From positions 512,001 through 576,000 of the forward strand of contig CAWDOD010000002.1 in assembly GCA_963803805.1 (NCBI GenBank): a stretch of DNA of 64,000 nucleotides. The letters run 5' to 3'. Within the stretch, counting starts at the first letter, position 1. Each line of letters begins with the position of its first letter. Below the pieces are notes generated by a model, which was not told the origin of the DNA, did no database searches, and saw nothing but the letters and a program-made list of their open reading frames with translations. Positions 1 to 64,000 of the stretch are shown here, one piece after another. Position numbers and translations under genes: made by a program. This DNA is from an uncultured cyanobacterium. GTDB lineage: Bacteria; Cyanobacteriota; Cyanobacteriia; Cyanobacteriales; CAWCAG01.

Positions 1-2
1 TC

Positions 3-839
3 CACGAATATAAGCGCCAACTTCTTGATGTACTGCACGTCATCACTCTCTACAACCGCATCAAGAAAAATCCCAACATTGATATTCAACCCCGAACTTT
101 TATTTTCGGAGGCAAAGCGGCCCCCGGTTACTTCACTGCCAAACTGATTATTAAACTAATCAACTCCGTAGCAGAAGTAGTCAACAAAGATCCTGATGTC
201 AGGGGTCGTTTAAAGGTCGTTTTTGTAGCCAATTTTAGCGTCTCCCTTGGTCAGAAAATTTATCCGGCAGCAGACCTTTCTGAGCAAATTTCCACAGCCG
301 GTAAAGAAGCTTCTGGTACAGGTAACATGAAGTTTGCTATGAATGGCGCACTCACTATTGGTACATTAGATGGGGCGAATATCGAGATCCGGGAAGAAGC
401 GGGTGCAGAAAACTTCTTCCTCTTTGGTTTAACGGCTGCTGAAGTACAAGAGATGAAAGCCAAAGGTTATGAACCCATGCACTACTACAGACGTAACCTT
501 GAACTAAAAGCTGTCATTGACCGCATCTCCTCTGGCTACTTCTCCCATGGAGATACCAATCTCTTTAAGCCCCTTGTAGACTCTTTACTCTATGACGACC
601 AATATATGCTGATGGTAGACTACCAATCTTACCTTGACTGTCAAGAACAGGTTAGTGAAGTTTATCAAGATAAAGATAAATGGACAAAGATGTCTATCCT
701 CAACTCTGCTAACATGGGCAAATTCTCTTCTGACCGCACAATTCGAGAATATTGTCAGGATATTTGGCAAGTTAAGCCAGTGAAAATTGAGTTAGATAAG
801 TATGTGCAGGATAATGCTGCTTTGAACGTCAATACTTAA
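3..839 (+). CDS. glgP: glycogen phosphorylase, 3' part (gene starts before window)
   Basis: Frame open from base 3: [49 protein letters not shown] (PLP-lysine motif), GKFSSDRTI. Confidence 0.95.
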
Positions 840-867
840 GTTTAGTGATTTCTTAAACAACTTTTTT

Positions 868-908
868 GTCCCCTGAATCCCCTTCTCAAAAAGAGGCAGG
901 GGACTTTT
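868..908 (+). terminator. probable intrinsic terminator
   Basis: GTCCCCTG...CAGGGGAC stem followed by T-run just after the glgP stop. Confidence 0.55.
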
Positions 909-1032
909 ATTTTCCCTTCTTTCCTAGAAGATTAATACTAAAGAAACTTATGGTTAGGGTCGTTCTTTTTATATTTTTTGCCGAAACAGTATTCGCTTCC
1001 CGGTAAAATGGAATGCTCTTGCTAATAATCTT

Positions 1033-1827
1033 ATGTTTCTATACTTATCTAAGTTAATTCCTCTTTTTATCTACCCTTTAGGACTTGCTTGTTTATTATT
1101 ATTTATTGCTCTGATCCTAGCTTGGAAATCTACTCGCTGGGTTCCCATTCCAGTAGGTTTAGCCCTCATGATCTTATTATTATCCAGTAATGGTTGGGTC
1201 AGTAATGAAATTGTGCGATCGCTAGAATGGCAACATTTACCACCCCAAGAAGTTCCTCAAGCTGATGCCATCGTTATTTTAGGTGGTTCAACCAGACCCC
1301 AATCTCAACCCCGCGCCACAGTAGAAATTGCTGAACAAGGGGATCGTGTTATTTATGGTGGTTATTTGTACCAACAAAAAAAAGCGCCCTTAATTATTCC
1401 CGCAGGAGGGAGAATTGCTTGGAAGGGAGGAGGAGATAAATCTGAAGCAGAAGATATGGCTGCTTTATTACAATTGTTAGGCATTCCGACCGAAGATATG
1501 ATCTTAGAAGAAGAATCTTTGAACACCTACGAAAATGCAGTTAATGTGAAGAAGATTTTACAGCAAAATAAACTCAACAAAATTCTTTTAGTCACCTCTG
1601 CCCTCCATATGCCTCGGGCCATAAAAATATTTCAAAATCAAAATATTGAAGCTATTGCTGCCCCAACAGATTTTCTGGTTTCAGAACAATTATTAAAAGA
1701 ACCAAGTAGTAGCACAGAAGCAATTTTCTTGAATATTATTCCTGATGTTGACCATTTAGAATATACAACCAAAGCTATCAAAGAATATATTGGTACAATA
1801 GTTTATCGCTTAAAAGGATGGCTTTAA
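1033..1827 (+). CDS. YdcF/ElyC (DUF218) family membrane protein
   Basis: N-terminal TM helices; DAIVILGG, SEAEDM, SLNTYENA, LLVTSALHMPRA motifs. Confidence 0.9.
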   Translation: MFLYLSKLIPLFIYPLGLACLLLFIALILAWKSTRWVPIPVGLALMILLLSSNGWVSNEIVRSLEWQHLPPQEVPQADAIVILGGSTRPQSQPRATVEIAEQGDRVIYGGYLYQQKKAPLIIPAGGRIAWKGGGDKSEAEDMAALLQLLGIPTEDMILEEESLNTYENAVNVKKILQQNKLNKILLVTSALHMPRAIKIFQNQNIEAIAAPTDFLVSEQLLKEPSSSTEAIFLNIIPDVDHLEYTTKAIKEYIGTIVYRLKGWL

Positions 1828-1867
1828 AGAGATGGGGAAATGGGGAGATGGGGAGATAGAATAAATA

Positions 1868-3424
1868 ATGAGTAAATCTTCCAAGATTGGTTCTAATTAC
1901 TTAACAGAAAAGCAATTAATTCTTGGTCTATTGCTAGGTGCAATTATCCTTTACACTATCTCTGTTGGAAACTTAGCTATTAGAGACTGGGACGAGGGTT
2001 ATTATACAATTGTGGCTAGGGATATGTATCGCACAGGTAACTGGCTTTATCCCACCTATTTAGGTGATCCTTTTTTCCTCAAACCTCCTCTAATGCACTG
2101 GTTAGTAGCCTTAAGCTATTACCTGGGGGGGGTTAATGAGTTTACCTCTCGCTTACCCACTGCCTTACTCAGTGCTGGTAGTATTCCCCTGGTTTATCTC
2201 CTTGGTAAGGAAGTTTTTTCTCAACGTCTCCCTGCCCTCTTTTCTGCCTTAGTTTATCTCACCCTATTACCCGTAGTGCGTAATGGACGTTTAGCTATGT
2301 TAGATGGTATGTCCATTACCTTCTTCCTGATCGCTTTATTGTGCTTAATTAAAGCAAAAAAACAAAAAAAATGGGCCCTGGGTATTGGTATTGCTTTAGG
2401 ATTAATTGGTTTAACAAAAGGTATTTTAGTTTTATTATTAGGAGCGATCGCAGCTATATTCCTCCTAGCCAATGGTCAGTTATTAATATTAGCAAATCCT
2501 TACTTGTGGCTAGGTTTAATTGTCGGTAGCTTACCGTTATTTTCTTGGTATTTTGCCCAATGGCAACATTATGGCGACACCTTCTTACAAATTCATTTTC
2601 AGTCCCAGGGTTTTGAACGTATTAATAATGCAGTTTGGGGAAACACCGGCCCCCCCTGGTTTTATATCTTAGAACTATTAAAATACTCCTTACCCTGGCT
2701 ACTGTTCTTCCCTTCCGGTTTATATCTTGCTTGGCAAAAACGCCATGGTAGTTGGGGAAAACTAGTTTTAATTGGTTTTTGTGGCTATATGGGCATTATT
2801 TCTGTCATGGGAACCAAATTACCTTGGTATATCTTACCTGCCTATATTTTCTTCGCCTTAGCTGTAGGTTCTAGCTTAAGTAAACTTTGGCACTCCCGTC
2901 ACTACCCCCTCTGGTTAACTGTAACCCTAACTTTCCTTTCCCTTGCGGCTATAGGAGGCTTAGTTTACTTTATCTTGGCAGATCCCCAAATCCCTCTAAT
3001 TATCCTAGCCGTAGTAGTCGCTACCACCATGGCTTTAGCCGCATGGCAAGTACAAAAAAATCGTCCCACCTTCATTCCTATACTTTTTGCGGGAACTTAC
3101 CTATCTCTAGGGCTATTAATGATTTCCCAATCTTGGATTTGGGAATTAAACGAAGCCTTCCCCGTTAAACCTGTAGCTACTTTAATCAAAGAAAACACTG
3201 ATCCCCAAATACCTGTTTATATCTCCCATTACGGCAGACCAAGTTTAGAATTTTATAGCGATCGCCTAGTCATCCCCCTTACTAATCAACATCTAGAACA
3301 ACTTTGGCAAAGCAAACCTTACCTACTTCTAGATCAAAATACCCTAGAACAATTCCAGCTACCAGAAAGCCAAAGCTTAGGTACAGCCGCTGGATTTAGT
3401 CTCATTGCCCCGATGGGGAGGTAA
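1868..3424 (+). CDS. ArnT/PMT-like (GT39/GT83) membrane glycosyltransferase
   Basis: DWDEGYY, KPPLMHW, RLPTAL, LTKG motifs; many TM segments. Confidence 0.85.
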   Translation: MSKSSKIGSNYLTEKQLILGLLLGAIILYTISVGNLAIRDWDEGYYTIVARDMYRTGNWLYPTYLGDPFFLKPPLMHWLVALSYYLGGVNEFTSRLPTALLSAGSIPLVYLLGKEVFSQRLPALFSALVYLTLLPVVRNGRLAMLDGMSITFFLIALLCLIKAKKQKKWALGIGIALGLIGLTKGILVLLLGAIAAIFLLANGQLLILANPYLWLGLIVGSLPLFSWYFAQWQHYGDTFLQIHFQSQGFERINNAVWGNTGPPWFYILELLKYSLPWLLFFPSGLYLAWQKRHGSWGKLVLIGFCGYMGIISVMGTKLPWYILPAYIFFALAVGSSLSKLWHSRHYPLWLTVTLTFLSLAAIGGLVYFILADPQIPLIILAVVVATTMALAAWQVQKNRPTFIPILFAGTYLSLGLLMISQSWIWELNEAFPVKPVATLIKENTDPQIPVYISHYGRPSLEFYSDRLVIPLTNQHLEQLWQSKPYLLLDQNTLEQFQLPESQSLGTAAGFSLIAPMGR

Positions 3425-3482
3425 GGAGATCGGGAGACGGGGAGACAGTTGTTTTTTTGAGTAGGAAATTATTCTCAACTTA

Positions 3483-3540
3483 TTGATAATTGATCATTGA
3501 TAATTGATCATTGATAACTAACTGATAACTGATCATTGAT
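3483..3540. repeat. heptamer tandem repeat (TTGATAA/TTGATCA/CTGATAA), STRR-like
   Basis: ttgataattgatcattgataattgatcattgataactaactgataactgatcattgat. Confidence 0.8.
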
Positions 3541-3545
3541 TCTTC

Positions 3546-3866
3546 ATGTCTAACATCTACACCGTTACCATCAATCACCAAGGCCAAACCCATACTATCG
3601 AAGTTCCTGAAAGCCGGACAATTTTAGAAGTAGCTGACGAGGAAAATATTGGGTTGCCGAGTTCCTGCCATGCTGGGGTTTGTACTACCTGTGCTGCTAA
3701 AATCCTTGAAGGAGAGGTAGATCAAAGTGAGGCTATGGGAGTTTCTCCGGAACTACAAGCAGAAGGATATACCTTACTTTGCGTCGCCCATCCTCGCTCT
3801 AACCTTAAATTAGAATCAGATCAAGAAGAAGCTGTCTATCAACGCCAATTCGGTCAATCTTCCTGA
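3546..3866 (+). CDS. plant-type 2Fe-2S ferredoxin
   Basis: LPSSCHAGVCTTC...LLC cluster ligands. Confidence 0.92.
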   Translation: MSNIYTVTINHQGQTHTIEVPESRTILEVADEENIGLPSSCHAGVCTTCAAKILEGEVDQSEAMGVSPELQAEGYTLLCVAHPRSNLKLESDQEEAVYQRQFGQSS

Positions 3867-4035
3867 ACTAACCGTCCTAAAAAGGTTCGGAAAACAGCAC
3901 TTACTCAGAACAGGCAATGGCAAGCACTATATAGGTAGTTAAATAAATTGAAGCGAGCAAACGCTGAATTATTAAACTTAACTCGGTTCGATTTTTCTTA
4001 AACCTAAATTTGTAGTTAAACTAAAACGTACTTCC

Positions 4036-5970
4036 ATGGCAAAAGTTGTTGGCATTGACTTAGGAACCACAAACTCCTGCGTAGCAGTAATGGAAGGTGG
4101 TAAACCCACCGTAATTGCTAACGCAGAAGGATTTCGTACAACACCATCTGTTGTCGCTTACGCAACCAAAAACGGCGATCGCCTAGTTGGTCAAATCGCT
4201 AAGCGTCAGGCGGTAATGAACCCACCAAATACTTTTTACTCTGTTAAACGCTTCATTGGTCGCAAGTTTAATGAAGTAACCAACGAAGCAACAGAAGTTG
4301 CTTACAAAGTTCTTCAAGATAGTAACGGTAACGTCAAGCTAGACTGTCCAGCCTTAAATAAGCAGTTTGCCCCAGAAGAAATTTCTGCTCAAGTACTACG
4401 TAAACTCGTAGAAGATGCTAGTAAATACTTAGGAGAAACTGTAACTGAAGCGGTAATCACCGTCCCTGCTTACTTTAATGACTCTCAGCGTCAAGCAACT
4501 AAAGATGCGGGGAAAGTCGCAGGTATTGAAGTTAAGCGCATCATCAACGAACCTACAGCCGCTTCCTTGGCTTATGGCTTAGACAAACAAGATAACGAAA
4601 CTATCCTTGTCTTTGACTTGGGTGGTGGAACCTTCGACGTTTCCATCCTTGAAGTAGGTGATGGGGTATTTGAAGTATTAGCTACTTCTGGTGATACTCA
4701 CCTTGGTGGTGACGACTTTGATAAGAAGATTGTCGATTATCTAGCAGCCAGTTTTAAGAGTGCAGAAGGAATTGACCTACGTAGCGATAAACAAGCCCTA
4801 CAGCGTCTTACAGAGGCTGCTGAGAAAGCTAAAATCGAGCTATCTAGCGTCACCCAAGCGGAAATCAATCTACCTTTTATTACCGCGACCCAAGATGGTC
4901 CCAAACACTTAGATACCACCATAACTAGAGCCAAATTTGAAGAAATTTGCTCTAATCTCATTGATCGTTGTCGCATTCCTGTTGAACAAGCTGTTAAGGA
5001 TGCCAAAATCGACAAAGCAGCTATCGATGAAGTTGTTATGGTCGGGGGTTCGACGAGAATTCCTGCGGTTAAAGAACTCGTTAAGCGCGTCCTTGACAAA
5101 GAACCCAACCAAGGAGTTAACCCAGATGAAGTCGTAGCTGTGGGTGCTGCTATTCAAGGCGGGGTCTTATCTGGGGAAGTTAAAGATATCCTCCTATTAG
5201 ACGTTACTCCCCTATCTTTAGGTGTAGAAACCTTGGGTGGTGTGATGACCAAAATTATTCCTCGTAACACCACTATTCCCACTAAAAAATCCGAGACTTT
5301 CTCTACTGCTGCTGACGGACAAAGCAATGTAGAAATTCAAGTCCTCCAAGGGGAAAGGGAAATGTCCAAGGATAATAAAAGCTTGGGTAATTTCCGCCTA
5401 GATGGTATTCCTCCCGCACCTCGTGGTGTACCCCAAATTGAAGTTACCTTCGATATAGATGCCAACGGTATCCTTAATGTAACGGCGAAAGATAGGGGTA
5501 CTGGCAAAGAACAGTCTATTAGTATTACTGGTGCTTCTACCCTACCAGATACCGAAGTAGATCGGATGGTCAAAGAGGCAGAAGCTAATGCTAGCGCCGA
5601 TAAAGAACGTCGCGAAAAAATTGAGCGCAAGAACCAAGCTGATTCTCTAGTTTATCAAGCTGGCAAACAAATAGAAGAGTTAGGAGATAAAGTTCCTGCT
5701 GATGATAAAACCAAAGCAGAGGGCCTAATCAAAGAACTCAGTGACGCTGTAGCTAAAGAAGATGATGAGCAAATTCAAAAGCTAACCCCAGAATTACAAC
5801 AATTGCTTTATAGCATTGGTAGTAGTGTCTATCAAGATGCTGGTGGCGGTATGCCTAACCCTGCTGATGCGGCAGGCGCAGGTACTGCCGGTGCTGGTGC
5901 TGCCCCAGGTGCTACTGATGGTGGTGAAGATGTCATTGATGCTGAATTTTCTGAAGACGACAACAAATAG
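4036..5970 (+). CDS. dnaK: chaperone DnaK (Hsp70)
   Basis: [42 protein letters not shown]-terminus. Confidence 0.98.
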
Positions 5971-5997
5971 TCACTCAACTGTGTAAAAAATGTGATT

Positions 5998-6032
5998 AGG
6001 TGTGTTGTGCTAAGGTGCAATACACCTTTTTT
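5998..6032 (+). terminator. intrinsic terminator of dnaK
   Basis: AGGTGTGTTGTGC-TAAG-GTGCAATACACCT stem followed by T-run. Confidence 0.75.
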
Positions 6033-6178
6033 CAATTATGCCTACGGTAACGGCGATCTGCACAACCTAATGGCAACCCGTTTTCTAAATATTATCAACA
6101 AACCAGAGTTTAAATTGGGTCGCCCCTCTAAAGGAGATTAGTTAAAATTCAAGTTAAGAATTGGGAGTTGAGTAAATA

Positions 6179-6547
6179 ATGAATAATTTTGGTAATCTAG
6201 TTCAAAGAGCTTTTTATATGGGTGTTGGTATTGCTTCTTTAGCCGGGGAAAAAGCGAAGGAATTACGGGTTCAAGCGCAAAAACTGGCTGACGAAATGGT
6301 TGCGCGAGGGGAAATGAATGCAGAAGAAGCCCGCAAGTTTGTCGATGATGTAGTCAGAAATGCTCAAAAACCCCCAGTAGAACCATCCTCAACTCAGGCA
6401 GCCGATGATCGGGTTAGAGAACCTCGTCAGATTGAAATTGTTTCAGATGATGAAGAATCCTCTAATTCAGATACTGAAAACGTAGATAATCTAAGGGATC
6501 AGGTACAATCTCTACAAGATGAGTTACGTCGCCTTAGAAAAGAATAG
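6179..6547 (+). CDS. phasin-family (PhaF/PhaI-like) protein
   Basis: RAFYMGVGIASLAGEKA...LADEMVARGEM...EARKFVDD; C-terminal coiled coil. Confidence 0.7.
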   Translation: MNNFGNLVQRAFYMGVGIASLAGEKAKELRVQAQKLADEMVARGEMNAEEARKFVDDVVRNAQKPPVEPSSTQAADDRVREPRQIEIVSDDEESSNSDTENVDNLRDQVQSLQDELRRLRKE

Positions 6548-6591
6548 TATCTTAGTTCAGCTAGGATGAAGTAGTTGGCATTTAAAAGCTT

Positions 6592-6999
6592 ATGGAAGAC
6601 TGGTCAAAAGATGCTTTGGAAATATTAGAAACGGTAACTGATGAAGTTGGCCAGTTTTTTCAGTACTTTTCTGATGAATTTGATTTAGTTGCTGATGAGT
6701 TTTATCAGGTAATTACTACAGAAATAGATATTTTTTGCCAAGAAGTATTAGAACCTCTTTTTGGCGGTGAGTTTGAGTTTGAAGAACCAGAAGAAGATCT
6801 CTACTCTTTCCATATTTATACTCCCCTGGTTAATAGATTAGAACCAACAACCAGTAGAAATCCTGCTTGTATTGGCTGTCGTCACTACCATGGTCATGTT
6901 TATAATGGCAATTTACTTGTTTGTGGAATGCACCCCTATGGTTGGGAGGAGGAAAGTTGTCCTGATTGGGAAAAGTTGAAAGACTGGGATTTGGGCTAG
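6592..6999 (+). CDS. conserved hypothetical protein with C-terminal Cys/His motif
   Basis: Acidic N-terminus, then CIGCRHYHG...CGMHPYG...CPDW. Confidence 0.7.
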   Translation: MEDWSKDALEILETVTDEVGQFFQYFSDEFDLVADEFYQVITTEIDIFCQEVLEPLFGGEFEFEEPEEDLYSFHIYTPLVNRLEPTTSRNPACIGCRHYHGHVYNGNLLVCGMHPYGWEEESCPDWEKLKDWDLG

Positions 7000-7065
7000 C
7001 TAATGCCTTTATGTATTCTAGAAGGTGGCCCCGATAGTTAAGACACTGGTTAGCAGCAGTATGGA

Positions 7066-7184
7066 TAAGCTGTCAGGCATTTAATGTACTTATTAGGTTT
7101 GATGGGGAGATAGGGAGATGGGGGGAGGGTTTTAGGGCTGATTTCCTAGTTTAGTAATACACAGTTTAAATGCACATCAGCTTA
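7066..7184. mobile_element. MITE-like element
   Basis: Imperfect terminal inverted repeats TAAGCTGTCAGGCATTTAA / TTTAAATGCACATCAGCTTA; internal GATGGGGA-type repeats. Confidence 0.6.
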
Positions 7185-7246
7185 GCACTATTAAAATCTG
7201 GGGAAGGCCTTAAACAGAGAGTTTCGCTTTGATGGGGAATTATAGA

Positions 7247-7840
7247 CTACCAATCATTTATTATTTCTTTAATAGAGTTAACTTTTTCTGTGTATTCCTG
7301 TTCTTTTAATACTGGCATCATTCCCTCTAAGGAAATTGTTTGTTGTAACTCAAACCAAGAACGACAACCACCATAAGATTGATGGAAAGGAATTATTTGT
7401 GGTTCGGGTAAACGATAAACTCGTAATAATAAAACGTGTAGAGGTTGCTTAGGTTTCCATTGACAACGTTCTTGGATAAATTGCTGATTCCAAATATGAT
7501 AGGGGAACAGCTTTTCAATGAGAGCAACTTCATGAAGGGGTAAGACATCTGTTATCTCAGCCCAGCTACGAAGATGAATAGTTTCTGGATGCCAGCCAGA
7601 AGTTACAGGAGTTACCTGGTTAGCATATTCTGCTTTAAGTAAATGGGGGTTTTGATGCTCGTAGGTGGGGTAAAGGATAACCTGATTATCAGGTACTTGA
7701 AAACTCTTATTCTGTTCACGTATGCCACCTTTACGCAGCAGCATAATTGTCTTTCCGTAGGTTAAAGCATCTACAGCAACAGCCCATTCTTTAAGAGCCT
7801 GTTTCGTGGGAGAAACTGTAGTAAGGGAGATCATTTTCAC
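7247..7840 (-). CDS. DUF1802 family protein
   Basis: ALKEWAVAV...LLRKGGIRE, YPTYEHQ, YGGCRSW. Confidence 0.88.
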   Translation of the reverse strand: MKMISLTTVSPTKQALKEWAVAVDALTYGKTIMLLRKGGIREQNKSFQVPDNQVILYPTYEHQNPHLLKAEYANQVTPVTSGWHPETIHLRSWAEITDVLPLHEVALIEKLFPYHIWNQQFIQERCQWKPKQPLHVLLLRVYRLPEPQIIPFHQSYGGCRSWFELQQTISLEGMMPVLKEQEYTEKVNSIKEIINDW

Positions 7841-7885
7841 CTCAATAACTGTAATAATTAATTAACCAACTTTAGTGCAAATTCT

Positions 7886-8485
7886 ATGGTCCGAGTTTCT
7901 CAAACTGAACTAATTGCTGGGGCGATCGCTGGTCAATTAGTCAGTTTTCCTACAGATACTCTACCAGCTTTAGGGGTAAGACCAGAGAGAGCAGAGCTAA
8001 TCTTTCAGGCTAAGCAACGTCCTCACCATAAGCCTTTAATTTTAATGGGAGCATCTTTAGAGGACTTGTTACCTTATATTGCTGGCAGTGCTTCCCAACT
8101 AAACATCTGGCAACAGGTAGCAAAAAAATATTGGCCAGGGGCCCTTACGTTAGTTTTACCAGCTTCTGAAGCTGTACCCCCAGCTATGAACCCTCAAGAT
8201 CATACTACCATCGGCATCAGAGTTCCTAATCAACCCTTTGCTCAAGAAATCCTCGCTGCCACAGCCCCCCTAGCTACCACCAGCGCAAATTTATCAGGAC
8301 AACCGGCCTTAACCACTATAGATGCAGTTGAAGCTACTTTCCCAGAAGTGCTAACTTGGGAATACCCTGATCTCAAAAACCATACCAATCTTATCAGTGG
8401 TGTGCCTTCCACAGTGGCAAAATGGACAGAAGGAGGTTGGAAAATTTTACGTCAAGGAGCTGTCGAGCTTGAATTGACTAATTAA
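7886..8485 (+). CDS. L-threonylcarbamoyladenylate synthase (TsaC/Sua5/YrdC)
   Basis: FPTDT, K.RP..KPL, WPGALTLV, GIRVP, TTSANLSG, PSTV, LRQGA. Confidence 0.9.
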   Translation: MVRVSQTELIAGAIAGQLVSFPTDTLPALGVRPERAELIFQAKQRPHHKPLILMGASLEDLLPYIAGSASQLNIWQQVAKKYWPGALTLVLPASEAVPPAMNPQDHTTIGIRVPNQPFAQEILAATAPLATTSANLSGQPALTTIDAVEATFPEVLTWEYPDLKNHTNLISGVPSTVAKWTEGGWKILRQGAVELELTN

Positions 8486-8533
8486 GCCCTCGTTATACCA
8501 TTGATCATTTATCATCAAACATCTTTTAAACAT

Positions 8534-9526
8534 ATGCAAGAAATTAGTTGGGTATATCTATTAGTGGGATTAGGATTAGGGATTATTGGCACTCGCTTAA
8601 CAAGTAGAGCCAAACCAGCAAAAAACCCAACTGAAAGTGCAAAGCCAGATCAAGAAGTAGTTATTTCTCAACTAACTGAGCAAACTAAAAACCTGCAACA
8701 ACAGCTTCAACAAACTCAACTAGCCTATCAAATGGCTACCCAGATGAGTTCCTTTAAAGGCGGTTTTTTGGCGCGAACTTCCCACGAATTAAGATCCCCT
8801 CTAAATAGTTTGATTGGTTTGCACCAGCTAATTTTGTCAGGGCTATGTGATAGCCCTGAAGAAGAACGAGAATTTATTGAACAAGCTCACAAATCTGCCC
8901 TGAAGCTGATTAAATTAATTGATGAAATTATTTATGTTTCTAAAGTAGAACATGGTACAAGTCGTTTAGAGATACGTCCTGTAGATTTATCTATACTTCT
9001 AGATAGTCTCACTCATCTTAACCATCTCCAAGCAGCTAATAGCAATGTTAGACTAGGGGTGATTGTTCCTGAATCAGAAGTTTATGTTTTAGCCGACTCT
9101 CAATGTTTACTGCAAATCTTAACGCTTTTGGTTGATACTTCTATTGCTTTTATGGATTCAGGTACAATTTCAGTCTCTGTTTCTCCCCAAAAAGAAGAGT
9201 TTGCAGAAATACTATTGGAGATAGATTCAGAAGAAAATATTTGGTACGAACCTACCAATTTATTAGAGCAGATACCAGAACCAACTGCTGAAATGGCTCG
9301 TTCTTCTTACCAAGAAGCAGCAACAACTCCAGGAATGAAGTTGTTGATAGCTCAAACTTTATTAGAAGCAATGGGAGGTAAATTAAATATCACTATACCC
9401 CCCCAACAAGAAAACTCAAGTTCAACAGTTACACAGCTACAGTGCTTGATTTCTCTCGCTTCTGCTGAAGGTGTAAATCTTGAGTTGGCAGAGGTGGAGT
9501 TGAGCAAGAGTTATAGAGGACCATAG
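8534..9526 (+). CDS. membrane-anchored histidine-kinase-like protein with degenerate ATPase domain (start may be 8501)
   Basis: One TM helix, coiled coil, H-box ARTSHELRSPLN; N/G1/G2 boxes divergent. Confidence 0.8.
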   Translation: MQEISWVYLLVGLGLGIIGTRLTSRAKPAKNPTESAKPDQEVVISQLTEQTKNLQQQLQQTQLAYQMATQMSSFKGGFLARTSHELRSPLNSLIGLHQLILSGLCDSPEEEREFIEQAHKSALKLIKLIDEIIYVSKVEHGTSRLEIRPVDLSILLDSLTHLNHLQAANSNVRLGVIVPESEVYVLADSQCLLQILTLLVDTSIAFMDSGTISVSVSPQKEEFAEILLEIDSEENIWYEPTNLLEQIPEPTAEMARSSYQEAATTPGMKLLIAQTLLEAMGGKLNITIPPQQENSSSTVTQLQCLISLASAEGVNLELAEVELSKSYRGP

Positions 9527-9929
9527 TAGAAGTATTGTTTTCTTCAAAGCCGATATGTTCGTAGAATTTCTGCTGATGAGTTGTCATTAGGTAAACTCGT
9601 TCAACTCTACTGACATGAGGATGGCTTAATACTGTTTCTACTAGTTTTCCTCCCAAACCAAGACCGCGATATTCTGGATGAATGACTACATCCCAAATAG
9701 TGGCGCGGTAAATTCCATCGGAAGTAGCCCTAGCAAAGCCAACTAAACGTTCTCGATCCCAAACGCTAATAACTGGTTCACTATTGGCAATGGCAATTTC
9801 TAAATCCTCTCTAGTACGTTCTTTGGCCCAAAATGCACCAAGTTTAAATAGAGAAAGTAGTTGCTGAAAATCTATTTTTGACTTGCGATCGCAGAATCGG
9901 ATCTGACGACAATCCATCTTTAAACACAT
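9429..9929 (-). CDS. GNAT N-acetyltransferase (start may be 9917)
   Basis: LVGFARATSDG, IWDVVIHPEYRGLGLG, FYEHIGF. Confidence 0.9.
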   Translation of the reverse strand: MCLKMDCRQIRFCDRKSKIDFQQLLSLFKLGAFWAKERTREDLEIAIANSEPVISVWDRERLVGFARATSDGIYRATIWDVVIHPEYRGLGLGGKLVETVLSHPHVSRVERVYLMTTHQQKFYEHIGFEENNTSTMVLYNSCSTPPLPTQDLHLQQKREKSSTVAV

Positions 9930-9967
9930 CCTGATCTTCTAGTTTTTTCGGACTCAGCCAGATTAAA

Positions 9968-9985
9968 TTGTAACTATATTTACAA
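9968..9985. promoter_or_regulatory. candidate NtcA-binding site
   Basis: TTGTAACTATATTTACAA = TGTA-N8-TACA with palindromic flanks, upstream of the GNAT gene. Confidence 0.4.
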
Positions 9986-10029
9986 ATAACGCAAGAGTAA
10001 AACTATAATTTTTGTCAAGATTTATTGAC

Positions 10030-10058
10030 AAAAAAACGGGTGTAGAAATTCTACACCC
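10030..10058 (-). terminator. intrinsic terminator of rplU-rpmA
   Basis: GGGTGTAGAA-A-TTCTACACCC palindrome with a T7 run on the minus strand. Confidence 0.75.
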
Positions 10059-10085
10059 ATTGAGTTTTAATAATAACTTCTACTT

Positions 10086-10361
10086 TTAAGCTGTTACAGC
10101 ATCTTGAGTTGGGGCATAAACGCTGATTTTCTTACGACGCTTATCCTTTCTTTCAAAAGTAACTACACCATCAACCAAGGCAAATAGAGTATCATCTTTG
10201 CCACGACCAACATTATTACCGGGATGATACTTAGTACCGCGTTGACGCACAATAATGCTGCCAGCAGAGACAGCCTCACCGCCATAACGCTTAACCCCTA
10301 ATCGTTTTGAATTGGAGTCGCGACCGTTACGAGTACTACCAGTTCCTTTCTTGTGAGCCAT
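10086..10361 (-). CDS. rpmA: 50S ribosomal protein L27
   Basis: [16 protein letters not shown]. Confidence 0.98.
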
Positions 10362-10404
10362 TTTTTTCTTCCTTTAACAAACAATAGGTGACAAATAATA
10401 AGAA

Positions 10405-10791
10405 TTACTCTTCTTCCCCAGAAGTGTCTTGTACTGTATCTGCTTCTTCATTAGCTACAGCAGCCAAAACATCTCCATTCATAGTAATAGAATTAATCAT
10501 TAAGCGGGTTAATTCTTGACGATGGCCACGCTTTTTACGAGTTTTCTTCTTCGGTTTCATTTTATAGACAAGAACTTTACGTCCTCGGCTATGACTCATT
10601 ATTGTACCTTCTACAGTAGCTCCTTCTACTATAGGCTGACCGATAGTTACTTGATCTTCGTGGTTAACGAGTAAAACCTGATCAATGCTGTAGCTACTAT
10701 CTTCTTCACCAGTAAGACGATTGATGTCATAAAAACGACCGGGTTCAACTTTCAGTTGACTTCCCCCGATGGCGATAATTGCGTAAGTCAT
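10405..10791 (-). CDS. rplU: 50S ribosomal protein L21
   Basis: YAII..GG.Q, KKRGHRQ; directly upstream of rpmA. Confidence 0.97.
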
Positions 10792-11114
10792 GGGATTTTT
10801 GGTAATTTGAGTTGCCGTACAGGTAGCAAAAACATTTGTTTTTACTTTTTTGATGTCTTAAACCCGATCCGAGCAGGAATTTGGAGACACGATCTCCAAT
10901 GATGTTCTATTGATGATAGTAATGTCAAGTAATTTGAGTCTTTCTGTTTGTGAAGCGTTTGGGCCGTAGTAGACATTTTTTATTTAGTTAAGAGGGTTAG
11001 CATTCCGGCTTAAAGGGAAAGGAATTATCACTACCTACATGGTTAAAAGGGAAAAAGACTACGTTAAATTGCTAAAATACTCTCAATCGTTGACCCACTA
11101 AAGTATCATACACA

Positions 11115-12228
11115 ATGGACATATCAGAACTCAAGCGAGGATTAGAAAATACGGCTGAGCGCCTGGGTAAAACCCAGGAGTATCTTTGACTTAGCCGCTT
11201 TGCAAGCTAAGATTAAAGACTTAGAACAATTAGCAGCACAACCAGAATTTTGGGACGAGCAAACTAAAGCCCAACAAATATTACAGGAACTCAACGATCT
11301 TAAATCGGGTTTAGAACAATATCAGAAATGGCAAAGTGCTTGGGAAGATAGCGAAGCGATCGCTGAGTTATTAGAATTAGAAGTTGATGAAACCTTGTTA
11401 CGAGAAGCCCTAAACTCCCTTAATAAGATTAATCAAGAGTTAGACCGTTGGGAACTGCAACAACTCCTATCTGCCCCCTATGATAGCCAGGGTGCAGTGT
11501 TAACCATCAATGCGGGGGCTGGGGGAACAGATGCCCAAGACTGGGCGGAAATGTTGTTGCGGATGTATACCCGTTGGGCAGAACAACAGGGTTATAAAGT
11601 AACCTTAGCTGAACAGTCTGATGGGGAGGAAGCAGGCATTAAATCAGCTACATTAGAAATTAGTGGTCGTTACGGCTATGGTTATTTAAAAGCAGAAAAA
11701 GGGACTCATCGCTTGGTCAGAATTTCTCCTTTTAATGCTAATGGTAAGCGTCAAACTAGCTTTGCTGGGGTAGAAGTGATGCCTAGTTTAGATAACAAAG
11801 CTATTGAGTTAGAAATCCCGGAAAAAGACTTAGATGTTAATACTTCTCGTGCCGGAGGGAAAGGAGGACAAAATGTCAACAAAGTAGAAACAGCAGTACG
11901 AATAACTCATATTCCTACCGGTATTGCTGTACGTTGTACCCAAGAACGTTCTCAACTACAAAATAAAGAAAAAGCCCTCGCTTTATTAAAAGCAAAGTTA
12001 TTAGTTATTGCTCAAGAACAAAGGGCCCAAAAAATTGCTGAGATTCGTGGTGATATGGTAGAAGCAGCTTGGGGAAATCAAATTCGCAATTATGTTTTTC
12101 ACCCCTACCAAATGGTAAAAGACCTGCGTACCAATGTAGAAACTACTGCTATAGATACGGTTATGGACGGAGACATTGATACTTTTATTGAAGCTTATTT
12201 ACGCCAAGAGAATCAGTTAGGAAACTGA
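11115..12228 (+). CDS. prfB: peptide chain release factor 2 (programmed +1 frameshift at 11184-11190)
   Basis: ATG at 11115, 24 codons, AGGAG-TAT-CTT-TGA-C shift site; SPF and GGQ motifs in the +1 frame. Confidence 0.97.
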
Positions 12229-12247
12229 TTTTATTAGCCTATACCCC

Positions 12248-12406
12248 CTACGAATTAATTCGTAGACTCATAGCACAAGTTATCTGAAGATAACTATGAA
12301 GTGTTTTTAAGGATTTTGCTTACACGTTGTCTTAGGGAAAATCCTATAATCTGATAGTCATCTTCAAGATGACTTCAGCTATTAGTCAAGGATTAAAATC
12401 CTTGAC
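12248..12406. repeat. inverted pair of double-hairpin REP-like units
   Basis: 12248-12295 (CTACGAATTAATTCGTAG; AGTTATCTGAAGATAACT) is the imperfect inverse of 12356-12406 (AGTCATCTTCAAGATGACT; GTCAAGGATTAAAATCCTTGAC). Confidence 0.65.
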
Positions 12407-12444
12407 TTGACGGAGCTTGATTTCTTCTATTTTAGATAACCCTT

Positions 12445-13338
12445 ATGTCATTTGCTTCTAATTTCTCTTCACCTCAAGAGGTTAAAGTTACTATCCTACT
12501 CATCGGTGGTCATGAAAAAACTTTTTATCTGCCATCAAGTCACCCTCTGCTTGATGAATTAGTTAGTAAGTCAAGTTCCTCTTATTTACAAATTCCTCTT
12601 CAAGAAAATAGGGCAGCACTTTATTTACCCGCAGAACATTTAGTTGGGGTAATTACAGAACCGCCAATTCCCTTAAATCTCAAAAACTCTCTAACAGAGT
12701 TTCCTGAAACAAGCGCAACTTTGCTTCAGGATAAAAGTTGGTCACAACCAGAAATAATTCCTTCCAAATTTGTGCAACTTGACCATTTCTTAACCTCAGA
12801 AGAACAAGAAAAGTTACTTAAATATGTTGTTGCCAAAGAGAAAGATTTTATAGCTAGTAACACTTCCACCCAAGACATTGATTATCGCCAATCTTCAGTA
12901 CTTTATTCCTTTCCTCACTTTTCTGAAGTTGTAGTTTCTCGTATCAAAAAAGTCCTGCCTCAAGTTTGTTCTCAGTTAGGAATTAGCTTGTTTGAGCCAA
13001 CTGATATAGAAACTCAATTAACCGCCCACAATGAAGGAAACTACTATCGCATTCACAATGATAATGGTAGCCCCGATACTGCTAATCGCCTTCTAACCTA
13101 CGTCTATTATTTTTATCGTCAACCTAAACCCTTTACTGGAGGAGAGTTAGTTATTTACGATAGTAAAATAGAAAACAATTTCTATGTAGAGGCAGATTCT
13201 TCTCAAACTGTTGAACCTCGTCAAAATAGCATTGTATTTTTTCTCAGCCGCTATATGCACGAGGTACTAACCATAAATTGCCAATCCCAAGCTTTTGGCG
13301 ATAGCCGCTTTACGATTAATGGCTGGATTCGCCAGTAG
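12445..13338 (+). CDS. 2OG-Fe(II) oxygenase (prolyl-hydroxylase-like) with N-terminal extension
   Basis: YRIHND (HxD), FTGGEL, HEV, RFTINGW. Confidence 0.88.
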   Translation: MSFASNFSSPQEVKVTILLIGGHEKTFYLPSSHPLLDELVSKSSSSYLQIPLQENRAALYLPAEHLVGVITEPPIPLNLKNSLTEFPETSATLLQDKSWSQPEIIPSKFVQLDHFLTSEEQEKLLKYVVAKEKDFIASNTSTQDIDYRQSSVLYSFPHFSEVVVSRIKKVLPQVCSQLGISLFEPTDIETQLTAHNEGNYYRIHNDNGSPDTANRLLTYVYYFYRQPKPFTGGELVIYDSKIENNFYVEADSSQTVEPRQNSIVFFLSRYMHEVLTINCQSQAFGDSRFTINGWIRQ

Positions 13339-13542
13339 AATTTTCAACCATGGGAACAAAAATAGTATTACCCATTTATGAGAGGAGATTTACGGATATT
13401 CACCAAGATTATTAATGAACATTTAAGAATTAAAACATTTCTGCTGAAATCAGTTTATCTCCTCTAATACTGGTAAAGAAGGCCAGGATAAAAATTATTT
13501 TTTCGTACTTATCCTGCTTAGTCATAAATTACTAGCTTCCCT

Positions 13543-13836
13543 ATGAGCAGTTTGCCTAATTTCTTATTTTCTTTACTACTGACAGCCATTTTTAGTTTTT
13601 CAGCGCCAGTAATTGTAGTAGGTGCGATAGTTGTTATCCCCATCGCAGTTAGCTATATTCCCGGTTTAGCTGTTTTCGGTCAGATTTTCCTGGCTACGGT
13701 TTTTGAATTTCTTGCTACCTTTGGTAATGGTTCCCCTTTACAGGGAATATTGACGATTGCCTTAGCCTGTAGCTTAGTAGGAAGTTTGTTTAATCTTTAT
13801 ACTTTCTATCGCTATCAATATTTCCGTAGTCATTAG
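13543..13836 (+). CDS. small hypothetical membrane protein
   Basis: Hydrophobic 97-aa ORF; FLATFGNGSPLQG...LFN.Y.FYRY. Confidence 0.7.
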   Translation: MSSLPNFLFSLLLTAIFSFSAPVIVVGAIVVIPIAVSYIPGLAVFGQIFLATVFEFLATFGNGSPLQGILTIALACSLVGSLFNLYTFYRYQYFRSH

Positions 13837-13900
13837 ATTGATTTATTCTTTATCCCTTACCCATCAATTTTTAATTGACAGACCCCTCTCTAGTTTGTAA

Positions 13901-14578
13901 ATGAATTTAGTTTTAACGAACGACGACGGTATTGATGCCCCCGGCATACAAGCTTTACAAGGGGCTGTAGAAGGAAAAGGCATAGTGATTGCCCCCAAAG
14001 AACATCACTCTGGTTGCAGTCACCAAGTTACTACAGCAAGACCAATCTCAGTATTGCAACGTACAGAAACTGAATATGCTATTGGTGGCACTCCAGCCGA
14101 TTGTAGCCGCCTTGCGGTTAGCCATTTGTGTGGAAAAATAGATTGGCTTCTTTCTGGCATTAATGCTGGGGGCAACTTAGGAACTGATGCTTATATCTCC
14201 GGAACTGTAGCTGCTGTCAGGGAAGCTGCCATGCAAGGTGTCTCTGGAATAGCTGTTTCCCATTGGATTAAAAAACCTTTAGTAATTGATTGGGATTGGG
14301 CAACTTACTGGACTAAAAAAGTATTAGCAGATTTATTCACTCGCCCTTTGCCTCCTGGAAGTTTTTGGAATGTTAACCTACCTCACTTAGAATCAGGTTC
14401 CCCTGATCCCCAAATCGTCTTTTGCCCTCAAAGTAAAGAACCATTACCACTACAATATCGAATTGAGGGAGATTTGTACTATTATGCAGGAATTTATGAA
14501 AAGCGCGATCGCACTTCTGGTTCTGATGTAGATGTTTGTTTTTCAGGAAATATTGCTATAACCCAAATGTTTGTTTAG
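13901..14578 (+). CDS. surE: 5'/3'-nucleotidase SurE
   Basis: LTNDDGIDAPG, GTPADC, SGINAGGN, SGTVAAVRE. Confidence 0.93.
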   Translation: MNLVLTNDDGIDAPGIQALQGAVEGKGIVIAPKEHHSGCSHQVTTARPISVLQRTETEYAIGGTPADCSRLAVSHLCGKIDWLLSGINAGGNLGTDAYISGTVAAVREAAMQGVSGIAVSHWIKKPLVIDWDWATYWTKKVLADLFTRPLPPGSFWNVNLPHLESGSPDPQIVFCPQSKEPLPLQYRIEGDLYYYAGIYEKRDRTSGSDVDVCFSGNIAITQMFV

Positions 14579-14703
14579 TTTAATTGTACGGGTTATTTGT
14601 AAGGGCAGGGAGTAGGGAGCAGGGGGCAGAGGATTAAAAACTTTATTTCTCGAATTTTGCCATGGGTCTTTAATAATCAGAGTTAGGTATATTGAACGAC
14701 TAT

Positions 14704-14735
14704 TAGCAACTAGCAACTAGCAACTAGCAATTAGC
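14704..14735. repeat. heptamer tandem repeat (TAGCAAC)n
   Basis: tagcaactagcaactagcaactagcaattagc. Confidence 0.8.
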
Positions 14736-14739
14736 CAAA

Positions 14740-15697
14740 TTACTTCTCCTCAACCTTTAACTCTGGTAATCCTTCTAGCTTTTCCACAGGCCTTTTCTGC
14801 TTTCGTCATGGGGACAAAAATAGTCAAGCTTTGGGGAATACACTTAATGGTAATAGGTGTTTTGCCAATCAATTCTCCATCAAGAACCACTTGCTGAGGA
14901 GGATTAGTAGTAACTTTGACTTGTTTAGCCCGTAGATAACCAATATCATCTCTTTCTGCTGCTTCATTACTAAAAGCAGTTTGTAATAAATGATAGGAAG
15001 CCGCTACAGCCCCAGCCCGACTATTCGGGGCTACTAAAGTTACATCAAGTAAGCCATCATCAACAATAATGCCTGCTGGCCCTTGGGCTAAAATAGACGA
15101 AGGGGGGGCAGCATTGGCAATAGTTATAGCGGTGGCAGTCACCTCAATAATTTTGTCTTCTGTCTCGATGGTAGCTTCAAAGGCTTCTAACTCTGCCAGT
15201 TGTTTGATCCCAGCAAGAACATAAGCTAACATTCCCCAACGGTTTTTAGAGGTGCGAGAGGTATCTTTGACAGTTTCTGCTTCAAAACCTACCCCTGCCA
15301 AAAGTACCATGGGTTTATCGTTACACAAAGCAGAGTCTACGACTCTAGTTTTACCGTCAAGAATCATTTGACAAGCTTCTTCGATTACATCGGGAATACC
15401 TAAAGCTGAAGCGAAAGCATTGGCAGTTCCTCTAGAAATTATACCTAAAGGAATCTTTGTTTCTACTAAAGCTTCCGCAGCAGCAGATAGAGTGCCATCT
15501 CCCCCCGAAGCGATAACAGCTTCAACCCCTCTTTCTACAGCTTCTCGTGCCAGTTGACCTGCATCAATCTCTTTTGTGGTTAATTTAATATCAAGGTCAA
15601 TTTTGGGGTCAAGAAGGGTCTTGATTTTTTCTAAATCTTGGTCAGCATCCCCTTGTCCAGCAACAGGATTGAAAATCACGCAGGCTGTACGATTCAT
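14740..15697 (-). CDS. YegS/DAGK family lipid kinase; apparent 1-nt indel near the 3' end (track stop at 14750)
   Basis: NPVAG, GGDGT, GTANAFA, LDGE; alternative frame gives ...EKPVEKLEGLPELKVEEK* ending at 14740. Confidence 0.88.
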
Positions 15698-15895
15698 CTT
15701 AATACTTTCAGTGCGAATGAGATTGGGTCAATTGTATTTAGCTGAAACTTTCTTTCGGTCTGTATTTGCAGGCAAGAGCGAAACATCAAGTTTAGTCTTT
15801 AATACTAATTAAGTTAGGTTTTAGGTTAACACTTCCTTAAGAAAGAAGTTGCCTTCAACTCAGTAAATCAAAAGGAATAAATAAATTAACTAAAA

Positions 15896-16462
15896 ATGGA
15901 CAAGGAGTTTAGTACCCAACGCCTATTGCTTCGTCCTTGGCAACCTGAACAAGATGCTCAAGCAGCTTGGGAAATTTATAGTGATCACGAAGTAATGCGT
16001 TATATCGGCAATGGCAAAGTAGAAGAAAGCATCGCTACTGTACGCGATCGCCTGCGATTAAATTTGGATATTTATGATGCTCTTGATAATGGTACTGGTT
16101 ATTGGGCTGCTGTAGAAAAAACAACAGGGCAGCTTATTGGGGCAATTATTCTCAAGCAATTACCTGATGCGGAAGGAATATTAACTCAAGAAGTTGAAAT
16201 TGGCTGGCATTTGCGGCGTAAAAGTTGGGGTAAAGGTTATGCCACAGAAGGGGCAAGAAAACTTCTAGAGTATGGTTTTAGTACTTTAAATTTACCGATA
16301 ATTTATGGGATCACCAGAGCGGAAAACCAGCGTTCAATTCGTGTTATGGAACGCCTAGGAATGATGCCCCAGGGGACAACAGATAAATACTACGGCATCA
16401 AATGTTTGCTGTTCCAACTAAGACCCAAACAAATGACCTCACTGATCACTGAAAATAGTTAG
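15896..16462 (+). CDS. RimJ/RimL-type GNAT acetyltransferase
   Basis: TQRLLLRPW, EIGW, WGKGYATE, N.RS.RV.ERLGM. Confidence 0.9.
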   Translation: MDKEFSTQRLLLRPWQPEQDAQAAWEIYSDHEVMRYIGNGKVEESIATVRDRLRLNLDIYDALDNGTGYWAAVEKTTGQLIGAIILKQLPDAEGILTQEVEIGWHLRRKSWGKGYATEGARKLLEYGFSTLNLPIIYGITRAENQRSIRVMERLGMMPQGTTDKYYGIKCLLFQLRPKQMTSLITENS

Positions 16463-16586
16463 CTAATCTTAACAAAATTTCCAACTCTTAATCTCTTCTT
16501 TAGCCATGAATCTTGAAGATCGGGCTACTGTTGAAAGTGTAGCTTACCCCCGCACGGGATAGATATTAGAATTGGCGAAGAGTTTT

Positions 16587-18011
16587 ATGAGTAAAAGAAA
16601 TTTCGGTGTAATTGGCTTAGCTGTAATGGGGGAAAATCTTGCCCTGAATGTAGAAAGTCGCGGTTTTCCCATCGCAGTTTATAACCGAACTCCTACCAAA
16701 ACCAAGGATTTCATGGCCAATCGCGCCCAAGATAAAGACGTGAAAGCAGCCTATTCCTTGGAGGAATTTGTCAAAAGTCTAGAACGTCCGCGCCAAATCC
16801 TAGTTATGGTCAAAGCTGGTAAACCCGTAGATGCGGTTATTGAACAGCTTAAGCCTTTGCTAGAAGAAGGAGACATGATCATCGACGGCGGTAATTCTCT
16901 TTACAATGATACAGAAAGACGCACCCAAGAACTAGAAGCTACGGGGCTAGGTTATATGGGCATGGGTGTTAGTGGTGGCGAGGAAGGGGCCCTTAATGGT
17001 CCCAGTTTAATGCCTGGAGGGACAGAAGCAGCTTACCAAAAGTTAGAACCCATTTTAACTAAAATTGCTGCTCAAGTAGACGATGGCCCTTGTGTAACCT
17101 TTATCGGCCCTGGGGGTGCAGGTCATTACGTAAAAATGGTTCACAATGGCATTGAGTATGGGGATATGCAGCTTATTGCTGAAGCCTATGATTTAATGAA
17201 AAATGCTTTAGGTTTGAGCCATACTGAATTACATGAAGTTTTTGCTGAGTGGAATACCACCGATGAGCTAAACTCTTTCTTGATTGAGATTACCGCAGAC
17301 ATCTTTAAGTATATTGATCCAGAGACTGAAGGGCCTTTGGTCGAATTAATCCTTGATGCTGCTGGCCAAAAGGGAACTGGACGCTGGACGGTGGTTAGTT
17401 CTTTGGAGTTGGGCGTACCTATACCCACTATCTATGCGGCAGTTAATGCCCGTGTTATGTCTGCTTACAAAGATGAAAGGGTAGCCGCATCTAAGGTTTT
17501 AACTGGTCCTATTGGTAAGTTTGAAGGGGACAAGAAAGCTTTTGTTAATAAAATTCGAGATGCTCTTTACTGTTCTAAGATGTGTTCCTATGCCCAAGGC
17601 ATGGCTTTATTAAGTAAGGCATCAAGTGAGTTTAACTATAATCTCAATTTAAGCGAGACTTCTCGTATTTGGAAGGGAGGTTGTATTATTCGGGCTGGTT
17701 TCTTAGATAAGATTAAGGAGGCTTTTCGAGAAAATCCTCTTTTACCCAACCTACTCTTAGCCCCAGAGTTCAAGCAAAGTATCCTGGATCGCCAAGAAGC
17801 ATGGCGAGAAGTTCTAGCAACAGCTAATAGTTCAGGTATTGCTGTTCCTGCTTTTAGTGCTTCCTTGGATTACTTCGATAGCTATCGTCGCGCCAGTTTA
17901 CCCCAAAACCTAACTCAGGCACAACGGGATTATTTTGGGGCCCATACCTACGAAAGAATCGACAAGCCCAGAGGTGAGTTTACCCATACAGAGTGGATGG
18001 AACAAGCTTAA
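16587..18011 (+). CDS. gnd: 6-phosphogluconate dehydrogenase (NADP, decarboxylating)
   Basis: GLAVMG, KMVHNGIEY, GQKGTG, QRDYFGAHTY. Confidence 0.97.
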   Translation: MSKRNFGVIGLAVMGENLALNVESRGFPIAVYNRTPTKTKDFMANRAQDKDVKAAYSLEEFVKSLERPRQILVMVKAGKPVDAVIEQLKPLLEEGDMIIDGGNSLYNDTERRTQELEATGLGYMGMGVSGGEEGALNGPSLMPGGTEAAYQKLEPILTKIAAQVDDGPCVTFIGPGGAGHYVKMVHNGIEYGDMQLIAEAYDLMKNALGLSHTELHEVFAEWNTTDELNSFLIEITADIFKYIDPETEGPLVELILDAAGQKGTGRWTVVSSLELGVPIPTIYAAVNARVMSAYKDERVAASKVLTGPIGKFEGDKKAFVNKIRDALYCSKMCSYAQGMALLSKASSEFNYNLNLSETSRIWKGGCIIRAGFLDKIKEAFRENPLLPNLLLAPEFKQSILDRQEAWREVLATANSSGIAVPAFSASLDYFDSYRRASLPQNLTQAQRDYFGAHTYERIDKPRGEFTHTEWMEQA

Positions 18012-18027
18012 GGTTCTTGAGTTAATT

Positions 18028-18148
18028 TATAGCAATTCTCCGACTTATGAGGTGCGGCTTAGATTCTGGTTTTTTGCTAATAGCTAGTGGCTAGTTGAAA
18101 ATATGGTAATAGACCAAATTTAGGCTACTCAGCTTAAGAATTGCTATA
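18028..18148. mobile_element. MITE-like element
   Basis: Perfect 12-bp terminal inverted repeats TATAGCAATTCT / AGAATTGCTATA. Confidence 0.6.
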
Positions 18149-18165
18149 GTTCTCTCTCTTTGTAT

Positions 18166-18193
18166 TAGTCTCCCTTGTTGTCAAGGGGGACTA
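18166..18193. terminator. hairpin/terminator between convergent gnd and methyltransferase genes
   Basis: TAGTCTCCCTTG-TTGT-CAAGGGGGACTA. Confidence 0.55.
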
Positions 18194-18293
18194 TTAATTT
18201 CTTCTTTCCCTATTGACTGAAATTTAGAGATTAAACATTAAACATTGTTGGCGCACTTCCATTGCGCCCTGGCTACATTAAACATTTACAGCT

Positions 18294-18919
18294 TTAGGTT
18301 TTAATTACTTGAATTACTTGAAGACTTCCTCCAGCATGGAGACTTTTCTTTTTTTCTGGAAACCAGCTTTTTCTAATTCTGCGATTAAATCTGTTTCAAT
18401 TAACTGCCAAGCGGTATCGGTTTCAAACAACCACATAAATATAGCTAAACCGGGCCAAAATAAAGGGTTAGTTGGTTTGTGTAAATCAATAAAGGCAAAT
18501 ATCCCCCCTGGCTTGAGAACTCGATACACTTCAGTAATAATTTCTTGCAGTTCCTCAGAAGTCATTTCATGGAGTGCAACACTCGTATGCACCAAATCGA
18601 AATATTGGTCTGGAAAGGGCATATCTTCGGCGTTTGCTTCTACATAATTGGCTTGAGGTACATTTTGTGCTGCCCTTTCTAAAGATAAAGGGGAAATATC
18701 TAAACCTGTCACCTGTTGAGAACTTTGCACCAAAAATTGAGTCGTTTGCCCCGATCCGCAACACATATCTAATACAAGGGTATCTTTATTGATAGTTAAC
18801 CCTTGTAAAGCTAAGTTACGAAAGCGCTTTTCTCCTCCCACACTTAATGCCCCTAAGCCAGAGATCGTATCGTAAAGTCCCTGGTATTTATAGCTCAACG
18901 GCCGCAAAAAAGTTGCCAA
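18294..18919 (-). CDS. class I SAM-dependent methyltransferase (UbiE-like); apparent frameshift in A7 run (track stop at 18314)
   Basis: VLDMCCGSG, GLDIS, FDLV, RVLKPGG; adding one A at 18349-18355 gives ...SLHAGGSLQVIQVIKT*. Confidence 0.85.
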
Positions 18920-19030
18920 TTTTCCATCCCCAGTTAAGTTGTGTATCTTCGATCGCTGATTTCAGCTTAAAAAAAGATATATTGTTAAACTTAGTAAAGA
19001 ATTTGAAGTTTTTAGAAAATTATTATCGTT

Positions 19031-20194
19031 ATGAGTCGTTTAGGAGTATTATTACTTAATTTGGGCGGCCCGGACGAATTGAAAGATGTTCGTCCCTTTT
19101 TATATAATTTATTTTCCGACCCCGAAATTATTCGCATACCTTTTCCTTGGTTACAAAAGCCTTTAGCTTGGTTTATTTCCACTAGACGCACTCCTACATC
19201 TGAGGAAAATTATAAGCAAATTGGCGGCGGCTCTCCTTTAAGAAGGATTACCGAAGAACAAGCAGAGGCTCTTGAAGAAAAGTTACAACATCAAGGTCAT
19301 GATGCCAAGGTTTTCATTGGTATGCGTTATTGGCATCCTTTTACAGAAGAAGCGATCGCCCATATTAAAGAAGAACACATTCAAAAATTAGTTATACTAC
19401 CTCTTTATCCACAATTTTCTATTAGTACCAGTGGCTCTTCCTTCCGGCTATTAAAGCAAATGTGGGAAGATGATTATGAACTGAGGAAGATAGAATATAC
19501 AGTTATTCCTTCTTGGTATCAGCATCCTGGTTATTTAAAAGCCATGGCTGATTTAATTGCTAAGGAACTAGATAAAGTTAGCAATCCCAACCAAGCACAT
19601 ATCTTTTTTAGCGCTCACGGTGTTCCGGTTAGTTATGTTGAAGAAGCGGGTGATCCTTACCAAAAGGAAATTGAAGATTGTACTCGCTTAATTATGAAAA
19701 CCCTCGGCCGTTCTAATGAGCATACTTTAGCTTATCAAAGTAGAGTTGGTCCAGTGGAGTGGCTGCAACCTTACACAGAAGAAGCTTTAAAGGAGTTAGG
19801 TCAAAAGGGCATCAAAGATTTATTAGTTGTTCCGATTAGCTTTGTTTCCGAACATATTGAAACCCTCCAAGAAATTGACATTGAGTATCGGGAAATAGCC
19901 ACTGAAGCAGGGGTAGAAAACTTTTATCGCGTACCAGCTTTAGATACCCATCCTATTTTTATCGAATCTTTAGCGAACTTAGTAGAAGATGCGGTCAAGT
20001 CTCCACCCCGTACTTTCGGTGAAATTAGCCGTATGAAGAAGAAGGTGAAGATGTATCCTCCAGAGAAATGGGAATGGGGTATGACCACAGCAGCAGAGGT
20101 TTGGAATGGCCGTTTGGCGATGGTTGGTTTTATTGCTTTAGTTTTGGAGTTACTTAGTGGGCAAGGGCCTTTACATTTTGTGGGGTTATTGTAA
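19031..20194 (+). CDS. hemH: ferrochelatase with C-terminal CAB domain
   Basis: [37 protein letters not shown] motif. Confidence 0.97.
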
Positions 20195-20298
20195 TTCTTG
20201 GGCTAGTGTTGCTGAAGGAAGGGTTGCGATCCCACTATTTTTTATTGACTAGCCCAAAGATACCTTCCAAAGCAAATGCTATCCTCTTCCTTAATTCA

Positions 20299-20487
20299 GG
20301 ACTTACGCAGCTACACTATATATAGATTCAAAATATAGATTCAAAGGTGCGTTACGCTACGCTAACACACCCTACCAATGTAAGCACCAAGACATAATTA
20401 ATTAAAAGTCATTTTCTGTTCCCCGTTCCCCGTTTCCTGTTCCCTCGCCTTCACCATCAATTTAATTTTGTCCACCTGCTTAAGTCC
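20299..20487. mobile_element. nested MITE/REP-like composite
   Basis: Outer IR GGACTTACGCA / TGCTTAAGTCC; REP-like hairpin at 20346-20375; inner IR pair at 20381-20482; CTGTTCC-type heptamers. Confidence 0.55.
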
Positions 20488-20496
20488 CATTAATTG

Positions 20497-21486
20497 CTAA
20501 CCACCAATTTGAGACATGGTTTTACTGTAGATTCCTGTAGTTGTACCAGATTCTCTTTGTTTAAAGTTAATTTCTGGTTTAATTAAGAGAATATCGCGCA
20601 CTTTTTCCCTTATTAGTTTAGGATCTACACCATTACGCAGGGCATTTTTGAGATTAATTTGACCTGTTTCATTTAATAAGCAAGGACGTAACCAACCATC
20701 AGCAGAAAGGCGCATACGGTTACAGCGATCGCAGAAACATTCTGACATTTGGGAAATAAAACCTAAAGTTCCTTTGGCGTTAGGAATTTGAAAAACATCG
20801 GCTGGGCCATTACCTCGGACTTGAGATTCTGCAAGTCCCCACCGGGCGCGAATTTTTTGCCTGATTTCTTCAGAAGGAACCCAAGCGCGATCGCTGAATA
20901 ATTCACTGTTACCAATGGGCATGAATTCAATAAAACGAACGTGCCAGTTACGTTTAATAGTTAATTGGGCTAAATCTAAAACCTCATCTTCATTCACCCC
21001 CGGAATCACCACCACATTCAATTTTAAGGGGTTGAACCCCACCTCATAAGCGGCTTGAATCCCCTCCCAAGTTTGTTGCCAACGGCTTCTACCGCGATTA
21101 CCGATGATTTTGTCAAAAGTTTCTGAATTAAGGGAGTCTAGGCTAATATTAATACGTCGCAAACCAGCATTGTAGAGGTCTTGGGCTAAATCCTTTAGTA
21201 AGAAAGCATTAGTTGTCATCGCTAAATCTTGGGTTTCTGGCAGAGAAGCAATTTCTTCTACTAAATCTACTACACCAGGGCGCAACAAAGGTTCTCCCCC
21301 CGTTAAACGGAATTTGCGAAAACCGACGGGAATAAAGACTTCTTTGAGTAAGGTAATTATTTCTTGGGAAGCAAGTAATTCTTGTTTAAGTACATAATCT
21401 AGTTCTTCCCCTTCCGGCATACAGTATTGACAACGAAAGTTACAGCGATCTATTAAGCTAATGCGTAGATAATCTACTTGATTCAT
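20497..21486 (-). CDS. moaA: GTP 3',8-cyclase MoaA
   Basis: CNFRCQYC radical-SAM motif, [19 protein letters not shown] terminus. Confidence 0.97.
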
Positions 21487-21663
21487 TAAAGGTTAGGGTC
21501 AAATTGTGTTTTTATACTCATAAAAATGCTAACGCATATAAATAAGCTGGCGTTGCTTAAGAGTTAAAGAGTGTGATTGCAATCGCTAACTAACTTATAT
21601 TAAAAGAATTAAAAGTACTAATGCGATCGCCAAACAGAACACTTTATTAAAGGAGAGAAGAAT

Positions 21664-22095
21664 ATGTCTGAATTGAGTGTTGTCAAAGGTAGCTGCTTAT
21701 GTAATGCGGTGAAAATTTCCACAGCTAGTATCAATCCTCACGTATCAGCCTGTCATTGTAATATTTGTCGCAAATGGGGCGGGGCAGCTTTACTAGGAGT
21801 TGAATGTAACGAAGGTGTTAGTTTTGAGGGAGAAGAAAATATTGGGGTTTACCAATCATCAGAATGGGCAGAAAGGGGATTTTGTCAAAAGTGTGGTAGT
21901 CATCTATTTTATAGATTGAAAGAAAATAATCACTACTTCGTACCGGTAGGTATTTTTGATAATAGCGAAAATCTTGTCTTCAATCTTCAAGTTTTTATTG
22001 AAGAGAAACCCGACTATTACTCTTTTGCCAATGAAACCAAAAATATGACAGGGGAAGAGGTTTTTGCTATGTTTGCTTCTCTTTTTGAAAAGTAA
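21664..22095 (+). CDS. GFA/CENP-V family protein
   Basis: GSCLC, CHCNICRK, RGFCQKCGS; strong Shine-Dalgarno AAGGAG. Confidence 0.9.
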   Translation: MSELSVVKGSCLCNAVKISTASINPHVSACHCNICRKWGGAALLGVECNEGVSFEGEENIGVYQSSEWAERGFCQKCGSHLFYRLKENNHYFVPVGIFDNSENLVFNLQVFIEEKPDYYSFANETKNMTGEEVFAMFASLFEK

Positions 22096-22160
22096 TTTTC
22101 TGGTTGAATTTGCAATCCGCCATTGCTGTTAGGCATCACTGAGGAAATTAACTAAGCAAA

Positions 22161-22547
22161 CTAATTTTTGGGAAAGGAACATTCAACGGTGATTTTTAAA
22201 TGGCTATCTGCTGAACCTTCGGTGACATAGGGAACACCAACTTTTCCTCCTACCTTAATGCCGAACTCTAGAGTTACTTTATCTATGTTGGCATTGGCTA
22301 TATCTTGGAAAGCTTTAAGAGTATATTTTGTATAGGCTTTGATTGTGCCTTGGATAGCTTGGAAATTTTGGGCAATTTGTTCTTGGGGTAAAACGGGTTG
22401 TTTTCCCTGCAAAATATCCCTTAACCCTTTATCCTGTTTGCCTAATTCTTCTCTGGTTAATTCTGTTTCTTCATCAGGGGGAGTAGTTTCTGGGACAGCA
22501 ATTTCGATGTTTTCCTTCGCTTCAATATAAATCACTGTGCCGTCCAT
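22161..22547 (-). CDS. trypsin-co-occurring (Trypco1/CU044_2847-like) domain protein, possibly 5'-truncated
   Basis: DGTVIYIEA...DKVTLEFGIKVGG..GVPYVTEGSADSHLKITVEC. Confidence 0.65.
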   Translation of the reverse strand: MDGTVIYIEAKENIEIAVPETTPPDEETELTREELGKQDKGLRDILQGKQPVLPQEQIAQNFQAIQGTIKAYTKYTLKAFQDIANANIDKVTLEFGIKVGGKVGVPYVTEGSADSHLKITVECSFPKN

Positions 22548-22550
22548 TAC

Positions 22551-22735
22551 GACTCATCGGACTTACTCTACCATTCATTTCACTTACGGAATCATTCATT
22601 TGGCTTACATTAGACCTGTCCATTAATTAAAATTTAGTCTAGATTTTGTAAGGGCTTCAGATTAATTTTTGGACAAGTCTATTACAATTCATCAGACTTA
22701 CTTTGCCATATATTTGGCTTACGGAATCATTTTTT
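22551..22735. repeat. degenerate 21-bp tandem repeat array A (interrupted)
   Basis: TTAC at 22563, 22584, 22605, then 22698, 22719. Confidence 0.8.
22612..22680. mobile_element. 69-bp MITE with ATT target duplication
   Basis: IR AGAC(C/T)TGTCCA..AATTAA; ATT at 22609-22611 and 22681-22683; removing 72 bp restores the 21-bp period. Confidence 0.75.
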
Positions 22736-22875
22736 GATTAATAGAGCAAATTTAATTGCGATGCTGAAGGCAAGAGAAGCTATCGTCAGGCGATACCCTA
22801 CCGGTGCAGTGAAGCGATCGCTTTAATCAACTACGTAAAAAAAGGGGAATGAAGTTTTGTAAAATAGAACTATGC

Positions 22876-22897
22876 TTATCTATTAGGTTAATACTTT
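22876..22897 (+). repeat. 22-bp direct repeat, copy 1
   Basis: TTATCTATTAGGTTAATACTTT, identical at 24925-24946. Confidence 0.85.
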
Positions 22898-23132
22898 GGT
22901 TAAAAAAATTGACATCAAAAAACAACCATTCAACCTTCAAGAACTTCTCTCTCTGTTAAATCAGCATACAGAGATTATCTTGACAGAGGGGAGCATTCCT
23001 CAAGCGCGCTTAGTTGCTTTACCCACAAAACCAAATAAGTTGAGAGTTCCAGGACTACATCCCCAGGCTTTTCGTCTGAGTGAAGATTTTGATGCTCCTT
23101 TGCCTGATAAATTTTGGCTAGGAAATATATGA
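22896..23132 (+). CDS. Phd/YefM-like antitoxin
   Basis: EIILTE...ARLV...RVPGL...SEDFDAPLP; ATGA overlap with the PIN gene. Confidence 0.8.
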   Translation: MVKKIDIKKQPFNLQELLSLLNQHTEIILTEGSIPQARLVALPTKPNKLRVPGLHPQAFRLSEDFDAPLPDKFWLGNI

Positions 23133-23515
23133 AATTATTGTTGGATACCCATGCTTTTCTTTGGTGGGATAGTGAACCAGCAAAGCTTTCTCCTACGGCA
23201 ACTGGTTTAATACAAGATGAAACTAATGAAGTTATCCTCAGTGTTGTTAGCGTTTGGGAGATACAAATCAAATCCCAGTTGGGCAAGTTAGAGATTCAGC
23301 AACCTTTGGCGGAGATTATTAATAGCCAGCACACCAATAATGGTATAGATATCCTATCAATCACTCTTCAGCACGTTTTACTTTTAGAAAATTTGCCAAC
23401 TCCTCACAAAGATCCTTTTGATCGTCTTTTAATTGCTCAAGCAATAGCAGAAAATGCTACTTTAGTTAGTCGTGATCACATTTTTTCTGAGTATCCTGTA
23501 AGCGTAATTTGGTAA
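23129..23515 (+). CDS. VapC-type PIN toxin
   Basis: LLLDTHAFLW, SVWEI.IK, HKDPFDRLLIAQA, LVSRD. Confidence 0.92.
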   Translation: MKLLLDTHAFLWWDSEPAKLSPTATGLIQDETNEVILSVVSVWEIQIKSQLGKLEIQQPLAEIINSQHTNNGIDILSITLQHVLLLENLPTPHKDPFDRLLIAQAIAENATLVSRDHIFSEYPVSVIW

Positions 23516-23892
23516 GAAATTTCTTCTATTTGCTCCCTAATCCTTATATTAAACTAATGCCTTTACGCTCCCACCATTCATCTTAACCTTTGCTATGTCT
23601 TTTACCCTGATACTACTTCTTCCCAAGTAGGAACTCTTTCCCATTCACTAGCAATCGGTTCATACTTGCAGTAACAAATAATCGTTTCCCCCATTCACAA
23701 TCTTCAGACTGTCCAAAATAACGATTAACTCGCGTACCTTGCCCAGCATCAATTCACCTCCTAAATAATGGTGGTCAAGATTTGCCCACAACTTTAATCA
23801 ACAAATATACTATCTTTTGCCCACCCTACTTGAAAATTTGCTGTTGAGAGGCGGAAATAAAGCTTGGTGTATTTGATAATTTTGGCACAGTA

Positions 23893-24046
23893 AGGTTACT
23901 TTATCGTTCATTTGACTTACTCTGCCATTCATTTGGCTTACTCTGCGATATATTTCACTTACGGAATGACTTATTTGACTTACTTTATGACTCCTCGGAC
24001 TTACTGAGCGATCTATTTGACTTACGGAACTATTTTTTGGCATTAC
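23893..24046. repeat. degenerate 21-bp tandem repeat array B (reads as VSQ/VSE heptads in minus-strand ORF 23810-24067)
   Basis: TTAC at 23896, 23917, 23938, 23959, 23980, 24001, 24022, 24043. Confidence 0.85.
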
Positions 24047-24155
24047 TGGATAATGATATAGTTTCATCCCCTTACCTTTGAATCCTCTACCCCTAAATAC
24101 CCAAATGTTCGCGGAATTAGGAGTTTTTTACCTACTCTGGGAGGCGGATTTGGTT

Positions 24156-24662
24156 TCAATCAGAATCATCATCAGTCCCTTGTTCCAATGCAAAATCAAT
24201 CACACCTTGACTTAACCTAATTCCTCGGTTAACCATTCGAGAAATTGCTTCTGGTATGGAAATAGAATAACCTTCTCCCTTAGCTCGTAGCAAAATACCA
24301 ATTGAACCTGTAACAGAAAGTTGACTTAACCTCGCAATTCGCCTACCTGCTGCTTCATCAATACAGACAGTTTGGATATTCTCATTTATGGCTAGTTGAA
24401 TAACTGCCGCTTCACCTGGATCAAGGGCATTGAGGAGAAAAGGAGAAATATTTAAGGACTTTGGCTGTTTTGTTAGCCAAGTTGCTGCGGTAAATTCTTT
24501 AACAGCAAAATCACTAGAACCACCAACAAGGATTTCTTGACAGACTTCATAGGGAACTAATACTTTAGTGTAGAGAAATTGCAGTACTTTTAAGTCTCCC
24601 AAAGCAGCCACAAGAGCGATTAATGGCCCAGTGTTGATCACAATTGTCTCAGTTTTAGGCAT
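24156..24662 (-). CDS. DUF3368-type PIN domain protein
   Basis: VINTGPLIAL, LDPGEAAVI, IDEAAGRRIA, GSIGILL. Confidence 0.88.
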   Translation of the reverse strand: MPKTETIVINTGPLIALVAALGDLKVLQFLYTKVLVPYEVCQEILVGGSSDFAVKEFTAATWLTKQPKSLNISPFLLNALDPGEAAVIQLAINENIQTVCIDEAAGRRIARLSQLSVTGSIGILLRAKGEGYSISIPEAISRMVNRGIRLSQGVIDFALEQGTDDDSD

Positions 24663-24909
24663 TTTCTAAATCGGCTAATAATTCCTCTTCACTAAGGTCA
24701 ATCATTGGCACACCGTAACGATGTAAACTAAGCAAAAATGAGACTCTATCAATGCTGAGTAATGCTGCTGCCATGCCAGAAGAAAGACGTTTCATTTCAA
24801 AAAGTTTGACTGCCATTGCCCATTTTGCTTCCTGTTCAAACTGTTCTCTAGTTTGTTGCAAAGCATCAGGAAAGGTTTCTGGATAGTTTATAGTTAATTG
24901 GTGGGACAT
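24655..24909 (-). CDS. UPF0175 family antitoxin-like protein
   Basis: AVKLFEMKRLSSGMAA...RVSFLL.L.RYGVP; overlaps the DUF3368 gene. Confidence 0.88.
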   Translation of the reverse strand: MSHQLTINYPETFPDALQQTREQFEQEAKWAMAVKLFEMKRLSSGMAAALLSIDRVSFLLSLHRYGVPMIDLSEEELLADLENA

Positions 24910-24924
24910 ATTTTTGTGTTTAAT

Positions 24925-24946
24925 TTATCTATTAGGTTAATACTTT
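24925..24946 (+). repeat. 22-bp direct repeat, copy 2
   Basis: Identical to 22876-22897. Confidence 0.85.
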
Positions 24947-24964
24947 CTGGTGGAGATTAAGGAA

Positions 24965-25256
24965 GTGAGCGCTACAAAAGAGAAAATCATTGAAAAAAAT
25001 TGATATTCTACCAGAATCATTACTCCAAGAAATTCTCATCTTTGTAGAGTTTCTCTGTTGGCAAACTAATCATCCTCAACTAAAAAGTTTGCTCCTGGAA
25101 CACCTACTTAACCCTAAAGCTCACGGTGACGAACTCAAAACTTCAGAAAATAGTCAATCTCCCCAAGAAGAAGTAGTAGATCCTATTTCTCCTTTGCTAG
25201 GCACTTTAAAATCAGAATTTACTGATATTGGCGAAAATCATGACCAATATTGTTGA
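24965..25256 (+). pseudogene. DUF2281-like antitoxin, frameshifted in A7 run and 3'-truncated
   Basis: GTG-SATKEKIIEK joins IDILPESLLQEILIFVEFL after removing one A at 24993-24999; ends DIGENHDQY. Confidence 0.6.
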
Positions 25257-25393
25257 AAACCAGAACAGATAAAAGTTGGTCTTTGGTTGATGCGACTTCT
25301 TTTGTTATTATGGAGCAATTAAACTTACAACAAGCTCTAACTAGTGATCGACATTTTGAACAAGCAGGTTTTGTTCGTCTACTCAGAAATTGA
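25250..25393 (+). pseudogene. C-terminal fragment of a PIN toxin
   Basis: RTDKSWSLVDATSFVIMEQLNLQQALTSDRHFEQAGFVRLL*; N-terminal two-thirds missing. Confidence 0.8.
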
Positions 25394-25419
25394 ATAATCA
25401 CTCCCTAATTTACCTTCTT

Positions 25420-26301
25420 TTAACTCTTCACTCGACTAGGACTAGGATTAGGACTCCCATCAGGCAATAAATACCCCGAATCTTGTAAAAAAGCTCTAAG
25501 GGCTGTGGGAAAATCAGTATAGGTTCCGATCACATCCCCTTGATCATTATAAATATCAAGTCCCCAATCAGAATTACGGTCATAATTAGCTAACATAAAC
25601 TCCCAGCCTTCCTCAAACTCCCCTAACAAAATCTTTTGCGCCACATACCCTGCCAGGATACCATTAGCCCCATAACCTTGAGATTGCATTTCCCGAATTG
25701 CCAAATACATTTTCCAGGCATATCCTTCCATCTCCTGGGGAAACTGCTGAGTAACATCAACAAACTGACCATCTTCTAAAGATAAAATCATCAAAGGGGG
25801 AAACGAGGCAACATAAGCATCAAAGGCGTAGAAAAAGGCATTATCGAAACTGGAGAACTCTTGAGTACCATCACCATCAAGATCCTCAAAACGTCCTGCC
25901 CCGCCATCAAGATAGCCTGTAGTTGCCTTAGCAAAACCATCTCCTTGCCAAGTATAAACTGAAAAATTTGTACAACAATGAGCGCCCCCAGAATAGGTAC
26001 GGACAATCACCTCATTGCTGCCATCATTATCGATATCATCGAGTTTAACAGCACTGTATGTAGTAGTATCCTCGGAAGTATCTACATAAAGAGTTTCCCC
26101 ATAAAAGATTTGGTATTTCAACGGCGCATCATATCTGTCTTCGGTAAGTTCGTAGTTAACCATTACACGCACCGTACCATCGGATAATTCTTCGTTGAGA
26201 ATAGTTTCGTGGTTAATTTCCAATTCTGTTGCTGCTAAAGTAGGGGTTGCTAGCAACGAAATGCCCAGGAATAGTCCAGCGACGGTTTGAATTGATTTCA
26301 T
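25420..26301 (-). CDS. secreted protein with FG-GAP/VCBS-like Ca-binding loops
   Basis: Signal peptide; DIDNDGSNE, DLDGDGTQE, SGGAHCCT. Confidence 0.75.
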   Translation of the reverse strand: MKSIQTVAGLFLGISLLATPTLAATELEINHETILNEELSDGTVRVMVNYELTEDRYDAPLKYQIFYGETLYVDTSEDTTTYSAVKLDDIDNDGSNEVIVRTYSGGAHCCTNFSVYTWQGDGFAKATTGYLDGGAGRFEDLDGDGTQEFSSFDNAFFYAFDAYVASFPPLMILSLEDGQFVDVTQQFPQEMEGYAWKMYLAIREMQSQGYGANGILAGYVAQKILLGEFEEGWEFMLANYDRNSDWGLDIYNDQGDVIGTYTDFPTALRAFLQDSGYLLPDGSPNPSPSRVKS

Positions 26302-26344
26302 TTTGATAATATCAGGTAATTTAGCTTAATTTATTATTCACTTA

Positions 26345-27640
26345 GAGAAGACAACAAAAAAGATGATCCAATAATCAAGTAGGTTTACCGATGATATCGA
26401 CAAACCACTTGGGCAAAAGGGAAAATCTCTGAACTTGTTTCTCTAACTTGGCCATAGCCCTCTGAGTTAATTTAACTCCAGTGTGATAAACTTTCTCCAC
26501 GAGCCGAACGACAGGTTGCTGACCTCGAAAAGTCAAGTTTTCAGCAAAGCGTAGCACCGTTTCAACACTGTCAAGTAAGCTACCATTCCAATGTTGTTCT
26601 AACCAGCCAAAGGTACGCTCGACGGGATTATATTTGCTGTGATAGGGAGGATAGTAAGCCAAGCTAATGTGGAGTTGAGAGTGACAAGCAAACCCCACAA
26701 TTCGATGGAGAAACTGAGTACGACGGGAATGATTTTCTGGGCCATTGTCCTGGTTTAGTACCAATTTATCGATATCTCGAAAGCGGTCTTTAACCGTTGA
26801 CCACCACAACTCCAGCAAATCCACAATACAATCTGCCGTCAGTTTGGAGCTGACAAAGAACAAGTACAACTCCTGGTATTGAGGCAGAAAAATACCGTAG
26901 GGAGTTATGGTTGTAGTGGGAGTAAAGTCATGGTCTAGAGCTATTGTCCCAACTCTGGTTTTACCTCCGCGATCAAATTCCCCAATCTTGATTACTGCTT
27001 TGGCATCCATAGAAATGCGTAGGGTCTTAGGGTCTGCATCTGCTTGTTGATTGACTTGGTTGAGATGCTTAAAAATCTCTTCGGTTTCTGGTATCCGCTT
27101 TTTGGGTTTTGCTTTCTGTACTCGTTTTAAGCTATACCCCATTTCGTTTAAGCGACGGCGTATCGTCTCCACACTCGGTAATTCTTCTTCGGTATAGCCT
27201 TTGTGTTTGATTAACTGACGACGTACCTGTGCTGCACTCATCCTAGTGTATAAGCGAGTACTCTGGAAACTTGGGTCTGTTTGTGTTTGTGAGTCTACCA
27301 AGCCTCGTATATCTTCTCCCAATTGCGGCAGTTTCTTTTCTACTCGCTTACGTCCACTACGTTCATAACCATCCTTGATTTCTTCCCCACTAGTTAATTC
27401 CTTTATTCCTTTACGGATTGTTCGTCGATTCCACTTCAATTCTCTTTCTGCTAAACTTTGTCCCCCTACACCTAATTCTTTCACTACTGCTGCCATAAAC
27501 TGCCGTCTGGCACTACCTTTGAGTTGTTTGGCTGTTTTTATATAAAGAACTTTTATACTTTCGCTTAGTTTCTTCATCCACTTTTTTTACTCTCACAATT
27601 CTCCTAATTTAAACTGGATCATTCTTTTTGTGGCTCTCTC
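26345..27640 (-). mobile_element. ISAzo13-family insertion sequence
   Basis: 26-bp imperfect TIRs (20/26; GAGA...ATGATCCA); TTA duplication at 26342-26344 and 27641-27643. Confidence 0.85.
26375..27577 (-). CDS. ISAzo13-family DDE transposase
   Basis: ISMDAK, DNGPEN, YPPYHSKYNPVE, DPSFQS motifs. Confidence 0.92.
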   Translation of the reverse strand: MKKLSESIKVLYIKTAKQLKGSARRQFMAAVVKELGVGGQSLAERELKWNRRTIRKGIKELTSGEEIKDGYERSGRKRVEKKLPQLGEDIRGLVDSQTQTDPSFQSTRLYTRMSAAQVRRQLIKHKGYTEEELPSVETIRRRLNEMGYSLKRVQKAKPKKRIPETEEIFKHLNQVNQQADADPKTLRISMDAKAVIKIGEFDRGGKTRVGTIALDHDFTPTTTITPYGIFLPQYQELYLFFVSSKLTADCIVDLLELWWSTVKDRFRDIDKLVLNQDNGPENHSRRTQFLHRIVGFACHSQLHISLAYYPPYHSKYNPVERTFGWLEQHWNGSLLDSVETVLRFAENLTFRGQQPVVRLVEKVYHTGVKLTQRAMAKLEKQVQRFSLLPKWFVDIIGKPT

Positions 27641-27768
27641 TTAGCAAACCAGGATTTTCCAAAGCTGCCTTGAGGATTAATTTTTTTTGCCAAAAGTTTT
27701 GTTAAAACATAATAATGAGCGGATTAATTTACCCTCTGAACTACCACCTAACTTAGAACCAAGTCTAT

Positions 27769-30702
27769 ATGCTTAATTTGGATGCTACACTTCTGCTTAG
27801 TTCTCCCCAAACTCCAACGCCCTTAGAAGAAATCACGGCAACAGAAGCATTTGCCCAAAGGCATATAGGCCCCAATTCTCAAGAAGTGGCACAAATGCTA
27901 GAATATCTTGGCTTTTCTAGTTTAGATGAATTAATTGACAAAGCTGTTCCTGGTACTATTGCCCTTAAACAACCTTTAAAGTTACCAAAGGCAAAAAGTG
28001 AATCTGAAGCCCTGACTCAGTTAAAAGGAATAGCAGCTAAAAATCAAGTTTTACGTTCCTTTTTGGGTATGGGTTATCACGACTGCATTACCCCACCAGT
28101 AATTCAACGCAACATCTTAGAAAATCCTGGTTGGTATACTGCTTATACCCCTTATCAAGCGGAAATTGCCCAAGGTAGATTAGAGGCACTCCTTAATTTC
28201 CAAACTGCCATTATTGAATTAACGGGTTTAGAGATTGCCAACGCTTCCCTACTTGATGAAGCCACCGCCGCAGCCGAAGCAATGGCCATGAGTTATGGTT
28301 TGTGTAAAACCAAGGCGCAAGCCTTCTTTGTTTCCAGTTGCTGCCATCCTCAAACTATTGAAGTTGTGCAAACCCGCGCCTTACCTTTAGGAATTGAGGT
28401 GATTGTCGAAGATCATCGCTTCTTCAACTTCGATGTTCCCATCTTTGGAGCATTGCTGCAATACCCTGCCACCGATGGGGCAATTTATAACTACCGGGAA
28501 TTTATTGACAATGCCCATACCGTTAAAGCTTTAGTTACTATGGCCGCAGATCCTTTAAGCCTGGCTTTATTAACTCCGCCAGGGGAGTTGGGGGCAGATA
28601 TTGCGGTGGGTAGTACTCAACGTTTTGGAGTTCCTTTAGGTTATGGTGGCCCCCATGCCGCCTATTTTGCCACCAGGGAGAAGTTTAAACGGCAAGTACC
28701 AGGGAGGATTGTGGGGGTTTCTCAAGATAGCCAGGGGAAACCAGCTTTACGTTTGGCTTTGCAAACCCGTGAACAACATATCCGTCGGGATAAAGCTACT
28801 AGTAATATTTGTACCGCCCAGGTTTTATTGGCGGTGATTGCTTCTATGTATGCGGTGTATCATGGGGCAGAAGGTATTAAACGCATTGCTACTAAGGTGC
28901 ATCGTTTAGCAATAATTCTGGCAGCAGGTTGTCAAAGATTGGGTTATAGCATCAACGACGAACCCTTTTTTGATACTGTGCGGGTTGGTGTAGGGGAAAG
29001 TAGTGCCTCGGTGGTAGTGGATGTGGCGAGGAAAGCAGGTTTTAACCTCCGGCTTTTAGATGGGGGTGCAGTGGGTATTGCTTTGGATGAAACCACCACC
29101 TTAGAAGAGTTGGTTCAACTGTGGCAGATTTTTTCCATTCGCCAAGAGTTACCCTTCAACCCAGAGGAATTAGCCAGAGAAACTTTAGCAAAAACCTGTG
29201 GTCATTTACCTTCCTATTGCTTACGTACCAGCAACTATTTAACCAACCCCGTTTTCAATACCTACCACTCCGAAACAGCATTACTTCGCTATCTCCACCA
29301 ACTAGAAACCAAGGATCTCTCCTTAACTACTTCCATGATTCCCTTGGGTTCTTGTACCATGAAACTCAACGCTACTGCTGAGATGATTCCAGTAACTTGG
29401 GCTGAGTTTGGTAAAATACATCCCTTCGCCCCCCTCTCTCAAACCCAAGGTTATCAAGAACTATTTCAACAATTAGAAGCCTGGTTGACAGAAATAACTG
29501 GCTTTGCAGCTACCTCCCTCCAACCAAATGCCGGTTCCCAAGGAGAATATGCCGGACTACAGGTAATTCGCCAGTACCACCAACAACGGGGAGAAGGACA
29601 TCGCCAAATATGCTTAATCCCAGAATCTGCCCACGGTACAAACCCTGCCAGTGCAGTGATGTGTGGTTTGAAGGTGGTGGCGGTTAAATGTGATGGTGAA
29701 GGAAATATTGCGATCGCCGATTTGCAAGCCAAAGCAGAAAAACATCAAGGTAATCTTGCTGCTTTGATGATTACCTATCCTTCTACCCATGGTGTCTTTG
29801 AAGCAGGAATTAAAGAAATTTGTACCATTGTTCATAACTGTGGTGGCCAGGTTTATATGGATGGGGCAAATATGAATGCCCAAGTTGGGTTATGTCGTCC
29901 TGGGGATATTGGGGCGGATGTTTGTCACCTTAACCTTCATAAAACCTTCTGCATTCCCCACGGCGGTGGAGGCCCGGGCATGGGACCTATTGGGGTGGCA
30001 AGTCATTTAGTTCCTTTTTTACCAGGCCATTCTGTCGTTAACTTAACAGATAGTGACCAGGCACTGGGGGCAATTTCCGCAGCCCCTTGGGGTAGTGCTA
30101 GTATATTACCCATTTCCTGGATGTACATTGCTTTAATGGGGGCAGAAGGGTTAACAGAGGCGACAAAGATAGCCATATTAAACGCCAATTATATCGCCCG
30201 TCGTCTAGATGAACATTACCCGGTTTTATTTAAAGGGGAATCTGGTTTAGTCGCCCATGAATGTATTGTAGATTTACGCCCGGTGAAAAAGAAGGCGGGG
30301 ATTGAGGTGGATGATGTTGCCAAGCGGTTAATGGATTATGGTTTCCATGCCCCGACTGTTTCTTGGCCTGTACCAGGAACTATGATGATAGAACCGACTG
30401 AAAGTGAGAGTTTAAAAGAATTAGACCGTTTTTGTGAGGCGGCGATCGCCATTCGTCAAGAAATCGCTGCTATTGAGGAAGGCAAAGCAGATCCAGAAGA
30501 TAATCTCCTGAAAAATGCCCCCCATACCGCAGAAGTGTTGTTAAAAGCCGAATGGCAACATCCCTATTCTCGCCAAGAAGCAGCCTATCCTGCTTCCTGG
30601 CTGAGGGAACACAAGTTTTGGCCCAGTGTGAGTAGGATTAATAATGCTTTCGGTGATCGCAATTTAGTTTGTTCCTGTGAAGGAATGGAAGCTTTTCAAT
30701 AA
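27769..30702 (+). CDS. gcvP: glycine dehydrogenase (glycine cleavage P protein)
   Basis: [30 protein letters not shown]. Confidence 0.98.
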
Positions 30703-30891
30703 TTGATCATTACCATCTACTTCTTTTAGCTCTCTAAGTGCATAATTGTAAGATGCACGACAAGCAAATTGCTGTAACTTAAGGTAGACTCTGTTTCCTC
30801 ACCTGCGGGGGATTATCTTTAACTGGGGATTTTTTTAAGATGTGGTTGCCATCGCAATTAAAAAGAATTTTGTAAGATTTAAGAGATTTGT

Positions 30892-31758
30892 ATGACAATT
30901 TCAGCAGACCAAATTCCCGCCCAATCCCAAAAACGAAAACCTGGTTTAGAATCCAAAATGGACCCCCCGCCCCAATATGATCGTGATACCTACAAAGGTA
31001 GCGGCAAGCTTGAAGGCAAGGTGGCCCTCATTACTGGAGGAGATAGCGGTATTGGACGTTCCGTTGCTGTCCTCTATGCTAAAGAAGGGGCTGATGTGGC
31101 AGTTTCTTATCTCAATGAACATGAGGATGCTAAGGAAACTCAACGCCTTGTCCAACAACAAGGAAAGAAATGTTTCCTCCTTCCTGGGGATATTAGCGAA
31201 GAGAATTTTTGTACTGAAATCATCCAAAAGGTTGTTGATAAGTTTGGTCAACTGGATATTCTGGTTAACAATGCAGCCGAACAGTACCAAGAAGACGGAC
31301 AAACCTTAGAAAGTATTGACGCTGAACGTTTAAATAAAATCTTTGGTGTCAACATCTTCTCAATGTTTTACTTAACTAAAGCTGCCATCCCTCATCTTAA
31401 AGCGGGAAGTACGATTATCAATACCACCTCAATCAATGCCTACAAAGGTAACTCTCTCCTCATCAGCTACTCTACTACCAAAGGTGCTATCCTCGCCTTC
31501 ACCCGTTCCATCGCTGAACCTCTCCTAGAAAAAGGTATTCGCGTCAATGCCGTTGCACCAGGTCCAATTTGGACTCCCTTTATCCCCAGTACCCTCGATG
31601 CTGACGATGTAGAAGGGTTTGGCAAACAAGTACCAATGAAGCGTCCAGGGCAACCTGTGGAAGTTGCCACTTGTTTTGTCTTCCTCGCCTCAGAAGATTC
31701 TTCCTACCTTGCTGGGCAAGTTCTCCATCCTAACGGTGGTGTAGTGGTTAATGCTTGA
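30892..31758 (+). CDS. SDR oxidoreductase (YghA/YhxC-like)
   Basis: TGGDSGIG, NNAA, YSTTK, PGPIWTP. Confidence 0.92.
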   Translation: MTISADQIPAQSQKRKPGLESKMDPPPQYDRDTYKGSGKLEGKVALITGGDSGIGRSVAVLYAKEGADVAVSYLNEHEDAKETQRLVQQQGKKCFLLPGDISEENFCTEIIQKVVDKFGQLDILVNNAAEQYQEDGQTLESIDAERLNKIFGVNIFSMFYLTKAAIPHLKAGSTIINTTSINAYKGNSLLISYSTTKGAILAFTRSIAEPLLEKGIRVNAVAPGPIWTPFIPSTLDADDVEGFGKQVPMKRPGQPVEVATCFVFLASEDSSYLAGQVLHPNGGVVVNA

Positions 31759-31786
31759 TTTTTTCTAGGTAGACTTACTTGACACC

Positions 31787-31823
31787 GACATACTCCCCGT
31801 CCTTATAGATCGGGGAGTATGTC
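31787..31823. repeat. 13-bp-stem palindrome (terminator or IS200/IS605-end-like)
   Basis: GACATACTCCCCG-N11-CGGGGAGTATGTC. Confidence 0.6.
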
Positions 31824-31957
31824 AACTAAGAAACTCTGCTAGGGATTTAAAATCTTTTTTCGTTTTGATAAAATTGCTATATCTTTTTGAGTAAGAAAAA
31901 TAATGATATTTTCTTTAACCTAAAGGTAGTTTTACTAAAGGATAATTATTATCAAAG

Positions 31958-32566
31958 ATGATAGCGAATCTTACCAAAGGTCAAAAGCTACACATATTTG
32001 CTTCTTTGCTAGTTCCAACTTTACTATTAAGCAGCTATACTCCCTTAAAAAATCAAGATATTAATAGCCAAGGAAACACTTCACAAATAGCTCAATCTTC
32101 TATTTGGCGATCTGTTACTTCTATTGCTGGGGGATTCACTGTTTTGATGCCAGGAGAACCTGTTCGCCGTTGGCAAAGTGTACCAACTTCTGTCGGAGAA
32201 GCTAATTTTCTGGGTTATTTAGTCAATCGTCCCCAAGAAGAAACGAGCTATTATATAGCCTATTCTTACTTCCCTTATACTTTAGAAGAAGCTGGGGCTA
32301 ACGAGATATTTGATGAGATATTTGATAAGATTAGACCTACAGTAGCCGGTGCTGAAACACCCACTGCTCCTACTAAAGAAACTATTGAATCTGATAATTT
32401 TGCGGCGGCTCAATATGTTCTAAAGTTGGAAGATGATTACACTGCCATATACAGATTCTATTCAATAGATAGGCGTATTTACCAACAGGCAGTTTTCACC
32501 AGGAAAGCTCAACATTTACCTAAGAGTATTGAAGGTTTCTTTGACTCTTTTAAGACTATTGATTAA
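31958..32566 (+). CDS. hypothetical exported protein
   Basis: Hydrophobic N-terminus; W...GGFTVLMPG...FFDSF pattern. Confidence 0.7.
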   Translation: MIANLTKGQKLHIFASLLVPTLLLSSYTPLKNQDINSQGNTSQIAQSSIWRSVTSIAGGFTVLMPGEPVRRWQSVPTSVGEANFLGYLVNRPQEETSYYIAYSYFPYTLEEAGANEIFDEIFDKIRPTVAGAETPTAPTKETIESDNFAAAQYVLKLEDDYTAIYRFYSIDRRIYQQAVFTRKAQHLPKSIEGFFDSFKTID

Positions 32567-32580
32567 GGCATTAAAAATAA

Positions 32581-32817
32581 GCGCACCTGTTGATTAGGTT
32601 TCCCCTTCGTAAGCTCCCTAGGACTAGATTGCTCAACTCAAGCGGTCTCGGGTACTATCGCTCATTAGTTTCTTAAGAAACCAAACCGTAATAGCGATAG
32701 TACCCGAAAGACCGCACAGTCAAGAGCAAGCTAGTGATGTGTGTATCAACTAAGCGCAAGGACAGCGATCCACTGTCCAGATTGCAAGGCTGTTTGACCG
32801 AATCAACAAGTACGTAC
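32581..32817 (-). ncRNA. candidate structured ncRNA (~237 nt), retron msr/msd-like architecture
   Basis: 19-bp terminal stem, two short hairpins, ~113-nt long hairpin, G-U wobble bias on the minus strand, promoter immediately upstream. Confidence 0.6.
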
Positions 32818-32822
32818 CAACT

Positions 32823-32852
32823 ATTTTATGCTGATTTGATTAAGATTAGCAA
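32823..32852 (-). promoter_or_regulatory. putative sigma70 promoter TTGCTA-N18-TAAAAT
   Basis: Predicted start site ~32817, at the 5' end of the terminal stem. Confidence 0.5.
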
Positions 32853-32904
32853 TTAATAATTCTCTTCCTTAAAATAAAGAAAAGTCCAACCAAATCTGAA
32901 AAGC

Positions 32905-33864
32905 ATGAAAACAAGAACTCTAGGTAACTCTGAGGTACAGATATCGCCAATTTTAATGGGAACTTGGCAAGCCGGTAAGCGTATGTGGGTGGGCATTGAA
33001 GACGAGGAGAGTATCAAAGCAATTCGGGCTGCTTTTGAGGCTGGTATTACCACTGTTGATACGGCTGAGGTTTATGGAGAAGGACATTCAGAACAAGTTG
33101 TTGCTAAGGCTTTGTCTGATGTAAGATCACAAGTTGTCTATGCTTCTAAAGTCTTTGCCAACCATCTTAAGTATGACCAGGTAATTGAAGCTTGTGAGCG
33201 CTCCTTAAAAAATCTGCAAACTGACTATCTTGATCTTTACCAAATTCATTGGCCTTCTGGTAATTTTAATAGCGAGGTTGTACCCGTTGAAGAAACAATG
33301 AGCGCTCTGAATAAACTCAAGGAAGAAGGTAAAATTAGAGCTATCGGTGTTTCCAATTTTTCTGGTAGCCAACTCTCTGAAGCGGCAAAATACGGGCGTA
33401 TTGACAGTTTGCAGCCACCTTATTCCCTATTTTGGCGACAAGTAGAAGCTGATGCTAGGGATTATTGTGTCGAAAATAATATTGCGATTCTAGCTTATTC
33501 TTCCCTTGCTCAAGGATTATTAACCGGGAAGTTTGGCCCAGATCACCAGTTCGCAGAAGGAGATCATCGGGCTAAAAATAAGCTTTTTCAAGGCGAAAAC
33601 TACCAAAGAGCGCAGGAAGCCCTTGATAAGTTGCGTCCTTTTGCTGAAAAACATGATTGTAGTTTAGCTCAATTAGCTTTAGCTTGGTTAATTGCTCAAC
33701 CCCAAACTAATGCGATCGCCGGGGCTAGAAATGCTGAACAAGCTTCAGCTAATGCTAAGGCTAGCGAGGTTAAGCTTTCTGAAGAAGAAGTAAAAGAAAT
33801 CGACAAAATCGGTCGTCACGTTACCGATCACCTTGACAGTGATCCTGTGATGTGGGATTGGTAA
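32905..33864 (+). CDS. aldo/keto reductase
   Basis: DTAEVYG, SK, DLYQIHWP, IGVSNF, QPPYSL, YSSLAQGLL. Confidence 0.93.
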   Translation: MKTRTLGNSEVQISPILMGTWQAGKRMWVGIEDEESIKAIRAAFEAGITTVDTAEVYGEGHSEQVVAKALSDVRSQVVYASKVFANHLKYDQVIEACERSLKNLQTDYLDLYQIHWPSGNFNSEVVPVEETMSALNKLKEEGKIRAIGVSNFSGSQLSEAAKYGRIDSLQPPYSLFWRQVEADARDYCVENNIAILAYSSLAQGLLTGKFGPDHQFAEGDHRAKNKLFQGENYQRAQEALDKLRPFAEKHDCSLAQLALAWLIAQPQTNAIAGARNAEQASANAKASEVKLSEEEVKEIDKIGRHVTDHLDSDPVMWDW

Positions 33865-34379
33865 GATTACTTTTTGACAGAAGTGAGTAATCATCGAAGC
33901 TGGCTTTTGTCAATAGGTACTTAAAATCTAGTCTCAAAAAAAAGTGATTGCCCTGTTGAATAATCTCTTCATTTTAGCTGTTTAATTTAAGGCAAAGCCT
34001 TATTTCGCTGTAGTTTTGTTCGACTAAAATGTGTTTTGGGTATAAAAGAGGCAACTGTATCATTTTTTATAAATCTTGATTAATTCTATTACAAAAGAAA
34101 CCCCCTTCAAAAGCTTATTGGCCCGTTCTCAACATAACTTTATAAAGATGGTCAAAACGTGCTTATGTTTAAATGATTTAAACATGAACAATAAGAAGCG
34201 AAAGTTTTGCTTATCAATGTTATTTTGGTCACATCCGTTTTTTATTCCTTGCCATGATATTATGTATGTGGTGGGAAAGATGCGCTCTAAAAACGAGTTT
34301 TCCAAACTACTTTTCCAAACTACTTTTGCCTTGATAAGCTGTTAGAGAAAGCTAAACTACAGTTCAAATGCACATTTGC

Positions 34380-34604
34380 TTAGCGATTTTTACTATTAAT
34401 TACCGCAGCAAAGAGTAAATAACCCAAACCAGCAGCTAGAGCAACTTCTTCTAGCCACTTGCTGCCAGAATATCTATACCAATGAGAAAAGCCTTCCAAG
34501 ACACGTAGAATTGATTCAATGCCCCAACCTAAAGCTTGAAGGCTCAAATAAACTAATGCAGCTATACCAAGAGCTTGAATAAAGGTGTTCCTAAACAAAT
34601 TCAT
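34380..34604 (-). CDS. small hypothetical membrane protein
   Basis: 74 aa with two hydrophobic segments; GAGG upstream of the ATG. Confidence 0.55.
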   Translation of the reverse strand: MNLFRNTFIQALGIAALVYLSLQALGWGIESILRVLEGFSHWYRYSGSKWLEEVALAAGLGYLLFAAVINSKNR

Positions 34605-34761
34605 ATAAATCTTCCTCTCTCACTACATTAATCATAATTCCCCAGAATAAGGTTAAGTAATAACACAAAGCTTTCTTTATTTCCAACTAGTAACTAGCCA
34701 CGCTTCTACTAGCAATAAACCAGAATCTAGGCTACACCTCACAAGTCATAGAATTACTATA

Positions 34762-36762
34762 CTATTTATTCCCAACTAATTTATCTCGCAAACTTTTAAT
34801 GCGATCGCGAAACTCAGCAGCTTTTTCAAACTCTAAGTTTTTCGCTGCTTCCTTCATCTGTTCTTCTAGTTGTTCAATCAATTCTGGTACTTTTTCTAAA
34901 GGTATATCTTCAGTCTTTTGCGTAATAACTTCTAACTCCTGGGCATTGAGTTTCCGGGAAATATCTAAATAAGCCAAAATAGAATTACTGGCTCTTCTAA
35001 TAATAGGTTGGGGAGTAATATTATGGGTGCGGTTGTAAGCGATTTGAATATTCCTACGTCGTTCCGTTTCTTCAATCGCTTTAGCCATACTATCAGTAAG
35101 GTTATCAGCATATAAAATCGCTTGCCCCCGAACATGACGGGCTGCCCTACCAATAGTTTGAATTAATGAACGTGCTGCTCGTAAAAAGCCTTCTTTATCT
35201 GCATCTAAAATAGCCACTAGGGAAACTTCTGGTAAATCTAAACCTTCTCGCAATAAGTTAACCCCAATCAAGACATCAAAAGCCCCTTGTCGCAAAGCTT
35301 GAATTATTTCAATTCTTTGGATAGATTGAATTTCGGAGTGGAGATACTGCACTTTTATCTCTCTTTCTTGTAAATACTCCGTTAAGTCCTCTGCCATCCG
35401 TTTAGTTAAGGTAGTAATCAAAACCCTCTCATCTAAGGCTACTCGTTCCTTAATTTCCCCTAAAAGATCATCAATTTGTCCTTCGGTGGGACGAACAAAA
35501 ATCTCCGGATCAATAACTCCTGTGGGGCGAATAATTTGTTCTACAATCCTACCTTCAGATTGTTCAATTTCCCAATTTCCCGGAGTAGCAGAAACAAAAA
35601 TACATTGGTTAGCTTTATCCCAAAATTCCTCTGCTTTTAAAGGGCGATTATCTGCCGCACTAGGTAAGCGAAAACCATGATCAATTAAAACTTTTTTCCT
35701 CGCTTGATCACCATTATACATACCCCGAATTTGCGGCACAGTAACGTGGGATTCATCCACCACCAATAACCAATCTTCAGGGAAATAATCGATTAAACAT
35801 TCCGGGGGTTCTCCTGCTTGTCTCCCGGCTAAATGGCGAGAATAGTTTTCGACTCCATTAGAATAACCTACCTCCCGCAACATCTCTAAATCATAGCGGG
35901 TACGCTGTTCTAAACGCTGTGCTTCTAAGAGTTTACCTGCTGCTTCTAAATTAGTTAATTGTTGGTTTAATTCCACCTCAATATCCGAACAAGCTTGTTC
36001 TAATCTTTCTTCTGGAGTAACAAAGTGACGGGCAGGATAAATATTTACTCCGTTTAAGCTGTGGAGAATTTCCCCTGTAACTGGGTTTATGTAGCGAATG
36101 GCATCTATTTCATCTCCAAAAAATTCTACTCTGATGAGCCGATCTTCATAAGCGGGGCCAATTTCCAACACATCCCCCTTAACCCGAAACCGCCCCCGCC
36201 CAATTTCTACATCGTTGCGGCTATACTGTATCGAAGCTAAATCCCGCAATAACTTGCGCTGATCTACTTCTTCCCCGATACGTAAAGGAATAGATGCTTT
36301 GAGGTATTCCGAAGGCATCCCCAAACCATAAATGCAGCTAATGGAAGCCACTACAATCACATCCTTCCTTTCAAACAGCGATCGCGTGGCAGAGTGACGC
36401 AACATATCAATTTCTTCATTAATAGAAGCTGTCTTTTCAATATAAGTATCACTGACAGCAATATAAGCTTCTGGTTGATAGTAATCGTAATAACTTATAA
36501 AATATTCCACTGCATTTTCTGGGAAAAATTGCCGCAACTCATTACATAATTGTGCTGCTAAAGTTTTATTATGAGCCAACACTAAAGTTGGCTTACCAGT
36601 ATTCGCAATCACCTGGGCAATAGTAAAAGTTTTCCCTGTCCCCGTCGCCCCCAGAAGAGTTTGTGTCGGATTTCCCCCTAGAACAGATTCTGTAAGCTGG
36701 GTAATTGCTTGGGGTTGATCTCCTGTGGGTTGAAAGGGGGCTTCGATTTTGAATTGATTCAT
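34762..36762 (-). CDS. uvrB: excinuclease ABC subunit B
   Basis: [31 protein letters not shown]-terminal UVR domain. Confidence 0.98.
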
Positions 36763-37018
36763 ACTAATTTTTGCGCTTTTGCTAATAGCTAACGGCTAAT
36801 TAAAAGGGTTTTTATGAAGTAGGAAATTTAATTATCTGAAGAGAGGTGATCACCTTTAAGAAACTGACTAGATTTTCCTGGTAAATCTCTATTCAGCTTT
36901 TCAAATACCACCTCATTTTATAACAAAATTCAAGAAAGTAGTACTAATTTACTGAAATAATTATTACCTTTCCTACAAACTTTACCAAGAAAAGCCCGTA
37001 GAATCCCTCAACAGACAA

Positions 37019-37039
37019 TTTTGGTAAAAGTTACTATAA
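37019..37039. promoter_or_regulatory. candidate NrtR operator overlapping a -10 box
   Basis: TTTTGGTAAAAGTTACTATAA: 21-bp imperfect palindrome with GT-N7-AC core, overlapping TATAAT (37035-37040) upstream of pncB. Confidence 0.6.
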
Positions 37040-37069
37040 TTGTGAAATCAGCCACGCATTGCACCAAAT

Positions 37070-38413
37070 ATGATTGCCAAAGAACAAGAATTAACTCTGG
37101 CTAGCGAGGATTACAGCCTGTTAACTGACTTATACCAGTTAACCATGACAGCTTGTTATGTTGGGGAAGATTTAGCCACAAAACCCGCTAGCTTTGAACT
37201 ATTTACCCGTCGCTTACCAGATAACTATGGCTATTTAATTGCCATGGGCTTAACCCAAGCTTTAGAATACCTACAAAAGCTGCGCTTTACTCCCCAACAA
37301 ATTACCTCCTTGCAAGAAACAGGAATTTTTAGCCAAGCTCCAGAGCAGTTCTGGACTTTGCTAGAATCAGGTAGCTTTACTGGAGATGTGTGGGCAGTTC
37401 CTGAAGGGACAGCGATTTTTGCCCAGGAACCATTGTTACGGATCGAAGCCCCTCTGTGGCAAGGGCAATTGGTAGAAACCTATCTCCTCAACACCATTAA
37501 CTACCAAACCTTAATCGCCACCAAAGCCGCCCGTCTGCGCCAGGTTGCAGGGAAAGAAGCGAATTTGTTGGAATTTGGTACGCGCAGAGCCTTTAGTCCC
37601 CAAGGGGCTATGTGGGCTGCTAGGGCAGCGATCGCGGGGGGATTAGATGGAACTTCTAACGTTTTAGCTGCTTTAAAATTAGGACGCAAACCGGCTGGTA
37701 CAATGGCTCATGCTTTGGTGATGGCTATAGGTGCAATGGCAGGGGGAGAAGATGAAGCATTCAGCGCTTTTAGCCATTATTTTCCCCAAGCCCCTTTATT
37801 AATTGATACCTACGATCCTCTAGCGGCGGCTAGTCGGTTGGCGGAGGAAGTTAAGGCAGGGAAGCGGCATTTAACGGGAATACGTTTAGATTCCGGGGAC
37901 TTAGTTACTTTATCCCAAAAAGTGCGATCGCTCCTCCCAGAGGTAACTATTTTTGCTAGTGGGGATTTAGATGAGTGGAAGATTGCTCAATTAATAGAAG
38001 CTGGGGCTTGTATTGATAGTTATGGTTTAGGAACTAAGTTAGTAACAGGTGCGCCTGTAAACGGAGTTTATAAGTTGGTGGAAATTGATAGTATTCCTAC
38101 TAGCAAAAAGTCTTTTAATAAAAGTACTTACCCTGGGAAAAAGCAGATTTTCCGTCAACAACAAGGCAGGAAGTTTATTCAAGATCGATTAGGTTTAGCA
38201 GAAGAAGTTTCTCAACCTGGTGAAGAGAGTCTTTTAAGGTTAGTGATGAAGCAAGGAGAATGTTGTTATAAAGCAGATTCTTTAGAAACTATTAGTGAAC
38301 GTGTTGCTTCTTCTGTCGCTAGTTTACCAAGTTCAACGGTGCAAATAAGTGAGCCAGTTACTTTTAAGGTGGAGATTTCCCAGCAGTTAAAAGAGCTAAC
38401 CAGTAAACAGTGA
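37070..38413 (+). CDS. pncB: nicotinate phosphoribosyltransferase
   Basis: LTDLYQLTM, EFGTRR, GTMAH, LIDTYD, RLDSGD, YKLVE. Confidence 0.95.
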   Translation: MIAKEQELTLASEDYSLLTDLYQLTMTACYVGEDLATKPASFELFTRRLPDNYGYLIAMGLTQALEYLQKLRFTPQQITSLQETGIFSQAPEQFWTLLESGSFTGDVWAVPEGTAIFAQEPLLRIEAPLWQGQLVETYLLNTINYQTLIATKAARLRQVAGKEANLLEFGTRRAFSPQGAMWAARAAIAGGLDGTSNVLAALKLGRKPAGTMAHALVMAIGAMAGGEDEAFSAFSHYFPQAPLLIDTYDPLAAASRLAEEVKAGKRHLTGIRLDSGDLVTLSQKVRSLLPEVTIFASGDLDEWKIAQLIEAGACIDSYGLGTKLVTGAPVNGVYKLVEIDSIPTSKKSFNKSTYPGKKQIFRQQQGRKFIQDRLGLAEEVSQPGEESLLRLVMKQGECCYKADSLETISERVASSVASLPSSTVQISEPVTFKVEISQQLKELTSKQ

Positions 38414-38436
38414 GGGAAAAATGTAATTTACCTAAT

Positions 38437-39006
38437 TTACATCTGTTCAATTAACAAAGTGAATTCAGGTAAAACATCTTCTCCTGATAAAGATGTTGGT
38501 AAAGTTAAAGTTTCTACATCTTGTTGGGAGCGATAAATTTCTACCGTATTGTTTTGGGGATCAGTTAACCAACCTAACCTTAAGCCACAATCCAAATACT
38601 CCCCCATCTTTTCTTGTAAAGGTTTTAATCTATCACTAGGAGAGCGCAACTCAATAACAAAATCTGGGCAAATAGGAGGGAATTTTCTTCTTTGTTCTGG
38701 AGTTAGGGCAAGCCATCTTTCTTTTACTATCCAGGCAACATCAGGGGAGCGACTACCGCCACCAGGTAAGTTAAATATAGTTGATGAGCTAAAGACAAAT
38801 CCTAAGTTACTCTGACGATTCCAGAGGCTAACTTGAAAGATTAAATCTGCTTCTTTGTTACCACTTTCTCCTCCCACTGGGGACATAATAATTAATTCTC
38901 CATCACGACTAAGTTCTAATGGTACATCTGGATTAGCACTACAGAGTTGATAAAAGTTTTCTGTTGTTAATCTAATTAATGGTTTTAAATCTAATACAGT
39001 TCTCAT
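38437..39006 (-). CDS. Uma2 family endonuclease-fold protein
   Basis: RSPDVAW, CPDFVIELRSPSD, LGWL.DP. Confidence 0.93.
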   Translation of the reverse strand: MRTVLDLKPLIRLTTENFYQLCSANPDVPLELSRDGELIIMSPVGGESGNKEADLIFQVSLWNRQSNLGFVFSSSTIFNLPGGGSRSPDVAWIVKERWLALTPEQRRKFPPICPDFVIELRSPSDRLKPLQEKMGEYLDCGLRLGWLTDPQNNTVEIYRSQQDVETLTLPTSLSGEDVLPEFTLLIEQM

Positions 39007-39272
39007 CTTATTTCTCTTGAATGTTTACAATACTTTTTTCATAAATTAATGATGTTTATTATTCATGATTTCATTGCTATAAGATCACAAAACTATCTGG
39101 TAGAGTTTTTTAGCTAAAAAAACATGGTCTATTGATAGGATAAATAATATTTGTTAGCCTTAACAAAAACATCATCGTTGTATGAGTACACTGCTGGCAG
39201 AAGTTTACTGACAACTAAAGGTTCGCTCTCTTGGTGGAAACTAAATTGTGTTGAATTATCAGAGTATATTTT

Positions 39273-39902
39273 ATGGTACAAACAGTAAAAGCGACAGATT
39301 TGACTCGTTATGATGTCGAGAGAAAATTTGGTTTGCAATTAGTACAAGATGAAAGCTTTTTCTGTGAATGGTTAGATAACTTACCAGAATTAACGAATGC
39401 CGAAAAGCAAGCATTAGACTTGCTGAAAGCTCGTTATCTACACTTGTCGGCACGACCAATGCTGGAATCCATTGTCAAAATGGTTGTGCTATCTCCCTTG
39501 CTAGCTTTGGCTGGTTTCTATGATCCTCCTTTCTACATAACAGCAGAAGAAGAAATTCTTGTTAAGGAAGAAGTTGATGGAGAAATAATTCGAGGCAAAA
39601 TTGATATTCTGGTCGTACAGGGTAGTTTTTGGATTGGTGTAGTGCAGGCTAAACGGGAACAGGCAGATGTGATGACATCTTTACCTCAAACTTTATCTTA
39701 TATGATGGCCAATCCTAAGCCATCCCAACCTGCTTTCGGATTACTAATCAATGGTAGAGAAGTTGTTTTTGTGAAGTTAACTCAACAGAATACACCAAAA
39801 TATGCCCTTTCCAATACTTTTTCTCTGTTTAATCGTGGCAATGATTTTTATCAAGTTTTGCAGATTTTAAAAAAATATGTACAAACGCTATTTTCCGTAT
39901 GA
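39273..39902 (+). CDS. HsdR_N-like PD-(D/E)XK fold protein
   Basis: VKMVVLSPLL.LAGFY, GKIDILV...VVQAK, QTLSYM. Confidence 0.75.
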   Translation: MVQTVKATDLTRYDVERKFGLQLVQDESFFCEWLDNLPELTNAEKQALDLLKARYLHLSARPMLESIVKMVVLSPLLALAGFYDPPFYITAEEEILVKEEVDGEIIRGKIDILVVQGSFWIGVVQAKREQADVMTSLPQTLSYMMANPKPSQPAFGLLINGREVVFVKLTQQNTPKYALSNTFSLFNRGNDFYQVLQILKKYVQTLFSV

Positions 39903-40051
39903 AACTGTAGATGATATTGAAAACCTTTTAAGACAAAGCTATGAAAGTATTAAAGAATTTAATGAAGATATCAAAGCTCGTATTTTGACATTATTTTAAA
40001 GTTTTTGGCAAAGTGAAATTACGATTGAAAGGAAAAAGAATCTTATACAAA

Positions 40052-41539
40052 TCAGTCATTAATAGGGCAAGCTATCAGTAGTGAAAATAGCTTAAGAACT
40101 TTCAGCTCTTCTAATCTTTGTCCTTTCCACCACGCTTCATCTTGGCGGAGTTCGTAGTCCATGTTTCTTCTAAACTCTTCCTTATCTAGCTTATCACCCA
40201 TCAAAGAGCTACCAAAAGCCATGAAATCAGCAAGAAGCTGCTTTTGCCAATCCTGCTTTATTACTGCTTTACTGACAGTTCGTAAACCGCTAACATAAGC
40301 ATCTAAAGCTGCATTATCTGCTGTGACAACCTGCATAACCCCCCAAGGAAGATGACCCTCTAGTGTATTGGTGGAAGTATAAGAAACTTGATTGGAGGAG
40401 ATCCAAGAATTTTGGCAGCGCCAGCCTACGCGATCGCCAAATGCTTGTGGGTCTTTTTGGCATTCATTAAAGATTCGCTTCTGTACACTGAAGCCAAAAC
40501 GTCCATCGCTAGATTTTAACCATAAGTGGTCAATAACTTGCAGAACTTGACAAGGAAAATTTTGAATTTGTTTATCGGTAAGGTAGCCTTCTTCTTCTTG
40601 CTTAGCTACTTTTAAAATAATAGTTCTAGTTGCTTCATTTGCTTCTCGCCATCTTCCTGATGCTAGTAAATTCTCCAAATGTGTATATTCTTCACTTCTA
40701 GTTATAGAGAAGGTGAGAAACTTTTGAATAATTGGGCGAAAATTTTTCCAAACAATTTCTCCTTTAAAGTTATCAGAAACATTGGCTACTTTTTCATAAA
40801 AATGTAGTTTCTGTTTATTTAACTCACACACTATTGGTATTTCGTACCAGAGCAAATTGACTCTGTGGTTAATAGGATTCGTGGTTCGTATGGCAGTAGC
40901 TGTATTTTCATCTAAATTGTCAACAATTGCTACAGCGAAACAAGCATGAGTCGGAACCCGAAAATTATATATAGCTTCGCCAACTGCTGATGAATTAACT
41001 GTACCTTTAGCTATTCGTAAACATTGGGCTGAATATTGCTGTAAAATCTTAATTTGCATTGAGGAAAACTCAGAGAACATAAACAAAGCTTCACCTCGCA
41101 TTCCCTGCTGTAGTTCAAAGTCTGATATGGTAGCAATATAGTTAAATAGCCTTCCGTTCTTGAAAACATTTTGACGAATTTCTAAGGAACCTTGTTGTCG
41201 TAACTTTGGTAAAACATCTTCAAAGTATTGCTCTAAAGATAAACTTTTTTCACAAGCTTCAATTGTTCTAAAGTAGTCGGTATTAAAATCGTTTTCTTGG
41301 TTGGTACGAAGAGCTTTAATCAAAGCTTGAATAGCTTCATCATCCCAAGTATAGTAGTTGCGATCGCCAATATGAATATCTTCACCGTGACTTATGTTGA
41401 CATTATATTTACCTAGCTGCTTAATACTTTGACTATCATTACTTTCAAGTAGTTGTTTAAGAGTTTGAATATCAGCTTCCGTTTGTTGGTTTTCAGCAAT
41501 ACGCTTGAAAATAGCATTTATTTGATTGGCAGTATTCAT
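40052..41539 (-). CDS. GUN4-domain protein with N-terminal EAD10-like segment
   Basis: LENLLASGRWREAN.AT, FPC..L..IDHLW...SDGRFGFSVQKRI; N-terminal QLGKYNVNISHGEDIHIGD. Confidence 0.85.
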   Translation of the reverse strand: MNTANQINAIFKRIAENQQTEADIQTLKQLLESNDSQSIKQLGKYNVNISHGEDIHIGDRNYYTWDDEAIQALIKALRTNQENDFNTDYFRTIEACEKSLSLEQYFEDVLPKLRQQGSLEIRQNVFKNGRLFNYIATISDFELQQGMRGEALFMFSEFSSMQIKILQQYSAQCLRIAKGTVNSSAVGEAIYNFRVPTHACFAVAIVDNLDENTATAIRTTNPINHRVNLLWYEIPIVCELNKQKLHFYEKVANVSDNFKGEIVWKNFRPIIQKFLTFSITRSEEYTHLENLLASGRWREANEATRTIILKVAKQEEEGYLTDKQIQNFPCQVLQVIDHLWLKSSDGRFGFSVQKRIFNECQKDPQAFGDRVGWRCQNSWISSNQVSYTSTNTLEGHLPWGVMQVVTADNAALDAYVSGLRTVSKAVIKQDWQKQLLADFMAFGSSLMGDKLDKEEFRRNMDYELRQDEAWWKGQRLEELKVLKLFSLLIACPIND

Positions 41540-43951
41540 TTAATTTTCGCTTTCGCTTTCAAAGAAAATATCAACCAAATGCTCTTGTAGGAGCCTATGA
41601 ACAAATTCGTAGGAACCACCTATTCTTCGGAGCAAAGTTTGTTCAGTAGCATAATTAAGAAATTTATTATAGTTACAGGGAGTATAACCTTCATAGCGAA
41701 GAACTATACGTAGGGCAAGATGTTGAACACAAGCAATTCCCCCACTAAGCAACCAAAAAATTAAGCCTAGACTTGCACTTTGAGAAAATCCTTTCGTTAA
41801 CCCAACTACTAAACTAGTGATTACTGCAATTATGCTAGCATTTATCAAAGATTTTCTAATTGCTTGATTTGAGTGATTTCCTTTCTGTACGCTTAGAATT
41901 GCAGAACCTTCATAAACTCTTCTTGTTAAAACAGTTTGTACGATTTGACCACAAGTTAGTCCACTAATTATGCCGACATACCAACTTTGCTCTGTACTTC
42001 CAAAAAGATAATTAATTAGCAAAAAATATAATAGTGAAGCTATTGACAATAATGAAGGCAGTATTGAACTCCAAAACCAACTCCACTGAAACCTACCTAA
42101 AAAAGCTACGATAAATAGAATGAAGACTATAAAAGCTGCTAATAAAGAGATATTAACTAGAGAAACACCTAAAGTATAATAGAAATATAAAATTAGTTTT
42201 AAAATAATTAAGCTAAAAATTAAAAGTATCAAAAAAATTAGAATCGAATTTTTGATGCTTGATTTGTTGTTATTAAATTGAAATGAACGGAAATCACTTA
42301 GTTTATCTATTGCTAACTCAGGAAAAGCAATTACCCGTAAAGAAAAGAGGAGAATAAAAGCGAAGAATATAACACAAAAAGCTACTTGTATTGTTATAGA
42401 AGCTATTACAAAATACTCAGCAGAAAACTTTAAATCATAACATAATCCTGAGATTAGTCCAGTGATTAGTGTGCTAGCAGTTGACCATCTTGTTATTCGA
42501 GATGAACTAAAAAATCTGTCTATAGGTTGAATAATATCAGCAAACCTTACCACTAATAATATTAACGTAGTTAAAGTGATTGTCTGTGAAAATATATTAT
42601 AAAATTGTTCTCCACCTAAATTAGTTTTTAAATATATAGCTAATTCAACTATTGAGACAATAAATAGGTATAATATTAGAATATATATTTTAGTCTGATT
42701 TGTATTTAAGGTTCTAAAAGGTTGAAGATGTGATACTACAAAACCAACTCTCTGAGATCCTTGCTCCTGTGATATTTGTGTTAGCTGGTGAGCTATCCAA
42801 GTAAGCCATACTAATTTTTGCTTATCTCTATCGTTACTTTTCAATTGTAGAGAAATATAGCTACTCCAAAAATATTTGAGTCGCTCCTGTGATAAGTTGC
42901 TTTTTTGCCATTGTTCAGGAGATTTTTCTTGACAAGCTACTATAGCAAGATTTAAAAATAGTGGTACACGAGCTAGTTTCAAGAAAATCTTATCTTGAGC
43001 AAGAGTTTGCCAAGAGGGTGAGTTTTCAATCTGTTTTAAATAAGCTTTAATTTGTTTATCATTAAGTGGAAGAAGACAAACTGATCCATTAAGATTGAGG
43101 CGAGTTTCACAGTTAATGTATTCTTTTCTACGACCACAAACTACTAGAGAAATAGGACGATTTTCTCCACTCAAAAAAATATTGATTTCTCTAATACATA
43201 ATTCCTGAAGAGATAGTTCTAGTTCATCTAAACCATCCAACATTGGTAGTAGCTTTTGCTCATTCAACCATTTTCTAATAGTGGTAACTGGCTGTCCATA
43301 TTTAGTACTTACTGCTTTGGCTATCCATTCGTACATGGATTGTTTTTCTTGCCAAGATGCTAAGTTTATAACCACAGGAATCGGCTCAAGATTATCATTC
43401 TCTGCTATAAGAATGAGGTTTTTAGCCAACTCTAATAATGTTGTTGTCTTACCTGCTCCAGGTTGACCAGTAATCAAAAGTTTGCCAACAATTTCATCAT
43501 GTTGAAATATTTCCAGTACAGTAGATTCTTCAGAATTTATTCCTTTAAAGTTTGGATTACTTTTAATGTCTCTAGTCCAGGGGCAATTAACTAAATCTTG
43601 CTGTAGAGCTTTCCTTAAATTAATAGATTTTGCATCTTGTGCAAGCAGAGATATGCTTAAAGTCCCTTTAACACTCTTTCGTACATCATCGAGAAATAAG
43701 TTTTCTTTGCGAGAACGCTGACCTACCTCAGTTTGATATGTATGATAAGTTTTATCACCAAAATCATTACTTTTTCCTTCTCCAATATTATAGATTTGTT
43801 TAGCAACTTGAATGGTTGTTTGTTTTTCACTTTCATCTAGTTTATGTAAAGCTTCGTCATCTACTTGACGCAAAATTTCAAAATCTTTATTTGTTGCAGT
43901 CCCTTCTGAAACTTTTCTCAAAATTGCTTTTATTTCATCTAAGGTAGCCAC
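41540..43951 (-). CDS. NACHT (NLR-like) NTPase with C-terminal multi-TM region
   Basis: Walker A GQPGAGKTT, Walker B LDGLDE, PLFL; many TM helices; YEFVHRLLQEH. Confidence 0.9.
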   Translation of the reverse strand: MATLDEIKAILRKVSEGTATNKDFEILRQVDDEALHKLDESEKQTTIQVAKQIYNIGEGKSNDFGDKTYHTYQTEVGQRSRKENLFLDDVRKSVKGTLSISLLAQDAKSINLRKALQQDLVNCPWTRDIKSNPNFKGINSEESTVLEIFQHDEIVGKLLITGQPGAGKTTTLLELAKNLILIAENDNLEPIPVVINLASWQEKQSMYEWIAKAVSTKYGQPVTTIRKWLNEQKLLPMLDGLDELELSLQELCIREINIFLSGENRPISLVVCGRRKEYINCETRLNLNGSVCLLPLNDKQIKAYLKQIENSPSWQTLAQDKIFLKLARVPLFLNLAIVACQEKSPEQWQKSNLSQERLKYFWSSYISLQLKSNDRDKQKLVWLTWIAHQLTQISQEQGSQRVGFVVSHLQPFRTLNTNQTKIYILILYLFIVSIVELAIYLKTNLGGEQFYNIFSQTITLTTLILLVVRFADIIQPIDRFFSSSRITRWSTASTLITGLISGLCYDLKFSAEYFVIASITIQVAFCVIFFAFILLFSLRVIAFPELAIDKLSDFRSFQFNNNKSSIKNSILIFLILLIFSLIILKLILYFYYTLGVSLVNISLLAAFIVFILFIVAFLGRFQWSWFWSSILPSLLSIASLLYFLLINYLFGSTEQSWYVGIISGLTCGQIVQTVLTRRVYEGSAILSVQKGNHSNQAIRKSLINASIIAVITSLVVGLTKGFSQSASLGLIFWLLSGGIACVQHLALRIVLRYEGYTPCNYNKFLNYATEQTLLRRIGGSYEFVHRLLQEHLVDIFFESESEN

Positions 43952-44946
43952 AATTCATCATTTCCCTCAGAACTACTCTTATGGATAACATCACCGAAGT
44001 GACTACCGCTAACTTTGTTAATATTATAAATATATTTCCCATATTGATTAATAACTTGGGCAATTTGATTAATTTTCTCAGTTGCCTGGGGCTTAGCCTC
44101 TTCCCAACCTTTTGCTGGTAAACCCTTGCCCCCTTGTAAAAGTGCCACTGCAAAATCGCTCGTATCAAAATCAAAATGAGGCGTTTGTGAGACATTATAT
44201 AGATCCTGGGCTGTTTTAGGTACAGTTTCTCCTAAATAATTCATCAAGTTAGAAACCTTTACTTGTGTCTCTCCTAGTTGATTACCTGCCCCTTGTAAAG
44301 CTTCTAGAAAATGAAAAGTATAAACACTAATTGAATCATCTTTAATCCACGACTTTTGTTCCCCCTGACAGGAAGTAAATACCACCCTGCCTTTTCCTTC
44401 TGCAAGAGATTTAATTAAACCTTTGGACTCTGAAGGTGATATTTCTGCAAACCCTTTCGGTAGTTTGAGAGGAATAGCCGCTTCTTCTTTTGAAGTTGCC
44501 ATTCCTGCTGCATGACAACAATCTAAAACAACCAACAAGCGTTGAGATTTTATTTGCCGCAAAGCGTTAGTAAATTGTTCCGATGATAAAGCAGAATCAG
44601 CTATATCTAACGGATCAATATCATGCTGCAACAAGTAATAGTGATTATCAGCCTCCTCTACCGAACCATGACCGGAATAGTAAACTAAAATAGTTGCTTC
44701 TGGATCTGTTTCGGCTTTTTCCTTAAGCCACTGTAAACCAGCTAAAATAGCTTCACGGCTTGCCTGATCATCATTAAGTATGCGGATATGTTCTTGATCA
44801 TCAGGATAGGCACATAAATCAGGATCAATCAACGCTGCATAAATAGCTTGAGTATCTTTAACCGTTACAGGTAAAGACCATCGCTCATAGGCAGATTCTC
44901 CCACACCAATTAGTAAAGCATAGCCTTGGTTAAATTTTTCAGTCAT
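43939..44946 (-). CDS. caspase-family (peptidase C14) protease
   Basis: ALLIGV, YYSGHG (catalytic His), LDCCHA (catalytic Cys), QTP. Confidence 0.92.
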   Translation of the reverse strand: MTEKFNQGYALLIGVGESAYERWSLPVTVKDTQAIYAALIDPDLCAYPDDQEHIRILNDDQASREAILAGLQWLKEKAETDPEATILVYYSGHGSVEEADNHYYLLQHDIDPLDIADSALSSEQFTNALRQIKSQRLLVVLDCCHAAGMATSKEEAAIPLKLPKGFAEISPSESKGLIKSLAEGKGRVVFTSCQGEQKSWIKDDSISVYTFHFLEALQGAGNQLGETQVKVSNLMNYLGETVPKTAQDLYNVSQTPHFDFDTSDFAVALLQGGKGLPAKGWEEAKPQATEKINQIAQVINQYGKYIYNINKVSGSHFGDVIHKSSSEGNDELWLP

Positions 44947-44985
44947 GATCTTAAGGGTTTAGAGATTATTATTCATTTTAATCAA

Positions 44986-46797
44986 ATGAGCGACTTAACC
45001 CCGATTGTCATTTCCTTAAAAACTGCAACCCTAGCTACAATCATTACCTTTTTCCTTGGCATCATTGCTGCCCGTAGTTTGTTAACTACTCGCGGCATCA
45101 TAAAAGGTTTACTGGATGGTTTGTTGACTTCTCCTTTAGTCCTTCCTCCCACGGTAGTTGGCTTTCTGTTACTCTTGCTTTTAGGCAGAAATGGCCCTGT
45201 GGGACAGTTGTTGCAACTTTTGGAAATTAGAGTGATTTTTACTTGGGCGGCAACGGTAATTGCTGCAACGGTTGTGGCTTTTCCTTTGATGTACAAAACC
45301 GCCTTGGGAGCTTTTAAACAAATTGACAGCAATCTCCTCGCCGCAGGGAGGACACTGGGGGCTTCTGAAGGGAAAATCTTCTGGTGGGTGATGCTTCCTT
45401 TAGCTAAGCCGGGACTCATTGCCGGAACTTTACTTACCTTTGCCCGCGCTTTAGGGGAGTTTGGGGCTACTTTGATGGTGGCGGGTAGTATTCCTGGGCA
45501 AACGCAAACTATTCCTGTGGCTATCTTTTTCGCTGCCGAAAGTGGGGCAATGGATCAAGCTTTGGTTTGGACGGTGGTTACTGTAGCTATTTCTTTGGGG
45601 GTGACAGTGGCGGTTAATTTTTGGTCTGATGCAGCTATGTATAAAGGTAAGGGACAGAAAAGTCAAGTCGAGTTAGCAATACAAACTCCCCTTCCTTCTT
45701 CTCAACAAGCAAAGCCTTACCCGGTGGAGTTAATTGTAGAAATAAAGAAACAACTTCCTGGTTTTGAGTTGGATGTCTCTTTTGATGCTTATCAACAACC
45801 TCTCGGTTTGCTGGGGGCTTCTGGGGCAGGGAAAAGTTTGATTTTACGTTGCATTGCTGGTTTGGAAACTCCTGATCAGGGACGCATTGTTTTAAATGGG
45901 AAAGTACTGTTTGATTCTCAAGGAGGCATCAATTTACCTAGTCGCGATCGCCAGGTTGGTTTTTTGTTTCAAAATTATGCTCTTTTCCCCCATCTCACTG
46001 TTGCCCAAAATATTGCTTTTGGTATGCCTAGAGAGCTATCCAAGTTGGCTATTAAGCAGCAAGTAGCAGCCCAGTTAGCTGCTGTACAACTAGCGGGGTT
46101 AGGAAATCGCTATCCTCACCAACTTTCTGGAGGGCAACAACAACGAGTTGCCTTAGCTAGGGCGTTAGCTAGTCAACCGGAGGTATTGTTATTGGATGAG
46201 CCTTTTTCTGCTTCTGATACTTACCTGCGCCACCAACTTGAAAAGTTTTTGTTAGCAAACCTAACTACATACCAAGGTGCAACTTTGTTTGTTACCCACA
46301 ACCTGGAAGAAGCTTATCGCATCTGTAGCAATTTGTTAGTTGTTGAAGAAGGGAAGATCGCTGCAAGGGGTAGTAAACATGAAATTTTTGAACATCCTCC
46401 CAGCAAAAATGTGGCTACGGTGACGGGATGTAAAAATTTTTCTGCGGCTGTAGCTGTTGCACCTCAAGAAGTGTTTGCAACAGATTGGCAATGTTTCCTG
46501 AAAGTAGTTGAACCTATCTCCCCTAATTTAAGTTACATAGGCATTCGCGCCCATCAACTGATTTTTACCCAAGATGCCAATTTAGAAAATACTTTCCCTT
46601 GTTGGTTAACTGCCACCAGCGAAACCCAACATCGCATGACTTTATACCTCAAACTAAATCAGCCTCCCCAAAATCTCCAAGATTATCACCTGCAAGCAGA
46701 AATTTTTAAGGAAAAATGGGCAACGCTGAAAGATTTACCTTTCCCTTGGTACATTCAATTACACCCCCTTCGGGTTATTCTTTTGCCAGGAGATTAA
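44986..46797 (+). CDS. modB: fused molybdate ABC transporter permease/ATPase (ModB-ModC)
   Basis: PLVLPPTVVG, ARALGEFGAT; GASGAGKS, LSGGQQQR, LLLDEP. Confidence 0.92.
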   Translation: MSDLTPIVISLKTATLATIITFFLGIIAARSLLTTRGIIKGLLDGLLTSPLVLPPTVVGFLLLLLLGRNGPVGQLLQLLEIRVIFTWAATVIAATVVAFPLMYKTALGAFKQIDSNLLAAGRTLGASEGKIFWWVMLPLAKPGLIAGTLLTFARALGEFGATLMVAGSIPGQTQTIPVAIFFAAESGAMDQALVWTVVTVAISLGVTVAVNFWSDAAMYKGKGQKSQVELAIQTPLPSSQQAKPYPVELIVEIKKQLPGFELDVSFDAYQQPLGLLGASGAGKSLILRCIAGLETPDQGRIVLNGKVLFDSQGGINLPSRDRQVGFLFQNYALFPHLTVAQNIAFGMPRELSKLAIKQQVAAQLAAVQLAGLGNRYPHQLSGGQQQRVALARALASQPEVLLLDEPFSASDTYLRHQLEKFLLANLTTYQGATLFVTHNLEEAYRICSNLLVVEEGKIAARGSKHEIFEHPPSKNVATVTGCKNFSAAVAVAPQEVFATDWQCFLKVVEPISPNLSYIGIRAHQLIFTQDANLENTFPCWLTATSETQHRMTLYLKLNQPPQNLQDYHLQAEIFKEKWATLKDLPFPWYIQLHPLRVILLPGD

Positions 46798-49732
46798 GTA
46801 ACCTATTACCTATTACTTAAAATCTACAAGGCTTTTCAATCTCCACCCTGGCCAAAATTTCCTCTTCTTCATCCGCAACAGCCTCCTCTTCTGCTAAACT
46901 AAGCCATTCCCAACTATCAGCATCTAAAGGTTCATCGGGATTAGCTAATGTTCCCCCCTTACCAATATCAAAAAAGGCGACAGTAGCATCTTTTTCTATA
47001 GCCTCACAACTATCATTAACCTCTGTATCCACCCTGTCATCCGGTAGGCTATTTAGCCCTTGAGTAACATCAAAATCTACATCAATGGCTACACTTCCTT
47101 CATTACCTACCACATCAGAAGAAGCGTTTAAATCAGAAAAGGGAGTCAAAAAGCGACTATCCCCGACAAAGCCATAAACACCAGTGGCGTTAATAATAAT
47201 TTGACCACCCTTGCCTTGGGAAGCACGGGCAACTACATCGCTGTTTTCATTGGGAATAGCAACGATGAAACCGACGTTAAGGGTAATATTACCTCCACTA
47301 CCAACACCCCCCGCAGCCGCACTAATGAGGCTGTTGTTGCGCATCAGGATGAGTCCGGGAACGTTGAGGTTAATGTTACCACCGCTAGTTTTTGCTGTGG
47401 CAGCAGTGATTGTTCCTCGGTTAGCAAGGTTGATGTTACCTGCGGAGATATTAACGTTGCCCCCGATGCCATCTCCTTGACTGTTAACAGCAATCTGTCC
47501 CCCATCCCTAATGTTTAGCTTTGGGGTGTTGATAAAAATACTACCGGAGTCTCCTGTTGTACCGGGACTAGTTTGAGCAAAGATACCGCTTGCTGCCCCG
47601 CCAGTGGTGATGCTGCTGCCTGTTACGTTGGGGGTTTCTAGCGAGATATTGAGGGTGTAGTTGCTTTGATTGGGAAGAGCGTTTGCAGACTTGGTGACTC
47701 TGAGGTAGAAAGTACCACTTTCAGTGAAAGTAACACTGAAATAGGGATCAGAAACTTGGTTACTTCCTCCTCCACCTTGGAATTGTATGCTACTAGAGTC
47801 TCCAACTAATAATTTCAATTGTCCATCTTGAATCTGCAAAATTTCTATACTTCCGACATTAGAACTGTCTGCTATGGGGTTTCCTTGGCTGTCTAAAACA
47901 TTATCAATATCAAAAATTCCCCTTGTTCCTGCTGTAACTTTAAAAGCGTAATAGTCTGGGGTATTGCTATTATCACCTTTGTCTTGAATGGAAACATAAG
48001 GAACTCTAGTAGAAATTTCTACATTAGGGTTAGAATTATTAACAGTGTCAATGGAAAAGAGATTGTCACTGAGAAACAAAGCTTCTGCTGGACTATTATT
48101 GGGTTCTGTTTCAGTAATCAGCTTAGATGGATTGAAAGGAGTAGCTTGTATCTTTTGTCTCAAAGGTGCAGAAGTTTGAGTGCGATTGGCAAAGTTAGGA
48201 TAATTGCCGTTGATGTTGAGACTTTCTCTGGCGTTAACAATAACTTCCCCTGCTTTACCTCCACTAAGGGTACTGGTTAAGATTTGTCCTCCACTTTGTA
48301 GGTTGAGTCGGTTGGCGTTGACTTTAATATCACCCCCAGAGGAATTGCTAAAAGTTTGTGCGCTTAAAACTCCTCCATCGCTTAGGGTGACAGTGCCGGA
48401 GTTGTTAACAGTAATATCTCCACCCTTGCCTGTATTGCTATTTTGTTCATCTCCAGAGGAGGTAAACAAACCACTAAGGAAACCTTCTGCACCAACACCA
48501 GAAATAGTCAATCTATCTCGAATATTCAGCAAAATATTGCCTGCATCCCCTTGACTTTTCGTTAAGGCTTGCAACTGGGAACCTCCCGTTAAAGAAAGTT
48601 GGGGAGAGTTGATGGTAATGTTGTTTCCTTGTCCTTGAGAGCCAAAGTTGGCAACGGTGGCAATGTTACTTTGGTTTGTTAATTGGACAGCTTGGTTAGC
48701 AGTGATATCTACTTTCCCTGCATTCCCTACCCCAGCAGTGAGACTTTGAATATTGCTGCGGTCTAAGAAGAGATTGTCTACCATAATCTCGACATCACCA
48801 GCATTGCCTTCATCAAAGGTTGTGGTTTCAATGAGGGAAAATTCGGTTAAGTTAACAGTTGGTGCAACTAAGCTTATCTTACCTACTTTACCTGTTGTAC
48901 CAGGTTCTAGGGTGGCGGTAAGACGACTTCTATTGAGAGTAATATTTTCTTGGGCATTGAGGGAAATGTTTCCTACCACTCCATTGGAAGTTTTCGAAAA
49001 TCCTCCCTTTGGGAAGAGACCAGTCTCAATATTAGAGTTATTGAGAGTTATGGCAGGAGCAGTAACAGAGATGCTTCCTGTCGATGCAATTCCTAAACTT
49101 AAGATGTAAAGATTATTCAACTCTAAATTAGTAGCTGAACTAGTGATACTGATATCCCCTGCATTTTGACCACCACTACTCACTTCACTTATCCCAGAAG
49201 AGGAGGTAATTTCTCCTCCACTATTGAGAGAAAGGTCTCCTCCATTTTGAGTATCTCCTCCTTCAAAGGATAAAGAAGAAGAAAAGATAGTTTTAGCAAT
49301 GATATTGCCCCCAGCATCAAGGGAAATATCTCCTCCATCTTGAGCATTTCCATCTTCATAAGAAAAAGATCCAGAAGTGATGCCATCAAGACTGGTAATG
49401 TCTCCACCCGCATCAAGGAAAATATGTCCTCCATCTTGAGTATTTCCACCTCTAAAGGAAAAAGAGGATGAATTGATACTACCACTAGCCAAGATATGAC
49501 CCCCAGCTTCAACGTTAATTGTTCCTCCATTTCCTGCGTCTCCATCTCCCAAGGAAAAAGAGGATGAACTGATAGTGGTAGTAGAGATATTACCGCCAGC
49601 TTCAACGTTAATTGCTCCTCCATTTCCCACATCTCCATCTCCATAAGCAAGAGAACGAGAATCTAACTCACCAGTAGAAATACTTCCTCCAGCTTTGAGG
49701 GAAATATAGTTATTTTAAATAACAATGAGACA

Positions 49733-50629
49733 TTAAGCTGCACAATAGTTACGAATAATTTCATCTACAGATGTTCCAGAATCTGCATACATTCTTCCTC
49801 TCTTTAAAGCACTAAAATCATGCTCAATATCATTGAAGTCAGGAGAATATTTCGGCAAGAATAATACTTCATGACCTGCTTCTTTCACTAACTCTCTAAT
49901 CATTCTTTTCCTATGAATTGGTGCATTATCCATAATTAGTACCGACGCTATGGTTAATGATGGTAATAAATACTTCCTTAACCATCCTTCAAATCCTTCT
50001 GCATTCAGACTTCCTCTAAACAACATTGGGGCTATTAAGTTTTTTGACTTTTTTCTTCTACCAGCTACTAGATTCTCTCTTTTACCTCGTTTACCTTGTT
50101 TTTCTCCATACAGTTTTTGCCTTTCTTGGTGTGCGTTCCCTTGCGTCTTACGCCGACGCGGGGTCACACCGCTTTTTGACCATCCATAATGCACCGACTG
50201 CATCTCCTCAAATCCTGACTCGTCAATAAACACTAGGCTTTCACTTCCGTAGATTTTTATTAATTCTCTTAATGCTCTTAAATACTTAATTCTTTCAAGT
50301 CTGTTTCTTTCTCGATAACGAAGTTCTTTTTTTTTCCTAGTTATCTTCATTTTTTTGAGAGCATAGAAGATCGCACTTGGATTTACCCCAAATTTCTTGG
50401 CTCTTTGCGATAGTTTAGCATCTGGATTTTCTTTGACATCTTGTTCTAATGCTTTCCAATCCAGTTTTCTTTGACGGCGTTCTACCTTCGTGGCTTCCAG
50501 ATTCTCACGCTCTAACCATCTGTATATTGTCGCTCTTCCAATGTTAAAGACTTTTGCTGCTTCCCTAATCTTTCCACCATCTTCTATATATTTTATGACC
50601 TTTTTTCTTAAATCTAGACTGTATGGCAT
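49733..50629 (-). CDS. IS630 transposase with 16-aa in-frame insertion
   Basis: YSLDLR, FIDESG, MDNAPIH, LPKYSPDFNDIE. Confidence 0.93.
   Translation of the reverse strand: MPYSLDLRKKVIKYIEDGGKIREAAKVFNIGRATIYRWLERENLEATKVERRQRKLDWKALEQDVKENPDAKLSQRAKKFGVNPSAIFYALKKMKITRKKKELRYRERNRLERIKYLRALRELIKIYGSESLVFIDESGFEEMQSVHYGWSKSGVTPRRRKTQGNAHQERQKLYGEKQGKRGKRENLVAGRRKKSKNLIAPMLFRGSLNAEGFEGWLRKYLLPSLTIASVLIMDNAPIHRKRMIRELVKEAGHEVLFLPKYSPDFNDIEHDFSALKRGRMYADSGTSVDEIIRNYCAA
50125..50172. repeat. 48-bp GC-rich palindromic insert
   Basis: GGTGTG...CACACC outer stem and GCGTC...GACGC inner stem inside an AT-rich transposase gene. Confidence 0.75.
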
Positions 50630-52937
50630 TATGTTGAGCTATTATAAATATACTCTTTTCATTTTACCTCCTTATTGTCTCAAACTTAATTAAAATAACT
50701 ATATCTCCACCATCTTGAGTATCTATATCTCTCAATGAAAATGAAGCAGAGATAGTGCCAATAGTGTCAGTAGAAATATTGCTGCCAGCCTCAAGGGTGA
50801 TATCTCCACCATTTCCCATATCTCCGCTTGCCGTTGCTTCAGAACGAGAATCGACTTGACTGGTAGAAATGTTGCCCCCAGCCTCAATGGTAATAGCACC
50901 TCCATCTTGAGTATCTCCAACTCCATAGGAACGAGAGATAGAATATACAGTGCCAGTGGCAACATTACCACCAGCTTCAATGTTAATAGCTCCTCCATTT
51001 CCCGCGTTTCCGAAACTAAACAAACCGGAAATAGAAGAAGAATTGAGATTGCCAGTGGAAATATCCCCTGTTGCTTGTAGGTTAATAGCTCCTGCATCAT
51101 CCGCATAGGATGATAATGAGAAGGGGGCAGAGGAGTCAGTATTAATTCCACCAGTAGTTATATTAACCCCAGAAATAGTTATATCCTTCCCCTCAGCAGT
51201 GATTCTATCTGCAATATCCTCCATCACAAAGTCACCCACCCCATCACCATCTGCATCGGCAGTAAAAACTACTGTTCCTGAACCCCCTGATAAATCTAGT
51301 TCGTTATCAAAGAGGTTGTTGACAGTAATGGTATTGTCGACCTGCACAACAACATTATTAATTTTCGCCTGTGCTTCTAATTCTCTTTCGGAGATGGTTT
51401 GAGGAGCGCCACTACCGTTGCCGTTTTCGATGGTAATATTCTCTGGATCTAAAAGCAAAGTCCCCATATTGCCAAAGTCAGAACTAGTATCTACACCTCC
51501 CTGAAACAACAGGGTTTCCTTCCCCGATATCTCTACAAAACCACCGTCACTAATGCCTGCACCACGGGCAGAGACATTACCATAAAAGTTTGTGGTGTCA
51601 TCAGCCCAAACAATTACTTTGCCACCTTCGCTATCTCCCTGCCCATCTGCTGTAATCACCGAATCCCGATTCACATAAGTCTGCAAAGCATTCGGCATAT
51701 CTCCTTTACCTTGATAATCTCCACCAACTAATACGCTGCCGCCACCATTCACCCCAGAAGCATCAATCTTTGCCCCAAGAAGTTCTACAACTTCCCCTAA
51801 AACTTGAACCTGACCCCCAACTCCTTGTTGATTAACAACATCCACACTACCAGAAACAACCGCAGTTCCTAACTCCACATCACCGGGAATACCTAAATCT
51901 CCCAAACCAGCCCCAGCCCCTAACTCTGCTACGGATAGACGGCTATTTCCTTGGTTAACAGTTAACTCCTGCCAACCTACAACCTGTCCTTGGTTGCCTA
52001 ACTCAACTAATCTCCCCTCCGGCATCGCTACCAAACTGACTTTTCCTCCCGGTGCTACCAAGTTCCCTTGGTTAACTACCGTTCCTCCTACTAAACTTAA
52101 ACCCTGCCCTGGCTCAACTGCTAAGTTACCTGCGTTAATAATTGCGCCCCCACTTCCTTCAAACTGCAAACCAACTGGAGCAATAGCACTCACAGTTAAT
52201 AATGGGGCTGCATTGGGATTGGTGGCACTGAAAACGTCCCCCCCAGGAAAGATGAAACCCTCAGCGGTGCTAGCGACAAATGCACCTTCTAAATCCAATT
52301 TGGCATTAGGGCCAAAGACTATGCCGTTAGGGTTGAGGAAGAATAAGTTGGCATCTCCTAATACTCCTAATGTGCCGAATAAATGGGAAGGATTGTTCCC
52401 TGTTACGCGACTAAAAATATTCTCTACTATCGCCAGGTTAGCAAAGTAAGCGCTGTGACCTTCTGAGATGTTAAATTCTAAGAAACTATGAAAGAGGTTA
52501 ATTCCCCGTAAAGCACCACCATCGAGGCGTTGAAGTTGAGGATTCACGGGGGTAACAACAGAACTTTCCCCGCCCAGGGTATTGTCAGGGGTTATTTGGG
52601 CGGGGGTAGGGAGAGCAAAAATAGTGCTGGTTAAGCCTAAAGCTAACCAGAATGGTTGAGATGCACGTTTCATTTGATAATTAAAAATTAATAATAATTT
52701 AGCTTGTTTTAATGCTAAAGCAATATATTGGATTAGCACTTAAACTCCTCGTTATTTTAATCTTTTGTAATTATTAAAAGTAGAGCCGCGATCGCATTTT
52801 CTTGTCGACTAGGCAAGATAAATAAGTGAAATGAGCCTCTTTTGCTAACCATAATTAACTAGAGAAACTCTAAGTAATTATGAGCAATTTTTCTGATAGG
52901 TTTGCTTGATAAGTAGAGTATTTTTTGCTCACCTTAG

Positions 52938-53777
52938 CTAAAGCAAATTTTGATTTTTTGTTCTTACTCGCTCATACAGTTCTTCCATGGTTTCAATAAA
53001 AGAATTGTCTTTATGCCAAAAAGGTGGATAGTCTCCTTGTTTTTTAATCAAAATGGCTGGAATTCCGCTTTGATTAGAAACTTCAATGGTTGATGGCAAC
53101 TGTTTTTTACCTAACCAAAATTCCTTGATATTTGGCTGGTGAGTAATTGCTTTTCTTTTCAAGTCAGGATAAAAAGATGTAGAGATTTCTAGGGGAATTT
53201 CTTGAATGTTTAGTTGAGAAGATAGGGCTTTTCCTAATGGTGACAAGGCTAATTTTTCCTGGAGTTCTGTTTGAGATAAACCTCGCAGTTCAAATAATAA
53301 AAAGGGATTTTGATCCAATTGTGAAGCAACTAGATAATATACTCCGGCGATATGCTTGCAGGGATTGGCATAATCAGGACAGGAACAACTGGTTTGGAAA
53401 TCTTCTCTACCATGGGGTAATAAGTTTAAGCCCAATTCAGAAAATGTCTCTTCAATATTTTCTGGTACTTCATTTAATAGCAACCTAGAAACAATACTCG
53501 CTTTCGCTGATAGTTTTTTAATCGCTTGTTTCCATTTAGTTTTGTTTATAGGTTTGATTTGGATGTCAATATTATAGGTTGGTTCTTTATAAACTCCAAA
53601 GTAAGGATTTACTGAACCTCTAACTTTAGCGGTAATATGATTTTCTTGAATCTCAAAACTCTTAACTTTACCCCCACGGGCATAGGAACGTCCCCTTTGT
53701 AATCTGTTATCCTCGCTAAATGCTTCTAAGGCTTTAATGAAGCGATCGCCCCACCAAGTGCGACTAAACTTGACCAC
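52938..53777 (-). CDS. SWIM zinc-finger protein
   Basis: RLQRGRSYA, CSCPD...CKH, PFLLFELRG. Confidence 0.9.
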   Translation of the reverse strand: MVKFSRTWWGDRFIKALEAFSEDNRLQRGRSYARGGKVKSFEIQENHITAKVRGSVNPYFGVYKEPTYNIDIQIKPINKTKWKQAIKKLSAKASIVSRLLLNEVPENIEETFSELGLNLLPHGREDFQTSCSCPDYANPCKHIAGVYYLVASQLDQNPFLLFELRGLSQTELQEKLALSPLGKALSSQLNIQEIPLEISTSFYPDLKRKAITHQPNIKEFWLGKKQLPSTIEVSNQSGIPAILIKKQGDYPPFWHKDNSFIETMEELYERVRTKNQNLL

Positions 53778-53782
53778 TTCTT

Positions 53783-56700
53783 TTACTCCAATACTGCGCT
53801 TTTATTTAAGGCAATTAGTTGCTTGAAAGCATTATTATCTAACTCTGTTAACCAAGATTCATCACTACCAATTACAGCAGAAGAAAGTTTTTTCTTGTCT
53901 TCTATCATTTGGTCAATTCTTTCTTCTAAAGTACCAATAGAGACAAATTTATGCACAAAGACATTCTTTTTCTGACCAATACGAAATGCCCTATCGGTAG
54001 CTTGATCTTCTACGGCGGGATTCCACCAACGATCAAAATGGAAAACATGATTAGCTTTGGTTAGGGTGATGCCAACACCACCTGCTTTCAGGGAAAGAAT
54101 GAAAACGGAAGGTTCTGTTGCTACAGCTTGAAATTCAGTAATCATTTTTTCTCGACGTTGACGACTAGTACCACCATGTAAATAGTAAGTGTTGCAATGT
54201 AAGTTATGTTTGAGATATTTTTCAATACCTTGACATATTTCCGTAAATTGGCTGAAGATTAAAATACTTTCCCCTTCAGAAATAGCTTCTTCTAACATCT
54301 GTGCTAGACGACTAAGTTTATGAGATCGCTTAGCAGAAAATTCACTGTTATCTTGAAGGAATTGGGCTGGATGGTTACAAATTTGCTTCAATTTCATCAA
54401 AGTAGAAAGCATTAAACCTTTGCGTTGAATACCTTTGCTTTTTTGTAGCTGTTCTTCTACATCTTTGACAACTACTTCATATAAAGAAGCTTGTTCTTTA
54501 GTTAAGTTAGTATATAGTTTCTGCTCAACTTTATCAGGTAAATCACTAATAATAGATTTGTCAGTCTTTAGCCGACGCAGAATCAAAGGTTCAACCAACT
54601 TTTTCAAGGTAATTGATTTAACTTTGTCATTATCTTTCTGGATCGGCACTTCAAAAGATTTACGAAACTGGGCTTGTTTCCCTAAATATCCAGGATTAAG
54701 AAAGTTGAAAATTGACCATAAATCCAGCAACCGGTTTTCTACAGGAGTTCCGGTTAAAGCTAGTTTGTGCTTTGCAGATAGTTTCAGAATCGCCTTTGTT
54801 TGTGCAGCTTTAGGATTTTTGATATTTTGGGCTTCATCTAAAACAATGCGTTGCCATTCAATCTGGTTAAATAGCTTTTGATCCTTTCGGGCAAGGGTAA
54901 AAGAACTTATTACCACATCACACTGTTCACAAGCAGCTTTAAACTCTGAAATCTTTTGTAGGCGACTGCTACCGTGATGTACTATTGCTTTAAGCTGAGG
55001 GGCAAACTTGATAATCTCCTTTTGCCAGTTTCCTACCACAGAAGTGGGTGCAATCAAAAGCGTTGGTAATAAAGAGTTTTGCTGTTGCTTTTCTCTCTCT
55101 TGTACCAAGCGGGCAATTACCTGTACAGATTTTCCCAACCCCATATCATCGGCCAAACAACCATTCAATCCCAAGCATTCCAAATAATGCAGCCAGGATA
55201 CACCCCGCTTTTGATATTCTCGCAATGTCCCTTGCAGATTGGTTAGTTCTGAAATTGGTTCTAATTGGCTTTTATCTTGCAACTTCGCCATCATGCTTGA
55301 TAAAGCCTGATCATGTTCAACTTCCCACTCATCCTCAACTTCTGCACTCTTTTGCAAAAACTCCAGCAATGTCATCTCTGGTTGTTCATTTTCATGGGAT
55401 TGCCAAAATTCTAACAACTGCTGCATTTTATCTTGATCAATTTCCATCCATTGACCGCGAAAATGCACTAGGGGAGACTTTGCATTAACTAATTGTTCCC
55501 ATTCGGCACGGGTAACAACCTCTTCTCCAATAGCTAAAGAATATTGATATTGCACCAGGGAATCTAAACCAAAATAACTCTTTGTCTTGCCCTTTGTTAC
55601 TTGCCCTTGAGAAGAAGAGGCCTTAAGGCGGATTTTAGCACGACGACGACCTGCGGGGGTATACCATGAAGGTATAATCACCTTAAAACCAGAATCTTCC
55701 AATACCCAAGCACTTTCAGTCAAAAAATCAAAGGCTTCTTCTAAACTTAGCTGTAATCCGGTGGGGCGATCGCACTCCAAACCTCGCCATAAAGTAGGGT
55801 ACATCCTGGCAGCATAACCCAGATTCAGTAAGAGATTGGTTTCAAATTCCTCACCAAAATCCTTACTTAGCACCCCCTTGGCTTTAGCATTCATCTCCCA
55901 ATAGTCAGCCAGTAACAGCTTCAGGGAAGGATCTTGTTTACTAGCTACTAGAAACTGCATTTGCCAATCGTCTGCATGATCTGCGGTGGCAGAATCGAGT
56001 TGAAAGCCCAGATGAAAGGAAGAGTCAGCTTGAGTAGGAACAATTTTAGTTTTCCACTCCAACCATTGTTGATACTCCTTTAAATAAGTATTGGTGGTGA
56101 GGGGATGATGCTGGCGGGAATGAAAGCAATGATCAATCAAAGAATCAGAAATTTTTTTATTAAAAGCGGCGGTAGATTGAGTATGAGTTACCAAGTTGCG
56201 GAGTAAATATTCCGAAAAGTGGCGCAACAAGGCTTCTGGTTCAAAAAACTCTACCCTATCCCTAAGTAGAGAAGAACCAGCAACACAAATTGGTGGCATA
56301 TATTCAAGATATTTGGCTAAATTCTCTTCATACTGTTCCGAAACAATTTCCCAGGTAGGATAGATAACGAAATCATTAGTTTGAGTTGATTTTTTCCGAC
56401 CTTTTTTCTGCTTTGTTCTAGTTTCTAACTGCTGATACTTAAGGGCGGGAATATACTGATCTTTAAAAATAATTTCTTTAAAAGCTTGGGTGTAGTGATA
56501 CCAAAATAATAAATCTGAACCCAATTGAAATTCACCTAAGTTGTACAGAGTCAAAAAGTGAATATCATTAAGCAACCTAATCACATTAATAGCCGTTGCT
56601 AGGTGAGAAGGATCTGTTTTTGTAGAAGCTACGGTTTGATAGCAATCTACTTGCCAATATTGCAACTCTTCATACAAATCGGCAACTTCTGCTTCTAAAT

Positions 56701-56980
56701 ACTTACTTAATTCCGGTGAAGGAAGAGGCTGACTATTGGCTGTGGGCAAAGCAAAATATTGAGGAGAAATGCGTTCTTTTAATTTTAAAGTACCATCTTT
56801 CAATCCTAGTTCTTGAGTCAAAAAAGTAACTAAATCATCCTTTCTTAAATGTCTGGGGTGAATGTTCTCCTGACTAGGTTTTCTCTTACTTAAAGGAACT
56901 TCAACCCACAAGCAAAAAGAACCTGACTGTACGAAATCAGACTCAGTATATGGTATCCAGCTACCATGGAGAACTTTCAT
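53783..56980 (-). CDS. SNF2-family helicase (DUF3670-type)
   Basis: LADDMGLGKS, DEAQ, TGTPVEN, DRWWNPAVE.QA.DRA.RIGQ. Confidence 0.95.
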   Translation of the reverse strand: MKVLHGSWIPYTESDFVQSGSFCLWVEVPLSKRKPSQENIHPRHLRKDDLVTFLTQELGLKDGTLKLKERISPQYFALPTANSQPLPSPELSKYLEAEVADLYEELQYWQVDCYQTVASTKTDPSHLATAINVIRLLNDIHFLTLYNLGEFQLGSDLLFWYHYTQAFKEIIFKDQYIPALKYQQLETRTKQKKGRKKSTQTNDFVIYPTWEIVSEQYEENLAKYLEYMPPICVAGSSLLRDRVEFFEPEALLRHFSEYLLRNLVTHTQSTAAFNKKISDSLIDHCFHSRQHHPLTTNTYLKEYQQWLEWKTKIVPTQADSSFHLGFQLDSATADHADDWQMQFLVASKQDPSLKLLLADYWEMNAKAKGVLSKDFGEEFETNLLLNLGYAARMYPTLWRGLECDRPTGLQLSLEEAFDFLTESAWVLEDSGFKVIIPSWYTPAGRRRAKIRLKASSSQGQVTKGKTKSYFGLDSLVQYQYSLAIGEEVVTRAEWEQLVNAKSPLVHFRGQWMEIDQDKMQQLLEFWQSHENEQPEMTLLEFLQKSAEVEDEWEVEHDQALSSMMAKLQDKSQLEPISELTNLQGTLREYQKRGVSWLHYLECLGLNGCLADDMGLGKSVQVIARLVQEREKQQQNSLLPTLLIAPTSVVGNWQKEIIKFAPQLKAIVHHGSSRLQKISEFKAACEQCDVVISSFTLARKDQKLFNQIEWQRIVLDEAQNIKNPKAAQTKAILKLSAKHKLALTGTPVENRLLDLWSIFNFLNPGYLGKQAQFRKSFEVPIQKDNDKVKSITLKKLVEPLILRRLKTDKSIISDLPDKVEQKLYTNLTKEQASLYEVVVKDVEEQLQKSKGIQRKGLMLSTLMKLKQICNHPAQFLQDNSEFSAKRSHKLSRLAQMLEEAISEGESILIFSQFTEICQGIEKYLKHNLHCNTYYLHGGTSRQRREKMITEFQAVATEPSVFILSLKAGGVGITLTKANHVFHFDRWWNPAVEDQATDRAFRIGQKKNVFVHKFVSIGTLEERIDQMIEDKKKLSSAVIGSDESWLTELDNNAFKQLIALNKSAVLE

Positions 56981-57068
56981 TATTCAACGACTCTAATGTA
57001 GCTAATTCTAGGAGTTGACCATTAATCTACCAAAAGAGAGTTACAATATCAAGTCAAGTTAAGGCGAT

Positions 57069-57127
57069 TAGCTAGTCGCTAGTCGCTAGTTGCTAGTTGA
57101 CCATTGATCACTGATAACTGATCATTG
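57069..57127. repeat. mixed heptamer tandem repeats
   Basis: (GCTAGTC/T)n followed by (TGATCAC/TGATAAC)n. Confidence 0.7.
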
Positions 57128-57180
57128 TTTGGCTTGCCGTTGCCGTTAGGCATCATTGACAACTGAATCATTGAAAGAAA

Positions 57181-58152
57181 ATGCGTATAGCTGAAAATAT
57201 AACAGAACTTGTTGGCAAAACTCCCCTAGTTCGTTTAAATTCTATTCCTCAATCTGAAGGCTGTGTTGCCCAGATTTTAATTAAACTTGAAGGTATGAAT
57301 CCCGCCGCTTCTGTTAAAGATCGTATTGGTGTCAATATGATCGAAGCCGCAGAAAGAGAGGGCTTAATTGATCCTGCTTCTACAGTTTTGGTTGAACCAA
57401 CTTCGGGTAACACAGGAATTGCCCTCGCTATGGCTGCTGCGGCTAAGGGTTACAAACTTATTTTAACCATGCCAGATAGCATGAGTTTAGAACGTCGGGC
57501 AATGTTACGGGCTTATGGGGCTTATTTAGAACTAACCCCTGGTAGCAAAGGCATGACAGGGGCGATTCAAAAAGCCCAAGAAATTGCGGAATCCACATCT
57601 AATGCCTTCATGCCCCAACAATTTAGCAACCCCGCTAACCCAGAAATCCATCGCCTCACCACCGCAAGAGAAATTTGGACTGATACTGATGGACAAGTAG
57701 ACTTTGTGGTAGCAGGAGTCGGTACAGGGGGAACTATAACGGGGATAGCAGAAGTGATTAAACAAAAGAAACCAGAATTTCAAGCGATCGCCGTTGAACC
57801 AGTGGATAGTTCCGTACTTTCAGGGGGAAAACCGGGTTCCCATAAAATTCAAGGCATTGGGGCTGGTTTTATTCCAGAGGTTCTCAAAACGGATCTTATT
57901 GATGAAGTGATAACTGTAACCAACGAAGAATCCTTTAGCTACAGTCGTCGTTTAGCCAAAGAAGAAGGTATCCTTTCTGGTATCTCCACCGGGGCAGCTT
58001 TATGTGCCGCCATTAAAATCGCTCAAAGACCAGAAAATGAAGGTAAACTAATTGTCACCATCCAACCCAGTTTCGGTGAACGCTACCTCAGTACTCCTTT
58101 GTTTCAAGATGAAGAACAAGACCAAAAATACAAAGAGTTAGCCATGAATTGA
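57181..58152 (+). CDS. cysK: cysteine synthase A
   Basis: [36 protein letters not shown]. Confidence 0.96.
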
Positions 58153-58191
58153 AACACAGTATAAGTGTAGGGAATAGGAAACAGTAAGTTC

Positions 58192-58229
58192 TTTACTTAA
58201 TTACTTATTACTTATCACTTATTACTTAT
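58192..58229. repeat. heptamer repeat (TTACTTA)n
   Basis: ttacttaattacttattacttatcacttattactta. Confidence 0.75.
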
Positions 58230-58627
58230 CAATCATCCTCTCCTTCCACCATTGCCCGATACTCATCTGAAGTTAGGGTATCTTCCAACTCATCATCAGG
58301 ATTAGTAAGGCGTACTTTTAGTAGCCAGCCTTCGCCGTAAGGGTCTTCAGCGATAGTTTCTGGAGACTCAACCACAGCTTCGTTGCGGTCAATTACCGTA
58401 CCTTCTACAGGGGGATAGAGGTCTTCTACGGCTTTTACAGATTCGATTGTGCCACAGCTTTCCCCAGGTTCTAGGGCATCCCCAAGTTCTGATAATTCTA
58501 AGAAAACAATATCTCCTAGTTGATCAAGGGCGAAAGCACTAATACCAATAGTGGCGATTTCACCATCTAAACGCACATATTCATGGCTATCGAGATACTT
58601 CAAATCATCAGGATATTCTAAAGCCAT
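58229..58627 (-). CDS. gcvH: glycine cleavage system H protein
   Basis: SHEY, LGDIVF, IESVKA (lipoyl Lys), DPYGEGWL. Confidence 0.96.
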
Positions 58628-58692
58628 ATTACATCCTCAAATCTAAATAAGGGAGTTTTAGCGGCATAAGCCATTATTTTTATATCATTTCT

Positions 58693-59553
58693 CTAGACTT
58701 TAGTGCGGTCGGTAAGAATTTCATAACCTGTGGGGGTTACTAATACGGTATGTTCAAATTGTGCTGAAAGGGCGTTGTCTGCGGTTACTACCGTCCATCG
58801 GTCAGAGAGAATGCGAGTGATTTTTGATTTAGCATTTAAAATTGGTTCAATGGCTAAAGTCATCCCTGGTTTAAGTTGAACATTTGGTAATTGGTTGGTA
58901 CGGAAGTTAAAAACTGAGGGGGCTTCGTGGAGGTTGCGGCCGACACCATGACCTGTATAATCTTCCACAACGCTGTAACCTTTGGCTTTAATATAGTCTT
59001 CAATCGCCCCAGCAATATCTAAAAGATGGTTGTCTGGTTTAACTTGTTCAATGCCTTTGTATAAAGCTGCTTCAGCCGCCTGAATTAACCTCGCCGCATC
59101 TGAAGACACTTTCCCCACCGCAATGGTGATGCAGGAATCCCCATGAAAGCCGTTTTGATAGGCCCCTGTGTCTACTTTTAAAACATCTCCTGAACGAATA
59201 AATTTTTTCCGACTGGGGATACCATGGACAACTTCGTTATTGAGACAAACACAAATAGAAGCAGGAAAGCCATGATAACCTTTGAAACTAGGAGTCGCCC
59301 CCATTTCTCTAATGCGTTTTTCGGCATAGGTATCTAAGTCTGCGGTAGTCATTCCCGGTTCCACCATCGCCGCAATTTCTTTCAACACCGTAGCCACAAT
59401 TTGGCCTGATTGGCGCATAATTACTATTTCTTGTTCAGATTTAATCTCAATCTGGCGACGATTTCTTCTTAAGGAAGGTAGTCCAAAAGTTAACTTTTTT
59501 TTCTCCCCCTTAACTGAGTTTTTCGGAAAAAGCAATTTTGTCAAAATATTCAT
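58693..59553 (-). CDS. map: methionine aminopeptidase type I
   Basis: HGIP, DTG..GFHGD, GHGVG..LHE, IEP, AQFEHT. Confidence 0.95.
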
Positions 59554-59952
59554 AAATTAAAGTTTTCAGTTATCAATGATGCTTACGGCAACGGAAAGCC
59601 GAACAATGATGTCTAAGGGCAAGCCCTACAATTAGCCATTATCAATTAAGCAAAGTTCCTGTCAAACTCAAGAAAATATCTTCTAGGTTAGCAGGGGTAA
59701 GGGTTAAACGAACATAACACTTCTCCCCCAGAGAGGTTAAAATCAACTCCTTGAACTACGGTGCGATCACGCCATAGGATTTCTATAAATCACAGGCAGT
59801 TAGAGTAAGCTTTTTTGTATTGATAGGAGGAGATGGTCATTTTACTCTTTTTGGGGGTGTGAATCTTGCTGAGAAGTTTTCCACGTGCAGGTTATTATTT
59901 TTATATTCCCATTTGATCCAAGATAAAAGAAACATTTGCTCAGAAAATAAAT

Positions 59953-60885
59953 ATGTCAAAAATCATTATTGGTATTCATGGTTTAGCCAACAAGCCCCCT
60001 CAAGAAATAATTGAACGTTGGTGGAAGCAATCTTTAGTTGAAGGGCTACAAAAAAACTGTAGTTATCAAGATACAGGTTTTGATTTTAAGTTAGTTTATT
60101 GGGCTGATTTATTATATAAATATAATCTTCATAATGATAAAGATTTTGACTTTGATGAACTCTACAATCGTCAGCCCTATGTTGAAGCGAAACCAGGAGC
60201 ATTAAAACCCTATCCGGAAGGAAGGTTTTCTGAACTAAGAAAGTTCTCTTTTGGTACTATTGGTAGCGCTATAGATTTGATGACTAAAGATTTTGGCATT
60301 AATTTGGCCGCAAGTTTATTTATTAATAAAATTTTTAGGGATTTGAATTTTTATTATGCTAATGATCGGGAAATTAAAAATCGTTCTGGTGATCTTGAAT
60401 TAGCCAGAAAAGTTCTTCGCGATGAGCTTAAAAATATTTTATGGCAAGAAAGTGATAAAGAAATTATGCTCATTGCCCATTCTATGGGTTCAATTATTAG
60501 TTATGATGTTTTGAGGGATTTAGGGCGTAGTAATCCCGACCTGGAAGTTCCTCATTATATAACTATTGGTTCTCCTTTGGGCTTGCCCACAGTTAAAGGG
60601 AAAATCCTGCAAGAAAGAGATTATGATGCTAGGGTACGCACCCCTTCTATTGTGACTAAAACCTGGGTTAATTACGCAGATAGAAGAGATCCGGTGGCTA
60701 CTGATAACCATCTATCTGATGATTATCAAGCTAATAATAAAGGGATTAAAGTTTTTGATGATTTAGTGATGAATGATTACGAGTTACCCTATCAAGTTGG
60801 TAAGACTAACTCCCACAAATCCTACGGTTATTTGCGTACTCCGGAATTATCTATGCAGGTTAAATCTTTTTTGAAAAACGGCTAA
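59953..60885 (+). CDS. alpha/beta-hydrolase-fold protein
   Basis: IHGL, AHSMGS nucleophile elbow, TIGSPLG, DRRDPVA, SH..YGY. Confidence 0.8.
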   Translation: MSKIIIGIHGLANKPPQEIIERWWKQSLVEGLQKNCSYQDTGFDFKLVYWADLLYKYNLHNDKDFDFDELYNRQPYVEAKPGALKPYPEGRFSELRKFSFGTIGSAIDLMTKDFGINLAASLFINKIFRDLNFYYANDREIKNRSGDLELARKVLRDELKNILWQESDKEIMLIAHSMGSIISYDVLRDLGRSNPDLEVPHYITIGSPLGLPTVKGKILQERDYDARVRTPSIVTKTWVNYADRRDPVATDNHLSDDYQANNKGIKVFDDLVMNDYELPYQVGKTNSHKSYGYLRTPELSMQVKSFLKNG

Positions 60886-60894
60886 TTATTAATT

Positions 60895-60952
60895 AGGGCA
60901 GGTTTGTTTTCAGGGTTGATACCATAAATTTGAAACTCAAACCTGCCCCTAC
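60895..60952. repeat. REP-like inverted repeat / bidirectional terminator
   Basis: AGGGCAGGTTTG...CAAACCTGCCCCTAC between convergent genes. Confidence 0.6.
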
Positions 60953-61020
60953 TATTACACCATTTTAGCTAGCAGATACCTCTTCTAAGTAACTAAATAT
61001 TTAGAAAAGGAAGACCTAAC

Positions 61021-61739
61021 TTATTTAGTTAAACCAGCCTTTTTCTGTTTGCGTAAAGCGGAAGTTGTACCTAAGCCAGCTAAAGCGAAAAGCCCAAGGA
61101 TAGAAGTTGGTTCAGGAACAGAAACATCATTTAATTTAGCAAACAACATAGTTTGATTAGCCTGGCCTTCTTCTGTAATAAATTGATTGACTTTGGGGCC
61201 ATCAATAGTGTCAGAAAATCCTAATATTTTGAGATTGTAAATCTTGCCATCAATCTCAACTGTTTCACTAGAAGTGGCATCAGGAATACTGACAACATCT
61301 GGACAATTAGTTGCACCAGCAGGACTGCAAGGAGGAGTATTAGGTGTTTCATTGTGAGCAAAATCAAAGGTGAAATCCTGATTGAACATTGCACCATTTG
61401 CTATATCTAGGTTTAAGTTTAAAGTTGCACCTAAGATAGAACTACCACCACCAATAGGAAAATTATTGTGTGTAAATGTTCCTAGTTTAAATATTGCTCC
61501 ATCTATCGCATCACTATCTAATAATATCCCCCCGTTACCAGTGAAGTTATAGGAACTTTGAGGACTGCCAGTACCCCAAGAAAGAGTATCTGTACCCTCA
61601 CCATTAATATTAAGACCACCAAGAGGATTGACCAAGTACCATTAGTAGTGATAGTTATTGCTTCGGCTAATTGATTCCAGCTTAAACTTAAAGCAAAAGC
61701 AGTAGTAATAGTGCCTAAACTTTTCGCTAAAAGATTCAT
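61021..61739 (-). CDS. THxN-type PEP-CTERM exported protein, split by a 1-nt frameshift at ~61630
   Basis: Signal peptide in ORF 61518-61739 (..NGTWS); body FTHNNFPI, FAHNETPN and VPEP-TM-basic tail in ORF 61021-61635. Confidence 0.8.
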
Positions 61740-62414
61740 TTTTTATTTCTCCTAAAATTCATCTATTTAGTTGCATTTTTCGTTGAGCTGGATGAAAATT
61801 AAATACTAAAGATGTTGCGAATAGACTTCTTTTCAAAGACAGTAGCTATTGCAAGTTGATTTTATGGGCAACTTGAAATTAACTAGGCACTCGTGTATCT
61901 GAAATGCTACTTTTCAAGAAAATTGTTAGATAAAATTTTTATCTATTTCTTCTTTAGTGGCAACATTATTAAATAATTCATGCCTCACTATTCAATGTCT
62001 ATATTACATATGAAACATGATTTTGGAAGCAAAATTTATATTTCTAAATCTGAACAAAAGCATTGTTTCCATTCTTTATAGTTGCTTTTTATATACGGGA
62101 AAACTGCTAGTTTAAAATCATAATTTGTTGCTAATTAAAATTGATTTTTAAGTGCTTTGTTCTCATTAATTAATCTCTTTAAAGAGACTTTATACATATT
62201 CCCTGTAAAATCTTCATGTTTAAATTGACCTGTATAGCTGAAATTACTTAAGTATGCGAGCTTTCAGATATTTAAACCACTTATAGAGGAAAAGTGATAG
62301 GTAATAGTTAGTGGGTAAGAAGTACAGCTTATTTTAACTACTAATTCAACCAGATGTCTTTTCAATGTGTAACTGCTGATCATGCCACTCAAACTTATCG
62401 GCGATCGCGCTTTA

Positions 62415-62873
62415 CTAATCATAGGGAAGACCATTTTTATGGCTAAACTTCCAAGTACCATGCTCATCTGTTGCAACTAGATCATTGTCGGGATAATTTA
62501 CTAGATCTTGGAGTGTGCGATCGCCTACTTCTAAGTAGATTACATCTGCATTAGAATTATTCACTAAGTGATGCCCATCAGCTTCCCCTGCCGGAAATCC
62601 TGCTGCCATTCCTGGCTGCAAAATCTGTTCTCCAGCATCAGTAATTAAGGTTGCTTCACCGGAAATAATGTAGATAAATTCATCTTGTTTACCGTGGTAG
62701 TGTCGTAGGGCAGAATGACTTCCTGGCTTTAGTTTGACCCAATTCACACCGAAGTTTTTTAGCCCAGCAACATTTCCCAACCTCTTCTTAATTCGCCCTG
62801 CAACTAGGGGTTGAAACTCCTGGGGATAGTTTGAACCCCTGGTTGGTAGAACATCTTGAGGATCAATAATCAT
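62415..62873 (-). CDS. cupin domain protein
   Basis: FGVN...PG..SALRHYH..QDEF, GFPAG..DGHHL. Confidence 0.9.
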   Translation of the reverse strand: MIIDPQDVLPTRGSNYPQEFQPLVAGRIKKRLGNVAGLKNFGVNWVKLKPGSHSALRHYHGKQDEFIYIISGEATLITDAGEQILQPGMAAGFPAGEADGHHLVNNSNADVIYLEVGDRTLQDLVNYPDNDLVATDEHGTWKFSHKNGLPYD

Positions 62874-63070
62874 AAGCTAATTTTACTCCTAATAGCTTCT
62901 CATAATGTCAAGTTTGCCATACAGTTACAAACAACTTGAAGAAAAGCATGATCATTGCAATCTCTCATTGTTAACAATTATTTATGAGTGCGTATAAAAA
63001 GCTTCTTGAGCAATAAATCACCAATAAGGAACCATCAATTGTTTTCTCTTTCATTCTCAAGGATCTGTTT

Positions 63071-64000
63071 ATGTATCTTCTTGCCCTCAAGTCATTCAAG
63101 TTTTCCTCTCGTTTCAGCGCCCTTGCTACTTTTCTAACGATTGTTTTCCTTTCCCCCTTAGTCAAAGCAGGAACTATTCGGCACGACACCAGCGACTCAT
63201 ATTACCAAAATCTTGCCCATAAATTTCCTAGTGTTGGCTATCTCAGTGGCAAGAATACAACTAAAGCTTGGGCTTGCTCTGGAACTTTAATTGCTCAACG
63301 CTATGTCCTCACTGCTGCTCACTGTGTTGACAATGATGAAGGTTGGATGAATCAAGGTACTTTTTGGTTAGGAGAGCAACCCCACAGTGTCAGTCAAATC
63401 GGTATCCACAGAGATTGGTTATCTACAAATAGAGACTTAGTAGATGGTGTTGACTTAGCAATTTTACGTTTAGCAAGCAGCGTCACTAACGTTGCTCCAG
63501 CCCAGCTTTACACTGAGGGTAATGAAGACTTGCAACAGGGTGAATATGTTGGTTTTGGTAGAACTGGTAATGGTGAAACAGGCGATCAGCTTAACTCAGG
63601 AACAAAGAGGGCTGGCGAGAATATCATCGAAATTGCTACTAAGCTGGGCTACAACAATCGACTACTATTCTCAGACTTTGATGATCCTCGTCTTTCTCCT
63701 GCTGAAACTCTAGAATATCAATTAGCTCCCGGAGATAGTGGTGGCGGTTTGTTTATTGATAATCGTTTGGCTGGGGTTAATTCCTTTATAGTTGCTAGAG
63801 ATGGCAACAACGACTCAGATTATGGTGATTTTTCAGTTGCGGTAAGAACTTCATCTTGGTACGATTGGATTTTAGGAGCCAGTAACTATCTGACTGATGT
63901 TAGCCCTACATATGAGCAAGCACTAGCACCATCTAGAAAAGGATACAATTGGTTCGATGATCGTTACTTTGTAGAAACTGTTTTTAGTGATGTAGATTTT
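63071..64000 (+). CDS. secreted trypsin-like (S1) serine protease, runs off the window end; absent from the ORF track
   Basis: ATG 63071, signal peptide, CSGTLI..VLTAAHC, DLAIL, PGDSGG; no stop before 64000. Confidence 0.9.
   Translation, partial: MYLLALKSFKFSSRFSALATFLTIVFLSPLVKAGTIRHDTSDSYYQNLAHKFPSVGYLSGKNTTKAWACSGTLIAQRYVLTAAHCVDNDEGWMNQGTFWLGEQPHSVSQIGIHRDWLSTNRDLVDGVDLAILRLASSVTNVAPAQLYTEGNEDLQQGEYVGFGRTGNGETGDQLNSGTKRAGENIIEIATKLGYNNRLLFSDFDDPRLSPAETLEYQLAPGDSGGGLFIDNRLAGVNSFIVARDGNNDSDYGDFSVAVRTSSWYDWILGASNYLTDVSPTYEQALAPSRKGYNWFDDRYFVETVFSDVDF

What the first reader, a model, noticed from the sequence alone, without database searches (positions are those of the whole stretch)
40052..44946. 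Caspase - membrane NACHT - GUN4 operon linked by a shared RHIM/amyloid-like motif (candidate inflammasome-like system)
Seen: three coupled genes (13-bp overlap at 43939-43951; stop and start abut at 41540/41539). A ~22-aa segment aligns without gaps in all three. Caspase C-terminus (43981-44046): QYGKYIYNINKVSGSHFGDVIH. NACHT N-terminus (43742-43810): QVAKQIYNIGEGKSNDFGDKTY. GUN4-protein N-terminus (41351-41419): QLGKYNVNISHGEDIHIGDRNY. Consensus Q-x-[GA]-K-x3-N-I-x6-[HD]-[FI]-G-D. The NACHT and GUN4 proteins also share the preceding helical hairpin (I.AI...V/I.E...T..D...L.Q). The caspase His/Cys dyad and both Walker motifs look intact. Known: effector-with-C-terminal-motif beside NLR-with-N-terminal-motif is the layout of fungal and bacterial amyloid-signalling (HET-s/RHIM/BASS) pairs, and the N-termini resemble effector-associated domain EAD10. 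Inference: a membrane NLR nucleates the motif to activate the caspase, and the GUN4-domain protein is a second sensor, substrate or regulator in a cell-death or defence pathway.
Basis: partly seen in the sequence, partly recalled or inferred. Interest (0 to 1): 0.88.

Follow-up and report, generated by a model that had tools for sequence, protein, structure and literature searches.

The report
Caspase–membrane NACHT–GUN4 operon joined by EAD10
Three back-to-back cyanobacterial genes (a caspase-like protease, a membrane-embedded NLR-type ATPase and a GUN4-domain protein) share a short adaptor segment of the known but never tested EAD10 domain, which makes this an ordinary-looking member of a predicted bacterial cell-death or immunity system with one feature worth testing.

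Summary
Three minus-strand genes are translationally coupled and share a roughly 22-residue segment. In the NACHT and GUN4 proteins that segment is the second half of Pfam domain EAD10 (PF19954). The caspase carries only that half at its C-terminus. Its whole-protein Pfam score is below threshold, but a profile-profile comparison gives E=3.8e-11.

The tail is conserved in orthologous caspases: 92 of 120 match a strict pattern. Among 79 related genomic loci, 69 hold a full EAD10 gene and 44 have one directly downstream. The tail matches its own neighbour better than other neighbours, even where both carry a different motif.

This is the "EAD coupling" principle of Kaur et al. 2020/2021, so I file it as a new member of a known, untested kind. 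The exact caspase / membrane NACHT / GUN4 triad was not found in those 79 loci.

The RHIM/amyloid reading is not supported by database tests. It is not excluded either. The shared module occurs alone, in tandem arrays and as swapped pairs, and AlphaFold2 does not fold it confidently.

The parts
43939..44946 (-). Caspase-like protease gene (335 aa), Peptidase_C14 domain residues 8-258, catalytic His93 and Cys144
   Evidence: ORF. Pfam PF00656 E=1.5e-18. PADLOC caspase model E=4e-17; dyad present and invariant in 44 homologues.
43981..44073 (-). Caspase C-terminal tail (residues ~292-322): short helix plus the shared module, equal to EAD10 profile positions ~37-64 only. A 13-residue acidic extension follows.
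   Evidence: local HMM E=1.4e-5. hhalign E=3.8e-11. Pfam EAD10 on the 40-aa tail alone: 15.2 bits, E=0.022 (below the 24.1-bit cut-off); conserved in 92/120 homologues.
41540..43951 (-). EAD10-NACHT-multi-TM NTPase gene (803 aa, GTG start overlapping the caspase stop by 13 nt)
   Evidence: 202 homologues at E<=1e-3, most listed ones annotated PF05729 (NACHT).
43727..43951 (-). EAD10 domain of the NACHT protein (residues 1-75): helical hairpin, then shared module at residues 48-69
   Evidence: PF19954 E=2.1e-12, 47.4 bits (cut-off 24.1). alignment.
42722..43504 (-). NACHT NTPase core (about residues 150-410), Walker A GQPGAGKT 162-169 (Lys168), Walker B MLDGLDE 237-243
   Evidence: NACHT E=3e-5 (24.4 bits, just under the 26.7 cut-off). 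motifs. tblastn to NACHT genes in 8 loci over more than 400 residues.
41702..42694 (-). Block of about 8-10 predicted transmembrane helices (residues ~420-750), followed by a C-terminal helical piece (743-802) that is conserved in relatives
   Evidence: hydropathy scan; residues 640-802 align separately in L005, L006, L011, L050, L055, L060. [quoted passage not shown]
40052..41539 (-). EAD10 - unnamed domain - GUN4 protein gene (495 aa); ATG abuts the NACHT stop
41312..41539 (-). EAD10 domain of the GUN4 protein (residues 1-76), shared module at residues 41-62
   Evidence: PF19954 E=1.2e-29, 102.6 bits.
40709..41257 (-). Conserved unnamed domain (residues ~95-277). In other proteins it sits behind other adaptors (TIR, PF19961, variant EAD10).
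   Evidence: (31 invariant columns in 27 sequences; pLDDT 80-93); weak Foldseek resemblance to PD-(D/E)xK nucleases, best E=6.8e-3, none <=1e-3.
40331..40699 (-). GUN4 (tetrapyrrole-binding) domain, residues 281-403
   Evidence: PF05419 E=1.7e-35; the same region matches the C-terminal part of the PADLOC PD-T4-6 model, E=2.1e-39.

Best explanation
This is an EAD10-coupled STAND-NTPase conflict (cell-death or immunity) module of a cyanobacterium.

Shown:
- A membrane-embedded NACHT NTPase carries an N-terminal EAD10 adaptor.
- The upstream caspase-like protease carries only the second, non-helical half of EAD10 at its C-terminus.
- The downstream protein carries a full EAD10 in front of an unnamed conserved domain and a GUN4 domain.
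- The genes are translationally coupled.
- The pairing of caspase tail with a neighbouring EAD10 recurs and co-varies across cyanobacteria.

Inferred:
- A membrane or envelope cue, such as phage attack, switches the NACHT protein to its NTP-bound oligomer.
- The clustered EAD10 modules then bind the matching module on the caspase tail and on the GUN4 protein.
- This raises their local concentration and activates the protease by induced proximity, as in apoptosomes and inflammasomes.
- The GUN4 domain gates the third protein by tetrapyrrole status.
- The outcome is probably growth arrest or death of the affected cell in a filament.
For: - Domain calls: (EAD10 E=2e-12 and 1e-29; Peptidase_C14 1.5e-18; GUN4 1.7e-35).
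- Coupling and intact catalytic and Walker motifs.
- Tail is the EAD10 second half.
- Tail conserved: 92/120 by strict pattern. 7/120 homologues already carry a precomputed PF19954 label.
- Context: 69/79 loci hold at least one full EAD10 ORF. The density of EAD10 N-termini is 3.2 per 10 kb within 1 kb of the caspase, against 0.14-0.15 per 10 kb at 6-10 kb.
- 44/79 loci have a full EAD10 gene starting within -60 to +300 nt of the caspase stop.
- All 95 of the 101 EAD10 ORFs that I submitted were confirmed by Pfam. Their partner domains were NACHT (19), NB-ARC (8), FGE-sulfatase (20), VMAP (6), CHAT (3), GUN4 (2), TIR (2), PIN-TPR (2) and others. This is the repertoire Kaur et al. describe.
- Cognate specificity: mean score 42.1 against 33.8 for non-cognate pairs, permutation p=5e-5, 42 pairs. 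Matched replacement motifs give z=5.4-9.4.
- In other members of the membrane NACHT family the N-terminal slot holds CHAT, TIR or other domains instead of EAD10. This fits an adaptor standing in for a fused effector.
- The EAD principle and the proposed homotypic recruitment: PMC7159879, section 30 read in full; PMC8195603, passages.
Against: - No experiment exists. Only two papers in the searched library mention EAD10 in this sense.
- The window's caspase does not reach the Pfam EAD10 threshold: no hit at E<=0.1 on the whole protein, and 15.2 bits on the tail alone.
- The exact triad was not seen in the 79 loci.
- In about 18 loci the gene directly downstream of the caspase is a ~1120-aa helicase/PLD-like protein without EAD10, and the EAD10 gene lies beyond it on the other strand. 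Adjacency is therefore not obligatory.
- Some tails sit beside a non-matching EAD10 subtype, for example L028, L038 and L047 (ranks up to 39 of 42).
- The pairs are not phylogenetically independent, so the permutation p overstates the support.
- PADLOC recognises no known defence system here.
- The sensed signal, the substrates and the phenotype are all inferred.
Confidence: 0.7

Rival explanations
1. Amyloid-like (prion-like) templating. The shared ~25-30-residue module is a beta-arch or beta-solenoid rung, not part of a globular domain. NACHT oligomerisation stacks several N-terminal modules into a nucleus. That nucleus templates the caspase tails (and the GUN4 protein) into a polymer, as in NWD2/HET-S, BASS Bell/NLR pairs or RHIM necrosomes, but with a protease as effector.
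For: - Only the non-helical half is shared with the effector.
- The layout of effector C-terminus with NLR N-terminus in collinear, overlapping genes equals that of BASS pairs (text).
- The module is exchanged as matched pairs for unrelated Gly/Asn/Val-rich strand-like motifs in both partners (L058/L072, L075-78, L010). Meanwhile the helical hairpin on the NLR side stays.
- The module occurs without the hairpin at the N-terminus of an NB-ARC fragment (P0254) and at the C-terminus of small non-caspase proteins (P0252, P0248). It also occurs as four tandem copies in P0245.
- AlphaFold2 with 90 sequences gives confident helices (pLDDT 74-85) but about 50 for the module. Its secondary structure differs between the two runs.
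- The distribution in filamentous cyanobacteria matches that of BASS (passages).
- The BASS screen looked only at Bell-domain effectors, so it would have missed caspase tails.
- From my own recall, not from a call: the I-[HQ]-[IV]-G-D core with an upstream N-I resembles the RHIM core of RIPK1/RIPK3.
Against: - In the NACHT and GUN4 proteins the module is flanked by helices on both sides inside a Pfam domain that its authors predict to be alpha+beta. It may simply be a hairpin of a small fold.
- There is no Pfam RHIM hit at E<=10. No RHIM, HET-s or RIPK chain appears in PDB profile searches at E<=10.
- The metagenomic examples (P0245, P0252, P0254) may be fragments and have no genomic context.
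- I could not compare with the BASS1-10 logos or profiles: the figures are not held and the preprint supplements are closed.
- There are no fibril data.
Confidence: 0.25
2. The shared segment is mainly a recognition or cleavage site. The caspase cuts EAD10 modules, its own tail included, at the conserved G-K or G-D positions, so the NACHT and GUN4 proteins are substrates released or activated by proteolysis rather than recruiters.
For: - The conserved Lys (GK) and Asp (GD) lie in all three copies (alignments).
- From my own knowledge, not a call: caspase-family enzymes cleave after basic or acidic residues.
- Kaur et al. invoke proteolytic cascades in related systems (passages).
Against: - The replacement motif classes keep the pairing but not the GK. 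This argues for mutual recognition of like with like rather than a fixed cleavage site.
- EAD10 is also found beside non-protease effectors such as FGE-sulfatase, TIR and PIN-TPR.
- Nothing here tests cleavage.
Confidence: 0.05

Closest known systems
EAD-coupled NTPase conflict systems (Kaur, Burroughs, Iyer, Aravind, eLife 2020 PMC7159879 and 2021 PMC8195603); Pfam PF19954 EAD10
   Same: One EAD10 sits on a core STAND NTPase and further copies sit on effector or sensor proteins in adjacent genes. The neighbouring copies are more alike than distant ones. The setting is cyanobacterial. Caspase, GUN4, FGE-sulfatase, VMAP and PIN-TPR partners are all seen in the related loci.
   Different: The effector here carries only the second half of the domain. 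I did not see that stated in the passages and section I read; the source-data files were not read. The core is a NACHT with a multi-TM block rather than a VMAP, iSTAND or GAP1 component.
Bacterial NACHT (bNACHT) anti-phage proteins (Kibby et al., preprint 10.1101/2022.07.19.500537)
   Same: A NACHT module with an N-terminal adaptor (EADs are listed as one class) and a 'TM regions' sensor class. GUN4 is listed as a cyanobacterial sensor domain.
   Different: The proteins tested there are single-gene systems with fused effectors. No EAD10 member and no separate caspase effector is described as tested in the passages I read.
Amyloid signalling pairs: fungal NWD2/HET-S, bacterial BASS Bell/NLR pairs (Dyrka et al. 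preprint 10.1101/2020.01.06.895854), Bab/Agp (preprint 10.1101/2024.11.07.622273, abstract and outline only)
   Same: A short motif is shared by the effector C-terminus and the NLR N-terminus. The genes are adjacent and collinear, often overlapping. Several interchangeable motif families exist. The hosts are multicellular bacteria.
   Different: The effector is a caspase, not a Bell/HeLo-type membrane-targeting domain. In this window the NLR-side motif follows a 40-residue helical hairpin instead of sitting at the extreme N-terminus. Amyloid formation is not shown.
Animal apoptosome and inflammasome (CARD/PYD-mediated caspase recruitment to an oligomerised STAND NTPase)
   Same: The logic is the same: a STAND NTPase with a homotypic adaptor and a caspase-family protease.
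   Different: The adaptor is unrelated to the death fold. The NTPase is membrane-embedded. No homology is claimed beyond the NACHT and caspase folds.

Membership tests
EAD10 (Pfam PF19954) | Match to the Pfam model above the gathering score (24.1 bits) | tested here: met
   NACHT protein 47.4 bits and GUN4 protein 102.6 bits. This row covers those two proteins only.
EAD10 (Pfam PF19954) - caspase tail | Match to the Pfam model above the gathering score | tested here: not met
   No hit at E<=0.1 on the whole caspase. The 40-aa tail alone scores 15.2 bits, E=0.022, covering profile positions 37-64 of 77. Homology to that part of the domain is nevertheless supported by hhalign E=3.8e-11 and a local HMM E=1.4e-5. 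It is a partial domain, not a full member.
EAD-coupled conflict system (Kaur et al. 2020) | One EAD copy on a core NTPase component and further copies on effector or signalling proteins encoded next to it | tested here: met
   in the window. 69/79 related loci.
EAD-coupled conflict system (Kaur et al. 2020) | Copies in adjacent genes are closer to each other than to other copies | tested here: met
   Cognate mean 42.1 against 33.8 for non-cognate pairs, permutation p=5e-5 on 42 pairs. Matched alternative motifs. Caveats: the lineages are not independent, and many single pairs rank poorly.
EAD10 fold | Small alpha+beta domain (predicted by its authors) | tested here: inconclusive
   AF2 gives helices 3-15 and 21-32 at pLDDT 74-85. 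The module region is near 50: three short strands in one run, helix and coil in the other.
NACHT STAND NTPase | Walker A and Walker B (hhhhDGhDE-type) motifs and a match to PF05729 | tested here: met
   GQPGAGKT at 162 and MLDGLDE at 237. Pfam NACHT scores 24.4 bits, slightly under the 26.7 cut-off. Close homologues carry PF05729.
Caspase family (Peptidase_C14) | Pfam match and His/Cys catalytic dyad | tested here: met
   67.8 bits. H93 and C144 are invariant in 44 sequences. Activity and specificity were not tested.
GUN4 | Match to PF05419; tetrapyrrole binding | tested here: met
   122.7 bits. Binding is not testable here.
RHIM (RIP homotypic interaction motif) | Match to the Pfam RHIM model or to RHIM-bearing solved chains; core (I/V)-Q-(I/V)-G tetrad (the tetrad is recalled, not from a call) | tested here: not met
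   No RHIM family at E<=10 on the three motif segments or on two relatives with an I-Q-V-G tail. No RIPK or RHIM chain at E<=10 in PDB profile searches. The window copies read I-H-I-G, H-F-G-D and D-F-G-D.
Amyloid signalling pair (HET-s / BASS type) | Similar short motif at the effector C-terminus and the NLR N-terminus in adjacent genes | tested here: met
Amyloid signalling pair (HET-s / BASS type) | Effector is a Bell/HeLo-type cell-death domain; the NLR-side motif is at the extreme N-terminus | tested here: not met
   The effector is a caspase. The motif starts at residue 48 (NACHT) or 41 (GUN4 protein), after a helical hairpin.
Amyloid signalling pair (HET-s / BASS type) | The motif forms amyloid fibrils or a prion and matches a BASS profile | not testable with these tools
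   No fibril assay is available. The BASS profiles and logos are not held (figures absent, preprint supplements closed).
Known anti-phage defence system (PADLOC-DB v2) | Match of the gene set to a catalogued system | tested here: not met
   Only a generic caspase model (E=4e-17) and a partial match of the GUN4 region to PD-T4-6.

The most novel reading that the evidence does not exclude
The second half of EAD10 is an autonomous, amyloid-like (beta-arch or solenoid-rung) signalling motif. On this reading, a large class of cyanobacterial NLR-type NTPases activates caspase-like proteases by prion-like templating. That would join the 'EAD' and 'BASS' literatures. It would also give bacteria a protease-effector counterpart of the fungal NWD2/HET-S and animal RHIM/ASC-caspase polymers, with a readable code of interchangeable motif pairs that sets which effector answers to which receptor.
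Probability: 0.25. Interest if true: 0.85.

Novelty: new member of a known kind. Interest (0 to 1): 0.55.

Why it matters
EAD10-type coupling has been predicted from sequence only. In the searched library just two papers mention it, and both are computational.

This window offers a compact three-gene case with intact catalytic motifs. The comparative data add a concrete, testable point: the effector needs only about 30 residues of the adaptor, and those residues are exchanged as matched pairs between receptor and effector.

If the pairing is direct, it is a minimal recruitment tag for caspase activation by a bacterial NLR. If it is amyloid-like, it extends prion-like immune signalling to protease effectors in bacteria.

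The membrane-embedded NACHT and the GUN4 link also bear on how filamentous cyanobacteria tie envelope or photosynthetic status to cell-death decisions.

Tried and rejected
- Complex prediction of the NACHT EAD10 (residues 1-90, 34-row alignment) with the caspase tail (residues 270-335): no verdict, score 0.01, controls not run. This is neither for nor against binding.
- PDB sequence searches with the EAD10 profile and the tail profile. They returned only spurious helical-repeat or coiled-coil hits (designed armadillo proteins, a channel coiled coil) and nothing RHIM- or HET-s-like.
- Pfam at E<=10 on the motif segments: only EAD10.
- Foldseek of the EAD10-plus-unnamed-domain model against the PDB: no match at E<=1e-3. 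The best hits are PD-(D/E)xK nucleases at E=0.007-0.1. I treat the nuclease-like fold as a lead only, because I could not place a canonical D...(D/E)xK motif.
- ESM Atlas on the unnamed domain: best score 0.86 (DUF8052), below the level the tool calls meaningful.
- Promoter and terminator scan of 39800-45400: promoter-like sites not clearly above shuffles (26 found, shuffle mean 17.9, sd 4.6), terminator-like sites not above shuffles. No operon boundary could be drawn.
- The first literature search for 'EAD10' with match 'anywhere' returned unrelated papers.
- The first alignment of GUN4-protein homologues (A2) misaligned the ~305-aa EAD10-GUN4 proteins onto the unnamed domain. It was not used and was replaced by A3.
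- The whole-library profile search with the 39-position tail profile gave only 21 hits at E<=1e-3. Three of them (P0250, P0259, P0260) are unrelated repeat proteins.
- I considered that the caspase tail might be a chance match. I rejected this.
Full report
**1. Is it there?**

The three minus-strand ORFs are as described: caspase 43939-44946, NACHT 41540-43951 and GUN4 protein 40052-41539. The NACHT GTG start lies 13 nt inside the caspase ORF, and the NACHT TAA is followed at once by the GUN4-protein ATG. The N-terminus read from that GTG aligns from residue 1 with homologous N-termini of other genomes, so the start is right.

The 22-residue strings are at caspase 301-322, NACHT 48-69 and GUN4 protein 41-62. 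The caspase His93/Cys144 dyad and Walker A and B are intact.

**2. What is the shared segment?**

Pfam places EAD10 (PF19954) on residues 1-75 of the NACHT protein (E=2.1e-12) and 1-76 of the GUN4 protein (E=1.2e-29).

The whole caspase gets no EAD10 hit at E<=0.1. Its 40-residue tail alone scores 15.2 bits, under the 24.1-bit cut-off. Homology of the tail to that half of the domain is nevertheless solid:
- An HMM built from 38 EAD10 N-termini of other genomes finds caspase residues 296-324 at E=1.4e-5. In the whole window it finds only these three genes.
- A profile of 60 caspase tails aligns to a profile of 34 EAD10 N-termini with probability 97.2% and E=3.8e-11 over 30 columns. The aligned region is the non-helical half only.

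**3. Conservation and context**

The caspase belongs to a large cyanobacterial family: 1079 hits at E<=1e-3, with the top 120 at 61-76% identity and 315-370 aa. A strict tail pattern is present in 92 of those 120. Most of the others are variants with a longer loop or G-N instead of G-D, and a few carry a different tail. Seven of the 120 already have a precomputed PF19954 label.

A scan of one genome per species found 254 relatives. The 79 loci kept are all cyanobacterial except one Chloroflexota MAG.
- In 69 of 79 loci there is at least one full-length EAD10 ORF.
- EAD10 N-termini are about 20-fold denser within 1 kb of the caspase (3.2 per 10 kb) than 6-10 kb away (0.14-0.15 per 10 kb).
- In 44 of 79 loci a full EAD10 gene starts within -60 to +300 nt of the caspase stop on the same strand.

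I sent 95 of the 101 EAD10 ORFs to Pfam, leaving out two duplicates and four near-identical L076-L078 rows. All 95 were confirmed as EAD10. Their other domains were NACHT (19), FGE-sulfatase (20), NB-ARC (8), other P-loop NTPases, VMAP (6), CHAT (3), GUN4 (2), TIR (2), PIN-TPR (2), LRR, WD40, or none. This is the EAD10 network that Kaur et al. described.

**4. Does the triad recur?**

Not exactly.
- Homologues of the membrane NACHT lie directly downstream of the caspase in L005, L011, L050 and L060. They lie upstream on the other strand in L006/L007, L055 and L059.
- EAD10-GUN4 proteins follow the caspase in L025 and L048.
- In L059 the NACHT homologue (48% identity) is followed, after 21 nt, by a 277-aa protein that equals residues 1-276 of the window's GUN4 protein (59% identity) but has no GUN4 domain.
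- In L074 the same 277-aa gene follows the caspase, with only a 60-residue remnant of the NACHT C-terminus between them.
- The full EAD10 / unnamed domain / GUN4 architecture was found in one other protein only (P0121, 90% identity). All other hits are either EAD10 plus the unnamed domain (~277 aa) or EAD10 plus GUN4 (~305 aa). The window's third gene therefore looks like a recent fusion of two common EAD10 proteins.
- Several membrane-NACHT hits and 277-aa hits report the same longest-contig length (for example 30789, 29789, 28543, 16116, 3885). This hints that the pair is conserved. I could confirm that only for L059.

**5. Specificity of the pairing**

Across 42 non-identical caspase/downstream-gene pairs, the tail resembles its own neighbour's module more than other neighbours' modules: mean best 20-residue score 42.1 against 33.8, permutation p=5e-5. 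Ranks range from 1 to 39 of 42, and the lineages are not independent.

More telling, where the canonical module is replaced, it is replaced in both partners:
- A K-N-x-V-G...I-Q-x-G-D-R type in L058 and L072.
- A G-D-R-x-V-x-x-G-G...I-V-x-G-D type in L075-L078.
- An extra Y-Q-P-x-W-x-V-x-G pair in L010.

Each is significant against shuffles (z=5.4-9.4, at most 1 of 2000 shuffles reaching the observed score). In L075-L078 the receptor side keeps the EAD10 helical hairpin (Pfam still calls EAD10) while the second half differs. The second half is therefore the part that must match.

In the window, the caspase (S-H-F-G-D) is closer to the NACHT copy (N-D-F-G-D) than to the GUN4 copy (I-H-I-G-D) at the Phe position.

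**6. The three proteins**

*Caspase.* A Peptidase_C14 domain, a conserved G-G-K-G-L-P linker, a short helix, the module, and then a 13-residue acidic end.

*NACHT protein.* EAD10, an NTPase core, and about 8-10 hydrophobic helices between residues ~420 and 750. A C-terminal helical piece follows, and it aligns separately in relatives. [quoted passage not shown] In other members of this NACHT family the N-terminal slot holds CHAT, TIR, a signal-peptidase-like or a cyclase domain, or another EAD. This fits an adaptor replacing a fused effector.

*GUN4 protein.* Residues ~95-277 form a well-conserved domain with no Pfam name: 31 invariant columns in 27 sequences and pLDDT 80-93. Elsewhere it sits behind TIR, PF19961 or variant EAD10 modules. 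Foldseek gives only weak matches, mostly to PD-(D/E)xK nucleases. The GUN4 domain is canonical, and its region also matches the C-terminal part of the PADLOC PD-T4-6 model.

**7. Mechanism**

The best-supported reading is the EAD principle. The NTPase is the switch, EAD10 is the coupling element, and the caspase and the GUN4 protein are recruited effectors or sensors.
- Shown: the domains, the coupling, the intact motifs, and the conservation and co-variation of the pairing.
- Inferred: oligomerisation on a membrane cue, proximity activation of the protease, gating by tetrapyrroles, and cell death or arrest.

**8. Amyloid or RHIM?**

*Tests that could have supported it did not.* No Pfam RHIM hit at E<=10. 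No RHIM or HET-s chains in PDB profile searches.

*Features that fit.*
- Only a ~30-residue strand-prone piece is shared.
- It is swapped as matched pairs.
- It occurs without the hairpin at the start of an NB-ARC fragment (P0254) and at the end of small non-caspase proteins (P0252, P0248).
- It occurs four times in tandem in P0245.
- AlphaFold2 folds the flanking helices with confidence but not the module, even with 90 sequences.
- The BASS screen was limited to Bell-domain effectors and would not have seen caspases.

*Against.* In this window the module is embedded between helices in a domain its authors call alpha+beta. The metagenomic examples lack context and may be fragments. I could not compare with BASS profiles. 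The resemblance to the RHIM core is from my recall only. I rate this reading at about one in four.

**9. Known or new?**

The kind is known (Kaur et al. 2020, 2021; Pfam) but untested. Only those two papers in the searched library mention EAD10 in this sense. The window adds a member with a membrane NACHT and a rare GUN4 fusion.

I did not see two observations stated in the texts I read: that the effector holds only half the adaptor, and that this half is exchanged as matched pairs. For PMC7159879 I read section 30 and passages. For PMC8195603, 10.1101/2022.07.19.500537 and PMC8086366 I read passages. For 10.1101/2020.01.06.895854 I read sections 5 and 7 and passages. For 10.1101/2024.11.07.622273 I read the abstract and outline. 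Their figures and supplementary or source-data files were not seen and may cover these points.

**10. Left unchecked**

Metagenome and viral contig collections (closed), the contig of P0121, BASS profiles, transcription, and any binding or fibril data.

Noticed in passing
window 46817-52739 (minus strand): A TPS-secretion-domain ORF (50664-52739, PF05860) and a 937-aa Gly/Asn/Ser-rich repeat ORF with no Pfam hit (46817-49630) are separated by an IS630-family transposase gene (49733-50629). It looks like a two-partner-secretion exoprotein gene split by an insertion sequence.
   Followed up: no
window 22161-27577: A small cluster of conflict or mobile-type genes among housekeeping genes: a Trypco1-domain ORF (22161-22547), a PIN-domain ORF (23114-23515), a DUF3368 ORF (24156-24662), an unnamed 293-aa ORF and an ISAZ013-type DDE transposase (26375-27577).
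   Followed up: no
window 38437-39902: Just downstream of the operon lie a Uma2-family putative endonuclease (38437-39006, E=2e-46) and a 209-aa ORF (39273-39902) with only a weak HSDR_N hit (E=0.023).
   Followed up: no
window 42001-44000: G+C falls to 31% over the NACHT gene, against about 40% for the window. This may reflect the Ile/Leu/Phe-rich TM block or recent acquisition.
   Followed up: no
window 40709-41257 (GUN4 protein residues ~95-277): A conserved unnamed domain that travels behind different adaptors (EAD10, variant EAD10, TIR, PF19961). AF2 is confident on it. It shows only weak PD-(D/E)xK-like fold matches and an Atlas lead to DUF8052 at 0.86.
   Followed up: partly
L010:10001-14241: This caspase carries the EAD10 module and then a second tail motif. 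The second motif matches the first residues of the next gene, an nSTAND1-WD40 NTPase without EAD10. The locus also holds four further EAD10 ORFs, so one effector may carry two different tags.
   Followed up: partly
L074:9983-12076 (Aetokthonos hydrillicola contig): The caspase with the same long acidic tail as the window's is followed by a 60-residue remnant of the membrane-NACHT C-terminus (55% identity to residues 743-802) and then the 277-aa EAD10 protein. This looks like a deletion of the NACHT gene.
   Followed up: partly
P0245, P0243, P0254 (proteins from the representatives search): P0245 has four tandem copies of the module without hairpins. P0243 is a caspase whose tail runs on into a P-loop NTPase, a fused form. 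P0254 is an NB-ARC fragment with the module alone near its N-terminus.
   Followed up: partly
L012, L018-L021, L024, L027, L029, L030, L032-L036, L061, L067 (about +100 to +5700 from the caspase stop): In many Nostoc-type loci the caspase is followed by a ~1120-aa SF1-helicase/PLD-like protein (Pfam run on L012 only) and then a convergent EAD10-FGE-sulfatase gene. This is a different, recurrent neighbourhood for the same caspase.
   Followed up: partly
L065 (Chloroflexota MAG contig): The only non-cyanobacterial locus among the 79. It has a caspase with a canonical tail followed, 44 nt downstream, by a 1539-aa EAD10-NB-ARC protein. This is possible horizontal transfer or a binning error.
   Followed up: no
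window 63071-64000 and 53783-56980: A trypsin-like protease ORF runs off the window end. A SNF2/DUF3670 helicase (1065 aa) has a 279-aa unnamed ORF just downstream of it on the same (minus) strand, at 52938-53777.
   Followed up: no
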